Origin: a virus
Taxonomy: Duplodnaviria > Heunggongvirae > Uroviricota > Caudoviricetes
Direction: 5' to 3' (one strand)
Virus record (IMG/VR): IMGVR_UViG_2574180220_000001
Length of the DNA stretch: 15,630 nt
Part shown: in pieces, positions 1 through 15,630 of the stretch
Position numbering within the stretch: position 1 is the first letter of the stretch
How the letters are laid out: each line of letters opens with the position of its first letter
Notes under the pieces: model-generated
What the model was told of the DNA's origin: nothing
Databases searched by the model: none
The model's input: only the letters and a program-made list of their open reading frames with translations
Made by a program: the position numbers and the translations under genes

Positions 1-1284
1 TTACTTCTTCGCCTCTGCAACCACTTTACTACCCACGCCGCGGTTATTGTATTCCCACATGCGGTTGTAGTTAGTGTCATTCAGATTGCGCTGTATTTCG
101 TCGTTATCATCTACGCTGCCGGTATTACCCGCAAACGGACGATTAGAGATCACCGCATCGGCCCACGGTTTAGCCGTGTTAAAACCTTCGTTGATGGCGC
201 TATCACGGATCACCACCTGACCGTTGGTATTGGCATCAACATCCAGCGAGCGGCCCAGTTGCGCCACACCATCACCGAAAGCATTGAAACGGCTGTTTAC
301 GGCGAGGAAACCGTAGTAAATGTTGGACAGCGTAGCCGGTGCAAACACATACGCTTCTTGCTGAGTACGTGAGTTCACCACGCGGAATTCGGTGTTATCG
401 AACACCACTGCGCCGCGACCAGAAACGATATCCACATCCCCTTCAATGTAGCTGTTGGTCACCAGCGTACGCGGCTGACGATTCGTTTCCAGACGGTTCT
501 GCACACCGCTGTTGGTGACAAAGAAGGTGTTCTGACGACCGAGAATGTTAACGTTGTTAATCTGTACCTGGTCACCATCAGTACGCAGTGCCACCGCCGG
601 ATGGTTACCTGCATCTACGCTATCGCCCAGCGTGTTTTCGATGGTCAGATTTTGCAGTTGCAGGCCATTGTTTTGTGACCAGAAGACCGCAGAGCAGAGA
701 ACACCGATACTGTCGCTGCGTTTGCTCTGGCAGCTATCGTACATATACCACGCTGGTTTACCTGGCATATATTTGCCGCGCGGGTTGACGTCGTGACGCC
801 AGTCGGCAGGGCTCATGCCACCATCAAGGGAAAGCCCAATCTTCACATCAATCGGTTTTTCACCTGTACCGTACAGAGTAATTCCACCCGGAGCGGCAGG
901 GACATATACCGTTCCCTGATACTCACCAGGCATCACGGCAATATACTGGCGCTTGTTGGTACGCTTGATAATTGCCGCATCTACCGCCGCCTGAATCGTG
1001 GTATGCGTTACACCTTGAGTGCCCGCCGGGCCGACAACAAAGTCAGGTTGCGCAGGCAGGGTAATCGGGGAAGGATTCCACGCTGCTGCACCTGGTGTCA
1101 GGGATGCAAAATAGTGTTGAGCATCGAAATTCTGCGCTTCTTTTGCCGACAGAATCGGGCGAGAAGAGGTACCAGGCGCGGTTTGATCAGAAGGACGTTG
1201 ATCGGGCGGGGTTGAGCTACAGGCGGTCAGCGTCACGCCAAAAGCCAATGCCAGCGCCAGACGGGAAACTGAAAATGTGTTCAC
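1..1284 (-). CDS. ybhC: YbhC-like outer-membrane lipoprotein (pectinesterase-fold, acyl-CoA thioesterase family)
   Basis: 427-aa ORF with lipoprotein signal (LALAFGVTLTAC); matches my recollection of E. coli YbhC, which flanks lambda attB on the gal side. Stop codon is at window position 1-3. Confidence 0.85.
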   Translation of the reverse strand: MNTFSVSRLALALAFGVTLTACSSTPPDQRPSDQTAPGTSSRPILSAKEAQNFDAQHYFASLTPGAAAWNPSPITLPAQPDFVVGPAGTQGVTHTTIQAAVDAAIIKRTNKRQYIAVMPGEYQGTVYVPAAPGGITLYGTGEKPIDVKIGLSLDGGMSPADWRHDVNPRGKYMPGKPAWYMYDSCQSKRSDSIGVLCSAVFWSQNNGLQLQNLTIENTLGDSVDAGNHPAVALRTDGDQVQINNVNILGRQNTFFVTNSGVQNRLETNRQPRTLVTNSYIEGDVDIVSGRGAVVFDNTEFRVVNSRTQQEAYVFAPATLSNIYYGFLAVNSRFNAFGDGVAQLGRSLDVDANTNGQVVIRDSAINEGFNTAKPWADAVISNRPFAGNTGSVDDNDEIQRNLNDTNYNRMWEYNNRGVGSKVVAEAKK

Positions 1285-1323
1285 AGGTTGCTCCGGGCTA
1301 TGAAATAGAAAAATGAATCCGTT

Positions 1324-1418
1324 GAAGCCTGCTTTTTTATACTAAGTTGGCATTATAAAAAAGCATTGCTTATCAATTTGTTGCAACGAACAGGTCACTA
1401 TCAGTCAAAATAAAATCA
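1324..1418. other. Prophage attL (B-O-P'): lambda core GCTTTTTTATACTAA at 1331-1345 followed by the P' arm with Int arm-type sites and an IHF site
   Basis: Seen directly: 15-bp lambda att core, then GTTGGCATTATAAAAAAGCATTGCTTATCAATTTGTTGCAACGAACAGGTCACTATCAGTCAAAATAAAATCATTAT, matching the lambda P' arm; it abuts the 3' end of int. Confidence 0.9.
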
Positions 1419-2489
1419 TTATTTGATTTCAATTTTGTCCCACTCCCTGCCTCTGTCATCACGATACTGTGATGCCATGGTGTCCGACTTATGCCCGAGA
1501 AGATGTTGAGCAAACTTATCGCTTATCTGCTTCTCATAGAGTCTTGCAGACAAACTGCGCAACTCGTGAAAGGTAGGCGGACCCCCTTCGAAGGAAAGAC
1601 CTGATGCTTTTCGTGCGCGCATAAAATACCTTGATACTGTGCCGGATGAAAGCGGTTCGCGACGAGTAGATGCAATTATGGTTTCTCCGCCAAGAATCTC
1701 TTTGCATTTATCAAGTGTTTCCTTCATTGATATTCCGAGAGCATCAACATGCAATGCTGTTGGGATGGCAATTTTTACGCCTGTTTTGCTTTGCTCGACA
1801 TAAAGATATCCATCTACGATATCAGACCACTTCATTTCGCATAAATCACCAACTCGCTGCCCGGTAACAACAGCCAGTTCCATTGCAAGTCTAAGCCAAC
1901 ATGGTGATGATTCTGCTGCTTGATAAATTTTCAGGTATTCGTCAGCCGTAAGTCTTGATCTCCTTACCTCTGATTTTGCAGCGCGAGTGGCTGCGACCGG
2001 GTTTGTTGTTATATGGCCTTCAGCTATAGCCTCTCGGAATGCATCGCTCAGTGTTGATCTGATTAACTTGGCTGATGCCGCCTTGCCCTCGTCTATGTAT
2101 CCATTGAGCATTGCCGCAATTTCTTTTGTGGTGATGTCTTCAAGTGGAGCATCAGGCAGACCCCTCCTTATTGCTTTAATTTTGCTCATGTAATTTATGA
2201 GTGTCTTCTGCTTGATTCCTCTGCTGGCCAGGATTTTTTCGTAGCGATCAAGCCATGAATGTAACGTAACGGAATTATCACTGTTGATTCTCGCTGTCAG
2301 AGGCTTGTGTTTGTGTCCTGAAAATAACTCAATGTTGGCCTGTATAGCTTCAGTGATTGCGATTCGCCTGTCTCGGCCTAATCCAAACTCTTTACCCGTC
2401 CTTGGGTCCCTGTAGCAGTAATATCCATTGTTTCTTATATAAAGGTTAGGGGGTAAATCCCGGCGCTCATGACTTCGCCTTCTTCCCAT
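1419..2489 (-). CDS. int: Lambda-type tyrosine integrase Int
   Basis: 356-aa ORF (MGRRRSHERRDLPPNLYIRNNGYYCYRDPRTGKEF...) essentially as I recall lambda Int; 3' end adjacent to attL and 5' end overlapping xis, as in lambda. Confidence 0.97.
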   Translation of the reverse strand: MGRRRSHERRDLPPNLYIRNNGYYCYRDPRTGKEFGLGRDRRIAITEAIQANIELFSGHKHKPLTARINSDNSVTLHSWLDRYEKILASRGIKQKTLINYMSKIKAIRRGLPDAPLEDITTKEIAAMLNGYIDEGKAASAKLIRSTLSDAFREAIAEGHITTNPVAATRAAKSEVRRSRLTADEYLKIYQAAESSPCWLRLAMELAVVTGQRVGDLCEMKWSDIVDGYLYVEQSKTGVKIAIPTALHVDALGISMKETLDKCKEILGGETIIASTRREPLSSGTVSRYFMRARKASGLSFEGGPPTFHELRSLSARLYEKQISDKFAQHLLGHKSDTMASQYRDDRGREWDKIEIK

Positions 2490-2685
2490 TTCTGATCCTC
2501 TTCAAAAGGCTACCTGTTACTGGTCGATTTAAGTCAACCTTTACCGCTGATTCGTGGAACAGATACTCTCTTCCATCCTTAACCGGAGGAGGGAATATCC
2601 TGCACTCGCGTACCCATCGACGAACTGTTTCAAGGCTTCTTGGGCGTCGCTGGCGTGCGTTCCACTCCTGAAGTGTCAAGTACAT
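2467..2685 (-). CDS. xis: Excisionase Xis
   Basis: 72-aa ORF MYLTLQEWNARQRRPRSLETVRRWVRECRIFPPPVKDGREYLFHESAVKVDLNRPVTGSLLKRIRNGKKAKS, matching lambda Xis; overlaps int start. Confidence 0.95.
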   Translation of the reverse strand: MYLTLQEWNARQRRPRSLETVRRWVRECRIFPPPVKDGREYLFHESAVKVDLNRPVTGSLLKRIRNGKKAKS

Positions 2686-2711
2686 CGCAAAGTCTCCGCA
2701 ATTACACGCAA

Positions 2712-2735
2712 GAAAAAACCGCCATCAGGCGGCTT
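2712..2735 (-). terminator. Putative intrinsic terminator hairpin (GCCGCC-UGAU-GGCGG followed by U6 on the minus-strand transcript)
   Basis: Seen in sequence: GC stem with 4-nt loop and a run of six T on the minus strand; overlaps the stop codon of the 55-aa ORF upstream of xis. Confidence 0.4.
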
Positions 2736-2892
2736 GGTGTTCTTTCAGTTCTTCAATTCGAATATTGGTTACGTCTGCATGTGCTATCTGCGCCCACAGC
2801 ATCCAGTGGTCATAGCAGTCGCTGATGTTCTCGGCTTCGATAACTCTGTTGAATGGTTCTCCATTCCATTCACCTGTAACTCGGAAGTGCAT
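2725..2892 (-). CDS. Small hypothetical protein (lambda orf-55-like), 55 aa
   Basis: Hand-translated minus-strand ORF MHFRVTGEWNGEPFNRVIEAENISDCYDHWMLWAQIAHADVTNIRIEELKEHQAA; below the 60-aa cutoff of the ORF track. Size and position between xis and ea8.5 match lambda. Confidence 0.6.
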   Translation of the reverse strand: MHFRVTGEWNGEPFNRVIEAENISDCYDHWMLWAQIAHADVTNIRIEELKEHQAA

Positions 2893-2980
2893 TTATCATC
2901 GCCATAAAACAAAACTCGCCGTAGCGAGTTCAGATAAAAGAAATCCCCGCGAGTGCGAGGATAGTTACTTGTTCATATTA

Positions 2981-3262
2981 TTAATCGTCAATGTATTTTG
3001 AGCATTGTGGGCAATCATCGATCCCACAATACGATTCATATGCATCCTTTATTGCGTCGCGGGCTTCAGTAAGAGTATTGAATAAGTTGCAGCTATTATC
3101 TTTTTGATATAGGTAAGTTCCTAATTTATAAGCAGAAGAAGCATCATTTCCGCTGTCTAAAATTACATCGTTATGGATTCTGCACCTTGCAAGAACTCCT
3201 GATCCCATAAGGGTCTGCATAGCCCATTGCTCTTGATCTTCACACAAATCATGAATGCTCAT
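2981..3262 (-). CDS. ea8.5: Ea8.5-like protein (93 aa, C-terminal Cys-rich motif)
   Basis: Track ORF 2981..3280 begins at a GTG; the ATG at 3262 (MSIHDLCEDQ...) has a GAGAGG Shine-Dalgarno and gives 93 aa, the size and position of lambda ea8.5. C-terminus CGIDDCPQC. Confidence 0.75.
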   Translation of the reverse strand: MSIHDLCEDQEQWAMQTLMGSGVLARCRIHNDVILDSGNDASSAYKLGTYLYQKDNSCNLFNTLTEARDAIKDAYESYCGIDDCPQCSKYIDD

Positions 3263-3376
3263 TTCAACACCTCTCTTCACGTTTCACACACGTTAAGATT
3301 AACAGTGTTTTTACATGCTTTGGGAGATTTATTTTATAAAAACTCTTTTAATACAAATAGATATAATAGTTCACTA

Positions 3377-4105
3377 TTATAGCTCCTTTAATCGAGGCGG
3401 TTCTGGTAGAGGCATCCAGTGGGTTACACCGCCAATTGGCTCATCGTCGTCGTACTCCAATGCGGCTATATAGAACCCGTCACGACGAGAATAAGAAATC
3501 CCGGACATTACAATGCCATCCGAAACAACAATAATGTCACCCGTTTCTTTCGGCATTCGCTCACTACAGCTTATCCAACCATCCGGAGTCACCGGAAGCG
3601 AGAACGGCAGCACATCTCTGTGAACAAGTTTTTGCTGTGACAGGTTATCCAGAACTTTCTGTACTGCTGCATCACCGAATACACCAAGCGCATCTGCCAT
3701 AACTCCTACAACCTGATAAGCCTCAGCGCATACCGTGGATAAACCATCCGGAATTACCGGAGAGTTACGGTCCTTGCGGTAAATCCGGCATGTACAGGAT
3801 TCATTGTCCTGCTCAAAGTCCATGCCATCAAACTGCTGGTTTTCATTGATGATGCGGGACCAGCCATCAACGCCCACCACCGGAACAATGCCGTTCTGCT
3901 TATCAGGGAAGGCGTAAATTTCTTTCGTCCACGGATTAAGGCCGTACTGGTTGGCGACGATCAGCAATGCGATGAACTGCGCATCGCTGGCATCACCTTT
4001 AAATGCCGTCTGGCGAAGAGTGGTGATCAGTTCCTGTGGGTCGACAGAATCCATGCCGACACGTTCAGCCAGCTTCCCAGCCAGCGTTGCGAGTGCTGTA
4101 CTCAT
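3377..4105 (-). CDS. Chimeric ORF: N-terminal ~115 aa of Bet (Red-beta annealing protein) fused in frame to a non-Bet C-terminus ending in a DUF551-like motif (VTHWMPLPEPP)
   Basis: Residues 1-115 (MSTALATLAGKLAERVGMDSVDPQELITTLRQ...NESCTCRIYRKDRN) match lambda Bet; the sequence then diverges completely (SPVIPDGLSTVCAEAY...GGVTHWMPLPEPPRLKEL). No exo gene lies downstream. Junction near plus coordinate 3760. Confidence 0.8.
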   Translation of the reverse strand: MSTALATLAGKLAERVGMDSVDPQELITTLRQTAFKGDASDAQFIALLIVANQYGLNPWTKEIYAFPDKQNGIVPVVGVDGWSRIINENQQFDGMDFEQDNESCTCRIYRKDRNSPVIPDGLSTVCAEAYQVVGVMADALGVFGDAAVQKVLDNLSQQKLVHRDVLPFSLPVTPDGWISCSERMPKETGDIIVVSDGIVMSGISYSRRDGFYIAALEYDDDEPIGGVTHWMPLPEPPRLKEL

Positions 4106-4110
4106 CCGTT

Positions 4111-4527
4111 TTATACCTCTGAATCAATATCAACCTGGTGGTGAGCAATGGTTTCAACCATGTACCGGATGTGTTCTGCCATGCGCTCCTGAAACTCAAC
4201 ATCGTCATCAAACGCACGGGTAATGGCTTTTTTGCTGGCCCCGTGGCGTTGCAAATGATCGATGCATAGCGATTCAAACAGGTGCTGGGGCAGGCCTTTT
4301 TCCATGTCGTCTGCCAGTTCTGCCTCTTTCTCTTCACGGGCGATCTGCTGGTAGTGACGCGCCCAGCTCTGAGCCTCAAGACGATCCTGAATGTAATAAG
4401 CGTTCATGGCTGAACTCCTGAAATAGCTGTGAAAATATCGTCCGCGAAATGCCGGGCTGATTAGGAAAACAGGGAAGGGGGGTAGTGAATGCTTTTGCTT
4501 GATCTCAGTTTCAGTATTAATATCCAT
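4111..4527 (-). CDS. gam: Gam (RecBCD inhibitor), 138 aa
   Basis: [15 protein letters not shown]...[10 protein letters not shown] matches lambda Gam; internal Met (MNAYYIQ) corresponds to the GamS start. Confidence 0.95.
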
Positions 4528-4625
4528 TTTTTATAAGCGTCGACGGCCTCACGAAACATCTTTTCATCGCCAATAAAAGTGGCGATAGTGAATTTAGTCT
4601 GGATAGCCATAAGTGTTTGATCCAT
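4461..4625 (-). CDS. kil: Kil (FtsZ-targeting host-killing peptide), ~54 aa here
   Basis: [39 protein letters not shown]...; start has an AGGAG Shine-Dalgarno and overlaps cIII by 32 nt and gam by 67 nt. I recall lambda Kil as 47 aa, so the C-terminus may be extended here. Confidence 0.8.
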
Positions 4626-4758
4626 TTTTTGGGACTCCTGGCTGATTAAGTATGTCGATAAGGCGTTTCCATCCGTCACGTAATTTACGGGTGATTCGTT
4701 CAAGTAAAGATTCGGAAGGGCAGCCAGCAACAGGCCACCCTGCAATGGCATATTGCAT
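4594..4758 (-). CDS. cIII: CIII (FtsH/HflB inhibitor), 54 aa
   Basis: Hand-translated [54 protein letters not shown] with AAGGAG Shine-Dalgarno; below the ORF-track size cutoff. Confidence 0.9.
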   Translation of the reverse strand: MQYAIAGWPVAGCPSESLLERITRKLRDGWKRLIDILNQPGVPKNGSNTYGYPD

Positions 4759-4785
4759 GGTGTGCTCCTTATTTATACATAACGA

Positions 4786-4808
4786 AAAACGCCTCGAGTG
4801 AAGCGTTA
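4786..4808 (-). terminator. Weak terminator-like hairpin between ea10 and cIII (short stem followed by U5 on the minus transcript)
   Basis: Seen in sequence: AACGC...GCGTT stem around an XhoI palindrome, then TTTTT on the minus strand. Could correspond to a pL-operon terminator; weak. Confidence 0.3.
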
Positions 4809-4830
4809 TTGGTATGCGGTAACGCCGCGC

Positions 4831-5199
4831 TCAGGCGGCTTTGATAGTCATATCATCTGGATCAAATATTCCTGATGTATCGATATCGGTAATTCTTATT
4901 CCTTCGCTACCATCCATTGGAGGCCATCCTTCCTGACCATTTCCATCATTCCAGTCGAACTCACACACAACACCATATGCATTTAAGTCGCTTGAAATTG
5001 CTATAAGCAGAGCATGTTGCGCCAGCATGATTAATACAGCATTTAATACAGAGCCGTGTTTATTGAGTCGGTATTCAGAGTCTGACCAGAAATTATTAAT
5101 CTGGTGAAGTTTTTCCTCTGTCATTACGTCATGATCGATTTCAATTTCTATTGATGCTTTCCAGTCGTAATCAATGATGTATTTTTTGATGTTTGACAT
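4831..5199 (-). CDS. ea10: Ea10 (lambda Ssb-like protein), 122 aa
   Basis: 122-aa ORF MSNIKKYIIDYDWKASIEIEIDHDVMTEEKL... matching lambda Ea10 in size, sequence and position. Confidence 0.9.
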   Translation of the reverse strand: MSNIKKYIIDYDWKASIEIEIDHDVMTEEKLHQINNFWSDSEYRLNKHGSVLNAVLIMLAQHALLIAISSDLNAYGVVCEFDWNDGNGQEGWPPMDGSEGIRITDIDTSGIFDPDDMTIKAA

Positions 5200-5381
5200 C
5201 TATTCATATCCTCATAGATAAAAAATCGCCCTCACACTGGAGGGCAAAGAAGATTTCCAATAATCAGAACAAGTCGGCTCCTGTTTAGTTACGAGCGACA
5301 TTGCTCCGTGTATTCACTCGTTGGAATGAATACACAGTGCAGTGTTTATTCTGTTATTTATGCCAAAAATAAAGGCCACTA

Positions 5382-5582
5382 TCAGGCAGCTTTGTTGTTC
5401 TGTTTACCAAGTTCTCTGGCAATCATTGCCGTCGTTCGTATTGCCCATTTATCGACATATTTCCCATCATCCATTACAGGAAACATTTCTTCAGGCTTAA
5501 CCATGCATTCCGATTGCAGCTTGCATCCATTGCATCGCTTGAATTGTCCACACCATTGATTTTTATCAATAGTCGTAGTCAT
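5382..5582 (-). CDS. ral: Ral (restriction alleviation protein), 66 aa
   Basis: MTTTIDKNQWCGQFKRCNGCKLQSECMVKPEEMFPVMDDGKYVDKWAIRTTAMIARELGKQNNKAA matches lambda Ral; 183-bp spacing to ea10 as in lambda. Confidence 0.92.
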   Translation of the reverse strand: MTTTIDKNQWCGQFKRCNGCKLQSECMVKPEEMFPVMDDGKYVDKWAIRTTAMIARELGKQNNKAA

Positions 5583-5687
5583 ACGGATAGTCCTGGTATT
5601 GTTCCATCACATCCTGAGGATGCTCTTCGAACTCTTCAAATTCTTCTTCCATGTATCACCTTAAATAGTGGATTGCGGTAGTAAAGA

Positions 5688-5909
5688 TTGTGCATGGCCC
5701 GTCTGAAAAAGAACAACAGCGATTTGCACGATTTATTAGTAGATTATTATATAGTCGGTATGACATTCATGTCACTGGCAGGTAAGCATTGCTGCTCTGA
5801 TGGTTATATCGGGAAAAGGTTACAAAAGGCTGAGGGCATAATTGAAGGGATGTTAATGGCATTAGATATCCGGTTAGAGATGGATATCGTTGTTAATAAC
5901 TCTAATTAA
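5688..5909 (+). pseudogene. 5'-truncated remnant (C-terminal ~71 aa) of an antiterminator Q gene of the phage 82 / DLP12 QuuD type
   Basis: [71 protein letters not shown] resembles the C-terminus of Q82/QuuD as I recall it; frame is closed by a TAA just upstream; lies immediately upstream of the porin and lysis genes, where Q sits in DLP12/PA-2-type phages. Lambda-like sequence ends at about 5693. Confidence 0.55.
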
Positions 5910-5928
5910 TACGCCAATTATTTACTAA

Positions 5929-5960
5929 AAGTTATTAAAAATGGGGCGTTGAAACGCCCC
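5929..5960 (-). terminator. Intrinsic terminator downstream of the porin gene (GGGGCG-UUUCAA-CGCCCC then AUUUUU on the minus transcript)
   Basis: Seen in sequence: 6-bp GC stem followed by a U-tract on the minus strand; the last of four consecutive hairpins 3' of the porin gene. Confidence 0.5.
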
Positions 5961-6097
5961 CAAAAATAAAGGGTAATATATAACAGAAGGTTTATATAGT
6001 TAGAAGCAAGGTTGTGCTTCTAAAGGAAGTGGCTTGAGGGAGCCACTTATATGTTGGGGAGGCAAAGCCTCCCACAACATATCTTTTAGTAATCAAA

Positions 6098-7180
6098 TTA
6101 GAACTGGTAAACCATACCTACAGCAACGATATCATCGGTAGCAACGCCAGATGCTTTCGTGAAATCGCTCTTATCAATCAGGTTGATTTTGTAGTCAACA
6201 AAAGTGGACATATTTTTGTTGAAGTAATAGGTTGCACCTACATCAACATATTCAACCAGGTCCTGATCACCCCAAACACCCAAGTCTTTTCCTTTAGAAT
6301 GCAGGTAAGCAACGGATGGACGCAGGCCGAAGTCGAACTGATATTGTGCAACAGCTTCGAAGTTTTGTGCTTTGTTGGCAATATGGTTATTACCAAAAAC
6401 AGTCATGTTCTGGGTTTCAGAATAGGTGGTAGCCAGATAGATGTTGTTCGCATCATATTTCAGACCAGCTGCCCATACTTCAGCATTTTGACCAGAAGCA
6501 TTCAGACCGTTGTTACCGTAGATAACCTGATTATTAGTGCGATCAGATTTAGCATAGGTTGCACCCACGCCGAATCCTTCATACTCATAAGTAGTTGAGA
6601 AACCGAAACCATCGCCATTAGCTTCAGTTACTTCATTTCGGTCATTTTTGCCCTGATACTGAGCTGCAAAGTTCAGGCCATCAACCAGACCAAAGAAGTC
6701 GTTGTTACGATAAGTTGCAACACCTGTGGTGCGACCAGTCATGAATACATCTGTTTGGGTCCAGGTATCGCCACCGAATTCTGGCAGAACGTCGGTCCAT
6801 GCACCGATGTCGTATGCTACACCGTAGTTACGGCCGTAATCGATGGAGCCGTAGTCACCGAATTTCAGGCCAGCGAAGGCAAGACGGGTTTTATCTTTGG
6901 AGGAACCTTGAGATTCAGCGCGGTTGCCTTTGAATTCATATTCCCACTGACCGAAACCAGTCAGTTGATCGTTGATTTGGGTTTCACCTTTGAAGCCAAG
7001 ACGGGCATAAGTAGTATCACCATCATCTGCATCATTAGAGGAGAAGTAGTGCTTGGCATTAACTTTCCCGTACAGATCCAGCTTGTTACTGTCTTTATTA
7101 TAAATTTCAGCTGCCTGAGCAGACATCGCCATCAGTACTGATGCAGCTACAGCAGAAATTGCCACTGTTAATTTTTTCAT
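6098..7180 (-). CDS. nmpC: OmpC-family general porin, prophage-encoded NmpC/Lc-like, intact (360 aa)
   Basis: Signal peptide [23 protein letters not shown], porin motifs ([57 protein letters not shown]), C-terminal VYQF. Position between Q and the holin matches the lc/nmpC moron of PA-2/DLP12. Confidence 0.85.
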
Positions 7181-7608
7181 CGTGAGCCCTTTTTTTTGAA
7201 CTATTATTAAAAAATGATGTCACTGCGCGATAAATATTCATCTAATCAATGTGATTATTTCAAGATGTAAGTTTTAGTTTCTCGTTTGATTTGTGAAGTA
7301 GATCTCTATTTTTATCTGAACTTTTTTCTATCGAATCCTATTCATGGCTCTTGGCTGAATAAAAATAAATCTATTAGCCAATTTATATTAACGGCTGTTA
7401 TTTATAAGTGCTCTATAATTTGAAGGTTCAATTTAAACCGGCTAAAAATAACACTGGAAATTATTTATTGGTTATTTGTTGAGATTTTCTTATGTATTTG
7501 TAGTGGTGTTTTCAATACTCGGTAGCATTCTCGCAAATATCATTTAGTGGTTTACGTACGTAAAAAATTGGTTATGCTGTTAAGAGTGGTTACTTCGTCA
7601 CACAGCTT

Positions 7609-7641
7609 AAACCCGCCGTCGAGCGGGTTTTTCCATTTTTT
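7609..7641 (+). terminator. Intrinsic terminator upstream of the holin gene, tR'-like (AAACCCGC-CGTCGA-GCGGGTTT then TTCCATTTTTT)
   Basis: Seen in sequence: 8-bp stem and T-rich tract on the plus strand about 130 bp before the holin start. A possible late promoter (TTTACG ... TATGCT, about 7551-7578) precedes it, with low confidence. Confidence 0.5.
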
Positions 7642-7769
7642 GAGTCTCGATATTAGCTGATAACCCAATACCTGAGTTATTCACTGACTCCGAGTCTGTT
7701 ACGTTTCTGCTTTTTTGCGATACGTTGTATTCCCTCAATTTACACCCGCTTTGTCTGCGAGGTGGGGTT

Positions 7770-7985
7770 ATGAAATCCATGGATAAGTTAACAACGGGTG
7801 TCGCCTATGGCACCTCAGCAGGTAGTGCCGGTTACTGGTTTTTACAGCTGCTCGATAAAGTCACGCCCTCACAGTGGGCAGCAATAGGTGTGCTGGGTAG
7901 CCTGGTATTTGGCCTGCTGACGTACCTGACAAACCTTTATTTCAAGATTAAAGAAGATAAGCGCAAGGCTGCGAGAGGTGAATAA
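7770..7985 (+). CDS. S: Class II holin (pinholin), phage 21 S-type, 71 aa with dual-start motif MKSMDK
   Basis: [71 protein letters not shown] resembles S21 / EssD; GGTGGGG Shine-Dalgarno. The track ORF 7725..7985 begins at an upstream start. Confidence 0.85.
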
Positions 7986-8482
7986 TGCCTCCATCATTAC
8001 GAAAAGCCGTTGCTGCTGCTATTGGTGGCGGAGCAATTGCTATAGCATCAGTGTTAATTACTGGCCCAAGTGGTAACGATGGTCTGGAAGGTGTCAGCTA
8101 CGTACCATACAAAGATATCGTTGGCGTATGGACTGTATGTCACGGACACACCGGAAAAGACATCATGCTCGGTAAAACGTATACCAAAGCAGAATGCAAA
8201 GCACTCTTGAATAAAGACCTTGCCACTGTCGCCAGACAAATTAACCCGTACATCAAAGTCGATATACCGGAAACAACGCGCGGCGCTCTTTACTCATTCG
8301 TTTACAACGTGGGTGCTGGCAATTTCAGAACATCGACGCTTCTTCGCAAAATAAACCAGGGCGATATCAAAGGCGCATGTGATCAGCTACGTCGCTGGAC
8401 ATATGCTGGCGGTAAGCAATGGAAAGGTCTCATGACTCGTCGTGAGATTGAGCGTGAAATCTGTTTGTGGGGTCAGCAATGA
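7985..8482 (+). CDS. R: SAR endolysin (T4-lysozyme-like, GH24), phage 21 R-type, 165 aa
   Basis: N-terminal Gly/Ala-rich signal-arrest-release segment ([20 protein letters not shown]), catalytic E-x8-D/C-x5-T region ([23 protein letters not shown]); start overlaps the holin stop. Confidence 0.9.
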
Positions 8483-8940
8483 ACAGAGTAACCGCGATTA
8501 TCTCCGCTCTGGTTATCTGCATCATCGTCTACCTGTCATGGGCTGTTAATCATTACCGTGATAACGCCATTACCTACAAAGCCCAGCGCGACAAAAATGC
8601 CAGAGAACTGAAGCTGGCGAACGCGGCAATTACTGACATGCAGATGCGTCAGCGTGATGTTGCTGCGCTCGATGCAAAATACACGAAGGAGTTAGCTGAT
8701 GCTAAAGCTGAAAATGATGCTCTGCGTGATGATGTTGCCGCTGGTCGTCGTCGGTTGCACATCAAAGCAGTCTGTCAGTCAGTGCGTGAAGCCACCACCG
8801 CCTCCGGCGTGGATAATGCAGCCTCCCCCCGACTGGCAGACACCGCTGAACGGGATTATTTCACCCTCAGAGAGAGGCTGATCACTATGCAAAAACAACT
8901 GGAAGGAACCCAGAAGTATATTAATGAGCAGTGCAGATAG
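8479..8940 (+). CDS. Rz: Rz inner-membrane spanin (i-spanin)
   Basis: [55 protein letters not shown]... matches lambda Rz; ATGA overlap with the R stop. Track lists 8467 as an alternative upstream start. Confidence 0.9.
8699..8881 (+). CDS. Rz1: Rz1 outer-membrane lipoprotein spanin (o-spanin), embedded in the +1 frame of Rz
   Basis: [60 protein letters not shown]; lipobox LVVVGC and proline-rich region; fully nested inside Rz as in lambda. Confidence 0.9.
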
Positions 8941-8971
8941 AGTTGCCCATATCGATGGGCAACTCATGCAA

Positions 8972-9265
8972 TTATTGTGAGCAATACACACGCGCTTCCA
9001 GCGGAGTATAAATGCCTAAAGTAATAAAACCGAGCAATCCATTTACGAATGTTTGCTGGGTTTCTGTTTTAACAACATTTTCTGCGCCGCCACAAATTTT
9101 GGCTGCATCGACAGTTTTCTTCTGCCCAATTCCAGAAACGAAGAAATGATGGGTGATGGTTTCCTTTGGTGCTACTGCTGCCGGTTTGTTTTGAACAGTA
9201 AACGTCTGTTGAGCACATCCTGTAATAAGCAGGGCCAGCGCAGTAGCGAGTAGCATTTTTTTCAT
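8972..9265 (-). CDS. bor: Bor lipoprotein (serum-resistance, Iss-like lysogenic conversion protein), 97 aa
   Basis: MKKMLLATALALLITGCAQQTFTVQNKPAAVAPKETITHHFFVSGIGQKKTVDAAKICGG... matches lambda Bor; lipobox LITGC. Confidence 0.9.
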   Translation of the reverse strand: MKKMLLATALALLITGCAQQTFTVQNKPAAVAPKETITHHFFVSGIGQKKTVDAAKICGGAENVVKTETQQTFVNGLLGFITLGIYTPLEARVYCSQ

Positions 9266-9555
9266 GGTGTTATTCCCGATGCTTTTTGAAGTTCGCAGAA
9301 TCGTATGTGTAGAAAATTAAACAAACCCTAAACAATGAGTTGAAATTTCATATTGTTAATATTTATTAATGTATGTCAGGTGCGATGAATCGTCATTGTA
9401 TTCCCGGATTAACTATGTCCACAGCCCTGACGGGGAACTTCTCTGCGGGAGTGTCCGGGAATAATTAAAAACGATGCACACAGGGTTTAGCGCGTACACG
9501 TATTGCATTATGCCAACGCCCCGGTGCTGACACGGAAGAAACCGGACGTTATGAT

Positions 9556-10089
9556 TTAGCGTGGAAAGATTTGTGTAGTGTTCTGAATGCTCTCAGTAAA
9601 TAGTAATGAATTATCAAAGGTATAGTAATATCTTTTATGTTCATGGATATTTGTAACCCATCGGAAAACTCCTGCTTTAGCAAGATTTTCCCTGTATTGC
9701 TGAAATGTGATTTCTCTTGATTTCAACCTATCATAGGACGTTTCTATAAGATGCGTGTTTCTTGAGAATTTAACATTTACAACCTTTTTAAGTCCTTTTA
9801 TTAACACGGTGTTATCGTTTTCTAACACGATGTGAATATTATCTGTGGCTAGATAGTAAATATAATGTGAGACGTTGTGACGTTTTAGTTCAGAATAAAA
9901 CAATTCACAGTTTAAATCTTTTCGCACTTGATCGAATATTTCTTTAAAAATGGCAACCTGAGCCATTGGTAAAACCTTCCATGTGATACGAGGGCGCGTA
10001 GTTTGCATTATCGTTTTTATCGTTTCAATCTGGTCTGACCTCTTTGTGTTTTGTTGATGATTTATGTCAAATATTAGGAATGTTTTCAC
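9556..10089 (-). CDS. Hypothetical protein at the position of lambda p78, possibly DUF1398 / YbcV-like; function unknown
   Basis: 177-aa ORF; size and spacing to bor and to the next ORF match the lambda right arm. An internal Met ([11 protein letters not shown]...) would give 136 aa, the size I recall for DLP12 YbcV. Family assignment is from memory only. Confidence 0.65.
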
Positions 10090-10251
10090 TTAATAGTATT
10101 GGTTGCGTAACAAAGTGCGGTCCTGCTGGCATTCTGGAGGGAAATACAACCGACAGATGTATGTAAGGCCAACGTGCTCAAATCTTCATACAGAAAGATT
10201 TGAAGTAATATTTTAACCGCTAGATGAAGAGCAAGCGCATGGAGCGACAAA

Positions 10252-10458
10252 ATGAATAAAGAACAATCTGCTGATGATCCCTCCGTGGATCTGATTCGTG
10301 TAAAAAATATGCTTAATAGCACCATTTCTATGAGTTACCCTGATGTTGTAATTGCATGTATAGAACATAAGGTGTCTCTGGAAGCATTCAGAGCAATTGA
10401 GGCAGCGTTGGTGAAGCACGATAATAATATGAAGGATTATTCCCTGGTGGTTGACTGA
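10252..10458 (+). CDS. Hypothetical 68-aa protein at the position of lambda p79 (YbcW-like)
   Basis: [71 protein letters not shown]; 163-bp spacing from the preceding ORF as in lambda. Confidence 0.6.
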
Positions 10459-10622
10459 TCACCATAACTGCTAATCATTCAAACTATTTAGCCTGTGACA
10501 GAGCCAACACGCAGTCTGTCACTGTCAGGAAAGTGGTAAAACTGCAACTCAATTACTGCAATGCCCTCGTAATTAAGTGAATTTACAATATCGTCCTGTT
10601 CGGAGGGAAGAACGCGGGATGT

Positions 10623-10817
10623 TCATTCTTCATCACTTTTAATTGATGTATATGCTCTCTTTTCTGACGTTAGTCTCCGACGGCAGGCTTCAATGACCCA
10701 GGCTGAGAAATTCCCGGACCCTTTTTGCTCAAGAGCGATGTTAATTTGTTCAATCATTTGGTTAGGAAAGCGGATGTTGCGGGTTGTTGTTCTGCGGGTT
10801 CTGTTCTTCGTTGACAT
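10623..10817 (-). CDS. Putative ribbon-helix-helix (Arc/CopG-like) DNA-binding protein, 64 aa
   Basis: MSTKNRTRRTTTRNIRFPNQMIEQINIALEQKGSGNFSAWVIEACRRRLTSEKRAYTSIKSDEE: basic N-terminal tail, beta-strand (RNIRFP), helix, G-x-S-x-N turn, second helix; typical RHH pattern. Lies ~200-400 bp upstream of cos. No strong Shine-Dalgarno. Confidence 0.45.
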   Translation of the reverse strand: MSTKNRTRRTTTRNIRFPNQMIEQINIALEQKGSGNFSAWVIEACRRRLTSEKRAYTSIKSDEE

Positions 10818-11009
10818 GAGGTTGCCCCGTATTCAGTGTCGCTGATTTGTATTGTCTGAAGTTGTTTTTACGTTAAGTTGATGCAGATCAATTAATACGA
10901 TACCTGCGTCATAATTGATTATTTGACGTGGTTTGATGGCGTAGATGCACGTTGTGACATGCAGATGATAATTATTATCATTTTGCGGGTCCTTTCCGGT
11001 GATCCGACA

Positions 11010-11200
11010 GGTTACGGGGCGGCGACCTCGCGGGTTTTCGCTATTTATGAAAATTTTCCGGTTTAAGGCGTTTCCGTTCTTCTTCGTCATAACTTAATGT
11101 TTTTATTTAAAATACCCTCTGAAAAGAAAGGAAGCGACAGGTGCTGAAAGCGAGCTTTTTGGCCTCTGTCGTTTCCTTTCTCTGTTTTTGTCCGTGGAAT
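11010..11200. other. cos region: cosN 12-nt cohesive-end sequence GGGCGGCGACCT at about 11017-11028, followed by cosB up to the nu1 start
   Basis: Seen in sequence: GGGCGGCGACCTCGCGGGTTTTCGCTATTTATGAAAATTTTCCGGTTTAAGGCG... matches the lambda left end / cos junction as I recall it. Confidence 0.85.
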
Positions 11201-11205
11201 GAACA

Positions 11206-11775
11206 ATGGAAGTCAACAAAAAGCAGCTGGCTGACATTTTCGGTGCGAGTATCCGTACCATTCAGAACTGGCAGGAACAGGGAATGCCCGTTCTGCGAGG
11301 CGGTGGCAAGGGTAATGAGGTGCTTTATGACTCTGCCGCCGTCATAAAATGGTATGCCGAAAGGGATGCTGAAATTGAGAACGAAAAGCTGCGCCGGGAG
11401 GTTGAAGAACTGCGGCAGGCCAGCGAGGCAGATCTCCAGCCAGGGACTATTGAGTACGAACGCCATCGACTTACGCGTGCGCAGGCCGACGCACAGGAAC
11501 TGAAGAATGCCAGAGACTCCGCTGAAGTGGTGGAAACCGCATTCTGTACTTTCGTGTTGTCGCGGATCGCAGGTGAAATTGCCAGTATTCTCGACGGGAT
11601 CCCCCTGTCGGTGCAGCGGCGTTTTCCGGAACTGGAAAACCGACATGTTGATTTCCTGAAACGGGATATCATCAAAGCCATGAACAAAGCAGCCGCGCTG
11701 GATGAACTGATAACGGGGCTAAAGCGCAGGCGCTCACTATCAACAAGGATGAGGTTAACTCAACTGTTGATTTAA
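11206..11775 (+). CDS. nu1: Terminase small subunit Nu1 with its C-terminus replaced (first ~170 aa lambda-like, last ~19 aa unrelated)
   Basis: MEVNKKQLADIFGASIRTIQNWQEQGMPVLRGGGKGNEVLYDSAAVIKWY... matches lambda Nu1 up to ...KAMNKAAALDELI, then diverges (TGLKRRRSLSTRMRLTQLLI); no terminase large subunit gene follows. Confidence 0.85.
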   Translation: MEVNKKQLADIFGASIRTIQNWQEQGMPVLRGGGKGNEVLYDSAAVIKWYAERDAEIENEKLRREVEELRQASEADLQPGTIEYERHRLTRAQADAQELKNARDSAEVVETAFCTFVLSRIAGEIASILDGIPLSVQRRFPELENRHVDFLKRDIIKAMNKAAALDELITGLKRRRSLSTRMRLTQLLI

Positions 11776-12428
11776 CTCTTACAAAACAAACAGGGACTGG
11801 AAATCGTTTTGTTTTACAGAACTTAGGTAATACAGAACTATCATTTGCCGCAAAAGTATGGGGATCAAGTGATCGACAAAACGTTTTTGAGGTTGGAACG
11901 TCTGCTGCGTATCTGTTTTATGCGCAAAAAACGTCAGCAGGCCAGTTGTTTGATGTAAATGGCGCTATTAATTGCACAACGCTGAATCAGTCATCAGACC
12001 GCGACCTTAAAGACGATATTCTCGTTATCAGCGACGCGACGAAAGCAATCCGTAAAATGAACGGATACACCTACACGCTCAGGGAAAACGGGATGCCTTA
12101 TGCTGGCGTTATTGCACAGGAAGTAATGGAGGCGATACCAGAAGCTGTGGGATCGTTTACTCATTACGGTGAAGAGTTGCAGGGACCAACGGTTGACGGC
12201 AATGAATTACGTGAAGAAACACGTTATCTGAATGTTGACTACGCCGCCGTGACGGGGTTACTTGTTCAGGTCGCCCGTGAAACAGATGGTCGCGTTACCG
12301 CGCTGGAAGAGGAAAACATAACGCTACGTAAAAATCTGGCAACAGCAGGCACCCGGATCAGCACTCTGGAAAATCAGGTAAGCGAACTGGTTGCACTTGT
12401 CCGGCAGTTAACAGGAAGCGAACATTGA
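11706..12428 (+). pseudogene. C-terminal fragment of a tail fibre / tailspike gene carrying a peptidase S74-type intramolecular chaperone domain; no own start at the junction
   Basis: Frame is open from the nu1 junction; contains the autoproteolysis-type motif SSDRDLKDDI followed by NGYTYTLRENGMPYAGVIAQEVMEAIPEAV and a C-terminal coiled-coil-like segment. Track reports only the Met-initiated part, 11946..12428. Confidence 0.6.
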
Positions 12429-12473
12429 TATCCTTCAAGCCCTGAAGGAGGCTGTTCCCGGTACGTTCAGACT

Positions 12474-12608
12474 GTTGTTGGGCTGGAGATCGCAACGGAG
12501 GAAGAAAACTCGTTGCTGGAAGCCTGGAAAAAGTATCGGGTGTTGCTGAACCGTGTTAATACAACAACTGCACCGGATATTGAATGGCCAGTAGCACCTA
12601 TAGGGTAA
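12474..12608 (+). pseudogene. 3' fragment of a tail-fibre assembly gene (Tfa-like C-terminus), no start codon
   Basis: Hand-translated: ...[41 protein letters not shown], resembling the conserved Tfa C-terminus (lambda Tfa ends ...[26 protein letters not shown]... as I recall); same frame as the preceding ORF, directly after its stop. Confidence 0.6.
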
Positions 12609-12692
12609 ATTCGTAATGATTACCTAAATACGTTATTCTTTTGTTCAAAAAGTGATTTTGCTATAGGTAGGGAGTATGTTCTTGGATTAAGA

Positions 12693-12724
12693 ATAAAAAA
12701 TCGCCATGAAAGAGCTTCATGGCG
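12693..12724 (-). terminator. Hairpin with U-tract on the minus strand (CGCCAUGAA-loop-UUCAUGGCG then AUUUUUU)
   Basis: Seen in sequence: 9-bp stem followed by a T-run on the minus strand, inside the AT-rich non-coding region; no obvious upstream minus-strand gene. Confidence 0.3.
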
Positions 12725-13467
12725 AGTACATAAACGTACAAAATGTGATGAAAGTAGAGTGGCGTAAGCCACTATATTAAGATATGACAATAGCGAAGAA
12801 AAGTAAATAACATTTTATGGACGTTTAATTGTTAATTATAAAAACTAGAGTGCCCGATATTGTTTATCTTGCTTTAAAATAATGTACTCAAACCAAATTT
12901 TTGAGCTAAAAGCTCAAATAATATAAATGCAATGATAATGTTTAATAAGACAATTAGCTTGCTTTGTATTTTCATTTCGGAATACTGTTAAGTAACTTTG
13001 ATGACCCTAACAATAGATCGGAATTTTCTTAGGGTCAATGGTCAATGTTTTTGCTTGCAAAGCAAATGTTTTGGTGGTTATAAGTTGTCTTAATATAGTC
13101 ACGCATGCAACTTGTTCCATGCGGAGATTAAAGATTGGAATATAACGCGAAGATGGAATTAAATTACATTTGCAATAACCAATTTATTATTACTCAATAA
13201 TTACCGATATTATTATTGTAAATTAATCATTAGAGTGCAAAAAGAAATGTAACGGCAAAATAAGAGGACGATAGCTGAGAAAAAAGCGTGCTTTCCCAAT
13301 CTGGGGCAAATCACGTCTGAATGACACCTGAAAACAGGTGGTAGCCTCAAGAAGGCTTGGAATATTCTTCTTTAATGTTATGTAATTCATTGATTTTTCG
13401 TGTACGATTTTAAGACATTTATTCCAAGAAAAATTTTTAACTCTTTGATTTTTCGACTCTGTATCAT

Positions 13468-13529
13468 CGGTCTCGAAAACCGGAGTAGGGGCAACTCTAC
13501 CGGGGGTTCAAATCCCCCTCTCTCCGCCA
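13468..13529 (+). tRNA. Partial tRNA-Ser (CGA anticodon; serU-like) 3' portion only (anticodon arm, variable arm, T-arm, acceptor 3' strand, CCA); 5' part absent
   Basis: GGTCTCGAAAACCGGAGTAGGGGCAACTCTACCGGGGGTTCAAATCCCCCTCTCTCCGCCA matches the 3' two-thirds of E. coli tRNA-Ser(CGA) as I recall it; upstream sequence cannot pair to form the acceptor or D arms. Confidence 0.7.
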
Positions 13530-14104
13530 CTTTATCAATGACTTATCTCCCGACTTCCCGCCTTGCTTTTCCTAAACAGAACAATCGTAGAATATTCTTG
13601 AAGGGTTAGATCGTCACTGTTTTCTGTTCGATACTGTGACATTCAGCACTTGATTCGCTATGGATCTGACAGGAAGGTTTTGAGCGAAAATTTGCAGTTA
13701 TTCAGTTGTTTTCTTATCGGTCACCATTATTCTTTTAGACATTGATCCTACAAAGCTGCCGCAAAGTTGGTGGTGGGAACTGAAGTTGCGTAGAGAAGGG
13801 GTCAATACCCGGAGGCAAACATGGGCTGGCAAAAGTGTAGCGGTATTAGGCGCAGCTATTTAGCCTAGTTATGTTTTATGAAAACTTGATATCATATAAG
13901 TGTCTTACTTATTGGCTGTAAATAAGTTTTTCCTAAGGAATTGTTTCTTGAGTATCATTTGTAACTGTAACGGAATTTATAATCCTTTGCTTTATTGTTA
14001 CGGTATTTTTTATCACACCCTATTTTTTATGTGGTTTTTTATACTGAAGTTTGGCAAAGTGAACTTTATATGCATATACTTCATCCTGGTTTCAGTTAAG
14101 TTGG

Positions 14105-14857
14105 GTGGATGATATGGCAACTACATGTTCAGTTATATTGATTTTGGAGTCCTTTGATGTTTATTTCGGAAAAGAGAGTGTGTTTCTGGAGAGAGGTTCA
14201 TCTGTACTTGTCGACTCTAGCTCTAGAGATTTTTTCCTGACATATCCTGAAAGAGTGATAGTGGCGGATTTTGGCGCTGAGTTTATTAGTCGCTATTTGA
14301 AAGCTAATAACTTAAGGGATATTTCTGATTGTAGGGAATATCCATCTTATTTAAAAATAAACTTTGCTGACTTCAGTTTAATTAAAGGATTAATTAGTTG
14401 GGCTAATCACTGTGCTGAATACATAGAAATTTTTGATGAGTCTATTGCTTTTACATGTCTCTCTGCATTTTCTTCTGAAAAACAATTTGGAGTATTTCTG
14501 TTTGAATGTTTGAAAAGCACAGGGGCTAAAGTTAAAACGATTATTCATACGGATTTATCTGCACCATGGCGTCTTAAGGATATATCATCAAGATTATATC
14601 TCAGCGAAAGTTTACTAAAGAGGAAATTGAAAGAAGAGGGGGTATCATTCAGTAAGATCATACTTGATGAGAGGATGCAAATGGCTGAATATTTACTCAG
14701 CACTCGTTGTTATCCTATTAGTAAAGTAGCTAAGGTCTGTGGTTATGCCAGTGTTTCATACTTTACTTATGTATTTAGACGTTATTTTGGTGTTTCTCCA
14801 AGTCAATACTCTCAGAGCAGTTCAGAAAGTAAAATTCTTACTCACCAGGGAATCTGA
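14105..14857 (+). CDS. AraC/XylS-family transcriptional regulator (YdeO/AppY/GadX-like), 250 aa
   Basis: C-terminal double helix-turn-helix region (PWRLKDISSRLYLSESLLKRKLKEEGVSFSKIILDERMQMAEYLL...VAKVCGYASVSYFTYVFRRYFGVSPSQY) typical of AraC family; AT-rich codon usage consistent with horizontally acquired DNA. Confidence 0.85.
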   Translation: MDDMATTCSVILILESFDVYFGKESVFLERGSSVLVDSSSRDFFLTYPERVIVADFGAEFISRYLKANNLRDISDCREYPSYLKINFADFSLIKGLISWANHCAEYIEIFDESIAFTCLSAFSSEKQFGVFLFECLKSTGAKVKTIIHTDLSAPWRLKDISSRLYLSESLLKRKLKEEGVSFSKIILDERMQMAEYLLSTRCYPISKVAKVCGYASVSYFTYVFRRYFGVSPSQYSQSSSESKILTHQGI

Positions 14858-15351
14858 TCATTGTTCTTGCCCCCTTATTTCCAGACAGGGGGTGTATCTT
14901 AAGTTAACGTTACCCGCTGACGTCGATATTCTCGCGGAGAGCGATAACCCAACGCACTGTGCGGATGGTTTTCATTGTAATGTTCGATCGCCACTGCAAG
15001 ATTATGCAATGCCGTTCTTACATTCGGTTTCGGCATGAACGCGATGTAGTCTTCCTTCATCGTTTTCACGAACCTTTCTGCCATTCCATTACTCTGAGGA
15101 CTGCTGATTGCCGTTGTGCAGGGCTCCAGATTCAACTCTCTGGCGAACTGCCATGTTTCATGCGCTCTATACGCTGAACCGTTATCTGTCAGCCACTGGA
15201 TGGACTGTTCCGGTACTTTATCGCCAAAGCGTTTTTCTATCGCTCCTAACATGACATCCTGCACTGTCGCTTTATCGTAACCTCCCGTGCTTGCGGCCCA
15301 GTCTATGGCTTCACGATCGCAACAGTCCAGGGCGAACGTAACACGCAGTTT
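14858..15351 (-). mobile_element. Truncated IS2-like element (IS3 family): terminal inverted repeat plus the 3' half of orfB
   Basis: Terminal sequence TTGCCCCCTTATTTCCAGACA resembles the IS2 end; minus-strand ORF fragment [24 protein letters not shown]...[50 protein letters not shown]...[14 protein letters not shown] resembles the IS2 OrfB integrase core. The 5' part is cut off at about 15351. Confidence 0.7.
14899..15351 (-). pseudogene. IS3-family (IS2-like) transposase OrfB, C-terminal fragment
   Basis: DDE/rve integrase-core motifs ([25 protein letters not shown]); the frame is open upstream of the reported Met but lacks the N-terminal half. Confidence 0.7.
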
Positions 15352-15630
15352 TGAATCGCCACGGGTTTAACAGACACCTCAGAGTCATTTAAGATGGCTT
15401 AAAGAGAGGTGCCCATGAGCGGTAAGCGTTATCCCGAAGAGTTTAAAACTGAAGCAGTCAAACAGGTTGTTGATCGCGGTTATTCTGTTGCCAGCGTTGC
15501 AACACGTCTCGATATCACCACCCACAGCCTTTATGCCTGGATAAAGAAGTACGGTCCGGATTACTCCACTTTTTCATCAAGCCAATCCGCCCACCACTGC
15601 ATCATTTCTCTGCGCTTATCGAAATACTGA
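15352..15630 (+). mobile_element. Left end of a second IS3-family element (IR beginning TGAATCGCCACGGG) with orfA; continues beyond the window
   Basis: IR-like terminus starting with TGA about 63 bp upstream of an orfA-type ORF; inserted into the IS2-like orfB. Family assignment by general resemblance only. Confidence 0.6.
15415..15630 (+). CDS. IS3-family transposase OrfA (HTH protein), possibly truncated or frameshifted at its C-terminus
   Basis: MSGKRYPEEFKTEAVKQVVDRGYSVASVATRLDITTHSLYAWIKKYGPD... is a typical IS3-family OrfA N-terminus with a helix-turn-helix; ATG at 15415 preceded by AGAGAGG. The tail (YSTFSSSQSAHHCIISLRLSKY) lacks the usual leucine-zipper-like segment. Confidence 0.6.
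   Translation: MSGKRYPEEFKTEAVKQVVDRGYSVASVATRLDITTHSLYAWIKKYGPDYSTFSSSQSAHHCIISLRLSKY

Follow-up and report, generated by a model that had tools for sequence, protein, structure and literature searches.

Genes and sites in the window

The stretch of DNA analysed here (15,630 nucleotides, below called the window) very probably carries a lambdoid prophage that has become cryptic (defective) and is passed on by vertical descent within one E. coli lineage; it occupies the attachment site of lambda, flanked by ybhC and ybhB. Decayed lambda-type remnants at attB are already well known as a kind, and defective lambda-type prophages at ybhC-ybhB are on record in E. coli B and Crooks (PMC3032704). 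The genes and sites are listed below; percentages and residue counts refer to the lambda protein unless another reference is named.

1-1284, minus: ybhC, host gene left of the prophage
1331-1345: attL core (B-O-P') GCTTTTTTATACTAA, exact lambda 15-bp core
1419-2489, minus: int, lambda-type integrase of 356 aa, intact (99.2% to lambda Int, 356/356 residues)
2467-2685, minus: xis, intact (98.6%, 72/72 residues)
2725-2892, minus: orf55 (lambdap35), intact (96.4%, 55/55 residues)
2981-3262, minus: ea8.5 homologue, divergent allele, full length (41% to lambda Ea8.5; Pfam Lambda_ea8_5, E=9e-16)
3377-4105, minus: in-frame fusion ORF of 242 aa, Bet N-terminal plus DUF551 C-terminal part (Pfam RecT 24-99, DUF551 176-237)
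4111-4527, minus: gam, intact (97.8%, 138/138 residues)
4482-4625, minus: kil, intact (100%, 47/47 residues)
4594-4771, minus: cIII, intact (100%, 54/54 residues), with 5' thermoregulator RNA element (Rfam RF01804 at 4713-4771, 88.5 bits)
4831-5199, minus: ea10, intact (99.2%, 122/122 residues)
5382-5652, minus: ral and orf28, intact (98.5% over 66/66 and 100% over 28/28 residues, respectively)
5691-5909, plus: Q' fragment, C-terminal 72 residues of a QuuD/Q21-type antiterminator (Pfam Phage_antitermQ, profile 56-118 of 118; 96.9% identity to the DLP12 quuD 3' end)
5746-5775, minus: promoter-like site GTGACA-18-TATAAT, antisense in Q' and directed toward orf28 and ral (11/12 consensus positions)
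5943-5960: strong terminator-like hairpin, past the porin gene
6098-7180, minus: OmpC/NmpC-type phage porin, 360 aa, intact (Pfam Porin_1, E=4e-152)
7770-8482, plus: P21-type holin (essD type, 71 aa) and lysozyme (rrrD type, 165 aa) (Pfam Phage_holin_2_1, Phage_lysozyme)
8479-8940, plus: Rz, intact, with Rz1 embedded at 8699-8881 (98.7% and 100% to lambda)
8972-9265, minus: bor (serum-resistance lipoprotein), intact (100%, 97/97 residues)
9556-10089, minus: p78/ybcV
10252-10458, plus: p79/ybcW
10623-10817, minus: ylcI
10985-11205, plus: cos region with cosQ-side and cosB sequences, cohesive end GGGCGGCGACCT at 11017-11028
11206-11775, plus: truncated nu1, residues 1-169 plus 20 residues read out of frame (Pfam Phage_Nu1 1-164 of 164)
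11713-12428, plus: stf 3' part with the S74 intramolecular-chaperone domain (Pfam Peptidase_S74; 100% to the stf of the related sequence L001)
12465-12605, plus: tfa 3' fragment, residues 147-192
12606-15630: phage b region, continuing beyond the window to attR
14114-14857, plus: AraC-family regulator of the b region (Pfam HTH_AraC)
14899-15264, minus, and 15415-15630, plus: IS3-family transposase fragments of the b region (Pfam rve_3)

In the alignment, homology to lambda starts at window position 1331, which corresponds to lambda position 27724; the attL core is preceded by the bacterial B arm and followed by the phage P' arm. The right attachment site lies beyond the window. In a 100%-identical contig (L148), the attR core ACTTTTTTATACTAA, whose first base is A and not G, is found at position 14650, followed by CTTGAGCG and ybhB. 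Taken from this contig, attR corresponds to window position 15855, about 225 bp past the window end, and the element, measured from attL in the window to attR in L148, is 14,539 bp long. The attL core with its arms, attR next to ybhB, and int and xis next to attL mark it as a lambda-type prophage at attB-lambda.

When all lambda proteins were compared with the window by tblastn, Int, Xis, Orf55, Gam, Kil, CIII, Ea10, Ral, Orf28, Rz, Rz1, Bor, p78 and p79 were found at full length with 96-100% identity. No lambda A-J, lom, N-terminal part of stf or exo was detectable in the same search, nor were lambda N, rex, cI, cro, cII, O, P, ren, nin, Q, S or R. The cos region is identical to lambda positions 48472-48502 plus 1-117; R2 carries one substitution (lambda nt 118), and a single 1-bp deletion lies between R2 and R1. 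The b region includes an AT-rich spacer of 1.5 kb, and its AraC-family regulator is a full-length homologue of AppY with 29% identity. The promoter-like site within Q' owes its perfect predicted -10 hexamer to one C>T change, the sole difference from DLP12, ev099 and NCTC9104 over 101 nt. The predicted promoter (5775-5746) could drive orf28, ral and perhaps genes further downstream.

Deletion joints

The element contains at least four joints:

3765/3766: joint 1, within the bet/DUF551 fusion, 2-nt (TT) microhomology
5690-5693: joint 2, from lambda nt ~34398 (just past orf28) to the last 72 codons of the QuuD-type Q gene, 4-nt GTGC microhomology
11711-11712: joint 3, crossover TA (lambda nt 696-697) in GATA/ACGGGG, break at 11712/11713
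12429-12465 (approximate limits of the break): joint 4, the tfa 3' fragment abutting the stf stop codon (12428)

Joint 1 is flanked by window 1-3766, which equals L001 1001-4766, and by window 3765-5696, which equals lambda 32470-34401. The resulting ORF consists of Bet residues 1 to ~113 and the last ~128 residues of the DUF551 protein, and the fragment of the DUF551 gene sits between ea8.5 and the bet joint. According to the alignment of parent and product, joint 2 removed about 8-10 kb, from sieB/N through nin, plus most of Q; it is common to L001, L006 and L007 and is absent from NCTC9104, where quuD is intact. At joint 3 the lambda homology of nu1 stops, and the adjoining stf remnant corresponds to the L001 stf (1101 residues) from residue 865 to the last residue. 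The arrangement at joint 4 also occurs in L001 and in E. coli 042.

The APEC O78-type relatives also have joint 2 and the stf/tfa joint, which are therefore the older ones, whereas joints 1 and 3 are private to the lineage of the window. Microhomology of 2-4 nt is found at each joint, which points to illegitimate recombination as the mechanism. Sister remnants at the same site each have a private deletion of their own: bet/kil and A'/J' in APEC O78, nu1/stf residue 1036 in EC130, int/kil in TD225 and bet/ren in NCTC9104. These differences indicate ongoing independent decay.

Distribution and relationship to known prophages

The same remnant is present, with 99.9-100% identity, in at least 20 draft assemblies, which shows that it is a fixed clonal remnant. 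Both junction-specific fusion proteins co-occur in at least 20 independent assemblies differing by 0-7 SNPs per 14 kb, and this argues against the joints being assembly chimeras. Neither joint 1 nor the exact joint 3 occurred among 5,426 complete E. coli genomes (0/5,426). Such stable vertical inheritance at one locus, together with the loss of the essential lytic modules (Q is down to 72 residues), identifies the element as a cryptic prophage. Presence in many isolates reflects clonal inheritance and is silent on selection.

With lambda (NC_001416) the element shares the att core, int to orf55, the N-terminal part of bet, and gam to orf28 at 97-99% nucleotide identity, as well as Rz, Rz1, bor, p78, p79, cos and nu1 at about 99%. 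In contrast, 52 of the 70 lambda genes are missing, the element has a porin gene, its Q, holin and lysozyme do not belong to the lambda type, and the ea47-ea59 region of lambda is unrelated to the b region. The closest functional phage is ev099 (NC_049953). It has the lambda-type int/xis and red region, QuuD-type Q, porin, P21-type lysis genes and lambda-type cos/nu1, and a b region with the same AraC regulator and transposase fragments (window 12466-15630 versus ev099 23562-26726, 99.1% identity). Unlike the element, ev099 is complete at 47.2 kb, carries a KilA-N gene in the place of bor and differs in its ea8.5-region and stf alleles.

The APEC O78-type remnant, found at the same attB in about 20 complete genomes (NC_020163, NZ_CM142793 and others), has the same flanks and is 99.95-100% identical across 95% of the window. 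It differs in retaining the ea22-exo region, the A' and J' fragments, lom and full stf, and its own bet/kil deletion has removed gam and most of bet. Neither of the two remnants descends from the other.

DLP12 of E. coli K-12 is colinear with the element, at about 96%, over the quuD 3' end, nmpC-type porin, essD, rrrD and rzpD and also over bor, ybcV, ybcW, ylcI and nohD, and it has an AraC-family regulator (AppY) at the same right-end position. However, DLP12 is located at argU with a different integrase, lacks a lambda-type left arm, and has an intact nohD with an A' fragment behind it. Identity of the element with DLP12 was rejected, as there is no argU or intD here but ybhC/ybhB with lambda int, and only the late region is DLP12-like. 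Truncated nu1 directly fused to a 3' stf fragment is also seen in Qin (nohA-stfQ junction) and in the 042-type remnant. The 042-type joint falls at the TA of joint 3, with its stf end point 9 bp deeper in the same region, but immunity, replication and nin are kept and identity is only about 95%; the Qin junction is displaced to the right within nu1 by about 22-24 nt. The site and the int-xis-orf55 left end are also those of Lambda*B of E. coli B and lambda-Cr of Crooks, which have been reduced to a similar size, about 12 kb (PMC3032704; REL606 locus), whereas their other gene content is unrelated (P22-like terminase, acyltransferases and others). Classification as a PICI-like cos-type satellite is also disfavoured: the genes of such a satellite were not found, every ORF of appreciable size being a lambda, DLP12 or ev099 homologue.

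Origin and functional state of the element

An earlier note on this DNA had described a grounded lambdoid prophage at attB, about 11 kb in size, shortened by at least three internal joints and ending at 12608. Alignments to lambda, DLP12, ev099 and the sister remnants, which located each joint, support this core reading, and alignments and the protein inventory confirm the gene order attL-int-xis ... nu1-stf-tfa. By tblastn none of the immunity, replication, nin, head and tail genes said to be absent is left, and the shared joints agree with the suggestion of a fixed lineage-specific remnant. The three joints are real, and the stf/tfa joint brings the number to at least four; with the b region, which occupies the DNA right of the proposed end, the size is about 14.5 kb. 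The genes read as S-R are indeed a holin and a lysozyme gene, but of the P21 type (essD/rrrD), without a match to lambda S or R. Similarly, the proposed lambda-like parentage applies to part of the element: the element descends from a mosaic phage, closely related to ev099 and about 47 kb in size, with a lambda-type int-xis-red-gam-kil-cIII-ral arm, Rz-bor-cos-nu1 segment and att site, a DLP12/phage-21-type Q-porin-holin-lysozyme segment and a b region with an AraC-family regulator.

At least four simple deletions in the same orientation, whose joints are described above, cut this parent to 14.5 kb. The older pair comprises the deletion from the orf28 side to the Q 3' end, with loss of immunity, replication and nin, and the loss of the 5' part of tfa; the private pair comprises the joint between the DUF551 gene and bet and the nu1/stf joint, which took away gene A to most of stf. 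The precursor of joint 3 may have had an intact A-J region or an APEC O78-like A'/J' intermediate. It is hardly conceivable that the joints are instead old module boundaries from free phage evolution. Boundaries between lambda-type and DLP12-type modules older than integration do exist, and occur in the functional phages ev099 and the PhiR series (for example the lysozyme/Rz boundary at 8479), but joints 1-4 each cut a gene in mid-ORF, a colinear relative has the missing sequence on both sides of each joint with flanks 99-100% identical, and none of the four was found in any functional phage.

Judged from its gene content, the deleted prophage should be unable to replicate, repress, package or build particles; pL, pR, N and cII are gone. 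The lysis genes, without Q, and kil and gam, without pL and N and behind terminator-like hairpins, are most likely silent. The likely expressed cargo is the set of self-promoted conversion genes, namely the porin, bor and the AraC-type regulator. Since int, xis, attL and attR look intact, excision would be possible, but only if transcription or Int/Xis were supplied in trans. With its 14.5 kb, one cos unit is far too short for the lambda packaging range.

The earlier note had also proposed that the retained genes could be host-controlled or mobilised by a helper. The loss of the early promoters, N, cII and most of Q and the lack of a replicon leave this proposal unsupported, and helper mobilisation is possible in principle only. 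That the element is a functional helper-dependent satellite, keeping int/xis, att, cos and the DNA-binding part of Nu1 for excision and packaging by a superinfecting lambdoid phage, is very unlikely. Its attachment sites, int and xis are intact, as is cosN, with cosB nearly so, and three copies (43.6 kb) would fall inside the packaging range, but multimers require replication and no replicon, helper-sensing regulator or packaging-redirection gene was found among its ORFs (Pfam, tblastn). The early promoters and activators for int and xis are all deleted, int (TD225) or more of stf (EC130) has been lost from sister remnants without visible constraint, and the element was found only at the ybhC-ybhB chromosomal site, in near-identical clonal copies. 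Defective O157 prophages have been excised, packaged and transferred through prophage-prophage interactions (PMC2669165). For the present remnant, the realistic way back into circulation would be homologous recombination with infecting lambdoid phages rather than its own packaging.

Selection for host benefit, through surface conversion by the porin and Bor, the AppY-like regulator, Ral, or a Nu1 truncated at its C-terminus and titrating the cosB of incoming phages, is an unlikely but less remote explanation for its persistence. The conversion genes are intact, truncated nu1 genes of the nohA/nohD kind are very widespread, the base change giving the perfect -10 hexamer upstream of ral is specific to the family, and pleiotropic host effects are mentioned for AppY in PMC10057817. 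However, intact ORFs are expected by default in so young a remnant, the copies are too similar for a test of purifying selection, and the base change that makes the putative promoter was noticed post hoc and stands alone.

A recurrent deletion point upstream of gene A

In public sequences, 22 different deletions begin at the TA at which joint 3 occurred (CTGATA/CCGGGG in lambda, in the small-terminase gene nu1, 14 nt before the start codon of gene A), each with an end point of its own in A, W, E, Z, J, lom, stf or another late gene; at five control positions, zero such recurrent deletions were found. All have the same orientation, so that the morphogenetic region is lost in every case. At the crossover each partner site also reads TA, with a tendency to TA-N-C-S-G, and in the products the bases right of the TA are always those of the partner, even where longer microhomology is available further right. 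This pattern suggests a directional, site-preferring strand-exchange or template-switch process, unlike random microhomology joining. We are inclined to think that lambdoid prophages have a deletion hot spot precise to the base, of which joint 3 is an example. If this is true, lambda-like prophages would repeatedly become grounded by way of this hot spot, and it would account for the ubiquity of truncated nu1 directly fused to stf fragments, as at joint 3 and in the 042-type remnant.

The repeated, independent loss of head and tail genes at one TA, in many prophages unrelated to each other, was an unexpected result.

Boundaries and content of the remnant

The left 1,284 bases of the window belong to the host gene ybhC (minus strand), and an exact 15-bp lambda att core is present at 1331-1345. 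Since the bacterial B arm lies to the left of this core and the lambda P' arm to its right, the core is attL. The right end had been placed at 12608 in the earlier note, which made the prophage about 11 kb long; neither value was correct. The sequence 12466-15630 is 99.1% identical to nucleotides 23562-26726 of ev099 (NC_049953), the closest functional phage, where it constitutes the b region (tfa to attP), and in all related remnants this stretch separates the tfa fragment from ybhB. Contig L148 matches the window at 100% identity over 14,425 bases and extends through attR: the attR core ACTTTTTTATACTAA was found there at the position equal to window 15855, followed by the B' arm and ybhB. 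Thus, the element is 14,539 bp long, and the window stops approximately 225 bp before attR. The first base of the attR core in L148 (14650-14664) is A, not G, and the P-arm side thus reads CAACTT; this variant is common to APEC O78-type remnants.

Segments of the window aligning with lambda (NC_001416)
1331-3027, lambda 27724-29420: att, int, xis, orf55, start of ea8.5
3765-5696, lambda 32470-34401: 5' part of bet, gam, kil, cIII, ea10, ral, orf28
8479-11016, lambda 45966-48502: Rz, Rz1, bor, p78, p79, right cos end
11017-11718, lambda 1-703: left cos end, nu1
12483-12589, lambda 22429-22535: 3' end of tfa

Translated comparison showed that Int, Xis, Orf55, Gam, Kil, CIII, Ea10, Ral, Orf28, Rz, Rz1, Bor, p78 and p79 are present in full length with 96-100% identity to their lambda counterparts. 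Ea8.5 is also full-length, yet only 41% identical. Bet (up to about residue 113), Nu1 (up to 169) and Tfa (only 147-192) are partial, and the remaining lambda proteins had no match in the window. The region 5690-8478, which does not align with lambda, is colinear with ev099 and with the K-12 cryptic prophage DLP12 (96-97% identity); it comprises the final 72 codons of a QuuD-type Q and the genes for an intact porin (360 residues), a P21-type holin and a lysozyme. The Rfam search detected the lambda cIII thermoregulator at 4713-4771, and a scan of the window for tRNA genes found none.

The right part (12466-15630) contains an AT-rich spacer, a gene for an AraC-family regulator and fragments of an IS3-family transposase. 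In 12606-14857, 1.5 kb of AT-rich (35% GC), ORF-free DNA is followed by the regulator gene, whose product is a full-length homologue of AppY (29% identity); AppY occupies the matching right-end position in DLP12, and the cassette of AT-rich stretch and regulator is also present in ev099. The IS3-family fragments (14899-15630) occur in ev099 as well, and must therefore be older than the integration. IS2 copies were seen at varied positions in relatives (e.g. L006, one of the nu1-deletion loci described below, 3765-4993).

Internal joints

Four deletion joints were located.

Deletion joints of the remnant
Joint 1, 3765/3766: 3' 390 bp of the DUF551 gene to bet within codon 114; microhomology TT
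Joint 2, 5690-5693: lambda ~34398 to the 3' end of Q; microhomology GTGC
Joint 3, 11712/11713: nu1 after lambda nt 697 to stf codon 865/1101; microhomology TA inside the imperfect patch CTGATAcCGGGG / CTGtTAaCGGGG
Joint 4, ~12429-12465: stf stop codon to the last 46 codons of tfa, with loss of the 5' part of tfa

Joint 1 removed about 3.7 kb (the rest of the DUF551 gene, the ea22-type genes, exo and the 3' part of bet), joint 2 about 8-10 kb (sieB/N, immunity, replication, nin and most of Q), and joint 3 everything from gene A through most of stf. Retained and deleted DNA add up to approximately 47-49 kb, which equals the size of ev099. The reading frame is kept across joint 1, which creates a 242-residue ORF (3377-4105, minus strand), in which a partial RecT domain (the N-terminus of Bet) is fused to the C-terminus of the DUF551 protein. 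This exact fusion protein was found in at least 24 contigs and marks the lineage.

Relatives and order of events

E. coli B and Crooks are known to carry defective lambda-type prophages between ybhC and ybhB (PMC3032704). At the locus of the E. coli B strain REL606 the left end is the same as in the window, but the content is otherwise different; identity with lambda*B of E. coli B can be discarded, since only the int-xis-orf55 end is common to the two. Membership in the DLP12 group is also out, as integration site and integrase differ. DLP12 and Qin, another cryptic prophage, are the textbook analogues, and the remnant is an ordinary element of this well-known kind, not a new one.

Neither joint 1 nor the exact joint 3 was found in 5,426 complete E. 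coli genomes, where at best 95% of the window was matched, in 3-5 pieces. Contig JMGR01000018.1 (GCA_000687085.1) is identical to the window. The question raised in the earlier note, whether this is a fixed lineage-specific remnant, can be answered with yes: both junction-specific fusion proteins occur together in at least 20 draft assemblies and metagenome contigs, always at the same locus, and the copies are 0-7 SNPs per 14 kb apart. One carrier has an additional IS21 between the porin and holin genes (L150, 4102-6404).

The APEC O78-type version (22 kb, in about 20 complete genomes) is 99.95-100% identical to the window over 95% of its length. It has joints 2 and 4 in common with the window; its ea22-exo region is retained, and bet|kil and A'|J' joints of its own are present. 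Gam is missing from the APEC O78 type and present in the window. Neither element is derived from the other, and their common ancestor must therefore already have carried joints 2 and 4. Private joints were found in four sister remnants.

Sister remnants at the same attB and their private joints
EC130: nu1 to stf residue 1036
TD225-C4: int to kil (L007, 2663-2666)
NCTC9104: bet to ren (L175, 7130-7134), with nin and quuD intact
APEC O78 type: bet to kil (L001, 8175-8185)

In the sisters, related prophages have decayed independently along different paths, a natural series which, together with the remnant, shows one ancestral prophage eroding differently across related lineages. Taken alone the remnant is of little weight and adds one more recorded step of prophage decay at a classical site.

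Functional capacity

Apart from the right boundary and the size, the description in the earlier note was largely right, including the view that the prophage is grounded: the repressor, N, cII, O/P, the large terminase subunit and the head and tail genes are missing, and Q is a stub. Int, xis, attL, attR and cosN are all intact, and cosB is nearly so. Relative to lambda, cosB has one substitution in the R2 Nu1-binding site (window 11134, lambda nt 118) and lacks 1 bp between R2 and R1 (window ~11154, lambda ~138); cosN and the cosQ side match lambda exactly. Lambda packaging has size limits, and packaging of the non-replicating 14.5-kb unit by a helper is unlikely; the suggested mobilisation by a helper phage is unsupported. 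For such remnants recombination with infecting lambdoid phages is a documented route back into circulation (PMC2669165).

With pL and N gone and terminator-like hairpins at 5247-5226 and 4807-4788 (minus strand), kil and gam are probably not transcribed. The lysis cassette is probably silent without Q, and the porin transcript would be stopped short of ral by a strong hairpin at 5960-5943. The likely candidates for expression are the genes with their own promoters, namely porin, bor and the AraC-type regulator. Within the Q stub, in antisense orientation and 94 nt upstream of orf28/ral, there is a promoter-like site close to the sigma-70 consensus (GTGACA-18-TATAAT, 5746-5775, minus strand). 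Its perfect -10 hexamer arose by one C>T change, the sole difference from DLP12, ev099 and NCTC9104 over 101 nt, which occurs in the family carrying joint 2.

A recurrent deletion point in nu1

The one feature that merits further work is the hot spot at joint 3. In the window, in EC130 and in the 042-type remnant (187 complete genomes, ~95% identity) nu1 is broken after the identical base, with right endpoints in stf at 0, +516 and +9 bp, respectively. Targeted scans in which the 23 nt preceding the joint had to be followed by a base other than C yielded eight different right-hand partners in IMG/VR and eight further ones in metagenomes, and a scan for GATACC with a next base other than G added four more, all with TACC in the partner parent. 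Including the window and EC130, there are 22 distinct deletions (loci L004, L006, L010-L022, L032, L103 and L156-L173) with a common crossover TA (GATA|CCGGGG; window 11711-11712, lambda nt 696-697). All 20 deletions with an assignable far side have the same orientation and lead into A, W, E, Z, J, lom, stf or another tail gene; the other two partners had no late-gene match. Control scans of identical design gave no matches when ending at lambda 653, 694, 721 or 736, and only SNP variants when ending at 703. The hot-spot pattern had no match in species-representative genomes, and literature searches turned up nothing relevant on a nu1 deletion hot spot.

An unbiased sample was obtained with an anchor 70 nt upstream (at least 120 loci); among the matches listed, 106 loci of a tally that also took in 11 loci of the biased IMG/VR scan with the same anchor were colinear with lambda over 1.5 kb. 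About 12 true breaks were present among the anchor-scan loci listed, two at 697 and two at 699. By a simple binomial, the probability of 4 of 12 breaks, among the matches listed, falling within a 4-nt window of ~1,250 positions is near 5e-8. The same peak was seen in a spread sample of complete genomes, in which partial matches ended at 697 (three times), 700, 880, 955 and 966.

The uninterrupted parent sequence was recovered for 18 partner sites, and all of them have TA at the crossover. The partner sites tend to TA-N-C-S-G, with G at +4 in 18 of 22 (background 0.29) and C at +2 in 12 of 22, and they resemble CCGGGG more than the 647 other TA sites of the lambda late region do (P=0.0004). To the right of the TA the product always has the bases of the partner, even if a longer exact match (CGGGG, GTTGCT) is available further right. 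These data argue against random microhomology joining and suggest a directional process anchored on TA, for which a template switch or single-strand exchange by a site-preferring enzyme are candidates.

Several other explanations were considered and rejected. A hairpin or cruciform does not explain the site: the predicted DNA fold was no better than that of shuffled sequences (z=0.13), and no notable inverted repeat was found nearby. Random heteroduplex repair after a staggered cut of 4 nt (GATA) would give joints at nt 694, and none was found, while crossover anywhere in the TA-x-CGGGG patch would give joints at nt 703, where there were SNP variants alone. The likeness of ATACC-GG-GGTTG to the Gin/Pin-type invertase site AAACC-GA-GGTTT is by eye only; such an enzyme would exchange at 699-701 in a dyad-symmetric site, and neither prediction fits the majority class at 697. 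Similarity to the cosN nick context (ACG^GGGC) places the predicted nick 3 nt off the observed exchange point. If the nu1 sequence does repeatedly trigger loss of the structural block, the grounding of E. coli prophages would be partly sequence-programmed and not purely random, and the hot spot would make illegitimate recombination in vivo accessible to experiment.

Further endpoints recur, two of them as weaker left endpoints. Lambda 880 was used three times (L085, L104 and H165). Lambda 1758 (GATA|CGGG) was used with different partners by the APEC O78-type remnant (L001, 16473) and NCTC9104 (L175, 18453). The stf site GGTTA|ACCGCG was joined to three left endpoints, 697, ~721 and 880 (in Qin, L008, and in loci L104 and L167).

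Follow-up and report, generated by a model that had tools for sequence, protein, structure and literature searches.

An A/T-rich inverted repeat between a Bet::DUF551 fusion gene and ea8.5 is probably an incidental symmetry at a gene end

Lambda's exo-xis region remains poorly understood. Several predicted terminators lie within it, and none is predicted between ea22 and ea8.5 (PMC4195576, Table 4). The fold of Ea8.5 itself is a homeodomain/zinc-finger hybrid that may bind nucleic acids, and the protein affects phage promoters (PMC7093339). Here, we describe an inverted repeat that lies just upstream of an ea8.5 allele in the window, by which we mean the whole 15,630-nt stretch of DNA that was analyzed (IMG/VR record IMGVR_UViG_2574180220_000001). 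We find that the inverted repeat is a real sequence symmetry, but on balance we regard it as an incidental A/T-rich one at a gene end, without a dedicated function. The genes and sites that define its surroundings are as follows.

3377-4105, minus strand: in-frame fusion ORF of 242 aa, combining the N-terminus of Bet (RecT family) with the C-terminal portion of a dATP/dGTP-pyrophosphohydrolase/DUF551 gene (Pfam)
3263-3376, minus strand: 114-nt spacer separating the fusion ORF from ea8.5 and invariably found with this ea8.5 allele as a fixed module
2981-3262, minus strand: ea8.5 allele, 93 aa (Pfam PF20735, lambda alignment, tblastn)
2685-2467, minus strand: xis, downstream of ea8.5
2489-1419, minus strand: lambda-type int, after xis
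1392-1411: Int arm sites P'1 and P'2, AGGTCACTAT and CAGTCAAAAT (consensus match)
1371-1383: IHF H' site of attL, TATCAATTTGTTG (consensus match)
1331-1345: attL core GCTTTTTTATACTAA, beyond int and with ybhC next (sequence match)

The names that the initial annotation gave to the flanking genes, a Bet::DUF551 ORF and ea8.5, are borne out by Pfam: the fusion ORF carries a RecT domain at aa 24-99 and a DUF551 domain at aa 176-237. The product of the ea8.5 allele aligns with lambda Ea8.5 at 41% identity. The spacer reaches up to the ea8.5 ATG, and GC content measured over 3263-3390 is 28%. Within ea8.5 it is 0.34-0.44, compared with about 0.5 in the neighboring genes. Positions 1331-1411 form an intact lambda-type attL beside ybhC, and therefore the element sits at the lambda attachment site. 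On the other side, only about 500 nt lie between ral (5582-5382) and the gene of a 360-aa Gram-negative porin that follows it (7180-6098). Because this interval has no ORF of at least 70 aa on the N-gene strand, the immunity region seems to be absent. The prophage looks like a decayed remnant, similar to that in strain ACN002.

The inverted repeat spans the boundary between the fusion ORF and the spacer, where three features overlap.

3362-3381, no strand: perfect 8-bp inverted repeat TATAATAG-TTCA-CTATTATA (direct reading and repeat scans)
3359-3384, no strand: extended 26-bp near-dyad AGATATAATAGT-TC-ACTATTATAGCT, with 11 of 12 arm positions complementary (repeat scan)
3371-3379, minus strand: three tandem in-frame stops, TAA-TAG-TGA, that end the fusion ORF (sequence reading and ORF end)

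An independent scan re-found the perfect 8-bp repeat with its 4-nt loop, as first reported, and only the earlier coordinates and composition need small corrections. The arms occupy 3362-3369 (TATAATAG) and 3374-3381 (CTATTATA) around the TTCA loop at 3370-3373. The repeat had been placed within 3281-3376, a range that contains most of it but leaves out its last 5 nt. It had also been called AT-only, whereas each arm holds one G or C, and the stem consists of seven A-T pairs and one G-C pair. The arms of the near-dyad (3359-3370 and 3373-3384) are separated by 2 nt, and the plus-strand letters at 3359-3384 are 5'-AGATATAATAGTTCACTATTATAGCT-3'. The right arm of the palindrome overlaps the last sense codon and the stop of the minus-strand fusion ORF, and the 5 nt that lie within the ORF comprise 2 nt of CTA (3382-3380) and the TAA stop (3379-3377). 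The mRNA-strand sequence around the end of the fusion ORF is ...AAG GAG CTA TAA TAG TGA ACT ATT ATA, and the three stop codons make up most of one palindrome arm plus the loop.

This gene end has a counterpart in other phages, whose DUF551 genes end in ...CAGGAGGTGAAGTAATGAAC, with the start of the next gene overlapping the stop. The corresponding sequence in the window, AAGGAGCTATAATAGTGAAC, is identical to it at 14 of 19 positions. This comparison raises the possibility that one palindrome arm is what is left of a stop/start overlap that has decayed, although we offer it as a lead and not as a demonstration. An 8-codon ORF (MNYYIYLY) also starts here on the minus strand, with its GTG at 3374-3372 in the hairpin loop and AAGGAG, a consensus Shine-Dalgarno sequence, 8 nt upstream (3371-3388). 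Its arrangement resembles the overlapping stop/start (GTAATGAAC) found after the DUF551 genes of other phages. Nothing supports this mini-ORF as a gene, and it is probably a vestige of that overlapping arrangement.

How unusual is such a symmetry? Perfect 8-bp repeats with loops of 3-8 nt are expected 1.7 times per window in dinucleotide shuffles, and seven distinct ones are observed. Locally, when the 128-nt stretch 3263-3390 (28% GC) is shuffled, the 8-bp repeat has P = 0.015, and shuffles of 3263-3400 give P = 0.003 for the 11/12 dyad. Dyads matching at 11/12 with gaps of 0-8 nt are expected 0.36 times per window, and at least one appears in 24% of shuffles. The window contains five extended dyads of 11/12 or better, including the attL core at 1332. 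Because five are seen against 0.36 expected, and because at least one of them (the attL core) is functional, extended dyads of this size in the window are enriched for real sites. The palindrome is thus locally somewhat beyond chance and mildly unusual, and both its local rarity and the window-wide excess of dyads count against our incidental reading. However, these statistics are not compelling for function, as the feature was chosen by eye out of 15.6 kb. Further extended inverted repeats (11/12 or better) and hairpins in excess of shuffles are located at 5308-5335, 8939-8966, 12699-12727, and 6000-6060.

A hairpin directly at the end of the upstream cistron could act on the leftward transcript, between the DUF551-type gene and ea8.5, as a weak intrinsic terminator, a pause site, or a structure that stabilizes the 3' end. 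Without N antitermination, ea8.5 expression would then be reduced. The stem is followed on the transcribed strand by TCTATTTG, in which 5 of 8 nt are T in an interrupted run that barely satisfies the tail rule of our scan, and the precedent of several predicted terminators punctuating the lambda exo-xis region (PMC4195576, Table 4) points the same way. The stem itself argues otherwise. The terminator consensus scan of the window did not report the palindrome, whose single G-C pair and -6.1 kcal/mol on the mRNA (minus) strand fall short of the stem criterion of at least three G-C pairs and, typically, -8 kcal/mol or lower. Its z-score is -0.95, with 32 of 200 shuffles folding as well. As DNA, the hairpin amounts to -4.5 kcal/mol, and folding of the whole spacer gives z = -0.97. 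Moreover, the stop codons lie inside the stem, so a terminating ribosome occupies it, and lambda has no terminator at the corresponding position. We therefore agree with the original judgment that the palindrome is too weak for an efficient terminator, and we consider a role of this kind in termination, pausing, or 3'-end stability unlikely.

The same scan did find terminator-like hairpins farther downstream.

2912-2962, minus strand: two tandem terminator-like hairpins (2962-2943 and 2931-2912) directly after ea8.5, equivalents of lambda t3/t4 (scan)
2735-2716, minus strand: terminator-like hairpin after a small ORF at 2892-2725 (scan)

These hairpins have G/C-rich stems and T runs, with folding energies of -12.1 and -13.0 kcal/mol for two of them; the one at 2962-2943 has -12.1 kcal/mol and z = -4.1. 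The three in 2716-2962 match the predicted lambda terminators t3, t4, and t5 (PMC4195576, Table 4). With its lower GC content and the terminator-like hairpins after it, ea8.5 is moron-like in look. A search of Rfam returned no family at or above the gathering threshold, only sub-threshold chance matches away from the palindrome, the best overlap being mir-277 at 3301-3348 (21.8 bits against a threshold of 43).

The palindrome arms are rich in promoter-like hexamers. TATAAT occurs at 3362-3367 (plus strand) and 3381-3376 (minus strand), and TATTAT occurs at 3368-3363 (minus strand). Could a weak promoter use one of these as its -10 element? Such a promoter on the minus strand would drive ea8.5 as a moron-like cassette, with a promoter of its own, a low-GC gene, and tandem terminators, in keeping with its GC content below that of its neighbors and the two terminator-like hairpins behind it; on the plus strand, it would produce an antisense RNA. 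The perfect TATAAT on both strands is suggestive, as is the minus-strand TATTAT (5/6), which lies 17 nt from a TTAAAG (3/6). This last pair, TTAAAG-17-TATTAT, is the best minus-strand candidate at 8/12, which is also the highest score in a looser promoter scan, where no candidate reached 9/12. A consensus scan of the window found no promoter overlapping the palindrome. In sigma-70 terms, the palindrome supplies a -10 hexamer but neither a -35 element at 16-18 nt nor a TG extension; the -35 regions that go with the perfect TATAAT hexamers score at most 3/6. Matches of this quality are expected in sequence of 28% GC, and we regard a promoter here as rather improbable.

Alternatively, the 26-bp dyad could be a site for a dimeric DNA-binding protein, with Ea8.5 itself as a candidate acting on its own expression. 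The symmetry is that of an operator (8/8 in the perfect repeat and 11/12 in the extended dyad, with the local P of 0.003 given above), the dyad begins 100 nt upstream of the ea8.5 start codon, and the fold of Ea8.5 and its effect on phage promoters (PMC7093339) would be compatible with such a role, although DNA binding by Ea8.5 is only putative. The initial annotation had likewise proposed a protein-binding operator. However, the dyad overlaps no credible promoter and stands alone. A search of the window for a second copy of the palindrome with up to three mismatches yielded a single further match, which had all three, and half-sites are not enriched (14 observed, 18.7 expected). No equivalent dyad is conserved upstream of the lambda-type ea8.5 alleles. 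A comparison with known binding-site motifs was also negative. The Int arm-type consensus C/A-AGTCACTAT has no match with two or fewer mismatches at 3355-3390, and the IHF consensus WATCAANNNNTTR has none with one or fewer in 3263-3400; these searches recovered P'1 and P'2 and the attL H' site, respectively. The GTTCACTAT of the palindrome resembles AGTCACTAT but has an extra T, a 1-nt insertion, and was rejected as an Int arm-type site, and an IHF site at the palindrome was rejected as well. On these grounds, we find a protein-binding site quite improbable.

A more specific version combines the two preceding ideas. The 26-bp dyad would be the operator of a self-contained, moron-like ea8.5 cassette, whose weak promoter, with TATTAT at 3368-3363 in the palindrome arm as its -10 element, would be controlled by a dimeric protein, possibly Ea8.5. 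If this were true, a prophage that is repressed or has decayed could express ea8.5 without relying on pL, and the gene would be autoregulated. We view this candidate as a long shot.

Does conservation of the palindrome indicate function? Of 5,426 complete E. coli genomes, 110 carry the stretch 3230-3420 (95-100% identity); the annotation of the upstream gene is dATP/dGTP pyrophosphohydrolase domain, DUF551, or ead/Ea22-like, and ea8.5 lies downstream. In IMG/VR, about 50 contigs have it, and the loci collected there were 51 with ea8.5 and 49 with the palindrome context. The stretch was also found in one other Escherichia species representative (GTDB) and in 14 metagenome contigs, the latter detected with a pattern that leaves the palindrome positions free; further copies were sampled from protein-cluster relatives and the contigs carrying them. 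None of 50 viral-contig loci departs from the window at more than two positions within the 140 nt upstream of the ea8.5 ATG. A pattern built on the flanks alone recovered 113 copies, and the palindrome is identical in all 113. These relatives are 98-100% identical, with 1-2% of sites differing from the window. Among 26 haplotypes, 30 of 436 positions vary, including none of the 20 palindrome positions where 1.4 would be expected (P(0) = 0.24), and the spacer is no more variable (4 of 99 sites) than the adjacent coding sequence (21 of 279), a point that also counts against the incidental reading. Because the relatives are so alike, invariance of the palindrome among them carries no information. 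Absence of the palindrome from genomes with conserved flanks had been put forward as what would refute the proposal. The palindrome is never absent where the flanks are conserved, but all these copies are near-identical, so the comparison is powerless.

More distant sequences offer little to compare. The GenBank phage set contains no phage with this ea8.5 allele, and the more distant alleles are of the lambda type only (41-44% identity), with unrelated spacers. The lambda ea22-ea8.5 spacer is alike in its place in the gene order, between an ea22/DUF551-type gene and ea8.5, and in being non-coding. However, at 191 nt it cannot be aligned with the 114 nt of the window, and it contains neither the palindrome nor a dyad at the stop codon. 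A check of this spacer had been proposed for the palindrome; absence from lambda is confirmed, but the lambda flanks are likewise not conserved. The only 7-bp repeat in the lambda spacer is lost in a slightly diverged lambda-type allele. Since the lambda spacer is unrelated and its own repeat is not conserved, there is no family-wide dyad in ea8.5 leaders. Outside its present context, the palindrome pattern was found only in unrelated viral contigs, almost all of them A/T-rich (23-45% GC).

Several rearrangements have affected this region. In E. coli FDAARGOS_1337, an IS1 lies in the A/T-rich spacer just upstream of ea8.5 (2568-3265 of the extracted stretch), and similarity to the window ends at about 3281. 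The ea8.5 of E. coli ACN002 is disrupted by an IS2 (4730-5958 of its stretch). In IMGVR_UViG_2925919700_000004, an unrelated upstream sequence is fused to residues 17-93 of ea8.5, and the entire spacer has been lost together with the palindrome, which is another deletion in the region. Two further landmarks concern the fusion ORF.

3765/3766, no strand: deletion joint of the fusion ORF, a 2-nt overlap of two homologies (sequence comparison)
3396-3427, minus strand: conserved 32-nt coding 'linker' encoding the DUF551 C-terminal motif HWMPLPEPP (sequence comparison)

From 3300 to 3766, the window matches the pyrophosphohydrolase/DUF551 gene of strain ACN002 with 100% identity, and over 3765-4200 it matches lambda bet/gam at 98.4%. 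Through the in-frame deletion, the initial third of bet now runs into the C-terminal portion of the pyrophosphohydrolase/DUF551 gene, and the rest of bet, exo, and the exo-xis genes have been removed. The fusion joint was not seen in the 5,426 complete E. coli genomes, none of which covers at least 80% of 3300-4300. The linker is the point at which differing upstream gene bodies and downstream modules are joined. The DUF551 genes of Stx phages, P22-like phages, other lambdoid phages, and E. coli match the window down to 3396 and then diverge, while similarity to the ead/Ea22-like gene of strain 19A14 runs from 3427 leftward.

These coordinates bear on the suggestion that the palindrome is a recombination hotspot that promoted the exchange of modules or the nearby deletion. 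Between the palindrome and the deletion joint lie 385 nt, a distance that refutes the proposed link between them. The recurrent mosaic junction with the DUF551 genes of other phages, at 3396/3395, is only 14 nt from the palindrome, and a weak residual similarity (the 14/19 described above) continues through the first arm and loop to 3369. However, the junction falls outside the palindrome and in the coding linker, which is common to different gene bodies and explains module exchange. Judging from these alignments, the linker rather than the palindrome is a plausible substrate for such exchange. Moreover, all 113 copies are intact in the same context, and the rearrangements that could be placed (the IS1 at about 3281 and the ea8.5 fusion described above) lie outside 3362-3381. 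In E. coli, extrusion and cleavage of palindromes need far more than an 8-bp A/T stem. A hotspot role is accordingly very improbable.

With no sign of terminator, promoter, operator, or recombination-site function, the palindrome is most likely ordinary. The symmetry would arise at the boundary between the A/T-rich stops (TAA TAG TGA) that end a DUF551-type gene and the ea8.5 module with its 28% GC leader. In a phage of this type that was still intact, to judge from lambda, it would be transcribed leftward within the long pL read-through transcript and would form only a marginal hairpin, which a terminating ribosome or an elongating polymerase would melt. The 114-nt spacer and ea8.5 appear to form a single module, recent and nearly clonal, that moves among the lambdoid prophages of E. 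coli, and the palindrome is inherited unchanged because the two travel together.

On present evidence, the palindrome matters little, and nothing about it would surprise a specialist. It illustrates how eye-catching palindromes come from A/T-rich gene ends with tandem stops and how perfect conservation among near-clonal prophage modules has no weight. A function, if it had one, would make it the first cis-regulatory element attributed to the part of the exo-xis region beside ea8.5 and could explain pL-independent expression of ea8.5 in lysogens.

How, then, does the locus compare with the systems it most resembles? Like the Rho-independent terminators predicted within lambda's exo-xis region (t3, t4, and t5; PMC4195576), the palindrome would form a hairpin with a T-rich tail at the end of a cistron on a leftward transcript. 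Unlike them, it pairs seven A-U and one G-C at -6.1 kcal/mol, compared with -9 to -14 kcal/mol for their G/C-rich stems, went undetected by the scan, and occupies a position where lambda has no terminator. With the repressor operators of lambda, 434, and P22 (OL/OR), it shares a dyad of about 20-26 bp in the lambdoid early-left region. It differs from those operators in being single-copy, in overlapping no promoter, and in having no sequence similarity that we could find. Finally, like the 'linkers' at lambdoid module junctions described under modular mosaicism, it marks a gene boundary beside a recurrent mosaic junction. There, however, the shared sequence is the coding stretch 3396-3427, whereas the palindrome is found in no other contexts and belongs wholly to the ea8.5-side module.

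Follow-up and report, generated by a model that had tools for sequence, protein, structure and literature searches.

The open reading frame that follows gam in this defective lambdoid prophage is an in-frame chimera, in which the first 114 codons of lambda bet run into the 3' part of a pyrophosphohydrolase/DUF551 gene across a deletion of about 3.66 kb. Our comparisons make it very likely that the chimera is a neutral scar of prophage decay, left by illegitimate recombination and in frame by chance.

The window (the whole stretch of DNA analysed here, 15.6 kb) corresponds to the left-hand part of a defective lambdoid prophage at the E. coli lambda attachment site, beside ybhC, and it is identical to contig JMGR01000018.1 (assembly GCA_000687085.1; 100% identity over the 14,105 bases compared). 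Read along the minus strand from high coordinates towards ybhC, its genes are ral, a DUF2528 gene in the ea10 position, cIII, kil, gam and then the chimeric ORF, beyond which lie an ea8.5 homologue, a 55-aa ORF (orf55), xis and int. Further right the window carries a quuD fragment, an ompC/nmpC-type porin, the essD-rrrD-rzpD lysis cassette, bor and ybcV-like genes, followed by a Nu1-type small terminase, a tail-fibre remnant, an AraC-family regulator and IS3 debris. A tRNA scan of the window found none, and the sole match in an Rfam scan was the lambda cIII thermoregulator, which was already known. The element bears two other scars. At the first, ral abuts the quuD fragment, and the genes N, cI, cro, O and P are absent from both the ORF list and the gene table of an identical locus (L004). 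This older deletion took out N, pL and the immunity, replication and nin genes, and so deprived the chimera of its native promoter and antiterminator. The second scar joins Nu1 to the tail-fibre remnant and represents a loss of 5.3 kb that GPEC1054 still carries. The coordinates of all features are collected in Table 1.

Table 1. Features of the window that bear on the chimeric ORF, in order of position.
Feature	Position	Strand	Basis and remarks
ybhC	1-1284	minus	chromosomal neighbour of the prophage at att-lambda
Chimeric ORF	3377-4105	minus	ORF list; 242 aa, stop codon within coordinates; architecture Bet(1-114)::linker+DUF551
3' part of DUF551 gene	3377-3766	minus	parent residues 106-234, linker module + DUF551; tblastn 100% (window 3766-3380)
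DUF551 domain (PF04448)	3395-3580	minus	Pfam; chimera residues 176-237
Hairpin TCCGG-TAATT-CCGGA	3747-3761	minus	terminator-like/inverted-repeat scan; 4 nt 3' of the breakpoint on the gene strand
bet-derived part	3764-4105	minus	codons 1-114; tblastn 100% to Bet 1-114 (window 4105-3764)
Deletion junction	3765-3766	minus	2-bp microhomology AA; three-way base alignment; BLAST breakpoints against L003 and L013
gam	4111-4527	minus	ORF list; Pfam Gam on identical locus L004
Terminator-like hairpins	5960-5943, 5247-5226, 4807-4788	minus	separate the ORF from any start upstream
ral/'quuD scar	5690-5696		overlap of ~7 bp, GTGCATG; BLAST end points against L013 and L017; relatives' annotation; L004 gene table
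Promoter-like match GTGACA-18-TATAAT	5775-5746	minus	11/12; upstream of ral; only such match on the strand
Nu1/tail-fibre scar	11707-11718		microhomology ~CGGGG; BLAST end points

The initial annotation, made from the sequence alone, had proposed an in-frame joining of the Bet N-terminus to a DUF551 tail, and the profile and alignment searches bear this out, with Pfam matches to both RecT and DUF551 and tblastn identity of 100% for each half. Pfam RecT (PF03837) matches residues 24-99 (E 1.2e-16; 61.4 bits against a cut-off of 24; profile positions 5-82 of 198), and NCBIfam TIGR01913 matches with 105.8 bits (cut-off 76.95) over profile positions 3-116 of 188, where intact Bet covers 3-188. The PDB chain 7UJL_A, which is lambda Bet 1-177, equals the chimera up to residue 114 and diverges from 115, with no canonical Bet C-terminus beyond. 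The Bet segment, first put at 115 residues, is indeed N-terminal Bet but is 114 residues long, and Asn114 is encoded by both parents. Its start signals are the original ones, as had been claimed: the ORF begins with ATG behind the bet ribosome-binding site (GAGG...ATG), the gam gene directly upstream is intact, and the end of gam together with that site keeps the native lambda arrangement.

The remainder of the product derives from a gene that encodes, in its 234-aa version, PF04447 at residues 11-106 and DUF551 at 168-229, and that bears the RefSeq name "dATP/dGTP pyrophosphohydrolase domain-containing protein". Chimera residues 114-242 (the C-terminal 129) are 100% identical to parent residues 106-234, and the DNA of this part is 100% identical to that of many E. 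coli prophages. A DUF551 domain had been expected within residues 116-242, and Pfam finds it there as a full-length match (PF04448; E 7.9e-14; 52.7 bits against a cut-off of 22; profile positions 1-67 of 68). The breakpoint at parent residue 106 cuts the PF04447 enzyme domain away exactly and keeps the linker module and DUF551; PF04447 has no match in the chimera, which begins at that residue. The absence of exo, also part of the first description, holds as well, with no tblastn match to exo, to Bet 115-261 or to the pyrophosphohydrolase domain anywhere in the window, and with no exonuclease family in the gene table of L004. Two observations on the halves pull in different directions. Each half matches its separate parent at 99-100% identity, which counts for a scar, and the break falls exactly at the end of PF04447, a natural module boundary, which is tidy for a random event and counts against one.

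A three-way base alignment resolves the junction. The bet parent aligns with the window down to 3765 (...GGACCGTAA/TCATCCG..., the slash marking the switch), and the DUF551-gene parent aligns from 3766 onward (...CCCGGCAA/CTCTCCGGTAATT...). The two bases AA (3766-3765) are the only ones common to both parents at the switch. In both genes they occupy positions 1 and 2 of an Asn codon, so the frames coincide and the reading frame is kept. No extended homology is present at the junction, the flanks being unrelated apart from a patchy AAnnnTCCG. The initial annotation had placed the crossover at a TCCG near 3760. That tetranucleotide (3759-3762) does occur in both parents, but the CTC that separates it from the AA derives from the DUF551 parent, so the switch must lie upstream of it. 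The hairpin just beyond the breakpoint (Table 1) could, speculatively, have aided the deletion.

A reconstructed 4.4-kb sequence of the ancestral bet-to-DUF551 interval served as query against 5,426 complete E. coli genomes. In 110 of them one locus accounts for at least 80% of the query, and in the best three the query is present in one piece at 99.7% identity. In one of the three, QDFD216, the prophage at this ybhC/att-lambda site is far more complete, with repressor, O, P, nin region and a full quuD, and with the order gam-bet-exo-DUF1317-DUF1382-hypothetical-TraR-ea22-like-hypothetical-(pseudogene remnant)-PPase/DUF551-ea8.5-orf55-xis-int. There, bet and the DUF551 gene lie on one contiguous stretch, with seven further genes or pseudogenes besides exo between them. 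As QDFD216 retains the undeleted arrangement at the same site, the window bears a deletion of about 3.66 kb. Relative to QDFD216 it lacks 3,657 bp (12342-15998 of that locus, L013), comprising bet codons 115-261, exo, DUF1317, DUF1382, a hypothetical gene, the TraR-like gene, the ea22-like gene, another hypothetical gene, the short pseudogene remnant and the pyrophosphohydrolase domain. The suggestion that this is a scar joining bet to a gene in the ea22 position thus stands as to the scar, given QDFD216, the 2-bp AA and the absent genes, but not as to the partner, which is not ea22 itself: it lies two genes downstream of the ea22-like gene and directly upstream of ea8.5.

A direct ancestor, with the same backbone and an intact gam-bet-exo, was found neither by a composite query nor by a metagenome scan. 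The composite query returned Ec40743 and PM22, of which Ec40743 was inspected; this element is a different one, located elsewhere and carrying a full Q gene and an IS insertion, and was rejected as the ancestor. The metagenome scan, for the exact ral/quuD scar, returned one 2.2-kb contig, which has the deletion of the APEC O78 type described below.

Repeated lambdoid modules make prophage regions easy to misassemble. A junction of this kind could be an assembly or sequencing artefact on a chimeric contig, and one metagenome scaffold that carries it (L010) also has a divergent block elsewhere in the element. This reading is effectively refuted. The same junction is present on about 24-30 draft and metagenome contigs from independent NCBI, ENA and Logan assemblies, some of them 150-360 kb long with the same chromosomal flanks, and the neighbouring genes are the same on all. 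The exact protein is public (EHH6949717.1 and others; UniParc UPI00044842E2), and its cluster at 90% identity has one member. In the eight carrier loci that we fetched the ORF shows no differences, and the 7-14 kb compared outside it show 0-7, with the single exception of L010, whose differences all fall at window 6431-10516, nearly all in the lysis/ybcV block. The carriers are one recent, near-clonal lineage, and as such they give no power to test selective constraint on the ORF. The two halves are joined in no phage record and in none of the 5,426 complete E. coli genomes, a test that sought a place covering at least 80% of the chimera DNA in any frame and that fusions to diverged DUF551 alleles (the P0003 type, below) could escape. 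Junctions between bet and the DUF551 gene are rare and sporadic.

The ral/'quuD scar is common to the window and two sister lineages, and each of these has a different deletion in the Red region. APEC O78/ACN002/GPEC1054 have lost the interval from about nt 53 of gam to about bet codon 197, at a TT microhomology, and retain everything from exo through the full DUF551 gene, with the whole ea region. The L014 lineage has the same prophage backbone as the window and another bet-to-DUF551-gene deletion, which joins Bet 1-168 to "NLSQQ..." at a TA microhomology and yields a protein of 257 aa (P0002). L014 also bears a Nu1::J scar, and relatives have gam/bet and RecT/ren scars. The three deletions overlap and none can be derived from another, so there must have been an ancestor with an intact Red region that was hit independently. 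Microhomologies of 2-7 bp (AA, TA, TTAA, TT, GTGCATG and ~CGGGG) are found at every scar examined, and a short microhomology at each junction is the signature of illegitimate recombination. The window is thus a clean, base-resolved case of the stepwise erosion of a grounded lambdoid prophage, and the sister lineages of this one backbone show three independent microhomology-mediated deletions in the Red region.

The events we propose would begin with the integration of a lambdoid prophage at att-lambda beside ybhC. The ral/quuD deletion would first have removed the N-pL-immunity-replication-nin block and fixed the prophage in the chromosome. In a single E. coli lineage, the AA in bet codon 114 may later have recombined with the AA in codon 106 of the pyrophosphohydrolase/DUF551 gene in an illegitimate, microhomology-mediated event of RecA-independent type, with removal of about 3.66 kb. 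The frames would have matched by luck (a one in three chance), and the ORF runs to the native stop of the DUF551 gene. Deletion scars of this sort are familiar from cryptic prophages, the truncated exoD and renD of DLP12 in K-12 being an example. The concept of grounded prophages has been reviewed (PMC6379469). In grounded and cryptic lambdoid prophages, the loss of regulatory and replication genes locks the prophage in place and later deletions leave truncated or fused ORFs. Nothing essential differs here; the scar in the window happens to be in frame and is therefore annotated as a normal gene.

It is possible, if unlikely, that the deletion was itself selected, as an adaptive loss of Red or of a gene in the exo-xis region, with the fused ORF as a by-product. 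Once repressor and pL control had gone, residual expression of bet and exo or of the ea genes would have been costly and cells that deleted them favoured. Such a history would account for the finding that all three lineages with the ral/quuD backbone independently lost part of bet while the searches turned up no backbone copy that retains an intact bet, and the operon could be driven from the promoter-like site upstream of ral. Yet gam and kil, the most toxic genes of lambda's operon, are intact in two of the three lineages, and the APEC O78-type deletion spares exo and the whole ea region. Deletions have also occurred elsewhere in these elements (Nu1/tail fibre in the window, Nu1::J in L014), as if they were simply frequent here, and three events are too few for statistics.

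Beyond the window we looked for other proteins that combine RecT-N with DUF551 in a collection of 5.8 billion clusters. Three proteins with both domains were among the 120 best-scoring matches listed: the chimera, P0002 and P0003. The last (287 aa) joins Bet 1-197 to "KEPGNYPVTPDGW..." at a TTAA microhomology, with another DUF551 allele, in a different and fuller prophage beside torS. P0002 and P0003 resemble the chimera in having an in-frame Bet N-terminus and DUF551 tail produced by a bet-to-DUF551 deletion at a 2-4 bp microhomology, and differ from it in their breakpoints. Each fusion forms a singleton cluster with a breakpoint of its own, on 4 to about 30 contigs, and with a Bet segment of its own length (114, 168 and 197 residues). 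They are independent events, not relatives by descent. No conserved RecT-N + DUF551 family, with diverged sequences in several lineages or taxa, was present among the matches listed. The initial annotation had also allowed for a naturally occurring chimera of unknown function. The ORF does exist in nature, which is trivial, but a conserved family of this architecture does not appear, and the database search for full-length proteins of the same architecture gave rare clonal fusions with different breakpoints among the matches listed. Every carrier sampled keeps the ORF and its ribosome-binding site intact, and there are three in-frame fusions; both facts could hint at selection. As to the fusions, a protein search detects only those that are in frame, so their number is uninformative on this point.

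What the chimera lacks can be read from the cryo-EM structure of Red-beta177. The smallest unit able to bind and anneal ssDNA comprises Bet residues 1-177, with a beta-beta-beta-alpha motif (beta3-5 and alpha5) as core; the finger loop (126-142) forms the DNA groove's roof, R128, W143 and K154 hold the template strand, and the C-terminal domain (178-261) binds lambda Exo (PMC9512822). Only 114 of the 177 residues of the annealing domain are present in the chimera, without the finger loop, R128, W143, K154, the 3-10 helix, alpha5 and the 178-261 domain. Since needed annealing elements lie beyond residue 114 and exo is gone, Red recombination has probably been lost from the element, in agreement with the first description, and the structure paper and the gene content together predict a loss of annealase activity. 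With its beta-beta-beta-alpha core cut and alpha5 gone, Bet 1-114 is unlikely to fold like Bet. The chimera is almost certainly non-functional. A structure prediction of it, from an alignment of 43 sequences, had a mean pLDDT of 39 and a pTM of 0.27, values too low for any reading of the fold; the homologues listed resembled one another too closely for a deeper alignment.

The chimera is also probably little transcribed, since both pL and N have been deleted and the ORF is preceded by terminator-like sites. Some transcription from the strong promoter-like match upstream of ral is possible; the region of this match has fewer promoter-like matches than shuffled sequence. Read-through from the porin gene was considered and is unlikely, as a strong terminator-like hairpin (GGGGCG...CGCCCC, with a T-run; 5960-5943) follows the porin.

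A very different view would make the chimera a functional new protein. The portable DUF551 module would have acquired another N-terminal domain, as in mosaics of the Eaa/Ea22 type, and the product might act, for instance, as a poison subunit or decoy against the Red-beta of superinfecting lambdoid phages. DUF551 is an uncharacterised domain that is portable behind many different N-terminal domains (PMC10834534). In P0004, P0018 and P0096 one and the same C-terminal module follows unrelated N-termini, and the window breaks exactly at their switch. The intact ORF and ribosome-binding site and the three independent in-frame Bet::DUF551 fusions would fit as well. We nevertheless hold this view to be very improbable. 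The fusions are singleton clusters with neither a conserved family nor a common architecture, their Bet lengths differ, and none of the 5,426 complete genomes carries the chimera; the break at residue 114 cuts the Bet core, the native promoter is missing, and PADLOC defence models gave no match for the chimera or its parent.

The natural DUF551 mosaics (Ea22 variant V2 of Stx phages, P0004, YfdS of prophage CPS-53) are like the chimera in having a portable C-terminal module that switches at 'NSPV(I/T)PDG'. Unlike it, they are widespread and intact in functional phage genomes (P0096 occurs on 91 contigs), whereas the chimera occurs in a single near-clonal lineage and has a mere domain fragment at its N-terminus. 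Set beside lambda Bet/Red-beta (PF03837, TIGR01913, 7UJL), the chimera is identical at residues 1-114 and has the same start, ribosome-binding site and place after gam, but it lacks 115-261, with the Exo/SSB-binding C-terminal domain, and has no exo partner. Set beside 'Eaa'-type proteins that combine PF04447 (formerly DUF550, MazZ-like) with DUF551 (WP_229015942.1 / WP_371829341.1), it is 100% identical over its C-terminal 129 residues, and the stop codon and the downstream ea8.5, orf55, xis and int are the same in the window; the difference is that PF04447 is gone and a Bet fragment stands in its place.

Some breakpoints coincide. The 'NSPV(I/T)PDG' motif is the module switch in natural mosaics of both Ea22-like::DUF551 (P0004, P0096) and PPase::DUF551 (P0018) type; the chimera breaks at this switch, at the end of PF04447, and P0003 breaks 15 nt away. 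The GTTAAC at bet codon 197/198 is the breakpoint of two independent deletions, those of P0003 and of the APEC O78 type. By rough counting, such coincidences among four events are marginally unlikely, with a chance of between a few per cent and about 20%. It is tempting to speculate that there are preferred breakpoints ('KEPGN/SPVIPDG', with CCGG-rich hairpin DNA, and the bet codon 197/198 GTTAAC) and that the chimera has been retained because it blocks Red-beta filaments or recombinase-sensing of incoming phages, as a form of superinfection exclusion. If true, preferred module-boundary breakpoints or a dominant-negative Bet fragment would bear on the origin of the mosaic exo-xis genes and on prophage-encoded exclusion. 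We give this combination very little credence; the chimera is an ordinary product of prophage decay, and no evidence here demands preferred breakpoints or a dominant-negative fragment.

The chimera also illustrates a hazard of annotation. Its NCBI name, "phage recombination protein Bet", follows from the partial TIGR01913 match, which exceeds the curated cut-off, so that half a gene with an unrelated tail is listed as Bet in public databases. Counts of Red-proficient prophages or of recombineering-capable strains that rely on this name would wrongly include it.

The point at which the chimera (ORF 3377-4105) passes from Bet into the linker and DUF551 tail coincides exactly with the motif 'NSPV(I/T)PDG', the point at which N-terminal modules are exchanged in natural mosaics of the Eaa/Ea22 type (P0004, Ea22-like::DUF551; P0018, pyrophosphohydrolase::DUF551; and P0096). 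The linker and DUF551 tail behind this motif is the same in the chimera and in these three mosaics. Within bet itself, codon 197/198 has been hit by two independent deletions, one of the APEC O78 type, which joins gam to bet, and one in P0003, a longer Bet::DUF551 fusion, which joins bet to the DUF551 gene. Their break points lie about 2 nt apart (L003 7630-7720; L017 10550-10680) at a site that reads ...CCGGTTAA before the break and CG... after it, with the palindrome GTTAAC within. These paired breaks may reflect coincidence or a local hot spot.

The Bet::DUF551 fusion is also an annotation pitfall. The chimera is deposited at NCBI (EHH6949717.1 and others) as 'phage recombination protein Bet', a name also borne by P0003 and by a further fusion, P0002. 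Its match to the NCBIfam Bet model TIGR01913 is partial, covering profile positions 3-116 of 188, and the name is assigned because the score of 105.8 bits still exceeds the equivalog cut-off of 76.95 bits.

Coordinates of features within and around the fusion in the window
Feature	Position	Strand	Description
ea8.5 homologue (PF20735)	2981-3280	-	99-aa ORF, intact
TCCGG-TAATT-CCGGA hairpin	3747-3761	-	starts 4 nt after chimera breakpoint
lambda cIII thermoregulator RNA element (RF01804)	4713-4771	-	Rfam, 88.5 bits, full length
ral / quuD deletion scar	5690-5696		between ral (5382-5582) and quuD fragment (5688-5909); overlap of about 7 bp, GTGCATG
OmpC/NmpC-type porin	6098-7180		360 aa, full-length ORF
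essD-rrrD-rzpD/Rz1 lysis genes	7725-8940		full-length ORFs
bor serum-resistance lipoprotein	8972-9265		full-length ORF
Nu1 / tail-fibre scar	11707-11718		second scar; ORFs 11206-11775 and 11946-12428; imperfect CGGGG microhomology
AraC-family regulator gene	14105-14857		250-aa ORF; WP_000246057.1 is the annotation in relatives
IS3-family transposase fragments	14899-15630		after AraC-family regulator gene

Two further deletions have shaped the element. The region upstream of ral is joined to the 3' part of quuD, with the loss of N, pL, immunity, replication and nin genes; this scar is common to the window and to the sister APEC O78/ACN002/GPEC1054 and L014 lineages, and is therefore older than the bet deletions. 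In the late region, the second deletion has brought a gene for a Nu1-type small terminase up against the 3' end of one for a tail fibre (Peptidase_S74). The 5.3 kb missing there is retained in GPEC1054, where it comprises a terminase large fragment, a J fragment, lom and the tail fibre, while in L014 this region instead holds a 454-aa ORF that fuses Nu1 to J in frame.

The lambda cIII thermoregulator, an already-known element at the start of cIII, is intact despite the loss of its promoter. The ea8.5 homologue is whole in the window, whereas in ACN002, APEC O78 and several relatives it is interrupted by IS2 (L001 5505-6938), a further lineage-specific lesion of this prophage backbone. The full-length porin, lysis and bor genes in an otherwise eroded prophage are consistent with retention of host-useful 'moron' genes. 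The AraC-family gene and IS3-family fragments at the window's right end, which in relatives lie directly ahead of ybhB, look like cargo or debris on the attR side of the element.

An identical chimera is carried by an ENA metagenome scaffold (L010) that differs from the window at 96 positions, none of them left of 6431 and all but one within the lysis/bor/ybcV block (equivalent to window 7832-10516). This clustering suggests that the block underwent gene conversion with a paralogous prophage resembling DLP12, or else that the metagenome scaffold was assembled as a chimera.

Follow-up and report, generated by a model that had tools for sequence, protein, structure and literature searches.

In a lambdoid phage of the parental type, the late promoter pR' fires constitutively and RNA polymerase halts at the terminator tR'; once the antiterminator Q has loaded on polymerase paused near the promoter, tR' is ignored. 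The S pinholin then collapses the membrane potential, by which the membrane-tethered SAR (signal-anchor-release) endolysin R is released and activated, and the Rz/Rz1 spanin subsequently disrupts the outer membrane. Phage lambda shares the regulatory logic of the locus described here (Q, pR', 6S leader, tR', S, R, Rz, Rz1 and bor), but its Q gene is annotated at 624 nt as against 384 nt for quuD, and no match to lambda S or R was found in the window (the whole stretch of DNA analysed, 15,630 nucleotides), where homology to lambda late genes starts only at Rz. Phage 21 carries, as the window does, a pinholin, a SAR endolysin and an embedded spanin followed by bor, and its late leader is short as well, the annotated terminator spanning +2 to +50 of the pR' transcript; its Rz/Rz1 are 99% identical to those of the window. 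It differs in having tRNA genes and no porin gene between pR' and S, a diverged S allele (61/71 amino acids and 76% of nucleotides identical to the window S) and a Q with no more than a distant relationship to QuuD (E=8e-7, residues 8-87).

The DLP12 prophage of Escherichia coli K-12 has the same gene order as the window: Q, a porin gene on the minus strand, pR'-tR', S, R, Rz/Rz1, bor on the minus strand, ybcV, ybcW, ylcI and a Nu1 homologue, the corresponding DLP12 names being quuD, nmpC, essD-rrrD-rzpD/rzoD and borD. The two are 97.5% identical over 7715-9400. DLP12 lies at about 565-586 kb in MG1655, whereas the prophage in the window sits beside ybhC, at the lambda attachment site, and its left arm resembles that of lambda (int, xis, gam, kil, cIII with an RNA thermometer, and ral). 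Moreover, the porin gene is split by IS5 in DLP12 and in phage 434B but intact in the window, and 16 bp at 7707-7722 of the window are absent in K-12. Among working phages, ev243, PhiR34_1, PhiR68_2, mEp332 and 434B are 94-98.6% identical to the window at the DNA level from Q codon 56 to bor; in contrast to the element in the window, their Q and their genomes are complete. The Q-porin-S-R-Rz/Rz1-bor block as such is common, occurring in 1557 of 5426 complete E. coli genomes as well as in many phages and DLP12.

Compared with these systems, the window most probably holds (probability about 0.78) a decaying lambda-like prophage in the E. coli chromosome, from which a recent deletion took the start of Q while the lysis unit was left in place, probably silent. 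The features on which this reading is built are the following:

5690-5696, no strand assigned: deletion junction, at which lambda-like DNA upstream of ral is joined to the interior of Q
5690-5909, plus strand: Q' pseudogene, comprising codons 56-127 and the stop (the 3' 220 nt) of an antiterminator gene of QuuD type with 127 codons
6098-7180, minus strand: intact OmpC/NmpC-type porin gene, 360 aa (PF00267, E=4e-152), a moron between Q and pR'
7551-7578, plus strand: putative late promoter pR', with -35 TTTACG at 7551-7556, a 16-bp spacer and -10 TATGCT at 7573-7578
7585-7641, plus strand: late leader with the intrinsic terminator tR', hairpin at 7609-7630, then TTCCATTTTTT
7770-7985, plus strand: S, phage-21-type pinholin/antiholin gene, 71 aa (PF04971, E=2e-35)
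7985-8482, plus strand: R, SAR endolysin of the GH24 lysozyme family, 165 aa (PF00959, E=8e-46)
8479-8940, plus strand: Rz, inner-membrane spanin subunit, 153 aa (PF03245, E=3e-54)
8699-8881, plus strand: Rz1, outer-membrane lipoprotein spanin subunit, 60 aa (PF06085, E=3e-20)
8972-9265, minus strand: bor, a serum-resistance lipoprotein moron 3' of the cassette (PF06291), not a lysis gene

The Q fragment lacks its original start codon and the N-terminal 55 codons. Its match to PF06530 is confined to positions 56-118 of the 118-position profile, and in BLAST comparisons with full-length quuD of K-12 and ev243 homology sets in at window position 5690, which corresponds to nt 165 of 384. PGAP annotates it as a pseudogene without N-terminus in genomes that are identical over 5300-9300, and RefSeq already names the locus as a quuD pseudogene with essD/rrrD/rzpD. 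DLP12 has the full 127-codon quuD, whereas only codons 56-127 of the cognate gene are present in this element; the original prediction that Q is reduced to a fragment, and is not a complete functional gene, is thus borne out. It had also hinted at a Q of the phage 82 type; the pR' sequence of phage 82 was sought by text search with no usable outcome, and the gene is therefore called QuuD-type (PF06530) here.

The left side of the junction is lambda-like (5300-5696, equivalent to lambda 34005-34401), and since the homology to Q begins at 5690, the two overlap by 7 bp, which suggests a microhomology-mediated deletion. A single event would have removed everything between ~110 bp upstream of ral and Q codon 55. 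On the lambda map, sieB, N, nutL and the pL operators lie beyond the junction point, and cI, cro, O and P were presumably in the lost stretch as well, judging by lambda gene order. That the prophage is non-inducible, as had been proposed, agrees with the extent of this deletion. The late unit downstream escaped the loss and comprises pR', a leader of ~50 nt with the tR' hairpin at its end, and S, R, Rz and Rz1. Apart from the lambda cIII thermometer (4713-4771), Rfam at the gathering threshold gave no RNA match in or near the region, and no tRNA was found there by ARAGORN.

A generic promoter scan misses pR', which matches the consensus at 8 of 12 positions, and so its assignment rests on homology: it aligns with the promoter annotated directly after Q in the Stx phage phi345, and the start site is accordingly placed near 7585. 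The terminator hairpin has an 8-bp stem followed by a T-run (minimum free energy of the leader, -13.9 kcal/mol). A scan of the DNA returned 9 terminator-like sites where 3.8 were expected from shuffles, and the stronger evidence for the predicted tR' is its conservation: the segment 7534-7706, including the pR' hexamers, the leader and tR', is 100% identical in K-12 DLP12, ev243 and 434B, and the tR' stem is also retained in SfII and a Stx phage. A probable promoter with a close intrinsic terminator 5' of lysis genes is the arrangement of a Q-antiterminated late operon. The original prediction of a tR'-type terminator upstream of S was right in substance, the terminator lying between pR' and S, but it ends 140 bp 5' of the S ATG and not about 130 bp; nor has it been stranded alone, as the entire pR'-leader-tR' unit is kept.

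In Stx phages, the pR' transcript is reported to be 258 nt long (PMC7547250), and the homologue of the first hairpin sits at about +25 to +55 of it; the hairpin may therefore not be a tight stop, in Stx phages at least. The small RNA StxS, published as the 74-nt 3' end of that transcript (PMC7547250), was considered as a homologue of the leader and rejected: homology to Stx phages is limited to ~80 bp (7550-7632, the promoter and first hairpin), and a counterpart of the StxS 3'-end part is absent from the window. RpoE control, attributed to the DLP12 cassette by Rueggeberg 2015 (as cited in PMC7918800), was likewise considered by way of a sigma-E-like -35 element; 7181-7770 contains GAACTT just once, at 7318, where the promoter region of the porin gene lies, and this is not evidence for such control.

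All four lysis genes proved intact, as predicted: reading frames and a Pfam profile search of the window gave no frameshift or stop in S, R, Rz or Rz1, and comparison with other alleles disclosed no inactivating change in S or R. The conserved overlaps can be read off the sequence (TAATG at 7983-7987 for S stop and R start, ATGA at 8479-8482 for R stop and Rz start), and Rz1 lies wholly within Rz in the +1 frame; on these points, too, the earlier description holds. S is covered by PF04971 at profile positions 1-63 of 64 and is 100% identical in protein to K-12 EssD and to S of 434B and ev243, the ev243 gene being the same also at the nucleotide level. It has a dual start (ATG AAA TCC ATG, 7770-7781), with 71 aa from the ATG at 7770 and 68 aa from that at 7779; the two start codons, M1 and M4, are also annotated in phage 21 and 434B (antiholin, 71 aa; holin, 68 aa). 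A simple hydropathy scan gave one strong segment in S (15-residue windows starting at 33-46), the putative first segment being Gly/Ala-rich and under the cut-off, as would be expected of a releasable segment.

The endolysin R is identical to RrrD (PDB 4zpu) at 163/165 residues, the differences I40V and V160I both being conservative; phage 21 R is likewise two residues off (163/165), and 3hde is matched at E=4e-111. Residues 1-39 equal those of RrrD, with hydrophobic windows beginning at residues 4-17, and the N-terminus is predicted to be a weakly hydrophobic signal-anchor-release segment and not a cleaved signal peptide. The translation contains E35, D44 and T50, which, going by R21, we take to be the catalytic Glu-Asp-Thr. 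Rz is identical to lambda Rz at 151/153 residues (S2N, C18Y) and has an N-terminal transmembrane segment in the hydropathy scan, while Rz1 has LVVVGC as its lipobox and matches lambda Rz1 at every nucleotide. By these sequence features, the predicted pair fits a two-component embedded spanin.

The combination of S and R of phage 21 type with lambda-type Rz/Rz1 and bor had been taken for a mosaic of modules. There is indeed a switch to the lambda allele, exactly at the Rz start (8479): from there on, through Rz/Rz1, bor (100% identical to lambda bor in nucleotides) and the DNA beyond, identity to lambda is 99.7%, against about 97% to K-12. The combination is not special to this element, though, since phage 21 itself has lambda-like genes at this place (Rz/Rz1 98.7/99.5% and bor 93.5% identical to lambda in nucleotides), and plaque-forming phages as well as DLP12 share the block. 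As a peculiarity of the element, the mosaic has to be given up.

How long ago Q was lost bears on what the intact genes can tell. The junction between the DNA upstream of ral and Q' was found at full length only in the 22 best-matching complete genomes, which are 99.6-100% identical over 4 kb; its restriction to near-identical genomes indicates that the deletion is recent, and the intact genes consequently say little on selection. The avian-pathogenic strain APEC O78, for instance, shares 4475-11718 at 99.97% (2 mismatches in 7244 nt). In three junction-bearing genomes that were checked, S is unchanged, and so are R and Rz save for one recombination patch within both genes in strain TD225-C4. 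The ybhC-int junction, considered as a further age marker, was discarded: the unrelated strain AMA1167 has a different, apparently complete lambdoid prophage at this site, and a common ybhC-int junction thus does not date the element. The dN/dS check suggested at the outset was run against phage and DLP12 alleles and gave values of 0-0.05 for S and R; because divergence after the deletion is near zero, these reflect the history of the genes in working phages and have no bearing on domestication. Of the two readings originally offered, domestication and very recent decay, the latter fits better. The intactness of the genes is due to the deletion being very recent and is no proof of retention by selection.

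Since the element makes no Q in cis, the cassette should stay off and is probably silent, save for some read-through past tR', as long as no other lambdoid phage provides a compatible Q. With the whole pR'-leader-tR' unit retained, it should still be responsive to such a Q in trans. An alternative that appears unlikely as an explanation of the locus is that the cassette is switched on by a matching Q of a co-resident or superinfecting lambdoid phage, and that it also serves such phages as a stock of working late genes for recombination. Its control region in cis does not differ from that of working phages. QuuD is 78% identical to the Q of a Stx phage and the late promoter regions share a conserved block, which makes cross-recognition conceivable. 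When the 5' half of quuD was searched at blastn sensitivity, two extra chromosomal matches in APEC O78 and one in strain ACN002 emerged (0 in an anchor-only control), all diverged; at megablast sensitivity, neither strain has a near-identical second copy. Recombinational salvage would be in keeping with 434B, whose Q-nmpC::IS5-S segment, with a crossover point annotated in ylcG, has the IS5-split nmpC layout of DLP12 and whose four lysis proteins (S, R, Rz, Rz1) do not differ from those of K-12 DLP12, and also with the patch in TD225-C4. Trans-activation and salvage would nevertheless follow from the structure of the cassette and are not a sign of a selected function.

Distinctly unlikely is the view that S-R-Rz/Rz1, expressed at low level through terminator leak-through or a host sigma factor, serve the host and that the cassette has been kept by selection after Q loss, in roles such as those proposed for DLP12 (e.g. 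peptidoglycan turnover, outer-membrane vesicle output or biofilm). Domestication of the DLP12 cassette has already been proposed on the basis of experiments (Pasqua 2021, PMC7918800, and work cited there): deletion of this near-identical cassette led to ~4-fold more vesicles, and its expression changes with pH, osmolarity and temperature (PMC7918800). Pasqua et al. 2021 describe it as transcribed in K-12 and report mutant phenotypes (PMC7918800), so that some Q-independent transcription is possible. From about 7464 to the S start, a stretch equivalent to the upstream part of the DLP12 fragment cloned from -121 to +650 (PMC7918800), the window differs from K-12 by only three substitutions and the 16-bp indel. 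In sister lineages, the prophage has been struck by an IS2 insertion and by two or more additional, independent deletions, all of which spared the cassette; this is weakly compatible with selection. On the other hand, expression of the DLP12 cassette is reported to be Q-dependent (Rueggeberg 2013, as cited in PMC7918800), and the Q-like factor that, according to this citation, controls it in K-12 is truncated here. The confinement of the junction to near-identical genomes leaves no time for selection to show, the low dN/dS mirrors a past in working phages, and what has been retained in common with APEC O78 is not the cassette alone but a mixed 7.2-kb block of genes, which extends from a point before kil/cIII as far as Nu1. 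A host role acquired after Q loss in the avian-pathogenic lineage, either by stress-triggered leak-through at tR' with low-level pinholin and endolysin tuning cell-wall turnover or vesicle release, or by the ~50-nt leader acting as a regulatory RNA in analogy with StxS from the Stx-phage pR', is very improbable.

The locus is thus a textbook lambdoid late lysis unit in a cryptic prophage, a known kind of remnant, and has little import beyond its correct annotation. The question whether bacteria retain lysis cassettes of phages to their own benefit is a genuine one, and experiments on it have already been done with the near-identical DLP12 cassette. A modest use of the present element may lie in its being a natural Q-minus variant: if a strain with this copy displayed vesicle or biofilm phenotypes of the DLP12 type, Q in cis would not be needed for them.

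All elements listed in the original prediction, which saw an intact lysis cassette orphaned from its antiterminator gene Q, were found in the window by ORF analysis, Pfam searches and a terminator scan. They lie within a lambda-like prophage that adjoins ybhC:

1-1284, minus strand: ybhC, at the window start
1419-2489: int, with xis next in order
3377-4105, minus strand: Bet'-DUF551 fusion, a 242-aa ORF
4111-4527: gam
4713-4771: lambda cIII RNA thermometer, with kil/cIII
between cIII and ral: DUF2528 gene
5382-5582: ral
5690-5909: Q homology of the Q fragment, the listed ORF starting at TTG 5688
6098-7180, minus strand: intact porin gene, OmpC/NmpC-type, 360 aa, between Q and pR'
7551-7556 and 7573-7578, plus strand: -35 (TTTACG) and -10 (TATGCT) of the late promoter pR', predicted by alignment, with the start near 7585
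7770-7985, plus strand: S, PF04971 (phage 21 holin)
7985-8482, plus strand: R, PF00959 (phage lysozyme)
8479-8940, plus strand: Rz, PF03245
8699-8881, plus strand: Rz1, within Rz, PF06085
8972-9265, minus strand: bor
after bor, in this order: ybcV-, ybcW- and ylcI-like genes
11206-11775: Nu1 gene, broken near codon 171
11946-12428: tail-fibre C-terminal chaperone domain (Peptidase_S74), the next recognisable piece after Nu1

The four lysis genes match their Pfam families with E-values of 3e-20 to 3e-54, and the conserved overlaps are present as TAATG at 7983-7987 (S/R) and ATGA at 8479-8482 (R/Rz). Homology and a Shine-Dalgarno sequence identify ATG 7770 as the S start (codon 4 is another ATG) and overrule the TTG at 7725 given in the mechanical ORF list. 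The S protein is 100% identical to EssD of E. coli K-12 and to S of phage 434B and matches S21 at 61 of 71 residues; at the nucleotide level, S is 100% identical to that of phage ev243. R matches the 3hde lysozyme with E=4e-111 and is identical to RrrD (structure 4zpu) at 163 of 165 residues, and phage 21 R likewise differs from the window's R at two residues; the window's R retains E35, D44 and T50, and the sole residue absent from all comparison sequences, V40, is a conservative change from Ile. Two differences, S2N and C18Y, separate Rz from lambda Rz, residue 18 lying within the membrane segment and being Ser in K-12, and Rz1 and bor are nucleotide-identical to lambda. None of these genes shows an inactivating change, so the refutation named in the original prediction, inactivating mutations in S or R, does not apply.

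Q, in contrast, is a fragment: it covers only positions 56-118 of the 118 in the Pfam profile, as compared to 1-118 for K-12 QuuD. Homology to lambda (99.2%) extends over 5300-5696, equivalent to lambda 34005-34401 just upstream of ral, and homology to ev243 and K-12 quuD begins at 5690, nucleotide 165 of 384, so that the two overlap by 7 bp at the deletion joint. Past the junction point, lambda has sieB, N, nutL and the pL operators and, by its gene order, also the immunity and replication genes; with this side lost, the element is without inducibility, as predicted. The alignment of QuuD with the solved Q21 protein spans residues 8-87. Since more than half of this region is lacking, activity of the Q fragment is very unlikely; in identical genomes, PGAP labels it a pseudogene.

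The pR'-leader-tR' control region is whole, a point that the original prediction missed while correctly placing a terminator upstream of S: the stem of tR' is 8 bp long (7609-7630) and precedes TTCCATTTTTT, and the late leader folds with -13.9 kcal/mol. The segment 7550-7632 is homologous to Stx-phage DNA spanning the 3' end of Q, where phage phi345 has an annotated promoter at the matching position, then a hairpin. A four-way alignment of the window, phi345, SfII and 434B reveals a conserved block that starts at the -35 hexamer and includes the hairpin stem; the hairpin lies at ~+25 to +46 from the predicted start. Phage 21, whose record is carefully annotated, shows an equivalent arrangement (pR', Q-binding element, start site, pause element, terminator +2 to +50). 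The pR' assignment is a putative one, based on homology; a generic promoter scan did not call pR'. Positions 7534-7706 are identical in the window, K-12 DLP12 (a cryptic prophage with a homologous cassette), ev243 and 434B. In the S leader, 16 bp (CTGCTTTTTTGCGATA, 7707-7722) are present in the window and ev243 and absent from DLP12 and 434B. In phi345 (960-990), the tR'-homologous hairpin occupies ~+25 to +55 of the transcript from Stx pR', which is reported to be terminated at 258 nt (Sy et al., PMC7547250). This length fits the second phi345 terminator (~1165-1194), so that the first hairpin may either be leaky or belong to the Q-loading region.

The cassette had also been described as a module mosaic of phage-21-type S/R and lambda-type Rz/Rz1. 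Phage 21 and lambda are, however, 98.7% identical in Rz, 99.5% in Rz1 and 93.5% in bor, so phage 21 itself natively carries this combination. What stands is a switch at the level of alleles: S is the DLP12/434 allele, and a 99.7% match to lambda sets in with the first base of Rz (8479). The arrangement Q, porin, pR'-tR', S, R, Rz/Rz1, bor is widespread and recurs in DLP12: 29 phage records span at least 80% of 5600-9300, with 94-98.6% identity for the best ones, and among 5426 complete E. coli genomes, 1557 contain at least 80% of 5300-9300. The porin gene, intact in the window but split by IS5 in DLP12 and 434B, probably serves lysogenic conversion and can probably still be expressed in this element. 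Phage 434B carries the Q-nmpC::IS5-S segment (1229-4820) in the DLP12 layout, its record annotates a crossover point in ylcG, and it looks like a phage that acquired cryptic-prophage late genes through recombination.

How long Q has been lost can be read from relatives. A full-length match including the ral-Q' junction occurs in the 22 best-matching genomes (99.6-100% identity; listed hosts mostly poultry), and matches after those begin only at the Q fragment. Three junction genomes were compared base by base: in two, differences are confined to the porin gene and its flank, and in the third, strain TD225-C4, 14 substitutions cluster in R and Rz (window-equivalent 8203-8703), with one elsewhere in 4 kb and the RrrD protein accession unchanged. 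The cluster resembles a patch acquired by recombination with another lambdoid allele, within a Q-deleted prophage. Window and APEC O78 share 4475-11718 at 99.97%, and their secondary lesions differ. In APEC O78, an IS2 element has inserted, and gam is gone together with the N-terminus of Bet, of which a C-terminal fragment is kept. In the window, the Bet N-terminal part (RecT family, residues 24-99) is joined to a DUF551 domain (residues 176-237), and a deletion runs from Nu1 into the tail-fibre gene: Nu1 homology to APEC O78 stops at 11718 (~codon 171), the frame continues into unrelated sequence, and the head and tail genes in between, partly kept in APEC O78, are all missing. The Bet-region lesions are independent deletions in sister lineages; the Q deletion is therefore older than these events, and in sequence terms it is nevertheless very young.

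At such divergence, at most ~1 substitution is expected in the 1.2-kb cassette, and its integrity is thus uninformative on selection. Compared with their alleles in DLP12, phage 21 and ev243, S and R have dN/dS values of 0-0.05, which reflect history in working phages. The original interpretation, domestication or very recent decay, is partly supported: the loss of Q in cis holds, the intact genes do not serve as a sign of selection, and the young junction makes recent decay the better reading.

An identical ybhC-int junction occurs in many unrelated genomes; in strain AMA1167 the adjoining lambdoid prophage is another one, apparently complete and equipped with a Q, essD and rrrD of its own, so the lambda attachment site hosts varied prophages sharing the int end. 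At 13475-13526, a short tRNA- or tmRNA-like 3' fragment (sub-threshold Rfam matches, 40.9 bits versus a gathering score of 68; no gene called by ARAGORN) may be an attachment-site remnant of another element. The stretch 14105-15630 holds an AraC-family regulator gene (250 aa) in low-GC sequence (0.37), then IS3-family transposase remnants on both strands.

Q might also be supplied in trans. Places per genome were counted with a composite of a single-copy anchor (ybhC-attL) and the missing 164-nt 5' part of quuD: megablast gave one place each in APEC O78 and ACN002, blastn three and two, respectively, and the anchor alone, by blastn, one each. No near-identical second quuD 5' half is thus present in either at megablast sensitivity; the extra blastn places stem from the Q part, and these genomes thus carry one to two diverged matches to the quuD 5' half elsewhere. 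QuuD is 78% identical to the Q of a Stx phage whose late promoter has the conserved block, and some cross-recognition between the two systems is conceivable. The window is collinear with no complete genome in the collection (best matches: 95% coverage in 3-5 pieces), and its own host could differ.

Loci of this kind are already known, this one has RefSeq annotation, and retention of a lysis cassette for release of vesicles or contents is an idea already published for the homologous DLP12 cassette. Deletion of the latter is reported to raise vesicle output ~4-fold, and its lysis operon has been termed domesticated (Pasqua et al. 2021, PMC7918800). Earlier studies cited there concern cell-wall maintenance and biofilm (Toba 2011) and reported control by a Q-like factor (Rueggeberg 2013), by RpoE (Rueggeberg 2015) and by Hha. 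By analogy with this reported Q control, the truncated Q argues for lower expression of the cassette in the window element.

Follow-up and report, generated by a model that had tools for sequence, protein, structure and literature searches.

The DNA analysed here (15,630 nucleotides, hereafter the window) is a decayed lambda-like prophage within an E. coli chromosome. Four of its segments match lambda at identities of 98-99%, namely window positions 1331-2967 (lambda 27724-29360; att core, int and xis), 3758-5693 (lambda 32463-34398; bet to ral), 8479-11016 (lambda 45966-48502; Rz to the right end, 99.4% identity) and 11017-11718 (lambda 1-703; cos and nu1). The right end of lambda maps to window position 11016 and its left end to 11017. 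The 64-codon ORF that is the subject of this work therefore corresponds to lambda 48109-48303 and ends 199 bp to the left of cosN. The closest E. coli chromosome, that of strain EC130, has the annotated gene order essD-rrrD-rzpD-bor-ybcV-ybcW-ylcI-nohD, then tail-fibre fragments and, further on, ybhB-bioA. The features located around the ORF, which is the gene ylcI, are provided in Table 1.

Table 1. Features at and around ylcI in the window (positions of the window; a dot marks features without strand).
Feature	Position	Strand	Remarks
Second TTGAT-N4-ATCAA, TTGATTTTTATCAA	5556..5569	.	Lambda 34261-34274; inside ral codons 5-9
ybcV (DUF1398)	9556..9966	minus	Directly after the 77-aa YnfO variant in Qin-type prophages
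ybcW (lambdap79 homologue)	10252..10458	plus	Convergent with ylcI
ylcI CDS, 64 aa and stop	10623..10817	minus	DUF3950 / YlcI-YnfO family; predicted RHH DNA-binding protein
Shine-Dalgarno-like GGGG run	10825..10828	minus	7 nt before the ylcI ATG; read from sequence
85-aa ORF	10833..11090	minus	Spans cosN; rejected as a gene
Palindrome TTGAT-GCAG-ATCAA, 14 bp	10878..10891	.	61-74 bp upstream of the ylcI ATG; candidate YlcI operator
Perfect palindrome, 17 bp, ATGATAAT-T-ATTATCAT	10965..10981	.	Just left of cosQ; TATCAT (-10-like) on both strands
cosQ, GGGTCCT	10987..10993	plus	Annotated in phage 434 at the equivalent place
Cohesive end, 12 nt, GGGCGGCGACCT	11017..11028	plus	Top-strand cosN nick between 11016 and 11017
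cosB, Nu1-binding repeats (R3, R2, R1)	11069..11181	plus	Recovered as one family by repeat scan
nohD / Nu1 terminase small subunit	11206..11775	plus	Pfam Phage_Nu1, E 1e-100; divergent from ylcI

The ylcI ORF starts with ATG, its coordinates include the stop codon and its translation is MSTKNRTRRTTTRNIRFPNQMIEQINIALEQKGSGNFSAWVIEACRRRLTSEKRAYTSIKSDEE. The record of phage 434 annotates an RBS at the place equivalent to the GGGG run that precedes the start codon. With respect to the packaging site, the heptanucleotide GGGTCCT is the established cosQ of lambda, and the cosB repeats carry their established lambda names R3, R2 and R1. The recovery of these three elements was the positive control of the repeat scan, and a weaker R4-like copy was seen at 10989-10997. 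Since nu1 (nohD in the window) starts at 11206 on the opposite strand, ylcI and nu1 are divergent with cos in between. The C-terminus of nohD is swapped for unrelated sequence past approximately 11713-11718, lambda identity stopping at 11718, and the junction is unlike that of strain EC130. On the other side of ylcI, RNA-seq of K-12 has shown that ybcW and ylcI form a convergent excludon with overlapping transcripts (PMC12288877).

Exact-sequence look-up revealed that the encoded protein is identical to UniProt YLCI_ECOLI and also to a WP-type entry named 'YlcI/YnfO family protein', and the exact protein was present on at least 989 contigs. It matched Pfam PF13132 (DUF3950) with 72.8 bits against a cut-off of 25 (E 1.9e-20), NCBIfam NF041551 (YlcI_YnfO_N) with 37.6 bits against a cut-off of 30, and PHROG 949 of 'unknown function' (phrog_949, E 2.5e-35). 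The family signature K/R-x-IRF-P...NFSAWV-x-[ED]-AC is present. Among 37 diverse family members, I15, R16, F37, S38 and V41 were invariant, and F17, I25, N36, W40, A44 and C45 were conserved in at least 90%. YlcI of the K-12 prophage DLP12 has the same sequence in the same slot (bor-ybcV-ybcW-ylcI-nohD), with no difference; the other named member of the family is YnfO of the K-12 prophage Qin. The ORF had been described in a preliminary description as unannotated-looking, which is true of the lambda RefSeq record NC_001416, where the last CDS ends at 47944, and is not true of RefSeq E. coli, where the gene is annotated as ylcI. Its unannotated look is thus due to the omission from NC_001416; in several newer phage records it goes under 'YlcI/YnfO family protein' or 'hypothetical protein'. 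Consequently, the ORF is an already catalogued E. coli gene, hence known and not new, and as a discovery it is ordinary. A literature search found no tested function and no functional paper for the YlcI/YnfO family.

The length of the ORF is in itself unremarkable, given that 24 ORFs of at least 30 aa were counted in 2.5 kb; it stands above chance because it is conserved, and not because of its length. Coding was assessed by comparing lambda-type ylcI with the copies of Stx phages, in which the flanks are unrelated and the homology starts at the ATG. Over codons 1-49 these copies differed by 24-30 nucleotides, 17-26 of them at third positions (23-26 where the differences numbered 28-30; in one such comparison, 28 differences were distributed 4/1/23 over the three codon positions), and the Nei-Gojobori dN/dS was 0.02-0.12. 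All 80 lambda-type copies found in IMG/VR were intact, with neither frameshift nor stop, and fell into 19 alleles at the DNA level and 9 variants at the protein level, the variable sites being distributed 1/4/9 by codon position. The copy of phage 1717 is frameshifted. The core of the protein (residues 1-49) is conserved, and its C-terminal tail occurs in four unrelated versions that track the downstream mosaic segment. Therefore, ylcI is a real coding gene under purifying selection. The preliminary description had named loss of the reading frame among related genomes, or substitutions at odds with coding, as what would speak against the ORF, and the opposite was found, because the frame has been conserved and substitutions follow a coding-like pattern. 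The best matches of a large protein search were unfit for selection analysis, being contigs of approximately 3.5 kb whose length varied and whose identity was 85-100%. When such contigs were retrieved from unrelated 'genomes' (L012-L049), they aligned with lambda 45042-48488, and they are considered to be error-containing nanopore reads of the lambda control amplicon.

The same preliminary description had pointed out the 85-aa ORF upstream on the same strand, which does span cosN, and had considered it doubtful. This doubt was right. The ATG is changed to ACG in two prophages (L042 and L045), there is a 1-nt insertion inside the ORF in ev243, and unrelated sequence lies there in L048, whose Nu1 is only 36% identical, and in the HNH-type phages. 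Moreover, its match to phrog_9395 is limited to amino acids 44-85, a stub left of cos of the kind that gene callers yield at the ends of linear phage records.

Regarding the protein itself, the features listed in the preliminary description for the minus-strand ORF near cos are all present (a basic tail, NIRFP, a helix, the GSGN turn and a second helix), and its assignment to the ribbon-helix-helix (RHH) proteins probably holds at the level of the fold and not at that of the sequence family. A beta-alpha-alpha fold of approximately 45 residues is predicted. The AF2 monomer model, with a mean pLDDT of only 71, has an extended segment at residues 13-18, a helix at 19-32, the GSGN turn and a helix at 37-62. 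The turn between the helices, G33-S34-G35-N36-F37-S38, is of RHH type, and its N36, F37 and S38 vary little or not at all. Foldseek matches to the model were mostly RHH proteins (Arc, NikR, MazE, CopA, ParD and HicB), all of them at E > 0.4. No Pfam RHH model (PF01402, PF03869 or related) reached E <= 0.1 for YlcI, the RHH_6 match at E 0.09 came from one distant homologue only, and PDB profile searches gave nothing significant. Fold-search statistics are weak here, as they commonly are for domains of 45 residues.

A close parallel is with Arc and Mnt of the P22 immI region. Like them, YlcI is small, with a basic N-terminal arm followed by a beta-strand and two helices, and its gene is also embedded against the flow of the late operon. 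Its Foldseek matches include the Arc structures 1PAR, 1BDV and 1MYK. The strand motif N-x-R-[FW]-P is in register with that of Arc, given that hhalign of the family profile against Arc (whose sequence was verified against 1ARQ) placed N14/R16/F17/P18 on Arc N11/R13/W14/P15 at E 0.004-0.013. As a difference, the similarity in sequence is non-significant, with an hhalign probability of 3-8% and no match to the Pfam Arc or RHH models. YlcI also differs from Arc and Mnt in the long second helix that is predicted (37-62), and the lambda copy of the gene is accompanied by neither a known ant gene nor a defined operator.

The family is small, with 142 representatives at 50% clustering and E < 1e-3, and the genuine homologues examined in the genome scan, lambda contamination aside, belonged to Enterobacterales and one Pasteurellaceae genome. 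Three contexts were distinguished. In lambdoid prophages, ylcI always lies between the lysis and packaging genes and runs opposite to both, at 389 bp from nu1 across cos in the types with lambda cos and nu1, and at 41 bp from the HNH gene in the HNH-terS-terL types of Stx phages. In this slot it resembles 'moron' genes such as bor, with which it shares the Rz-to-cos interval and the strand (ylcI is followed by bor on one strand in phages 434 and ev243), and the boundaries of its cassette are mosaic, homology with the HNH-type phages beginning at the ATG; the difference is that Bor, a lipoprotein, has a phenotype that is known, and YlcI is a predicted cytoplasmic DNA binder. In the second context, islands with integrase, AlpA, Icd-like and primase genes (PICI/P4-like satellites), a homologue with 35-47% identity was found in approximately 25 loci, where it alone occupies the opposite strand and diverges from the icd-like-to-primase operon. 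This arrangement is reminiscent of immI, and the accessory genes listed for some of these satellites include Ant genes (PMC13612085). In the third context the gene stands by itself in the chromosome, which is the case in Salmonella arizonae and diarizonae, Citrobacter, Tatumella, Pantoea and Rouxiella.

A common layout was seen in the 170 nt that precede the approximately 25 satellite homologues. Near the icd-like start there is a GC-rich hairpin, two palindromes of 12-14 bp and of the GTG-N6-CAC type follow at approximately -105 and -82, 23 bp apart, and a third copy lies at approximately -35, just past a -10-like box that belongs to the homologue. The opposite strand carries a good leftward promoter, which the first two palindromes overlap. 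In locus L069 this promoter is TTGACG-17-TATAGT, with one palindrome in its spacer and one just past its -10. Shuffled sequences reached three palindrome copies in only 0-1 of 30 cases in most satellite loci. The inner bases of the palindrome vary between islands and track the N-terminal arm and beta-strand of the homologue, so that TTKGIRF goes with GGTGCACAWACACC (in Serratia, Pectobacterium, Xenorhabdus, Arsenophonus and a Pasteurellaceae genome), AKKNIRF with TGTGCGCACA, xYKGIRF with GTGTTTAAACAC and T[KM]KNIRFE with TGGTAnnTACCA. In Mantel tests over 24 satellite loci, the operator distance was correlated with the distance in the arm and beta-strand (rho 0.60, p 2e-4) and not with that in the remainder of the protein (rho 0.05, p 0.29). 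The positions best associated with the operator correspond to YlcI residues 11, 12 and 14, of which 12 and 14, when placed in register with Arc, occupy strand positions that face the DNA. In Arc, Q9, N11 and R13 contact bases in the 1PAR complex.

These data are good indirect evidence that the satellite members of the family may bind the palindromes through their ribbon, repress the leftward operon and regulate their own expression. The covariation could derive in part from the shared descent of adjacent DNA, or the satellite repeats could be bound by another protein. The satellite literature searched attributes control to AlpA and immunity RNAs and contains no mention of DUF3950 or of an RHH protein in this role. 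A search with Rfam gathering thresholds, covering the window and four satellite loci, recovered only the cIII thermoregulator and no C4- or isrK-like RNA near ylcI genes.

The upstream region of lambda-type ylcI carries a different element, the 14-bp palindrome TTGAT-N4-ATCAA, which was found exactly and at the same offset in nearly all lambda-type loci. The same palindrome lies at approximately -76 upstream of orphan homologues of Salmonella diarizonae (L056) and Citrobacter amalonaticus (L086), the proteins of which are 39-48% identical to YlcI over their full length and 48-55% over the best tblastn segment; in S. arizonae, one of its arms reads TTGAC. Only one other exact match was found in approximately 400 kb of other loci. 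The lambda genome contains two exact copies, against 0.09 expected, the second of which is inside ral (Table 1) and might be another target or a chance occurrence in AT-rich DNA. The HNH-type Stx phages, in which the beta-strand TTTRNIRF is the same as in lambda-type YlcI, have unrelated DNA upstream and no TTGAT-N4-ATCAA, which means that an operator of this sequence would not be general. On these grounds, we give the palindrome at 10878-10891 roughly one chance in three of being an operator of YlcI.

Other elements were sought in this region. The scan for sigma-70 promoters and terminators gave no convincing minus-strand promoter upstream of ylcI, and two hand-picked promoters (TTAACG-18-TACAAA and TATTAAT) were discarded as weak and not kept in the HNH-type phages. 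No site of the satellite GTG-N6-CAC type was found near ylcI in the window, nor was any operator common to the upstream regions of lambda-type and HNH-type phages; the only element shared by both, a 19-bp sequence (AATCAnnnACACTGAATAC), was rejected, its orientation being inverted and its place in the HNH type being within coding sequence. The 17-bp palindrome beside cosQ retains its core, GATAAT-N-ATTATC, in all aligned phages, and a promoter-like site, GTGACA-16-TATCAT, lies on the plus strand at 10954-10981. A direct repeat, T[CG]ATCTGCAT...AACGT, was also seen at approximately 10968 and 10890.

Taking the above into account, we propose that ylcI is a single-gene cassette that runs counter to the late operon, between the lysis and packaging genes of lambdoid prophages, and whose product would be a small dimeric RHH protein of the Arc/Mnt type. 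Its two-stranded beta-ribbon (residues ~11-17, TTRNIRF) would sit in the major groove, and the protein, expressed in the prophage from a promoter of its own, would regulate transcription in a sequence-specific manner. It would most likely act first on the control region of ylcI itself, where TTGAT-N4-ATCAA, 61-74 bp before the ATG, is the best candidate site. Operator binding and repression are suggested by the satellite homologues, in which the three palindromic repeats overlap the strong leftward promoter and the promoter of the homologue. We consider this reading somewhat better than an even bet (probability of about 0.55). A bolder form of it, in which the DUF3950/YlcI proteins would be operator-binding immunity repressors of the integrase-AlpA-Icd-primase satellites and the lambda, DLP12 and Stx copy a working paralogue, with autoregulation through TTGAT-N4-ATCAA, a target in ral and/or a link between helper and satellite by derepression or by choice of cos, is in our view unlikely.

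An alternative, which takes up the antitoxin remnant raised in the preliminary description, is that YlcI would be an orphan or decaying type II antitoxin, whose toxin either has been lost or is the DUF1398 protein YbcV/YdfO. The predicted fold and the variable C-terminal tail after a conserved RHH core are indeed shared with the CopG/RHH antitoxins (TacA, ParD, VapB-RHH, MazE-RHH and the C-terminal domain of HicB); the RHH fold matches include the antitoxins TacA2, VapB12, MazE, ParD and CopA_SO, and there is a weak HicB-like match to phrog_497 (E 0.02). In addition, in Qin-type prophages and in ev099 a longer-tailed variant of 77 aa is followed after approximately 42-56 nt by ybcV/ydfO (DUF1398) on the same strand. 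However, ylcI lacks an adjacent toxin gene here and in most contexts. In the window it is followed by a 164-nt gap and then by the convergent ybcW, with no same-strand ORF after it, and the idea of an antitoxin remnant gained nothing from PADLOC, which found no defence system, or from the HMMs of toxin-antitoxin families, which gave no match. DUF1398 does not accompany the gene in 434, ev243, mEp332, the HNH-type phages, the satellites or the chromosomal orphans, and our searches gave no sign that it is a toxin. The satellite genes, moreover, show the layout and operators of a repressor and not a two-gene operon. We therefore hold an antitoxin origin to be improbable.

It could also be considered that YlcI is an accessory of the packaging site, which would bind near cosQ or cosN and modulate the terminase or the choice of cos instead of transcription. 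In lambdoid phages the gene always adjoins the packaging module in divergent orientation, at the distances given above for nu1 and HNH, and a perfect palindrome abuts cosQ. Furthermore, two family members are fusions of DUF3950 to the N-terminal DNA-binding part of the Terminase_2 small subunit, each domain scoring above the Pfam cut-offs. Both were found in satellites embedded in helpers, and one of these satellites is integrated beside the truncated terS of a prophage with its own DUF3950 gene. Nevertheless, most homologues, in satellites and as chromosomal orphans, are far from cos or terS, and the spot beside the packaging genes may merely be a permissive moron slot, as for bor. Cosmids with minimal cos fragments package without ylcI, and therefore the gene is not required for packaging in cis or in trans. 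The probability of a packaging role is accordingly small.

Another explanation is that YlcI serves as a factor of cross-talk between helper and satellite, this is, that it is a paralogue of the satellite repressors that silences resident satellites or is used by them as a signal. One and the same family is present in lambdoid helpers and in PICI-like satellites, and in L007 a satellite is inserted within a prophage that carries its own DUF3950 gene. In this regard, YlcI/YnfO has been listed among the satellite accessory genes in a survey of Enterobacter cf-PICI (PMC13612085). Against it, lambda-type T12 and N14, as well as TTGAT-N4-ATCAA, differ from every class of satellite operator seen, and no shared operator was found; the idea is inferential throughout, and we regard it as quite unlikely. 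Finally, that ylcI is a chance or non-coding ORF conserved only through its closeness to cos, as its absence from the lambda RefSeq annotation and the high conservation of the flanking 200 bp among lambda-type phages might suggest, is refuted by the coding-type substitutions and low dN/dS that hold against copies with unrelated flanks, by the 80 intact IMG/VR copies, by HMM scores well above the cut-offs and by homologues with 35-60% identity across Enterobacterales and one Pasteurellaceae genome, away from any cos, and has almost no probability left.

The finding of the ORF as such changes very little, given that it is the rediscovery of a catalogued y-gene. It does provide a correction, namely that NC_001416 lacks a conserved gene that is under purifying selection and annotated everywhere else, and it indicates that ylcI is under selection even in a decayed prophage. 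The wider lead lies in the resemblance of the DUF3950 family to repressors of the Arc/Mnt type, with recognisable operators in the PICI/P4-like satellites of Enterobacterales. If YlcI and its relatives are indeed regulators of this kind, as their sequences suggest, this would offer a testable handle on satellite immunity and would give a role to a gene that is still uncharacterised in the best-studied phage.

The region between ylcI, the 64-aa DUF3950 ORF, and cos was found to carry two further sequence elements. A perfect palindrome of 17 bp, ATGATAAT-T-ATTATCAT, is located at window 10965-10981, 5 bp to the left of cosQ. TATCAT is present on both of its strands, and the plus strand displays a promoter-like arrangement, GTGACA-16-TATCAT (window 10954-10981), which is directed at cos and nu1. 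The other element, the 19-bp AATCAnnnACACTGAATAC, occupies the stretch 12-30 nt ahead of the ylcI ATG, within the 5' leader (minus strand, window 10829-10847). It was found again, inverted, at about −97 to −79 in HNH-type phages (L092 and L007), and there it codes for the N-terminus of the HNH endonuclease (RIKTLNT). The match between the leader and the HNH-type copy is an exact 11-mer, with a chance probability of about 0.02.

The candidate ylcI operator, TTGAT-N4-ATCAA, has a second exact copy in ral (see the table), and these two occurrences in the lambda genome compare with an expectation of 0.09. The ral copy could be another target of the operator-binding protein or a chance match in AT-rich DNA.

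Regarding other genes of the window, ybcV (lambdap78, DUF1398; 9556-10089) is designated a "head protein" in PHROG 413 and hence in the lambda RefSeq. This label looks doubtful, since the gene belongs to the moron region, where it lies beside bor and is encoded on the opposite strand. It forms a 177-aa ORF with a GTG start in the window, vs. 136 aa as annotated in E. coli. The identity of Nu1 (nohD) to lambda stops at around residue 170, where tail-fibre remnants are joined (window 11713-12428), and this junction is unlike that of strain EC130. The cIII thermoregulator is intact.

Positions of individual features in the window and in the retrieved loci
Feature	Location	Strand	Remarks
Second exact TTGAT-N4-ATCAA	Window 5556-5569 (lambda 34261-34274)		Within ral codons 5-9, overlapping orf28
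Rfam Lambda_thermo	Window 4713-4771	Minus	88.5 bits
Peptidase_S74 chaperone-domain ORF	Window 11946-12428		Among the tail-fibre remnants joined to nohD
Antisense "hypothetical protein"	L004 3634-4608	Minus	vB_KppS-Ant, CAD5235979.1
Equivalent antisense ORF	L069 4634-5608
Equivalent antisense ORF	L061 4625-5572
GC-rich hairpin	e.g., L069 4853-4885		About 120-160 nt upstream of ylcI-like genes
DUF3950-Terminase_2 fusions	L007 6001-6363; L006 4714-5103		P0255, P0198
Lambda-matching contig (example)	L019 (CP136411.1)		3566-bp record

In the satellites, an ORF of 315-324 aa, annotated or callable, runs antisense to the ylcI-like gene, and the real ylcI-like ORF is masked by this call. The match to the Icd-like family is confined to its last ~62 residues; the N-terminal extension is long and of low complexity, and it resembles a stop-free open frame rather than a gene. 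In its 5' leader, the icd-like gene of the satellites has a conserved GC-rich hairpin (GCCCGG..CAGTG..CACT..CCGGGC; L051-L090), at which the Rfam scan of four satellite loci returned no family at the gathering score.

Two satellites carry, between alpA/int and the early operon, a fusion gene in which DUF3950 is joined to the DNA-binding portion (first ~50 residues) of a Terminase_2 small subunit. Just upstream of the L007 fusion lies another DUF3950 gene, which is unfused. The L007 satellite (6400-9800) lies within a prophage and carries int, alpA, icd-like, D5 primase, TerS and capsid genes. Its neighbours there are a Terminase_2 fragment of 61 aa and an HNH gene. The host prophage retains its own DUF3950 gene (9576-9776). 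The satellite appears to be a helper-embedded PICI such as those reported in PMC10111431.

Many contigs of ~3.5 kb filed under unrelated "genomes" (L012-L049) consist of lambda 45042-48488 at 99.8-100% identity, with Cohnella, Aeromicrobium, Pedobacter and Polaromonas as nominal hosts, together with "plasmid unnamed1" of Arcanobacterium hippocoleae. We take them to be the nanopore lambda control amplicon, which would also explain why the protein database contains "homologues" (P0001-P0120) that are 85-100% identical and riddled with errors. The A. hippocoleae paper names ylcI and ynfO (PMC11171008).

Among the translated natural phage and prophage copies, the only broken DUF3950 gene is that of Stx2 phage 1717 (L096 1415-1573), frameshifted after about residue 30. 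In Salmonella arizonae/diarizonae (L056/L059, 2600-5200), an orphan ylcI homologue adjoins genes for two proteins, one of 576 aa and the other acidic and of 113 aa. As a guess from their sequences, these may be a type III effector with its chaperone. The orphan homologue may be a domesticated regulator.

Follow-up and report, generated by a model that had tools for sequence, protein, structure and literature searches.

A deletion joint between nu1 and a side tail fibre gene in a defective lambda-like prophage of E. coli lies at a recurrent breakpoint, lambda 697/698

The window, the whole 15,630-nt stretch of viral DNA that was analysed, is a defective lambda-like prophage located at the lambda attachment site of E. 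coli, between ybhC and ybhB/bioA. It carries int, xis, a Bet-DUF551 fusion, gam, kil, cIII, ral, a Q fragment and a porin gene, the genes essD-rrrD-rzpD, bor, ybcV, ybcW and ylcI, then cos and a truncated nu1, together with remnants of stf (side tail fibre) and tfa (tail fibre assembly), an AraC-family gene and IS debris. The features described here all lie on the plus strand. The 12-nt cohesive end of cosN (GGGCGGCGACCT, an exact string equal to lambda 1-12) was placed at 11017-11028 because lambda 1-703 aligns to window positions 11017-11718 with 99.1% identity. The interval between cosN and the nu1 start (11029-11205) has cosB inside it and shows two differences from lambda, an A>G change at lambda 118 and the loss of one nucleotide at lambda 138. 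It is followed by a truncated nu1 ORF of 189 aa (11206-11775) whose product matches PF07471 (Phage_Nu1). An initial annotation of this DNA had described the Nu1 N-terminus and cosB as intact, which stands for Nu1, where 168 of the 169 retained residues are identical to lambda Nu1, and has to be qualified for the cos-nu1 interval with its two differences. A hybrid repeat derived from nu1 and stf lies at 11707-11718, the 3' remnant of stf at 11713-12428 and a tfa fragment at 12465-12602. The latter corresponds to lambda Tfa residues 147-192 with 74% identity and is annotated as partial in a relative.

Lambda-type cos-nu1 DNA ends at window position 11712, which is lambda 697 (...CTGATA), and stf DNA starts at 11713 (ACGGGGCTAAAG...). 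The window reads ...GCGCTGGATGAACTGATA/ACGGGGCTAAAGCGCAGG... and the source switches at 11712/11713 (a slash marks the break throughout). Positions 10900-11718 match lambda-type phages at 98-99% and positions 11707-12588 match the side tail fibre gene of phage mEp460 at 98.3%, and the alignment to lambda that the initial annotation had called for departs after lambda 697. Both parental sites were found in a near-identical relative, GPEC1054 (locus L002, referred to below as L002), reading CTGATA/CCGGGG in nu1 and CTGTTA/ACGGGG in stf. The proposed joining of nu1 to a tail-fibre gene by deletion within a short homology is supported. The parental sequences are imperfect direct repeats with 10 of 12 positions in common (CTGATACCGGGG in nu1, lambda 692-703, and CTGTTAACGGGG in stf), and the window holds a hybrid copy (CTGATAACGGGG) with its left breakpoint at lambda 697/698. 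Two bases are informative, A11710 being nu1-type and A11713 stf-type, and the crossover was therefore placed in the shared TA at 11711-11712. A short homology is thus present as had been proposed, but the operative repeat is CTG.TA.CGGGG with the crossover in TA and not the CGGGG originally named. The stf site is the sole 10/12 match among 9214 L002 positions downstream of the nu1 site. With both parents identifiable, a short direct repeat, one hybrid copy and no filler, the joint has the form of a microhomology-type junction. The exact joint (residue 169 to stf codon 864) was present in 0 of 5426 complete E. coli genomes, and its exact 189-aa product was found on at least 22 contigs of different assemblies, all draft, at the same locus and with the same neighbours, so the joint is no assembly artefact.

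At the joint Nu1 keeps residues 1-169 of 181 (11206-11712), loses 12 codons (residues 170-181, PGLLSEYIEQSG; about 10 had been estimated) and gains 20 residues (TGLKRRRSLSTRMRLTQLLI) that are stf DNA read in the wrong frame up to a stop at 11773-11775, and the new C-terminus is accordingly not that of a natural Nu1 variant. The product retains the N-terminal and central regions of the Nu1 family and lacks the complete C-terminus. The stf frame is open from 11706 to 12428 (stop at 12426-12428) and runs one base off the nu1 frame, a TGA at 11703-11705 closes it upstream and the joint supplies no start codon for it. The initial annotation had noted the open tail-fibre frame correctly, but the offset of one base means that there is no translational fusion. 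It had also placed the joint in the middle of the tail-fibre gene; the entry point is codon 864 of 1101, leaving only the last 238 codons (22%) and deleting the N-terminal domain. This remnant, with a called ORF at 11946-12428, carries Peptidase_S74 (PF13884) and is not a full-length Stf, which combines N-terminal tail attachment with a C-terminal S74 peptidase/chaperone. As the nu1 and stf frames differ, the joint is a fusion of DNA and not of proteins. In-frame Nu1 fusions do exist elsewhere, for example a 244-aa Nu1-Lom protein, and would give precedent for an in-frame Nu1-tail fibre chimera with a new function; this reading is refuted here by frames one base apart, the stop after 20 codons and the TGA just upstream.

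Consistent with the expectation that no A gene follows and no large terminase lies downstream, no TerL homologue was detected in the window (tblastn, best E = 3.0), leaving a nu1 gene with cosN upstream and the adjoining large terminase gene A missing. Other lambda late proteins were likewise not detectable in the window, save the 46-residue Tfa fragment. Lambda TerS is reported to contact TerL via residues 100-181 (PMC6739421). Because the window product lacks the last 12 residues of this region, loss of gpA binding by the truncated Nu1 is plausible, and no gpA is encoded here for it to bind. The initial annotation had the TerL-contacting segment replaced, and the C-terminus is indeed replaced, but only these last 12 of residues 100-181 are gone. 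Nothing points to a function of the joint itself, suggesting that it has none of its own.

The complete genomes nearest to the window (APEC O78, GPEC1054 and some 20 more) carry near-identical but longer prophages, with 3 SNPs in 14.9 kb. L002 has a complete nu1 (181 aa), a 5' piece of A (1047 bp) that runs into the 3' end of J, then lom and a full-length 3306-bp stf. Window 4475-11718 corresponds to L002 8177-15420 and window 11707-15630 to L002 20723-24646. The 12-base overlap of these matches reflects the repeat, CTGATACCGGGG in nu1 and CTGTTAACGGGG in stf, and relative to L002 the window lacks exactly 5314 bp at the joint. Mismatches to L002 number 1 in 7238 on the left flank and 1 in 3918 on the right, with none less than 1.3 kb from the joint. 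Such near-identical flanks indicate an origin of the joint within this lineage and not by import from a diverged prophage. The early-region deletions differ between the sister lineages (bet-DUF551 in the window, kil-bet in L002), those contigs with the window-type early joint that reach nu1 all have the 189-aa form, and the A'/'J joint is limited to 22 near-identical genomes. From these comparisons, the event would have removed 5.3 kb if the common ancestor already carried A'/'J, or about 20 kb if its late region was complete, with the same number of events either way. The deletion of about 20 kb of morphogenesis genes that had been proposed is therefore right as a net difference from lambda but not as the size of the event, since L002-type relatives without A(3')-J(5') differ by 5314 bp. 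Overall the initial observation was confirmed and its interpretation was partly supported.

A related nu1-stf joint is present at the same chromosomal site in 189 of the 5426 complete genomes, and import of such a joint by homologous recombination was considered as a source. That joint, however, is 9 bp shorter (GATA/AAGCG; GATA/AAGCGCAGG) and its DNA is only 95.7% identical in the flanks, whereas each flank in the window shows a single mismatch to the undeleted relative and neither contains a divergent patch, making import extremely improbable and effectively refuted. The shorter joint either was formed independently or reflects a secondary TA...TA loss within another allele of stf. Taken alone, the window joint is a case of ordinary prophage decay at att-lambda.

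The left breakpoint was found repeatedly in other prophages. Using nu1 plus 1047 nt of A as query, truncated matches ended at nt 507, 507, 509 and 512 and continued into tail-fibre, TipJ and portal partners, the exception being the K-12 DLP12 class, which ends at nt 828. At the DNA level, the joints to stf, J, lom and two portal positions share a break at lambda 695-698. The nu1-J joint, in a Qin prophage of an STEC strain, reads GATA/ACGGGGCGCAC, the nu1-lom joint encodes the in-frame 244-aa protein, which is annotated as Ail/Lom family, and the nu1-portal joints lie at two distinct portal positions. Among the best 120 protein cluster representatives the Nu1 match ends at residue 169 in 45, as compared to at most 6 at each neighbouring residue, with the representatives being partly allelic copies and so not all independent events. 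About 25 different continuations follow residue 169 (including Tfa, the Z/U region, capsid E, FI, portal, Lom, J, V, I, integrase and the host transporter YdfJ), in a set that, being clustered at 90%, conceals short tails and is biased towards long in-frame ones.

Exact-pattern scans, using the left arm followed by any base except the native C, yielded 24 different right-hand DNA sequences among metagenomic and viral contigs; two doubtful matches in the genome-contig scan (a Myxococcales MAG and an Erwinia contig) were left out. The union of sequences joined at lambda 697 comes to about 59, located in Qin, att-lambda and other prophages, and the deletions at these joints span 9 bp, 54 bp and up to more than 20 kb, some running past the prophage end. 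Control scans of the same viral collection at lambda 657, 667, 677, 687, 707 and 717 gave 0, 0, 1, 0, 0 and 0 true joints as compared to 11 at 697 (seven matches at 717 were a T>C allele and were not counted as joints). With one joint at six control positions against 11, the hotspot is not caused by query design. These data show that lambda 697/698 in nu1 is a nucleotide-precise recurrent deletion hotspot that was used in many independent events at several chromosomal sites. As some nu1 joints are probably secondary derivatives, the primary events are probably fewer than 59.

Recurrence of the breakpoint could not be seen by the initial annotation, which worked from the sequence alone. We found no published account of the nu1 site or hotspot in the searchable literature on nohA/nohD, prophage decay hotspots and lambda deletion endpoints.

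The sites joined to nu1 have features in common. A native TA stood right before the joint in 16 of 22 partners and then in 7 of 9 further partners, against a background of 3% of dinucleotides in the lambda late region; the right sides were mapped to lambda, mEp460 or L002 and not to each joint's true parent, so some of the TA and motif assignments could be in error. Matches to the nu1 site were enriched at -6 C, -4 G, +2 C and +4 G and not at -5, -3 and +3, giving the partner consensus C.G.TA.C.G, symmetric around TA. The motif positions were retested on later-found sites because they had first been chosen post hoc. Six later-found independent partners, a sample of six sites only, matched at 16 of 24 even positions as compared to 7.6 expected (P = 4e-4) and at 5 of 18 odd positions as compared to 4.9 expected. 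In every joint the -3 base came from nu1 and the +1 base from the partner.

These patterns bear on whether the joints are plain microhomology-mediated deletions made by slippage or end joining, with the recurrence at 697 due to chance matches, stepwise collapse and sampling bias. The window joint uses the best available 10/12 repeat, and it resembles microhomology-mediated deletion in E. coli in its short imperfect direct repeats, single hybrid copy and lack of inserted bases. E. coli illegitimate recombination resembles resection-initiated microhomology-mediated end joining, the general scheme being resection followed by annealing of short homologies (PMC11372144). In addition, CAG, CTGAG and TT joints occur in the same remnants and secondary derivation of nu1 joints is documented. 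We nevertheless consider this explanation doubtful. The left endpoint is fixed across about 59 joints rather than being set by contiguous homology with no fixed site, one site has dozens of partners, and the six control positions in nu1 yielded a single joint. The similarity falls at alternating positions symmetrically on both sides of the TA and is not contiguous with the junction. The crossover was always confined to the TA, whereas single-strand annealing of imperfect repeats would put the partner base at -3 in roughly every second event. No joint had it, and this led us to reject single-strand annealing as a candidate. Lambda gene H holds a 9-nt perfect match to the nu1 site (at 11494), the best contiguous homology, which was never seen as a partner, and this argues against homology as the driver. 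Moreover, nu1 joints sharing only 0-1 nt with their partner still have their break at 697.

A 2-bp shared dinucleotide with symmetric flanks (TA in C.G.TA.C.G) is what site-specific recombination by a dimeric enzyme with a 2-bp stagger would be expected to leave, and resolvase/invertase genes lie downstream of tfa in some such prophages. A conventional site-specific recombinase, for example a Pin-type serine invertase near the tail-fibre genes, or an IS-mediated adjacent deletion is nonetheless unlikely. Although the TA core is symmetric, no inversions were found among about 17 informative joints, with the downstream DNA colinear with lambda. Reciprocal half-joints (a non-native ...TA followed by CCGGGGTTGCTG) numbered 0 in IMG/VR, a test of limited power as it covered one collection and only sites with a non-A base at -3. 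There is no recombinase gene near the joint in the window and, to our knowledge, the nu1 site is unlike the Hin/Gin/Cin/Pin crossover sites, which was counted against a serine recombinase. There was no IS element at the fixed endpoint and no IS, other element or extra DNA at any joint examined. IS30 was also considered by itself, as it makes 2-bp target duplications and has a palindromic hotspot, but the IS would stay at the joint and its hotspot in lambda lies at 33244-33498 and not in nu1 (PMC9333248).

Several other candidates were examined and rejected. DNA secondary structure at the site was unremarkable (fold of lambda 640-780, z = 0.11 as compared to shuffles). A Chi-dependent RecBCD end was rejected on inspection, the nearest octamer (GCTGGATG, lambda 682-689) having two mismatches and lying 8 nt off. 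Terminase cutting at a pseudo-cosN was suggested by the resemblance of cosN (TTACG/GGGC) to the stf and J partners (TAACGGGGC), but on inspection the nick is offset by 3 nt. A secondary site for lambda Int (CTGATAC as compared to TTTATAC) predicts exchange at the overlap borders and not in TA, and the hotspot is also found in prophages with different integrases. The 4-bp stagger of gyrase or topo IV (G/NTAN/C) needs the partner -3 base or the nu1 +1 base, and the window joint has neither. CRISPR-Cas3 self-targeting (PAM ATG, 687-689) was set aside on reasoning only, as its polarity is leftward and its starts are not nucleotide-precise.

Joints away from nu1 often had similar sequences at their breaks. 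The A'/'J joint of L002 reads GGGGATA/ACCGAATCC, with the parents A1758 GGGATA/CGGG and J17971 AAGATA/ACCG, and its kil-bet joint breaks at bet GTTAA/CCGG. In heavily eroded remnants B3501 GGATA/CCCC is joined to C5295. Further joints link J16139 GCTA/CCCG to J17063 GATA/AGCC and E6595 GGATA/T to stf21849 GTTA/T. Ordinary microhomology joints (CAG, CTGAG, TT) are also present in the remnants. Four contigs (L048, L026, P0028 and L030) have the same right sides as non-nu1 joints also joined to nu1, which indicates that the GATA of nu1 can recombine with the GATA of an older downstream joint. Such recombination explains both the partners without a native TA and why the leftmost family member is the final boundary. 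In this family of GNTA/ sites, the nu1 site would then lie furthest to the left and be used most often, and successive deletions would collapse onto it through the GATA of older downstream joints.

Alternatively, selection on the product could shape the breakpoint, cos and Nu1(1-169) being kept as a decoy that poisons packaging of an incoming lambda-like phage while the last 12 residues would be harmful without gpA. The Nu1(1-169) ORF is intact, 168/169 lambda-identical and kept in many remnants, and left-retaining products are far more numerous than right-retaining ones. TerS contacts TerL via 100-181, and the Rpp proteins of cos-type PICIs, TerS-derived proteins that act in packaging interference, block phage by pairing with the TerS N-terminal domain (PMC6739421). 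By analogy, the window product has a Nu1-type N-terminal DNA-binding domain, is encoded outside a functional phage and could pair with phage TerS. Rpp proteins, however, are diverged, dedicated satellite proteins, while the window product is Nu1 minus 12 residues in a dead prophage. A protein boundary cannot give a tenfold peak at residue 169 over 168 and 170 and cannot account for the partner TA and flanking motif, and K-12 NohD is full length while NohA keeps 176 residues. We therefore regard shaping of the breakpoint by selection as improbable.

The closest known arrangements are nohA (Qin) and nohD (DLP12) of E. coli K-12, where cos and a lambda-type nu1 likewise persist in a prophage without morphogenesis genes, and the nu1 copies of the relatives are annotated in RefSeq as nohD or nohA 'DNA-packaging protein'. 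Like the window product, K-12 NohA has 189 aa and ends in a nonsense tail that stems from tail-fibre DNA. Unlike the window, nohA breaks 21 nt further into nu1 (...GAATATA/ACCGCG, residue 176), and nohD has kept its full length, with an A fragment behind it that meets tfa at nt 828. The window joint is at att-lambda whereas nohA and nohD are at the Qin and DLP12 sites.

Deletions anchored at the cognate site of an enzyme, with look-alike sites as partners, are known for P1 Cin invertase quasi-sites and for the origin nick of M13 and pC194. The nu1 joints resemble these in having one nucleotide-precise fixed endpoint, variable look-alike second endpoints and a shared central dinucleotide. They differ in that no inversions or circles were recovered at nu1, and the analogy serves as a lead only. 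We know of no enzyme, cognate site function or origin at lambda 697.

Together these data are best explained by a deletion scar in a defective prophage, a recurrent hotspot in nu1 and a TA-confined, sequence-selective mode of deletion that we infer from the joints, an explanation to which we assign a probability of about 0.8. The prophage was already defective before this deletion, which took place within this E. coli lineage. The nu1 site CTGATA/CCGGGG became joined to the look-alike stf site CTGTTA/ACGGGG by a crossover in the shared TA, with no insertion and with loss of the intervening DNA, leaving cos, an ORF of an intact-looking Nu1(1-169) plus 20 nonsense residues and a 3' stf fragment. 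The putative mechanism is sequence-selective, deletion-only breakage and rejoining with a 2-bp TA crossover at sites that fit C.G.TA.C.G. This could be carried out by an enzyme cutting with a 2-bp stagger at C.G.TA.C.G sites, or it could come from a fixed 3' end (...GATA-3') that, once proofread, primes again at look-alike sites.

A broader proposal can be made more tentatively, and we think it possible though rather less than even. A family of GNTA/NCNG sites, with nu1 as its dominant and leftmost member, may be acted on by a putative sequence-selective, deletion-only activity that breaks and rejoins DNA with its crossover restricted to a 2-bp TA. Prophage erosion would then be enzyme-driven and site-directed and not random decay, and this activity would be a main route by which E. 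coli strips lambdoid prophages of their morphogenesis genes, leaving cos and Nu1(1-169).

The single joint in the window changes nothing by itself and its recurrence is the point of interest. If one nucleotide of nu1 truly is the starting point of dozens of independent deletions whose partners carry the symmetric TA motif, the erosion of lambdoid prophages would be partly directed by an undescribed DNA transaction. If true, this would bear on how defective prophages form and on the commonness of cos-nu1 remnants of the nohA/nohD type in E. coli, on the origin of annotated chimeras such as Nu1-Lom, and on the mechanisms of short-homology recombination in vivo.

At the lambda attachment site, the locus shared with the window, 189 complete E. 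coli genomes have nu1 joined to stf at GAACTGATA/AAGCGCAGG (slashes mark joints throughout), a joint that is 9 bp shorter than that of the window and that lies at 6790-6830 in NZ_CP189449.1 (L001). The remnant carrying this joint is far more eroded than the window, the sequences flanking the joint share 95.7% identity with the window, and the genes at the joint are annotated as nohD and a 'tail fiber domain-containing protein'. Joining of the same tail-fibre sequence at different positions was seen with ACCGCGCTGACAGACAATACGC, which follows nohA of K-12 at ...GAATATA/ (L004, a K-12-type Qin prophage, 3550-3620) and in a human gut metagenome contig (L029) comes after ...CTGATA/ instead, with the break 21 nt further upstream. 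ATA precedes the joint in both.

nu1 was also joined to genes other than those for tail fibres. In NZ_CP036202.1 (L013, 2067-2801) and in proteins P0015, P0031-P0035, P0055 and others, Nu1 residues 1-169 run in frame into the C-terminal part of Lom to give a fusion of 244 aa, for which public records use the name 'Ail/Lom family outer membrane beta-barrel protein'. Within lom, 55 bp hold three different joints to Nu1. A Qin prophage (L018, GCA_053257695.1 contig JBNDCH010000105.1, 10001-12000) carries residues 1-169 of nohA in frame with the C-terminal 116 residues of a tyrosine integrase. Next come alpA and a gene with a TIR domain (CAP12-PCTIR), and the 3' part of J lies beyond these two genes. 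This arrangement looks like a defence-island fragment sitting in the late region.

Two metagenome contigs (L037 and L024) carry 'Swiss-cheese' remnants 9 kb downstream of nu1, with at least five internal deletions each. L037 keeps A 491-641, W, B 1-222, C 293-403, G, H 1-48 and two pieces of J, and several of the internal joints in these remnants are GNTA/ joints.

Within nu1, breakpoints also form minor secondary clusters, one at residues 140-144 (lambda about 610-622) and one at residue 165 (lambda about 685). E144 (...CCGGAACTGGAA/) and L165 are each followed by three distinct joints. Like the main hotspot (GAACTGATA/), the residue-144 site has GAACTG with 3 nt after it. In IMG/VR contigs (L056-L062) an alternative large-terminase allele starts right after the nu1 stop, at GGTTAA/GGGATTACAGC..., and this boundary of nu1 with A is a natural mosaic boundary distinct from the deletion hotspot. 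The exact 21-mer GCCGCGCTGGATGAACTGATA was also present, with a non-lambda continuation, in a Myxococcales MAG (L053) and an Erwinia sp. contig (L054). Contamination, a genuine homologue of Nu1 and a chance match are all possible sources.

Elsewhere in the window, an intact porin gene of 360 aa (6098-7180, minus strand), annotated as ompC in relatives, is flanked by the lysis genes on one side and the Q fragment on the other, and occupies the position of nmpC in DLP12. The interval from the tail-fibre remnants to ybhB holds an AraC-family regulator gene (14105-14857), placed where DLP12 has appY, and IS3-family transposase gene fragments (14860-15400).

In the early region a 3' fragment of an antiterminator Q (quuD-like) gene follows directly after ral (interval from ral to the Q fragment, about 5300-5560), and therefore everything from N to Q, comprising the immunity, replication and nin functions, is absent. 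This joint is common to the window and its APEC O78-type relatives. A second deletion joint links a 5' portion of the RecT-family gene bet with a gene that contains DUF551, producing a 242-aa ORF (3377-4105, minus strand, joint 3766/3767) with the crossover at TT (...GAGTT/ACGG...). The sister lineage (L002) has a kil/bet joint instead (...GTTAA/GGGG), of which the left parent reads GTTAA/CCGGAG. Decay was independent in the two lineages.

Follow-up and report, generated by a model that had tools for sequence, protein, structure and literature searches.

The distal tail-fibre region of the window, which is the whole 15,630-nt stretch of viral DNA analysed here (IMG/VR record IMGVR_UViG_2574180220_000001), is in all probability a doubly degraded host-range locus that combines an old replacement scar with a recent local deletion. 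The scar consists of the end of a tail-fibre gene (stf') coding for a Peptidase_S74 (S74) intramolecular chaperone domain, followed by a short spacer and a start-less 3' end of the tail fibre assembly gene tfa (tfa'). It is an old and fixed companion of this chaperone-domain allele, not a local event.

The window represents a cryptic prophage of the lambda-like type, integrated at the att-lambda site that lies between ybhC and ybhB (Table 1). From the porin gene through nohD (6156-11718) it is 96% identical with the DLP12 prophage of K-12, and the same identity holds for nohD' itself up to 11718. Between nohD' and stf' there are no head or tail genes. With respect to the usual marks of pseudogenes in cryptic prophages, stf' is truncated, lacks a start codon and its N-terminal domain, and stands in a prophage that has lost its morphogenetic genes.

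Table 1. Features of the window, in map order (positions in nt)
Feature	Position	Strand	Remarks
ybhC	1-1284	minus	Beside a lambda-type int/xis pair
Bet-DUF551 fusion ORF	3377-4105		Early-region remnant
cIII thermoregulator RNA	4713-4771		Among early-region remnants
OmpC/NmpC-like porin gene			Intact; 3' of the early-region remnants
S/R/Rz lysis genes, bor, ybcV, ybcW, ylcI			Between the porin gene and nohD'
nohD'	11206-11775	+	Truncated homologue of lambda Nu1 (terminase small subunit); Pfam Phage_Nu1, E = 1e-100, aa 1-164
Distal Stf piece	11706-11993	+	Last 96 codons of the mature part, no start codon; 98.3% identity with mEp460 stf; PHROG 6578
Deletion junction	11707-11718		Imperfect microhomology of 12 nt (nohD: CTGATACCGGGG; stf: CTGTTAACGGGG)
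Peptidase_S74 intramolecular chaperone domain	11994-12428	+	Pfam PF13884; core 11994-12149; stop TGA 12426-12428
Spacer (37 nt)	12429-12465		AAGGAGG at 12446-12452, no usable start codon behind it
tfa 3' remnant, start-less	12466-12608	+	Codons ~147-193 of the 193-aa ev099 Tfa, plus stop

The stf' fragment begins at position 11706, the start given in an earlier note on this DNA, and this is exactly the junction with nohD'. A TGA at 11703-11705 is followed by 240 open codons in frame 0 (11706-12425) up to the TGA given in Table 1, and the 160-aa ORF at 11946-12428 is the stretch from the first TTG in that frame, not a gene. Against the 1210-position profile of PHROG tail-fibre family 6578, the fragment matches at the C-terminal end (E = 3e-113). 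The proposal of the earlier note that it is an Stf C-terminus with an S74-like chaperone domain is confirmed by the Pfam search, in which Peptidase_S74 (PF13884) matches amino acids 97-148 (nt 11994-12149) over positions 1-57 of the 58 in the profile, scoring 48.4 bits where the cutoff is 22 (E = 1.2e-12). The full-length relatives also match this profile above the cutoff. NCBIfam gives no match for the window fragments or for the Stf of E. coli ACN002.

The putative scissile residue, Ser97 (11994-11996), and Lys102 (12009-12011) form the arrangement S97-DRDL-K102 within the motif SSDRDLK. The Lys lies five residues past the second Ser, and the motif aligns to SSDRRIK of phage S16 gp37 (PDB 6F45). 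[quoted passage not shown] The window domain shares with those of K1F and pb1 the C-terminal position, the Ser-x4-Lys dyad, a size of ~133-146 aa, and an alpha/beta part followed by a coiled-coil-like tail (~12273-12419 in the window). The sequence similarity to both is only distant, cleavage is a prediction for the window allele, and, unlike the domains of K1F and pb1, that of the window is attached to a lambdoid Stf shaft in a truncated gene. The profile score, the catalytic motif and the position all assign the fibre piece to the family of S74 chaperone domains, and the score and the motif, together with the near-identical annotated relatives, settle the identity of the domain. Residues 46-97 of the Stf piece show a weak likeness to the C-terminal trimerisation domain of T4 gp34 (PDB 5NXF/4UXE, E = 0.03; Pfam Gp34_trimer, E = 0.067).

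The S74 domain starts ~144 residues before the stop in the fibres of mEp460 (1202 aa), of PhiR70_1 (830 aa) and of ACN002 (736 aa). The Stf proteins of mEp460 and PhiR70_1 carry a phage_tail_N anchor at the N-terminus, while their last ~145 residues hold the S74 domain. In contrast to the window, where the fibre upstream of the S74 domain is reduced to 96 codons and at least 496 codons have gone together with the phage_tail_N domain, the stf genes of mEp460 (gp20), Ayreon and PhiR70_1 are of full length (830-1252 aa) and retain the anchor.

The frame of stf stays open behind its TGA, from 12429 to a TAA at 12606-12608, and it was in this frame that the earlier note had placed a start-less tfa 3' end. 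The Pfam search bears out this reading too: Caudo_TAP (PF02413) matches at 65.2 bits, the cutoff being 22.1 (E = 8.5e-18), and solely over positions 87-130 of the 131 in the profile (nt 12468-12599), that is, over the Tfa C-terminus. Neither the S74 nor the Tfa match is due to chance. Partial similarity to intact tfa begins at ~12466 and near-identity at 12483, and the start of the tfa-derived part lies at ~12466-12483 and not, as had been noted, at 12474; ev099 and mEp332 have an intact tfa of 582 bp, with the 3' end of which window positions 12483-12608 share ~99% nucleotide identity. The frame has no ATG or GTG, and its sole start candidate, the TTG at 12513, would yield 31 aa. A complete Tfa is an ORF of ~190 aa with a start codon and a match to the whole profile; the tfa piece is a Caudo_TAP gene fragment and not a tfa gene, and PGAP labels the identical sequence in ACN002 'tail fiber assembly protein, incomplete, missing N-terminus'.

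That stf and the tfa remnant share a reading frame across the TGA is without significance. Every copy looked at has this TGA, and the idea that it is a recent mutation of an S74-Tfa fusion was rejected, the codon being present in three phages and in all 49 IMG/VR copies. Nor is the spacer (12429-12465) supported as a frameshifted, diverged part of tfa, because no tfa gene matches it by blastn, and its column identity with intact tfa, assessed by eye and not computed, is near random.

The same arrangement is found well beyond the window. In mEp460, Ayreon and PhiR70_1, the stop codon, the 37-nt spacer and the tfa remnant stand behind a full-length S74-type stf, and a tfa gene is absent; the nucleotide identity with the chaperone-domain allele of the window is 98.3% in mEp460 (over 11707-12588), 91% in Ayreon and 98.3% in PhiR70_1. 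These three are the only ones among 50,697 phage records in which the spacer is present. The IMG/VR clade, defined as the 62 loci whose chaperone domain is at least 86% identical to that of the window, contains 50 loci with downstream sequence, and all 50 have the remnant at the same offset and no full-length tfa within 4 kb. Forty-nine of the IMG/VR loci have at least 190 nt downstream, giving 36 unique remnant sequences. The spacer is kept in all 49, a constant companion of this chaperone-domain allele, and the remnant frame is open in 48, the remaining one (L045) being frameshifted. The remnant keeps its position 37-55 nt past the stf stop, although it is not a Tfa-dependent kind of fibre that stands before it. 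Among complete E. coli genomes, the S74-to-tfa' junction occurs in 802 of 5426, where PGAP annotates it as an S74 family peptidase and a partial tail fibre assembly pseudogene. The earlier note had taken the arrangement for a module-replacement scar at the host-range locus. The scar stands, but an origin in this prophage does not. What is seen here, and already annotated by PGAP, is the usual mosaicism of tail fibres, in an att-lambda prophage that is decaying.

The comparison of related stf/tfa loci that the earlier note had suggested supports the scar. Phages ev099 and mEp332 have an intact stf and a 193-aa tfa (582 bp), and the DNA of the window from 12483 to 15620 is 99.3% and 99.1% identical with theirs, respectively; the common block runs from tfa codon ~152 through an AraC-type regulator and IS fragments. 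Upstream of 12483 the ev099 and mEp332 loci diverge from the S74-type loci. Unlike the window, they have (as does lambda) an intact Tfa, a Tfa-dependent fibre tip and no S74 domain. In contrast, PhiR70_1 and ACN002 have an S74-type stf, of tfa only codons ~147-193, as in the window, and the same downstream block. Since the intact tfa and the remnant thus stand on the same downstream DNA, the two pairs form a natural before-and-after set, and a tidy natural example of a self-chaperoning fibre end in the place of a Tfa-dependent one.

On this basis we infer the following history. The ancestor would have been a lambdoid phage in which a fibre end with a C-terminal S74 intramolecular chaperone of its own took the place of the distal part of stf and of the first ~146 codons of tfa. 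Within an intact fibre, the S74 domain would form trimers and serve as a template on which the fibre tip ahead of it folds, after which it would release itself by cleavage at the SSDRDLK Ser with the help of the Lys five residues downstream. A fibre end that is its own chaperone would make a separate Tfa dispensable, and of tfa only the conserved last ~47 codons may then have been left, as a scar that is not translated. For trimeric fibre tips, an intramolecular chaperone at the C-terminus and a separate Tfa have been described as alternative folding solutions (BASEL completion preprint, Figure S7 legend). As a counterpoint, however, S16 gp37, which has this kind of chaperone domain, still works with the accessory protein gp38 (PDB 6F45). 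The search of phage records yielded no donor for either the S74 cassette or the 37-nt spacer, so that the original replacement event is reconstructed from its product. The mEp010-like chaperone-domain clade (79-85% amino acid identity) has no remnant, and it was rejected as the direct donor of the cassette, as it diverges before the stop codon.

The scar reading agrees with the complete genome of mEp460, in which tblastn finds only Tfa residues 147-191; the genome has no annotated tail fibre assembly gene and no other lambda-type Tfa. For mEp460, completion of the lytic as well as of the lysogenic cycle has been reported (bioRxiv 10.1101/2022.06.30.498228). The viability of mEp460 is no proof that its Stf is assembled; lambda PaPa is viable without side fibres.

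After the replacement, the scar may have served repeatedly as the right-hand crossover site, by which the S74 cassette would have become linked to at least seven downstream contexts. The 36 unique remnants have at least seven C-terminal endings that match different tfa alleles, including those of the ev099, mEp460 and K-12 TfaD types. Homology to the ACN002 allele typically ends at the equivalent of window position 12563, 12589-12591, 12598 or 12612, i.e., inside or at the end of the remnant, and the downstream DNA of mEp460 and Ayreon is unlike that of the window from ~12589. A role of the conserved tfa 3' end as a site of later crossovers is consistent with experiments in which lambda recombined with defective prophages inside a 95%-identical tfa region (PMC3945230). 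Mosaic boundaries recur on the left side as well, at several positions in stf. One of them is seen in PhiR70_1, whose fibre tip is unlike that of the window until three codons ahead of the scissile Ser and whose homology with the window begins at 11985. The chaperone domain thus likewise behaves as a constant module beneath variable tips.

It might further be supposed that second-order selection maintains the remnant because it offers, on the right-hand side, a universal homology arm for swaps of S74 cassettes by homologous recombination. This would be in line with its presence in every one of the 50 informative loci, the variety of downstream tfa endings and the breakpoints within it, and, if true, it would mean that an S74 tip cassette could enter any lambdoid phage or prophage with a Tfa-type locus. 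Nevertheless, such selection is improbable, as neutral hitch-hiking accounts more simply for the same data.

A functional remnant is less probable again, and indeed very unlikely. The remnant would, according to this alternative, act as a mini-Tfa peptide, made from the TTG at 12513, by readthrough of the TGA or by reinitiation, or else as a cis element of the late operon. Its frame is open from 12429 to 12605, in phase with stf, and has been kept so in nearly all related loci; its best PHROG match is phrog_2341 (E = 4e-20), a family of 88 aa with no known function and with this domain at its end; and a GGAGG lies 11 nt upstream of the TTG. The openness of the frame could hint at constraint, but repeated recombination with functional tfa genes explains it, and the variation in the tfa-derived part mirrors that of intact tfa alleles, as recombination predicts. 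A peptide is also opposed by the lack of any start other than that of the 31-aa TTG ORF, by the frameshifted copy, and by the variants seen in the 18 codons that precede the tfa-derived part (P/S, W/R, V/A, E/G and G/S), all of which change the amino acid in frame. As to a cis element, neither a plus-strand terminator nor a strong promoter lies within the remnant or directly behind it, and the search of the remnant against Rfam gave no family. A regulatory role was rejected, there being no plus-strand terminator-like site, and the weak promoter-like matches being no commoner than in shuffled sequence.

It is equally improbable that the S74 domain is a degenerate, non-cleaving relic of a fibre type that depends on Tfa, with the loss of tfa amounting to a loss of fibre function across the lineage. 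A dead stf could persist in this way, for lambda-like phages can do without side fibres, as does lambda PaPa, and no published experiment on this S74 allele was found in the literature. However, both residues of the dyad are conserved, and the Pfam score exceeds the cutoff by a wide margin; three independent phages have kept ORFs of full length (830-1252 aa), and the chaperone domain is 59-79% identical with those of many lytic-phage fibres. The conserved dyad, the maintained ORFs and the likeness to lytic-phage fibres argue for purifying selection.

The recent layer of the history would be a deletion in the window, mediated by microhomology, of what remained of the terminase, J, lom and 5' stf sequences. 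Its extent can be read from the att-lambda cryptic prophage of E. coli ACN002 (NZ_CP007491.1; L091), in which the fibre gene is annotated as a 'pyocin knob domain-containing S74 family peptidase' (ACN002_RS04220) and the remnant as a partial 'tail fiber assembly protein' (RS24560). Like the window, the ACN002 prophage has the S74 end, the spacer, the tfa remnant, the AraC-type regulator and the IS fragments. Window positions 4475-11718 correspond to 1237-8480 of L091, and 11707-15630 to 12508-16431, both with 99.95% identity. The two blocks overlap in the window by 12 nt, and the overlap is the imperfect repeat given in Table 1; across the junction, 4,039 bp of the ACN002 sequence are missing. 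It follows from the two blocks and their shared 12-nt repeat that the window has undergone a microhomology-mediated deletion of 4,039 bp, with loss of the 3' end of nohD, of the pieces that had been left of the terminase large subunit, J and lom genes, and of codons 1-496 of stf. Unlike the window, ACN002 retains a full nohD, a terminase-large fragment, the J' and lom' fragments and these 496 stf codons. Its stf, however, already lacks the phage_tail_N anchor, which indicates that the decay has been progressive.

The deletion joins nohD at codon ~168, out of frame, to codon 497 of stf. The sequence of nohD' is Nu1-derived up to ~11712, from where it runs out of frame into stf' to a stop at 11773-11775. 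As stf' lacks a start codon and the two fragments are in different frames, the locus in the window is dead and nothing in 11706-12608 is expected to be expressed. The exact nohD'-stf' junction of the window was found in none of the complete E. coli genomes in the collection searched. Prophages of the E. coli N1193 type, however, have an nohD'-stf' junction just 9 nt from that of the window, with more divergent flanks; in N1193, PGAP marks the equivalent pieces as partial pseudogenes.

In a prophage so visibly decaying, with this deletion at 11707-11718 and the Bet-DUF551 fusion ORF, and with start-less tfa pieces such as tfaX known from K-12 DLP12, the tfa fragment might be taken for local decay, i.e., for an intact tfa truncated by a deletion here and unrelated to the S74 cassette, but this is effectively refuted by the same left boundary, spacer and stop in the viable phages mEp460, Ayreon and PhiR70_1, in all 50 IMG/VR loci and in the 802 E. 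coli genomes, which indicate that the truncation is older than this prophage and travels with the cassette. The DLP12 segment nohD-aaaD-tfaD-ybcY-tfaX resembles the window in its start-less tfa remnants (tfaX) and in the absence of morphogenetic genes. It differs in having a full nohD, the short pseudogene aaaD, a full-length tfaD and no S74 fibre piece, as well as in its integration site and its deletion.

In annotation, the region should accordingly appear not as a 160-aa ORF but as a pair of pseudogene fragments within a decaying att-lambda prophage, namely tfa' and an stf' that includes the S74 chaperone domain. Beyond correct annotation, the locus is of little importance: the arrangement is already known, and it is real but ordinary. 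For the engineering of chimeric lambda Stf proteins, the comparisons lend support to the idea that S74-type tips may be graftable without their cognate Tfa.

Two minor observations concern the sequence downstream. A tRNA-like translation (GGFEPP) at ~13387-13530 was examined with ARAGORN, which reported no tRNA. The sole good hairpin is a minus-strand terminator hairpin at 12701-12725, downstream of the tfa remnant.

The fusion of nohD' (the truncated Nu1 homologue) with stf' (the start-less side tail fibre C-terminus) at 11707-11718 was produced by a 4,039-bp deletion, as judged against the prophage locus of E. coli ACN002 (L091), which is 99.95% identical. The junction carries a microhomology of 10/12 nt, the two copies of which lie at 8469-8480 and 12508-12519 of L091. 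In a second prophage type, which occurs in E. coli N1193 and in 188 further complete genomes, CTGATA is joined to AAGCGC; this junction is only 9 nt shorter than that of the window, and its flanks are ~95% identical (comparison position ~4610 in locus L001). The N1193-type junction may be a 9-nt slippage derivative, or else the product of an independent deletion at a hotspot.

The stretch of ~50 residues that ends the mature fibre, directly upstream of the putative cleavage site (11841-11996), shows a weak likeness to the C-terminal trimerisation domain of gp34, the proximal long tail fibre protein of T4 (PDB 5NXF/4UXE, E = 0.03; Pfam Gp34_trimer, E = 0.067). In phage PhiR70_1, homology to the window starts at 11985, three codons upstream of the putative scissile Ser. 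PhiR70_1 therefore shares the chaperone domain, the scar (the start-less tfa 3' remnant) and the downstream block with the window, but its fibre tip is of another kind. The motif at the putative cleavage site acts as a mosaic boundary.

The DNA downstream of the scar (12609-15630) is 98-99% identical in PhiR70_1 and in ev099 and mEp332, two phages with intact stf-tfa, and looks like a moron region with remains of IS elements, located at the right end of the three phages.

Features downstream of the scar and in other parts of the prophage
Feature	Position	Strand	Remarks
Bet/RecT-DUF551 fusion ORF	3377-4105	-	242 aa; DUF551 domain fused to the first ~100 residues of a recombinase of the Bet/RecT type
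Lambda_thermo (Rfam)	4713-4771	-	lambda cIII thermoregulator RNA element; 88.5 bits (gathering score 50)
OmpC/NmpC-type porin gene	6098-7180	-	intact, 360 aa
Terminator hairpin	12701-12725	-
AraC-family regulator	14105-14857		250 aa; YdeO/GadX-like, but NCBIfam cutoffs are far above its scores
Transposase fragment	14899-15264	-	rve domain
IS3-family HTH_Tnp_1 fragment	15409-15630

Elsewhere in this cryptic prophage, the cIII leader is intact. The fused Bet/RecT-DUF551 ORF indicates a further internal deletion, in the early region. The porin gene is uninterrupted; its homologue in DLP12 of K-12, nmpC, carries an IS5 insertion.

A second start-less tfa fragment lies ~1 kb 3' of the first (~5200-5670) in several IMG/VR loci (L017, L020, L028, L031, L050, L052, L066 and L071), in agreement with the order tfa'-ybcY-tfaX in DLP12 and N1193. 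Such arrangements show that tfa 3' relics build up at this locus.

In the lambda-like phage HannyBb (L008, 1832-3260), there is a short S74-type fibre protein of 343 aa, the chaperone domain of which is 65% identical. Downstream of it come, in this order, a hypothetical ORF of 99 aa, a tfa 3' fragment that lacks annotation and a DNA invertase gene. HannyBb may thus present a second, independent instance of an S74 fibre beside a tfa relic.

Follow-up and report, generated by a model that had tools for sequence, protein, structure and literature searches.

The 1.5 kb between the remnant of a tail-fibre-assembly (tfa) gene and an AraC-family regulator gene raises the question of what a seemingly empty stretch of phage DNA is made of and how it was put together. 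The stretch, positions 12609-14104, belongs to a window of 15,630 nucleotides that was analysed as a whole (IMG/VR record IMGVR_UViG_2574180220_000001, Caudoviricetes). It starts directly 3' of the stop codon of the truncated tfa gene (12477-12608, plus strand; annotation transferred from an APEC O78 RefSeq record, L001 14078-14209, 99.9% identical) and ends at the AraC-family gene (14114-14857, plus strand). The stretch is AT-rich as first described, with a GC content of 0.347 (34.7%) against 0.436 across the whole window and mostly 26-35% per block. It is a mosaic of four pieces in the left half of the non-essential b (accessory) region of a prophage: a putative minus-strand moron (promoter, 33-aa YncL-like ORF, terminator) that is oriented against the late genes; what would be a fossil attR (P arm, serU 3' part, host spacer) from an ancestor that integrated at serU; a 56-bp end of an IS630-family element; and about 250 bp that would be promoter and leader of the AraC gene, a probable PatE orthologue. 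The boundaries of the pieces and the native context of each were observed directly, and we give the mosaic and fossil-attR reading, taken as one whole, a probability of roughly 80%.

The initial annotation had placed the stretch between a prophage remnant and the AraC gene, but both it and that gene lie inside a prophage. An exact copy of the lambda att core, GCTTTTTTATACTAA, at 1331-1345 (plus strand) is the attL that forms the prophage's left end, and the integrase gene int (1419-2489, minus strand, from the ORF list) lies 3' of this core. Window positions 1331-2445 match the attP-int segment of phage ev099 at 99.6% identity, and in a near-identical APEC O78 locus the attR core adjoins ybhB. 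The prophage is thus lambda-like, of the ev099/mEp332 type, residing in E. coli at the lambda site, which is flanked by ybhC and ybhB-bio, and it spans 1331 to beyond the window end, where its attR lies. Three phage genome records carry the same arrangement: 12483-15630 is contiguous and 99.1-99.3% identical in ev099 and in mEp332, a lambdoid phage of E. coli K-12 (PMC3442831), and 11985-15630 is contiguous and 98.3% identical in PhiR70_1. In ev099 the matching stretch sits between tfa and attP-int. The earlier suggestion of foreign DNA was borne out in that the region is AT-rich phage accessory DNA, which by its composition makes H-NS binding plausible.

The palindromes that had been listed for this stretch are all where they were said to be: CGCCATGAA/TTCATGGCG at 12702-12724, GACCCTAA-N18-TTAGGGTC at 13003-13036 followed by tandem GTCAATG, TTGCTTGCAAAGCAA at 13051-13065, CACCTG-AAAA-CAGGTG at 13325-13340 and AGCCT-CAAGA-AGGCT at 13343-13357. 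Describing it as dense in palindromes was right in direction but overstated, since the six perfect inverted repeats of at least 8 bp (nested matches that represent three distinct hairpins) exceed the 1.0 +/- 1.25 of dinucleotide shuffles, with the count equalled in 2 of 200, yet other 1.5-kb tiles of the window reach 5-6. Direct repeats exist as well, only as short families of two copies each. Another inverted repeat, CGCATGCAAC-TT-GTTCCATGCG (13102-13123, no strand assigned), lies upstream of the small-ORF promoter and is locally conserved, the zone 13089-13118 being 93% identical to the diverged GF50 copy compared to 60-77% around it. Most of the palindromes are explained by the four pieces: a terminator accounts for one, a promoter overlaps another, and an integrase att arm contains two more.

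The middle of the stretch combines phage and chromosomal DNA. At 13468-13529 (plus strand) lie the 3' 62 nt (positions 29-90) of serU, which encodes tRNA-Ser(CGA); they comprise the att core and a host-derived 3' part, and are identical at 62/62 positions to serU of a K-12-like strain. Because ARAGORN detected no tRNA, we take this piece to be a fragment and no functional tRNA. It continues into 278 bp (13530-13807, plus strand) that come from the E. coli core chromosome, where they begin the spacer between serU and yodB. Of 5426 E. coli genomes, about 5400 contain a match of ~96% to a 273-bp part of it (13535-13807), and in the copies inspected, including a prophage-free K-12-like strain, this segment lies directly 3' of serU. 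Homology to the native serU-yodB locus ends at the TA at 13806-13807.

On the other side of the tRNA fragment, 13273-13467 (plus strand) forms the P arm of the fossil attR for a serU-specific integrase. It contains the CACCTG/CAGGTG and AGCCT/AGGCT hairpins along with two predicted arm-type sites, CTTGGAATA, at 13356-13364 (+) and 13420-13428 (-), and the block is common to otherwise different prophage ends (loci L005 and L007 and phage SerU-LTIIb). No copy of CTTGGAATA occurs elsewhere in the 15.6-kb window. In the P' arm of the STEC384 serU prophage, three copies of TTGGAAT lie immediately past the complete serU gene, where they overlap int at its 3' end. The CTTGGAATA/TTGGAAT motif is thus confined to P and P' arms and is a candidate arm-type integrase site.

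STEC384 also displays the pieces in native order: serU, int, a complete lambdoid prophage, tfa, DNA equivalent to window 12466-13807 (97.8%), and yodB. The serU junction in our prophage is an attR rather than an attP, as the variable arm of the fragment is of host type (GTAGGG/CTCTAC; the phage-supplied copy at the STEC384 attL has GTGGGG/CTCCAC) and host flank follows. It has a host-identical tRNA 3' part, the host's downstream flank, and arm-type sites of which further copies are present in the opposite arm. Because the junction is internal and the prophage occupies the lambda site, where its att core and int are both of lambda type, this attR is a fossil and no longer the working one. Prophage ends in E. 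coli K-12 are known to carry tRNA-fragment att pseudogenes such as pauD, ptwF and pawZ. These likewise have the tRNA 3' part duplicated at the distal end of the element beside the former host flank, whereas the serU fragment described here lies inside a prophage at another locus, travels with the phage, and marks no prophage-chromosome junction.

Several open reading frames in this part of the stretch were rejected. A 69-aa ORF (13400-13609) and minus-strand ORFs of 47 and 55 aa read across or beside the tRNA fragment, and the database "proteins" of 79-94 aa in the tRNA-fragment cluster are antisense serU translations called at contig ends. A 70-aa ORF at 13900-14112 had no family match in NCBIfam, Pfam or PHROGs and was absent from the protein collection.

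The host spacer runs into about 56 bp (13808-13863, no strand assigned) that are 98.2% identical to annotated IS630-family ends in many genomes. Only these last ~56 bp of the element are present, and since the IS end is fused internally to the host spacer, the joint is one of deletion or illegitimate recombination. These observations suggest how the region was assembled. An ancestor of the phage would have lived in the tRNA-Ser gene serU, leaving as relics the P arm, the crossover region in the anticodon stem-loop, the host-derived serU 3' part and the 278 bp of host DNA. The host DNA would most likely have been gained when the ancestor excised imprecisely, in the manner of lambda-bio transducing phages, a capture route that we favour with moderate confidence. 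The phage would later have switched to a lambda-type integrase and attachment site, and the IS630 end would mark a joint formed afterwards by deletion or illegitimate recombination; we infer that the events took place in this order.

Imprecise excision predicts that tfa, b region, P arm, core and spacer should be collinear with a native serU prophage end, and they are, over 1.34 kb. Host DNA adjoining att is carried in the genomes of ev099, mEp332 and PhiR70_1, where the segment is placed like a lambda-bio-type substitution, between the b region and att-int. The prophage lacks int and xis of the serU type and has a lambda-type module, but the original joint has been overwritten by scars of IS630 and IS2/IS3. 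These IS630- and IS2/IS3-family fragments flank the patE gene and could also be read as traces of a different history, in which chromosomal rearrangement, homologous exchange between prophages or IS transposition brought in the serU fragment and spacer. The 340 bp of host-identical DNA would be a substrate for homologous recombination, a swap with a resident serU prophage could have imported attR together with the spacer, and one core and spacer is found with two P arms, each of which is also native at serU. The collinearity and the position of the segment in the phage records nevertheless argue against such a history, and we consider it unlikely.

The O157 copy of the module made up of core, spacer, IS630 end and patE has another P arm attached, and the history of the module therefore includes more than one event.

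Compared to lambda bio and gal transducing phages, the region likewise carries attR-flanking host DNA with a hybrid attR composed of P arm, core and B' side, and does so between the b region and att-int. It differs in being a natural, fixed lineage and not a laboratory isolate, in retaining 278 bp of non-coding host DNA, in now using a lambda-type integration module that leaves the captured att as a fossil, and in having IS scars after the host DNA.

The rightmost piece belongs to the AraC-family gene. Its product is identical at 245 of 247 aa to the O157 protein of the Sakai-type Sp1 region. A review and a microarray table describe Z0321 as the regulator of prophage CP-933H (O-island 8) and as PatE; on this basis, together with gene context and 99% identity to the O157 gene, the gene is probably a PatE orthologue. 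Its best NCBIfam match was YdeO, below the cut-off of that family. Its closest known counterparts are the AraC-like regulators PatE, PsrA and PsrB of EHEC O157:H7 prophages, and it is located distal to the tail-fibre genes, the same position as the CP-933H regulator. The gene itself lies outside 12609-14104, and about 250 bp of the stretch belong to it.

The initial annotation had proposed binding sites for the AraC-type regulator, and one could take the whole 1.5 kb as an extended control region holding regulator operators and H-NS nucleation sites. The DNA is AT-rich, with most blocks in the range given above, promoters that are AT-rich and repressed by H-NS are the reported targets of PatE and Psr-type regulators (PMC10877973), and the best promoter-like site of the region, TTGGCA-18-TATACT at 14051-14080 (plus strand, 10/12 in the promoter scan), is just upstream of the gene. 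Homology to the O157 copy, however, begins only at 13467, and everything leftward is different DNA there; 13468-13807 is tRNA fragment and host spacer, and 13808-13863 is the IS end. Because 13864-14113 (plus strand) is the only part that travels with the gene in every context (the copies in O157, APEC and phages), at most these ~250 bp can form the control region of the regulator itself. A control region of 1.5 kb is very unlikely.

The leftmost piece was said to hold no credible protein-coding ORF, but a 33-codon ORF at 12874-12975 (minus strand, ATG at 12975) shows both codon conservation and a family match. It encodes MKIQSKLIVLLNIIIAFILFELLAQKFGLSTLF, predicted to be a YncL-like single-helix membrane peptide. 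A promoter-like site, TTGACC-17 nt-TATTGT, precedes it at 13010-13038 (minus strand, 9/12 in the promoter scan) and overlaps the GACCCTAA-N18-TTAGGGTC inverted repeat and tandem GTCAATG. In an 80%-identical copy the -35 TTGAC is retained, as are the T, A and final T of the -10, and the inverted repeat and tandem GTCAATG are perfect only within the window's own lineage. From this site, a sigma-70-like promoter would drive transcription of the peptide gene and of a ~150-nt 3' UTR, up to a strong intrinsic terminator. No recognisable Shine-Dalgarno sequence precedes the ORF (TATTCCGAAATG), whereas chromosomal yncL has AAGGTGG.

The ORF is intact in 32/32 haplotypes without an IS1 insertion; one locus (L040) seemed to share the terminator alone, an appearance caused by IS1 insertion. 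Of the codon changes that separate it from the 80%-identical copy, 8 are synonymous and 5 non-synonymous (pN/pS 0.16), a ratio matched in 0.01% of trials in which the same substitutions were placed randomly, and indels between these copies fall only outside the ORF. This signal of purifying selection comes essentially from one diverged lineage (GF50/L036) and a second at 93-95% identity. With the family match described below, the pattern suggests that the small ORF is probably a real, expressed gene.

The NCBIfam YncL model matched the ORF with E = 1.3e-5 and 25.0 bits, short of the curated cut-off of 35 bits. Two further natural variants matched at 23.5 and 22.5 bits, so that three natural variants in all gave E values of 1e-5 to 7e-5, and seven shuffled and one reversed control gave nothing at E <= 10. 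Because all eight controls were negative, the likeness to YncL is significant and sequence-specific, below equivalog level. YncL (E. coli K-12 b4598, NCBIfam NF000537) is a 31-aa stress-induced small inner-membrane protein; the ORF product is of similar length with a single hydrophobic helix, and both share M-x-x-x-S-[KR]-x-[IV]-V-L-[LI]-N-x3-A-x2-L-F-x-L-x3-[KR]-F-G, with 11/31 identities in an ungapped alignment. Ten columns are invariant between K-12 YncL and the prophage variants, all of which combine about 30 aa, one helix and the motif.

The two genes are each short and stand-alone with their own terminator. K-12 yncL lies at 1517099-1517194 between patD and ortT, whereas the ORF is prophage-borne, located after tfa in the b region, and the two loci have no DNA similarity. 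YncL localises to the membrane, which its overproduction depolarises (PMC12542507). By analogy, the prophage peptide is predicted to insert in the inner membrane and mildly depolarise it.

Of 5426 complete E. coli genomes, 828 (about 15%) carry the minus-strand module, and no annotated feature lay under the ORF match in any of 40 sampled E. coli records. A tblastn search of phage records with the peptide returned no match, for which low-complexity masking is probably responsible. Scans of IMG/VR with a peptide pattern and a terminator pattern recovered the same E. coli prophage copies and nothing else, and a scan of GTDB representatives gave a single match, in an uncultured Rubrivivax MAG, that we took as chance. 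As these pattern scans gave no credible copies beyond E. coli, there were no more distant homologues for covariation analysis.

The unit ends in an intrinsic terminator at 12701-12725 (minus strand), TTTTTTATTC, which is the CGCCATGAA/TTCATGGCG palindrome. The terminator scan found an 11-pair stem (10 perfect pairs and a closing G-U, with 5 GC), a loop of 3-5 nt and then six T. The stem is invariant across the 32 haplotypes, including the 80%-identical lineage, and the fold of 12692-12800 on the minus strand has z = -5.5. Just upstream in the transcript, a conserved 3'-UTR island at 12706-12780 (minus strand) consists of an AGUGGC-UUAC-GCCACU hairpin, a single-stranded U/A-rich stretch and the terminator; it is 93-97% identical to the diverged GF50 copy, compared to 53-80% on either side. 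A plus-strand 24-aa ORF within the island was rejected, all three of its three substitutions being non-synonymous.

An undescribed RNA-based element, which the initial annotation had put forward as the candidate novelty, is unsupported. No Rfam 15 family reached its gathering threshold in 12609-14104, and a permissive scan returned only tRNA-fragment matches and chance-level ones, such as MicC (22.8 of 90 bits, E = 1.7) and sX4 (19.1 of 70 bits). Covariation was not seen among copies that vary too little to show any. The prophage sRNA svsR, located at the 3' end of cI, is unrelated. The conserved island of 3' UTR and terminator is the sole remaining RNA lead.

A hairpin, a U/A-rich linker and a terminator make up the typical shape of a 3'-UTR-derived sRNA. 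The minus-strand 3' end (12695-12780, ~90 nt) could accordingly be an Hfq-type sRNA of this kind, with or without the peptide, and the sharp conservation of the island, its strong fold, and stem substitutions that fall in loops, at stem ends or as G-U-compatible changes are what such an RNA would show. The same island has no compensatory double changes, with only ~3 informative substitutions, no Rfam family beyond the chance-level MicC match, and a U tail that is interrupted in diverged lineages (GCGCUUUCUU), and the terminator with its upstream hairpin may be conserved simply as a terminator. We regard an sRNA as improbable and continue to read the unit as a small-peptide gene.

A short hydrophobic ORF with an antisense partner had been another suggested search, and it turned up the first half only: the YncL-like ORF with its own terminator, and no convincing plus-strand promoter and terminator pair that would serve an antisense RNA. 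As a type I toxin, the 33-aa, hydrophobic, single-helix peptide would be checked by such an RNA, and the depolarising effect of overproduced YncL (PMC12542507) would fit this role, as would a weak plus-strand promoter-like site at 12784-12813. That site scores 9/12, a level found at background frequency (6 found, 5.6 expected), a hairpin within the ORF (12900-12918) is broken in diverged copies, no known type I family was matched in NCBIfam, Pfam or PHROGs, and YncL itself is not described as a toxin of a toxin-antitoxin system. A type I toxin is a very unlikely identity for the ORF.

Like the lambda morons bor and lom, the unit is self-contained, with a predicted promoter and terminator, and follows the tail-fibre genes; its position makes it dispensable for phage growth, and its GC content of 31% is below that of neighbouring phage genes. 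Its predicted product is very small (33 aa) compared to those of bor and lom. A more speculative possibility, which we rate as rather doubtful, is that the unit is a dual-function gene, whose peptide tunes membrane potential and whose conserved 3' UTR and terminator release a trans-acting sRNA, and that the fossil attR is still recognised by integrases. If so, the unit may affect superinfection, lysis timing and the stress tolerance of lysogens, and the fossil attR, with its intact core and P arm, would be a portable landing pad or exchange point for serU-type integrases, which would explain two different P arms on one core-spacer-patE module.

As a whole, this is an ordinary kind of region; two details are modestly new, and no new class of element emerges. 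A stretch that seemed empty and AT-rich records an ordered phage history of tRNA integration, probable imprecise excision with host capture, a module switch and IS scars, and thus offers a natural example of the textbook idea that cargo beside att sites is acquired by imprecise excision. It also carries a warning that gene callers place spurious "hypothetical proteins" across a tRNA fragment. For the YncL family of small membrane proteins, the findings point to a prophage-borne paralogue that may be useful for small-protein annotation and for understanding what prophages contribute to host physiology.

The segment at 12609-14104 had been described in the initial annotation as an AT-rich stretch lying between a prophage remnant and an AraC-family gene. 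The composition was confirmed, with a GC content of 0.347 compared to 0.436 for the whole window, but the segment proved to lie inside the prophage. A lambda att core, GCTTTTTTATACTAA, is located at window position 1331 next to the integrase gene (1419-2489, minus strand), and the matching attR core in the APEC O78 locus is found ~300 bp past the right end of the window, beside ybhB-bioA, so the prophage runs from 1331 to beyond 15630. Within it, the segment comes after the tail-fibre genes, at the place of the b region in lambda. It starts where a truncated tail-fibre-assembly (tfa) gene (12477-12608) ends, directly behind the stop codon, and is limited on the right by the AraC-family gene (14114-14857), both gene positions being RefSeq annotation transferred from the 99.9%-identical APEC O78 locus.

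The same DNA is present in phage genome records. Positions 12483-15630 are found unbroken at 99.1-99.3% identity in ev099, where the segment is placed between tfa and attP-int, and in mEp332, a lambdoid phage of K-12 (PMC3442831), and 11985-15630 is 98.3% identical in PhiR70_1. These contiguous copies show that the segment travels inside phage genomes. IS3-family/IS2 transposase gene fragments that follow the AraC gene (14899-15630; partial integrase-core and transposase pseudogenes in the APEC O78 annotation) are also present in all three. The window lacks ~5.3 kb of the APEC O78 prophage at ~11707-11718 (L001 8005-13308: a terminase fragment, a tail-tip fragment, lom and most of the tail-fibre gene), and its prophage is thus a further-deleted derivative. 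Elsewhere in the prophage, a full-length match to the Rfam Lambda CIII thermoregulator element (RF01804; 4713-4771, minus strand, 88.5 bits, E = 7e-21) lies upstream of, or overlaps, the cIII gene. A porin gene annotated ompC (nmpC-like; 6098-7180, minus strand), accompanied by the DLP12-like lysis genes essD, rrrD, rzpD and bor, is a further host-interaction cargo gene.

BLAST against 5426 complete E. coli genomes and selected loci divided 12609-14113 into successive blocks with sharp boundaries. Blocks A-C (12609-13467) continue the tfa remnant, and 12466-13807 is collinear (97.8%) with the right end of a complete serU-integrated lambdoid prophage in STEC384, ordered mtfA - serU - int - ... 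- J - lom - stf - tfa - 12466-13807-like DNA - yodB. Block A alone (to 13171) also terminates a Qin-type prophage remnant beside ydfJ, and block C alone (13273-13467) is the end of several otherwise unlike prophages. Block D (13468-13529) reproduces positions 29-90 of the tRNA-Ser(CGA) gene serU (90 nt) without a mismatch, a fragment on which ARAGORN called no tRNA. Block E (13530-13807) corresponds to the beginning of the spacer between serU and yodB; 13535-13807 occurs at ~96% identity in about 5400 of the 5426 genomes, directly 3' of serU in the inspected copies, and the match to the native serU locus ends at a TA at 13806-13807. The final ~56 bp of an IS630-family element (98.2% identity) form block F1 (13808-13863), and block F2 (13864-14113) is the region upstream of the AraC gene.

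Three lines of evidence support reading the serU piece as a fossil attR. First, the attL of the STEC384 prophage (L117 13079-13168) contains a complete, functional serU whose variable arm, GTGGGG/CTCCAC, is a compensatory pair relative to the host gene and is the 3' half supplied by the phage, whereas the partial serU at its attR has the host-type arm GTAGGG/CTCTAC followed by host spacer, as do the copies in the window, ev099, PhiR70_1 and O157. Lysogens of the serU phage thus express a slightly altered tRNA-Ser. Second, CTTGGAATA occurs in the 15.6-kb window only at 13356 (+) and 13420 (-), both in block C, and the STEC384 P' arm has three TTGGAAT copies just after serU, overlapping the 3' end of int; this layout is as expected for arm-type integrase sites of the two phage arms, P and P', and the motifs are putative binding sites. 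Third, one prophage elsewhere in the chromosome carries the same P arm and the first ~18 nt of the core, then other DNA, which places the crossover within the anticodon stem-loop. As the prophage occupies the lambda site and its resident integrase is lambda-type, the serU junction is out of use here.

In strain 2014C-3057 (L007 4001-4215), the same serU-type P arm ends a prophage carrying an NleG (DUF1076) effector beside uspF-ompN; the sequence departs from serU after only ~18 nt of core, a pattern suggestive of insertion into a different or secondary target that has a short overlap in common. At window 13223-13530 (minus strand), gene callers have annotated 'hypothetical proteins' of 47-94 aa, including a cluster with 104 members and ev099 gp28; we rejected these as antisense translations of the serU fragment and P arm. 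In one RefSeq record, a neighbouring 168-nt ORF is labelled 'capsid protein'.

The order b region - P arm - core - host flank - att-int region is what imprecise excision of the lambda-bio type yields, here from serU. Such an excision would have captured the host flank, and we infer that the lambda-type integration module was acquired afterwards. A single event does not account for this history, and IS-mediated joints also acted. The core, spacer, IS630 end and AraC module are found in 545 genomes, and in O157:H7 another left arm, formed by the terminal part of a GIY-YIG gene of the Sp1/CP-933H remnant, abuts them at 13467, the core boundary; this arm is also native at serU beside yodB in strain MB15. 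Two left arms on one module indicate that the left flank was exchanged at least once, which may have occurred at the core itself or through homologous recombination in the 340 host-identical bases.

The AraC gene product shares 245 of 247 residues with the protein encoded in the O157 Sp1/CP-933H remnant. Z0321 is listed as RpoS-dependent and as the putative regulator of the O-island 8 prophage CP-933H (PMC2907692); under the name PatE, it is also described as activating acid-resistance genes (PMC10877973). From context and identity, the AraC gene is probably a PatE orthologue. Only 13864-14113 accompanies it in all contexts, and the best upstream promoter-like site is at 14051-14080 (TTGGCA-18-TATACT).

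The segment had been thought to contain no credible ORF, but we found one on the minus strand at 12874-12975, encoding the 33-aa product MKIQSKLIVLLNIIIAFILFELLAQKFGLSTLF. The product matched the NCBIfam YncL profile with 25 bits (E = 1.3e-5), short of the curated 35-bit cut-off; two natural variants matched equally well, and seven shuffled sequences and one reversed sequence gave no match at E <= 10. Ungapped, 11 of 31 residues are identical to K-12 YncL, and the remaining changes are conservative. No match was found in PHROGs or Pfam, and the ORF has no clear Shine-Dalgarno. It is intact in all 32 distinct haplotypes without an IS1 insertion among genomes, phages and IMG/VR. Relative to the diverged GF50/L036 lineage (80% identical in DNA), the ORF has 18 nucleotide differences, giving 8 synonymous and 5 conservative non-synonymous codon changes (pN/pS 0.16, a selection signal that comes mainly from this one lineage), and all indels fall outside it; random placement of the same substitutions left an intact ORF with at most 5 replacements in 0.01% of trials. 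A promoter-like site (13038-13010, TTGACC-17-TATTGT) keeps its -35 and key -10 positions in the diverged copy, and the unit closes with a strong intrinsic terminator (12725-12701). Of the 5426 genomes, 828 carry the module, and 40 of 40 sampled records annotate no feature under it. In one prophage copy, the IMG/VR record IMGVR_UViG_2563366948_000001 (L040), the sequence just upstream of the terminator is replaced by what reads as an IS1 end, so that the retrieved stretch lacks the ORF and retains the terminator alone.

An RNA element had also been proposed, but Rfam returned no family at threshold over 12609-14104, and a permissive scan gave only tRNA-fragment matches and chance-level MicC and sX4. 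Just left of 12609, a sub-threshold IS009 match (12400-12568, plus strand; 86 bits, gathering score 117) covers the tail-fibre gene end and tfa remnant, and is probably conserved tfa sequence instead of an RNA gene. The single RNA lead, a functional sRNA from the 3' UTR of the predicted small-gene transcript, is unlikely: 12706-12765 is 93-97% identical in the diverged copy compared to 53-80% on either side and folds well (z = -5.5), but changes among copies are wobble-compatible or confined to loops, and the variation is too small for covariation. The suggested search for a short hydrophobic toxin ORF with an antisense partner yielded the YncL-like ORF without such a partner, and so no support for a type I toxin-antitoxin pair.

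Every listed palindrome was present where reported. Their density is a real but small enrichment: three distinct hairpins account for six nested perfect inverted repeats of at least 8 bp, compared to a mean of 1.0 in dinucleotide shuffles (2 of 200 shuffles equal the observed six), and other 1.5-kb tiles of the window reach 5-6. Read on the minus strand, CGCCATGAA/TTCATGGCG is the small-gene terminator. GACCCTAA-N18-TTAGGGTC and the tandem GTCAATG, whose perfect form is specific to the window's lineage, overlap the small-gene promoter-like site, with the -35 inside the tandem repeat, and TTGCTTGCAAAGCAA, just upstream of that site, is not retained in the diverged copy. CACCTG-AAAA-CAGGTG and AGCCT-CAAGA-AGGCT are both in the att P arm, the latter abutting a predicted arm-type site. 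A further palindrome at 13102-13123, absent from the original list, is locally conserved.

The segment is real DNA with an ordinary explanation, and no new kind of element is needed: a small-protein gene, an integration fossil with captured host DNA, an IS scar and a gene upstream region make up a patchwork accessory region of a phage. Two aspects are modestly new, the well-preserved scar of a probable imprecise excision in phage genomes and the prophage-borne YncL-like gene, an overlooked predicted small-protein gene. Production of YncL, a small membrane protein induced by stress, depolarises the membrane sublethally and condenses the nucleoid (PMC12542507), and by analogy the prophage peptide may have a similar membrane activity.

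Follow-up and report, generated by a model that had tools for sequence, protein, structure and literature searches.

An orphan serU attR junction carried as phage cargo upstream of an AraC-family regulator in a lambdoid prophage at lambda attB

Non-functional pseudo-tRNA attachment remnants such as pauD, ptwF and pawZ are known from the cryptic prophages of E. coli K-12. The gal and bio transducing phages of lambda arise by aberrant excision and carry a hybrid att site together with adjacent host DNA. At the level of gene content, the prophages of EHEC are known to contribute 'moron' regulators, namely PatE, PsrA and PsrB (PMC10877973). Partial 3' tRNA repeats, hybrid att sites in transducing phages and cargo regulators in the b region are each well known; the locus described here combines them. 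It lies in a stretch of 15,630 nt of Caudoviricetes DNA (IMG/VR record IMGVR_UViG_2574180220_000001), referred to below as the window, for which an original prediction, made from the letters only, had proposed an attachment-site remnant and a rearrangement of the surrounding chromosome.

A serU tRNA half and its flanking sequences

Positions 13468–13529 (+ strand) read CGGTCTCGAAAACCGGAGTAGGGGCAACTCTACCGGGGGTTCAAATCCCCCTCTCTCCGCCA and are identical at 62 of 62 positions to nucleotides 29–90 of serU, the gene for tRNA-Ser(CGA), taking as reference the 90-nt gene of a K-12-like strain. The original prediction of an orphan 3' portion of about 62 nt of this tRNA is therefore correct, including its coordinates. 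On its 5' side the fragment retains four of the five nucleotides of the 5' strand of the anticodon stem and the anticodon loop (CGA at 13474–13476); on its 3' side it retains the variable arm, the T arm (13502–13518), the 3' acceptor strand and CCA. The 5' part of serU is absent, as had been proposed for the acceptor strand and the D arm: the 28 nt before the fragment agree with it at 1 of 28 positions. The suggested search for an intact cloverleaf was run, and ARAGORN called no tRNA gene in the whole window. Rfam at gathering threshold likewise found no tRNA in the window, its sole hit being the lambda cIII thermoregulator, and a more permissive Rfam scan returned weak, partial T-arm-type hits only, all of them below threshold. 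With no complete cloverleaf, 13468–13529 is not a functional tRNA-Ser gene. The RefSeq annotation places no features in the 1-kb stretch around it (13000–14000), and a thrW fragment, sought in the window as well, was not found. Identity to the native serU locus runs on past CCA for 278 bp of downstream spacer (97%); this continuation, which the original prediction had missed, excludes a chance match.

The sequences on either side of the fragment are those of an attR junction. To its left, at 12398–13467 (+ strand), lies the phage-side arm of a serU-integrating lambdoid prophage (arm A), which comprises the last bases of a tail-fibre gene, a tail-fibre-assembly remnant (approximately 12477–12608) and an AT-rich non-coding arm. 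To its right, at 13530–13807 (+ strand), lies the 278-bp native spacer between serU and yodB, collinear with the K-12-like serU locus as far as 13807. The whole of 12398–13807 is 99.2% identical to a remnant at the native serU locus of APEC O78, and 13273–13467 equals the attR arm of a lambdoid serU prophage in strain E2863, where J, lom, the tail fibres and nleC are followed by the arm, the 62 nt and yodB. The last 60 nt of arm A are the same in the window, in E2863 and in the phages ev099 and PhiR70_1 (see below). The junction between arm and fragment is present in 1050 genomes, and in O157:H7 the tccP/espJ prophage in serU ends in a related junction with 93% identity. The fragment had been read as the attachment-site remnant of an element that targets tRNA genes, and this reading is borne out by E2863, whose serU attR matches the fragment and the arm to its left base for base.

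At the opposite end of the E2863 prophage, about 50 kb away, a complete tRNA adjoins an integrase gene and mtfA. This attL tRNA carries the compensatory variable-arm pair G48/C59 in place of A48/T59 and then passes into phage DNA. The phage therefore supplies a new 3' half and displaces the 3' half of the host gene to attR, and the crossover falls within tRNA positions 29–47, that is, in the anticodon stem-loop. The fragment in the window has the host allele, A48/T59, and not the phage allele, G48/C59, and host flank follows it, which identifies it as the half displaced from the host gene (the B' side of attR) and the junction as an attR, not an attP. The far end of the element in the window has neither an attL with a complete tRNA nor a serU-type integrase. 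Because the partner attL and the cognate integrase are both absent from the same element, the site is an orphan, a fossil attR junction of a serU-integrating prophage and not an active one.

Two side observations concern serU itself. In E2863 the attL tRNA-Ser (L017, 16449–16538) differs from the native one by a compensatory change from A-U to G-C in the variable-arm stem, so that the tRNA-Ser(CGA) expressed in lysogens would be a variant completed by the phage. In APEC O78 the native serU locus (L006, NC_020163.1 2794243–2796164) is unusual in that its order is odd and a copy is duplicated: intact serU is followed by 427 bp of downstream flank, by a 1070-bp arm A remnant made up of a tail-fibre end and a tfa remnant, and then by a second 62-nt 3' part of serU, flank and yodB. 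Native flank after an intact serU is not what a simple deletion inside a prophage would produce, and the structure looks like the outcome either of integration by a phage that already bore the tRNA half and flank or of an unequal exchange. This 1.4-kb copy is inverted with respect to the copy in the lambda-attB prophage of the strain and lies about 1.25 Mb away from it.

The carrier prophage and its free relatives

The window is a degraded lambdoid prophage of the ev099/mEp332 type, inserted at lambda attB between ybhC and ybhB. Its left part holds ybhC (1–1284) and then, at 1331–1345 (+ strand), the single exact match in the window to the lambda att core, GCTTTTTTATACTAA, which is the attL that borders the carrier prophage; homology to ev099 starts exactly at this core, corresponding to the attP core of ev099 at 26949. 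A gene for a lambda-type tyrosine integrase of 356 aa follows at 1419–2489 (− strand; present in the ORF list and in the RefSeq annotation of APEC O78), and the int region is 99.5% identical to that of ev099. This integrase, of lambda type and not of serU type, is the only one seen in the window. After the lambda-type int and xis come cIII, an ompC-like porin gene and, further on, lysis genes. On the right, APEC O78 has an att core with one mismatch just before ybhB (L001, 22856–22870), a position that corresponds to about 225 bp past the end of the window. The tRNA fragment had been placed next to a lambda attB prophage; it is in fact enclosed by the prophage, where it shares the interval from the tail-fibre genes to the lambda attR with the regulator gene and the IS remnants.

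The closest complete genomes, those of APEC O78 and its relatives, cover 95% of the window in 3–5 pieces, and no complete E. coli genome among 5426 matches it collinearly from end to end. A deletion joint at 11707–11718 connects the terminase genes (L001, about 13405) directly with the end of a tail-fibre gene (L001, 18708); about 5.3 kb present in APEC O78 are lost between them. Compared with ev099, the window is without nearly all head and tail genes; compared with APEC O78, it is without IS2 and differs in sequence between 3766 and 4475. The lambda cIII thermoregulator RNA (Rfam RF01804, 88.5 bits) is located at 4713–4771 (− strand), before the cIII gene. An OmpC/NmpC-type porin gene (6098–7180, − strand) stands between a Q-like remnant and a lysis cassette with essD, rrrD, rzpD and bor, an arrangement of porin and lysis genes as in K-12 DLP12 and phage ev099.

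In a search of deposited phage genomes, three complete genomes of lambdoid phages, ev099 (NC_049953.1), mEp332 (PV340541.1) and PhiR70_1 (PV340577.1), matched the whole of 12483–15630 at 99% identity. The ev099 genome runs from tail fibre and tfa through arm A, the serU fragment (at 24564), flank and IS end to the AraC gene, the transposase remnants and the lambda attP core at 26949, after which come int and xis. In these free phages the block sits about 2.3 kb upstream of lambda attP. Phage mEp332 is a plaque-forming lambdoid phage with lambda immunity (PMC3442831). The block is thus phage cargo that entered the ybhC–ybhB interval with the phage, and because free phage genomes carry all of it, the rearrangement that had been proposed at this locus is not needed. 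In their makeup these genomes resemble lambda bio phages, as they hold a hybrid att site with contiguous host DNA whose far end is an illegitimate junction (13807/13808).

Structure, distribution and origin of the regulator cassette

The host spacer ends at 13807 and is joined directly to the right-terminal 56 bp, inverted repeat included, of an ISEc33-like element of the IS630 family (13808–13863, + strand, by BLAST to ISEc33). These 56 bp map to the extreme right end of an ISEc33 copy with inverted repeats at L014 899 and 2056; the outer end of the IS abuts the upstream region of the AraC gene, and its interior is joined to the serU spacer. A second terminal inverted repeat and a transposase gene, which would define an element of this family, are missing, so that 13808–13863 is a remnant only. 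Because the breakpoint is internal to the IS, 56 bp from its right end, 13807/13808 reads as an illegitimate junction inside the IS and not as a transposition junction.

The next interval, 13864–14113 (+ strand), is the upstream region of the regulator gene and holds the best sigma-70-like site of the neighbourhood at 14051–14080; this site scores 10 of 12 hexamer matches in the promoter scan, a consensus match obtained with a site count no higher than in shuffled sequences. The gene itself (14114–14857, + strand; RefSeq CDS WP_000246057.1) is a cargo gene for an AraC/XylS-family regulator of YdeO/GadX type, with hits to both YdeO and GadX that remain below the curated cut-offs. The gene lies in an interval, 13467–15335, whose DNA shares 99.25% identity with a prophage at thrW in O157:H7. 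Given this location, and taking OI-8 to be the thrW prophage of O157:H7, the gene is probably the orthologue of patE (z0321). PatE is encoded on OI-8, according to a review (PMC10877973). Downstream lies an IS3-family transposase remnant with an integrase core domain and a missing N-terminus (14899–15351, − strand; BLAST, and a RefSeq pseudogene in APEC O78), within which, at 15335, the block held in common with O157 stops. A second transposase fragment follows at 15415–15561 (+ strand; a RefSeq pseudogene, ev099 26511–26726), and after it, beyond the window, come the lambda P arm and then attR. The stretch 15557–15630, at the right end of the b region, is 89–94% identical to the region of intS (a P4-type integrase) of other strains, among IS remnants, and may be the trace of yet another integration module.

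Of 5426 complete E. coli genomes, 536 contain the junction that joins the serU flank to the IS end. Arm A precedes it, as in the window, in 219 of the 536; in the remaining genomes that were examined it belongs to SfV/e14-like, myovirus-type prophages at thrW (CP-933H of O157:H7, ETEC H10407 and MS 69-1), where pinE and a GIY-YIG gene lie before the cassette, equivalent to 13467–15335 of the window, and the thrW attR lies after it. The counted phage and prophage copies of the flank share 274–278 of 278 positions with the window, as against 268–269 of 278 in the native copies, among which both copies at the serU locus of APEC O78 are included. The flank in mEp332 belongs to the same block with the same breakpoint and has a few differences of its own, and the mismatches to the flank of the native attR of O157 fall within 13677–13755. 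The thrW prophages, CP-933H among them, have the breakpoint and the nine flank substitutions of the window as well. Because breakpoint and substitutions are common to the copies, the sequences indicate that the cassette arose by one capture event. The original prediction that the AraC gene and IS elements travel with the tRNA fragment thus stands, all of them being parts of the same block in these 536 genomes. The accompanying idea that the AraC gene came from an island at serU does not: the gene is joined to the serU sequence through the illegitimate junction in the IS630-family remnant, and none of the 5426 complete E. coli genomes has the regulator at the native locus.

In the thrW prophages another phage arm (arm B), without relation to arm A, stands to the left of the cassette; similarity between the two contexts begins exactly where the tRNA fragment does, at its 5' edge. 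This arm, too, is a genuine serU attR arm: in MB15 and RMDEC332 it runs on into the 62 nt and then through the whole native flank into yodB. Where arm B occurs without the cassette, its natural continuation contains a sequence like the serU anticodon arm. After the GIY-YIG gene, SfV/e14-like phages read GATCGGGTCGGTCTCGAAACCCGTAG where serU has GAACGGACCGGTCTCGAAAACCGGAGTAG (L010, AR_0369, 5400–5440; L008, 20000), and in the MS 69-1 variant the match to serU reaches 5 nt further upstream; by its sequence this looks like a serU-type attP core of SfV/e14-like phages. The presence of one cassette on two unrelated serU arms means that a second event, either an exchange of arms or a second capture, must be assumed. 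Judged on the arm A copies, the exchange point may lie anywhere between approximately 13468 and 13677, a range that fits an integrase route and a homologous one alike.

Forms that could precede the captured state were sought. A query of mtfA, serU, flank and cassette found intact serU followed by the cassette in none of the 5426 complete E. coli genomes; no genome was covered to 80% or more, and all hits start 4–9 nt before the 62-nt block. A query of the cassette with yodB–zinT placed no regulator within about 2 kb of yodB in any of the same 5426 genomes, and an exact-pattern scan of one genome per species (185,579 genomes) gave no copy of the junction. Neither a serU prophage with the regulator past its attR nor a cassette with an intact IS630-family element was found as an intermediate. 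PCP06173 and PI7, which have the regulator without serU flank, were considered as the ancestral state and rejected, the match being cut there by an IS1A insertion. A 64-kb 'plasmid' of MS 69-1 (NZ_CP146678.1, 'plasmid unnamed3'; L008) was considered as a free phage with the cassette and rejected as well, as it also holds chromosomal pao and ecp genes. It contains an SfV-like prophage, the patE cassette, paoABCD and ecpDE; the chromosome of MS 69-1 holds a copy of the cassette too, and the 'plasmid' is probably an assembly artefact or a large excised circle.

The fragment also varies among its carriers. Of 30 IMG/VR viral contigs with the junction, 17 have the fragment intact with arm A or arm B, and 13 are altered: 12 have changes in the T loop, from GGGGGTTCAAAT to GGGGGGGCAAAT or GGGGGGTCAAAT or by a 1-nt deletion (described as TT to GG, T to G, or loss of one nucleotide), and one is truncated to about 25 nt behind unrelated sequence, with the cassette kept. 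In phage mEp332 the second base of the fragment, a stem position, is changed. The predicted fold of the region is unremarkable (z-score −1.9), although the variable arm and the T arm can still fold. No terminator-like site was found in 13468–13863 and no promoter-like site on the + strand in the nearby sequence upstream of the fragment. Taken together, the sequences suggest that the fragment is a neutral, drifting relic that makes no tRNA.

These data were weighed against several other accounts of the locus. A local chromosomal rearrangement, in which a serU island or prophage would have recombined with the lambda-attB prophage of this strain and so brought a piece of the serU locus, along with the AraC gene and IS elements, into the ybhC–ybhB interval, might draw on the near-identical 1.4-kb copy of arm and fragment at serU in APEC O78-type strains, which shows that the homology for such an event exists. 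We regard this account as very improbable and already largely refuted: the identical block, with the same breakpoints, is found beside lambda attP in free phage genomes, it lies between attL and attR with ybhC and ybhB flanking the prophage normally, its flank allele is set apart by 9 of the 278 positions from each of the two native copies that share its genome, and the cassette also occurs in thrW prophages of unrelated lineages. A fragment kept for a role at the RNA level or in transcription, whether as a tRNA-derived small RNA or as an insulator or terminator that separates late transcription of the tail fibres from the regulator gene, would fit its perfect conservation in the window, ev099 and PhiR70_1 and the foldability of the variable and T arms; the modest z-score, the lack of a terminator-like site in 13468–13863 and of a nearby upstream + strand promoter, the 12 of 30 IMG/VR copies with a changed T loop, the copy cut to 25 nt and the stem change in mEp332 make it hardly credible.

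The two arms bear on two further accounts. If the fragment were a functional secondary attachment site, a working attP or attB through which this phage or others could enter serU or serU phages could insert into this prophage, then the joining of the cassette to two genuine serU attR arms exactly at the tRNA fragment would be the expected product of site-specific exchange at the core, and the crossover region in the anticodon stem-loop (13468–13486) is intact in the window. Yet a site with a phage arm only to its left and host flank to its right corresponds to an attR rather than an attP, the incomplete 5' strand of the anticodon stem and the missing upstream B arm fall short of a full attB, only a lambda-type integrase is encoded, and an exchange point at about 13468–13677 fits homologous recombination equally well, so that we consider such a site quite unlikely. 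It is also unlikely that there were two captures, in which the cassette would once have stood 278 bp downstream of serU and a lambdoid and an SfV-like prophage would each have excised aberrantly. Both arms are indeed genuine serU attR arms found at the native locus, and in both contexts the cassette is kept immediately before the att site of the carrier itself; against this stand the absence of intact serU followed by the cassette in all 5426 complete E. coli genomes, the absence of a regulator within about 2 kb of yodB and of the junction from the 185,579 species-representative genomes, and a breakpoint internal to the IS, as expected of a one-off fusion.

We therefore retain as very probable the reading of the locus as a captured fossil serU attR that was brought in by a lambdoid phage. 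Under this reading, a lambdoid phage would have integrated into serU by a crossover in the anticodon stem-loop, so that the 3' half of host serU, along with its downstream DNA, came to lie at the right end of the prophage. The right-end junction, consisting of phage arm, host tRNA half and 278-bp spacer, would then have been captured into a phage genome by illegitimate recombination, with the far end of the captured host DNA fused into an IS630-family element upstream of a patE-type AraC gene. The capture could have proceeded by aberrant excision of the lambda bio type or by a double crossover, one homologous and one illegitimate, with an infecting relative. Its product, the block, now occupies the non-essential 'b region' of ev099/mEp332-like lambdoid phages, where a lambda-type attP and int follow about 2.3 kb further on; later the cassette would have moved between phage families. 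We infer the order of these events, as well as aberrant excision or illegitimate recombination as the mechanism, from the end product only, and hold this specific route, aberrant excision or illegitimate capture, to be reasonably probable. It is conceivable, if doubtful, that the fossil junction has served as a portable recombination handle that shuttles the patE cassette between unrelated phage families. Such a handle would account for the tRNA fragment being the exact point at which arm A and arm B each meet the common cassette; the 62-nt block with its flank is carried by serU prophages of many E. coli strains, and exchange at this block could proceed through a serU-type integrase or through homologous recombination.

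Comparison with known systems

The serU fossil is a real but ordinary att-site relic of modest evolutionary interest, and it leaves the current understanding of phage biology unchanged. Its description mainly tidies annotation, given that the fragment might be taken for the border of a prophage or for a sign of genome rearrangement. It also offers a concrete, datable example of a temperate phage that gains host DNA from its integration site and then swaps its integration module, and it marks the history of the cassette with the probable patE gene, an acid-resistance regulator, which is found in about one tenth of complete E. coli genomes and in at least two phage families. A serU fossil upstream of patE is not mentioned in the literature examined.

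The closest counterparts are the serU-prophage attR junctions of O157:H7 (the tccP/espJ prophage, presumably Sp14/CP-933U) and E2863 (the nleC prophage), which have the same target gene, the same 61–62-nt block starting in the anticodon stem and the same host flank; the arm of E2863 is identical over its last 60 nt and that of O157 is related, the whole junction matching at 93%. Unlike these, the junction in the window is not at serU, has no partner attL and no serU-type integrase, and its flank stops after 278 bp at an IS remnant, inside a lambda-att prophage. With lambda gal and bio phages it shares a hybrid att site contiguous with host DNA from the integration site, an illegitimate end, and its map position in the b region next to att. 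It differs from them in that only 340 bp of host DNA, with no host gene among them, are kept in the block, that the phage remains fully viable with another att–int module, of lambda type, and that the capture event is deduced from its product. Like pauD, ptwF and pawZ, the fragment is a non-functional 3' tRNA copy left by a tRNA-targeting integrase, but those remnants border their own element at the tRNA locus, whereas the fragment in the window has moved to another phage and another locus. As with PatE of EHEC, the AraC gene occupies a cargo position at the end of a prophage, in a block 99.25% identical to that of the O157:H7 thrW prophage; unlike there, the carrier here is a lambda-attB phage and not a thrW prophage.

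Follow-up and report, generated by a model that had tools for sequence, protein, structure and literature searches.

The window analysed here, a stretch of viral DNA of 15,630 nucleotides, belongs to an E. coli chromosome and holds a whole decayed lambdoid prophage of ~14 kb at lambda attB, between ybhC and ybhB. It opens at its left edge with ybhC (positions 1-1284, minus strand), after which come attL, int (1419-2489, minus) and xis. To the right of xis lie remnants of the early region, in which a lambda cIII thermoregulator (4713-4771, minus; Rfam RF01804, 88.5 bits) adjoins kil and cIII. An OmpC/NmpC-like porin gene (6098-7180, minus) sits as cargo between a Q remnant and the lysis genes essD-rrrD-rzpD to its right, and bor (8972-9265, minus), which encodes a serum-resistance lipoprotein and is likewise cargo, has ybcV, ybcW and one packaging gene to its right. 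The lysis and bor genes are of the type found in DLP12, and most replication, packaging and tail genes have been lost. The end of a tail-fibre gene and a tfa fragment then lie to the left of ~860 bp of AT-rich b-region DNA (12609..13467, 31% G+C), which contains no credible ORFs and no annotated gene in its APEC O78 counterpart.

Collinearity of the window with APEC O78 at a simple offset was confined to positions 11707-15630. Relative to APEC O78, the window prophage is without an IS2 copy and without 5.3 kb of terminase, tail-tip, lom and tail-fibre DNA (junction at ~11707-11718), and a stretch of 708 nt (3767-4474) in the window has no APEC O78 counterpart. Among the complete genomes, none matched the entire window as one piece, and the best of them covered 95% of it in three to five pieces.

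The right end of the window is a mosaic of short segments around a single intact gene, which we identify below as patE. The mosaic starts with the 3′ 62 nt of a tRNA-Ser(CGA) gene (13468..13529, plus strand), an attR-type scar without tRNA function, followed by 278 bp of core E. coli chromosome (13530..13807, plus), a host DNA fossil inside the phage b region, and by an IS630-family fragment of ~55 nt (13808..13862) that forms the left edge of the patE cassette. The native upstream region of patE (13870..14113, plus), whose first ~9 nt are the end of a phage Q gene, leads into the coding sequence (14114..14857, plus; 247 aa plus stop, allele E131/S235). Behind it are a partial ISEc48 (IS3 family, IS2 group; 14862..15349, minus), consisting of the right inverted repeat and the 3′ part of orfB, antisense to patE, and the left end of a second IS3-family element with a truncated orfA (15350..15630, plus; ATG at 15415), which reaches the window end. 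The latter matched HTH_Tnp_1 at 54.6 bits and is a partial "transposase" in RefSeq, and the same fragment adjoins attP-int in phage ev099. Just past the right end of the window lie attR, ybhB and bioA, and patE is the last intact prophage gene before attR.

The open reading frame of the regulator spans 14105-14857 on the plus strand, is intact and encodes 250 aa if read from a GTG at 14105. The likelier start is the in-frame ATG at 14114, 9 nt downstream, which yields 247 aa, because a Shine-Dalgarno-like GGGTGGA stands 4-5 nt upstream of it, RefSeq WP_000246057.1 starts there and all homologues begin there; the GTG itself falls inside that GGGTGGA. The stop codon is a TGA at 14855-14857. With a G+C content of 34.9%, and of 29-31% in the upstream DNA, the gene differs markedly in composition from ybhC in the same window (53%). 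Its intactness was reflected in full-length, ungapped alignments with homologues and in dN/dS values of 0.16-0.34, and an intact patE was found in ~650 of 5,426 complete E. coli genomes, 597 of which carry it at ≥99% identity.

Two kinds of alternative gene model were discarded. A 70-aa ORF upstream of patE (13900-14112) was dismissed, being AT-rich, unannotated and seen only within a frameshift fusion, and "long forms" of 306-308 aa were rejected as IS-free alleles, as they arise either where a frameshift lets translation continue into the IS remnant or where patE is joined to a spurious upstream ORF. Frameshift alleles of 307-308 aa (P0016 and P0020; window region 14800-15038) do occur in some public assemblies, where PatE continues for ~75 aa on the strand antisense to the orfB remnant of ISEc48; P0020 was present on 16 contigs, one of them of 1.3 Mb.

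As the criterion for the AraC/XylS family, we used a C-terminal DNA-binding domain of ~100 aa with two helix-turn-helix motifs. The window protein matched Pfam HTH_AraC at 60.7 bits (cut-off, 26.6) and HTH_18 at 57.8 bits (cut-off, 33.6), the latter match covering residues 161-237 of the 250-aa ORF (numbered from GTG 14105). The best NCBIfam model was YdeO, which aligned over the full length at 148.7 bits versus a curated cut-off of 348 for that equivalog (NF007407), with GadX second, aligned over the C-terminal half only at 109.2 bits versus a cut-off of 500 (NF007432). In BLASTP searches against the K-12 proteins (NC_000913), full-length alignments were obtained with YdeO (34.7% identity), GadW (33.5%) and AppY (28.8%, over 233 aa), while GadX and EnvY aligned over the C-terminal DNA-binding half only. 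Within the AraC/XylS family, the protein belongs to the YdeO/GadW branch, of which it is a phage-borne representative. It is related to YdeO, GadX and AppY but is none of them; AppY holds an analogous prophage position and is not orthologous. The original prediction of an intact AraC-family regulator of the YdeO/AppY/GadX type in AT-rich DNA was thus upheld by the Pfam and NCBIfam matches, the full-length homologue alignments and the base composition, the kinship being of the YdeO/GadW/AppY kind.

A far closer relative was found among the prophages of O157:H7. The window protein is 99.2% identical (245/247 residues) to ECs_0287 of prophage Sp1 in strain Sakai, from which it differs by G131E and R235S. 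In EDL933, the protein with the same accession as Sakai ECs_0287 (WP_000246059.1) is the product of the sole AraC-family gene of the thrW prophage (OI-8/CP-933H), and PatE is z0321 on OI-8 of that strain (PMC10877973, a review). From the strain, the island, the uniqueness of the gene and this secondary source, we equate z0321 with ECs_0287 with high confidence. Synteny agreed with protein identity, as window positions 13467-15335 are collinear with Sakai, TR01 and Z0117 at 99.2%, the IS junction included. The upstream region, the tRNA scar and the ISEc48 junction of the O157:H7 gene (CP-933H/Sp1, OI-8) are the same as those in the window, whereas the host prophage is different: that of the window is ev099-like, lambdoid and inserted at lambda attB, while O157:H7 and other strains have an e14/Mu-tail-type remnant with pinE at thrW/yagP, at whose right end the module sits. 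The left neighbour of the module differs between the two from 13467 leftwards.

The chromosomal acid-fitness-island regulators YdeO and GadW, and also GadX, have a two-domain architecture in common with PatE; YdeO and GadW are core chromosomal genes, whereas patE is phage-borne and not core. We know of no EvgAS-type upstream signal for PatE. According to the literature, PatE and YdeO/GadW have a common target set in gadE and hdeAB (PMC10877973, PMC10057817), and a 2023 study of AppY counted PatE, PsrB and AppY itself among the AraC regulators that prophages encode and that control the AR2 system (PMC10057817). AppY of DLP12 in E. coli K-12 is a prophage-encoded AraC-family activator of AR2 and gadE (PMC10057817). 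Like patE, appY occupies the right-hand end of a lambdoid prophage, after the tail-fibre-assembly genes, but it has another integration site and other flanks, and no IS remnant abuts it.

We found that the 3.1-kb module travels in viable phages as well. Window positions 12483-15630 are 99% identical to isolated phages ev099 and mEp332, and 11985-15630 are 98.3% identical to isolated phage PhiR70_1, the identities spanning 98.3-99.3% across the three. Each of these phages has tail fibre, tfa, AT-rich DNA, patE, two transposase fragments, attP, int and xis in this order. Furthermore, the int-xis region of ev099 corresponds to window positions 1331-2967 at 99.5%, and therefore, given the shared module, the window prophage is a decayed ev099-like phage with patE in its b region. 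Lying in isolated phages between the tail-fibre genes and attP-int, and preceded by a conserved promoter-like site, patE has the attributes of a lambdoid moron and of b-region cargo. Its presence in prophages and isolated phages bore out the expectation that the gene is prophage- or island-borne, and the homology searches did not lead to a core chromosomal regulator with conserved synteny.

The downstream flank of patE is occupied by the IS remnant, as had been proposed. After the stop codon come a spacer of 4 nt (TCAT) and, from 14862, an inverted-repeat end; from this position on, 488 nt align at 70% identity with the right end of IS2, the terminal ...TGTCTGGAAATA.GGGGCAA included. The Sakai counterpart is curated as "ISEc48 Family: IS3 partial" and begins 5 nt past the end of the CDS. 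The 118 aa that the remnant still encodes on the minus strand scored 61.1 bits with rve_3 and 180.7 bits with the IS2 TnpB subfamily, and this DDE (rve) orfB, together with the IS2-like terminal inverted repeat, assigns it to the IS3 family, IS2 group (ISEc48). A complete element would have both inverted repeats, orfA and orfB, and only ~488 nt of the orfB (3′) end is left here; RefSeq marks the ISEc48 CDS as partial. The ISEc48 stump is a dead remnant. The gene-IS junction is base-for-base identical in four E. coli genomes with two prophage contexts, and was also present in the three isolated phages at 98-99% identity. Because of this identity across two prophage contexts and near-identity in isolated phages, the IS junction is an old, fixed part of the module and not a local event.

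To see what the IS had replaced, we turned to homologues that are free of it. The IS-free homologues P0021, P0022 and P0025, whose proteins are 84%, 79% and 54% identical, respectively, immediately follow Q, the antiterminator gene, in lambdoid phages. In P0021 and P0022, for which the contig continues downstream, a holin gene comes next, 170-185 bp away, with no IS, and a hairpin and T-run terminator (GCCAGCATTATTGCTGG-T8) is situated between the regulator gene and the holin gene. At the DNA level, the window and the homologues begin to match 9 nt ahead of the Q stop codon (window 13870) and cease to match shortly after the stop codon of patE; in the locus L006, from the Q-holin slot, the homology starts at 7752, and Q ends at 7760. 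The C-terminus of the protein, which the IS end might have altered, is native, because the 79% homologue stops at the same residue (...IITHEEI* versus ...ILTHQGI*). Since the IS-free homologues are single-gene morons between Q and holin, what the IS replaced is the terminator of patE and the connection to phage lysis DNA rather than a target operon. We detected no convincing terminator 3′ of patE in the window, the native one being gone.

Compared with the window gene, the PatE-like regulators of the Q-holin slot are of the same length, show full-length homology (47-84%), keep the promoter block and are AT-rich single-gene morons as well. They differ in that no IS is nearby and the two closest keep their terminator, whereas the window gene is located in the b region and bounded by IS debris. 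In ~926 further E. coli genomes, we noted a 243-aa paralogue of ~52% identity in the Q-holin region (L005 5665-6395; P0027-P0030), which is annotated only as "helix-turn-helix domain-containing protein" and is frameshifted in strain JS316; this group may include PsrA/PsrB.

The upstream side of the cassette carries a record of a different kind. The scar at 13468-13529 is the exact 3′ 62 nt of the 90-nt tRNA-Ser(CGA) gene, identical to positions 29-90 of the BL21 tRNA-Ser, a gene which we take to be serU in K-12 naming; ARAGORN predicted no tRNA and Rfam no RNA family near patE. The part of the module common to Sp1 begins exactly at this scar (13468). Several strains show a third junction type (H138-H144), in which the tRNA-Ser fragment before the patE module is 9 bases longer than in the window and Sp1. 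Virtually all of the 5,426 genomes have the next segment, 13530-13807, at ~97% identity in its native place just downstream of tRNA-Ser(CGA), and it is collinear with the serU-yodB DNA of BL21 until collinearity ends at 13807/13808. Positions 13808-13862 then match an annotated IS630-family transposase gene at 92.9% (H95), so that the patE cassette has IS debris on either side.

The same arrangement of scar and host DNA was recognised at an attachment site. In strain MLI114, a lambdoid prophage occupies native serU beside zinT; its attR junction (L010 6834-7368) is 98.9% identical to window positions 13273-13807, and the last ~195 nt of the AT-rich segment 12609..13467 equal the right end of this prophage. 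The tRNA-Ser scar and the 278 bp of host DNA are packaged in the isolated phages ev099, mEp332 and PhiR70_1. The scar would most simply be read as flanking host DNA captured by a phage that was formerly integrated at serU, and the patE cassette, which extends from the end of Q through the 4 nt after the stop codon, was presumably cut out of a Q-holin slot. We put forward, tentatively and at somewhat less than even odds, that the module is a host-DNA capture fossil: a serU-integrated phage would have excised aberrantly, as in specialised transduction, and taken along patE beside the att site, and viable phages that integrate elsewhere (lambda attB, thrW) would now spread the module. A donor layout of intact serU, flank, IS630 fragment and patE gave no full-length match in the 5,426 genomes.

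Next, we considered how the gene could be expressed and what it could do. A promoter-like site, TTGGCA-18-TATACT, was found at 14051-14080, scoring 10/12, and both hexamers are invariant in the homologue loci L006 and L007, whose proteins are 84% and 79% identical. In O157:H7, ECs0287 is up by log2 2.91 (~7.5-fold) in early stationary phase (PMC2241611). PatE has been reported to activate gadB, gadC, gadE and hdeAB in trans and to raise acid resistance, acting through a cis element of the hdeA promoter (−132 to −45), and microarray data showed six LEE genes to be negatively regulated (PMC10877973). The mechanism we propose for the window allele is drawn by analogy from this published orthologue, from which it differs at 2 of 247 residues. 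By that analogy, the conserved promoter of patE itself would drive its transcription, with induction as cells enter stationary phase; PatE would use its C-terminal double helix-turn-helix to bind AT-rich promoter DNA in trans and would switch on the acid-fitness island (gadE, gadBC and hdeAB, the last via −132 to −45 of the hdeA promoter), thereby raising acid resistance, and in LEE-positive strains it would probably lower LEE gene expression. The hdeA-gadE target DNA is present in 5,417 of the 5,426 E. coli genomes. Taken together, we assign a probability of about 85% to the reading that the window gene is an intact patE, a stand-alone phage moron that acts in trans on chromosomal acid-resistance genes.

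The two residues at which the window allele departs from O157 PatE were inspected for their distribution. Codon 131 (14504-14506) specifies Glu in the window and Gly in O157 PatE as well as in six phage-borne homologues down to 47% identity, while the K-12 paralogues have Asn, Thr or Tyr at this position. Codon 235 (14816-14818) specifies Ser in the window and Arg in O157 PatE. The isolated phages ev099, mEp332 and PhiR70_1 have Glu131 as in the window, but Glu137 and Arg235. It is conceivable that the Glu131 allele of these phages differs in activity from the Gly131 allele of O157.

This substitution enters into one alternative, namely that patE is a silent or weakened relic, in which a dying prophage, repression of AT-rich DNA, Glu131 and the loss of the terminator leave little regulatory effect. 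H-NS silences AT-rich DNA, and an ORF of 35% G+C would be subject to it. The prophage has indeed been stripped of most replication, packaging and tail genes, a Gly conserved across the phage-borne subfamily has given way to Glu, no terminator follows the gene, and frameshifted or read-through alleles exist elsewhere (XJ55 and P0016/P0020). Yet the Glu131 allele is also that of three isolated phages, which argues against its being crippling, the ORF has stayed intact at ≥99% identity in 597 genomes, the promoter hexamers are conserved and dN/dS is well below 1. Moreover, the O157 orthologue has the same IS junction and likewise no terminator, and its mutant nevertheless has a phenotype according to the review (PMC10877973). 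On balance, we regard a relic with little regulatory effect as unlikely, and favour a functional patE.

Many AraC-family regulators adjoin their own targets, and here an IS end abuts the stop codon and the DNA once downstream is gone. The original prediction had taken patE for a local regulator orphaned when its cognate downstream operon (for an adhesin, virulence or acid resistance) was cut away or displaced by the IS. This part of the prediction was not supported, and we consider such orphaning highly improbable, since all three IS-free homologues examined follow Q as stand-alone morons, with holin next and beyond a terminator in the two with downstream contig and with no cargo operon, so that what was lost is a terminator and lysis DNA, since two prophage types have an identical junction and three isolated phages a nearly identical one, and since the published targets are distant chromosomal loci (PMC10877973).

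With patE read as an intact, trans-acting moron, the protein that RefSeq labels just "AraC family transcriptional regulator" (WP_000246057.1) can be named PatE and its gene patE. Both the gene and its function were already known, and the outcome is a renamed annotation rather than a discovery. In the ~12% of complete E. coli genomes that have it, strains of the APEC O78 type and others, patE predicts an extra input to glutamate-dependent acid resistance. Mild novelty lies only in the capture record of the module, not in the gene: a known fitness regulator travels on viable lambdoid phages in a scarred module, whose tRNA half-site, host DNA and three IS fragments would record its capture.
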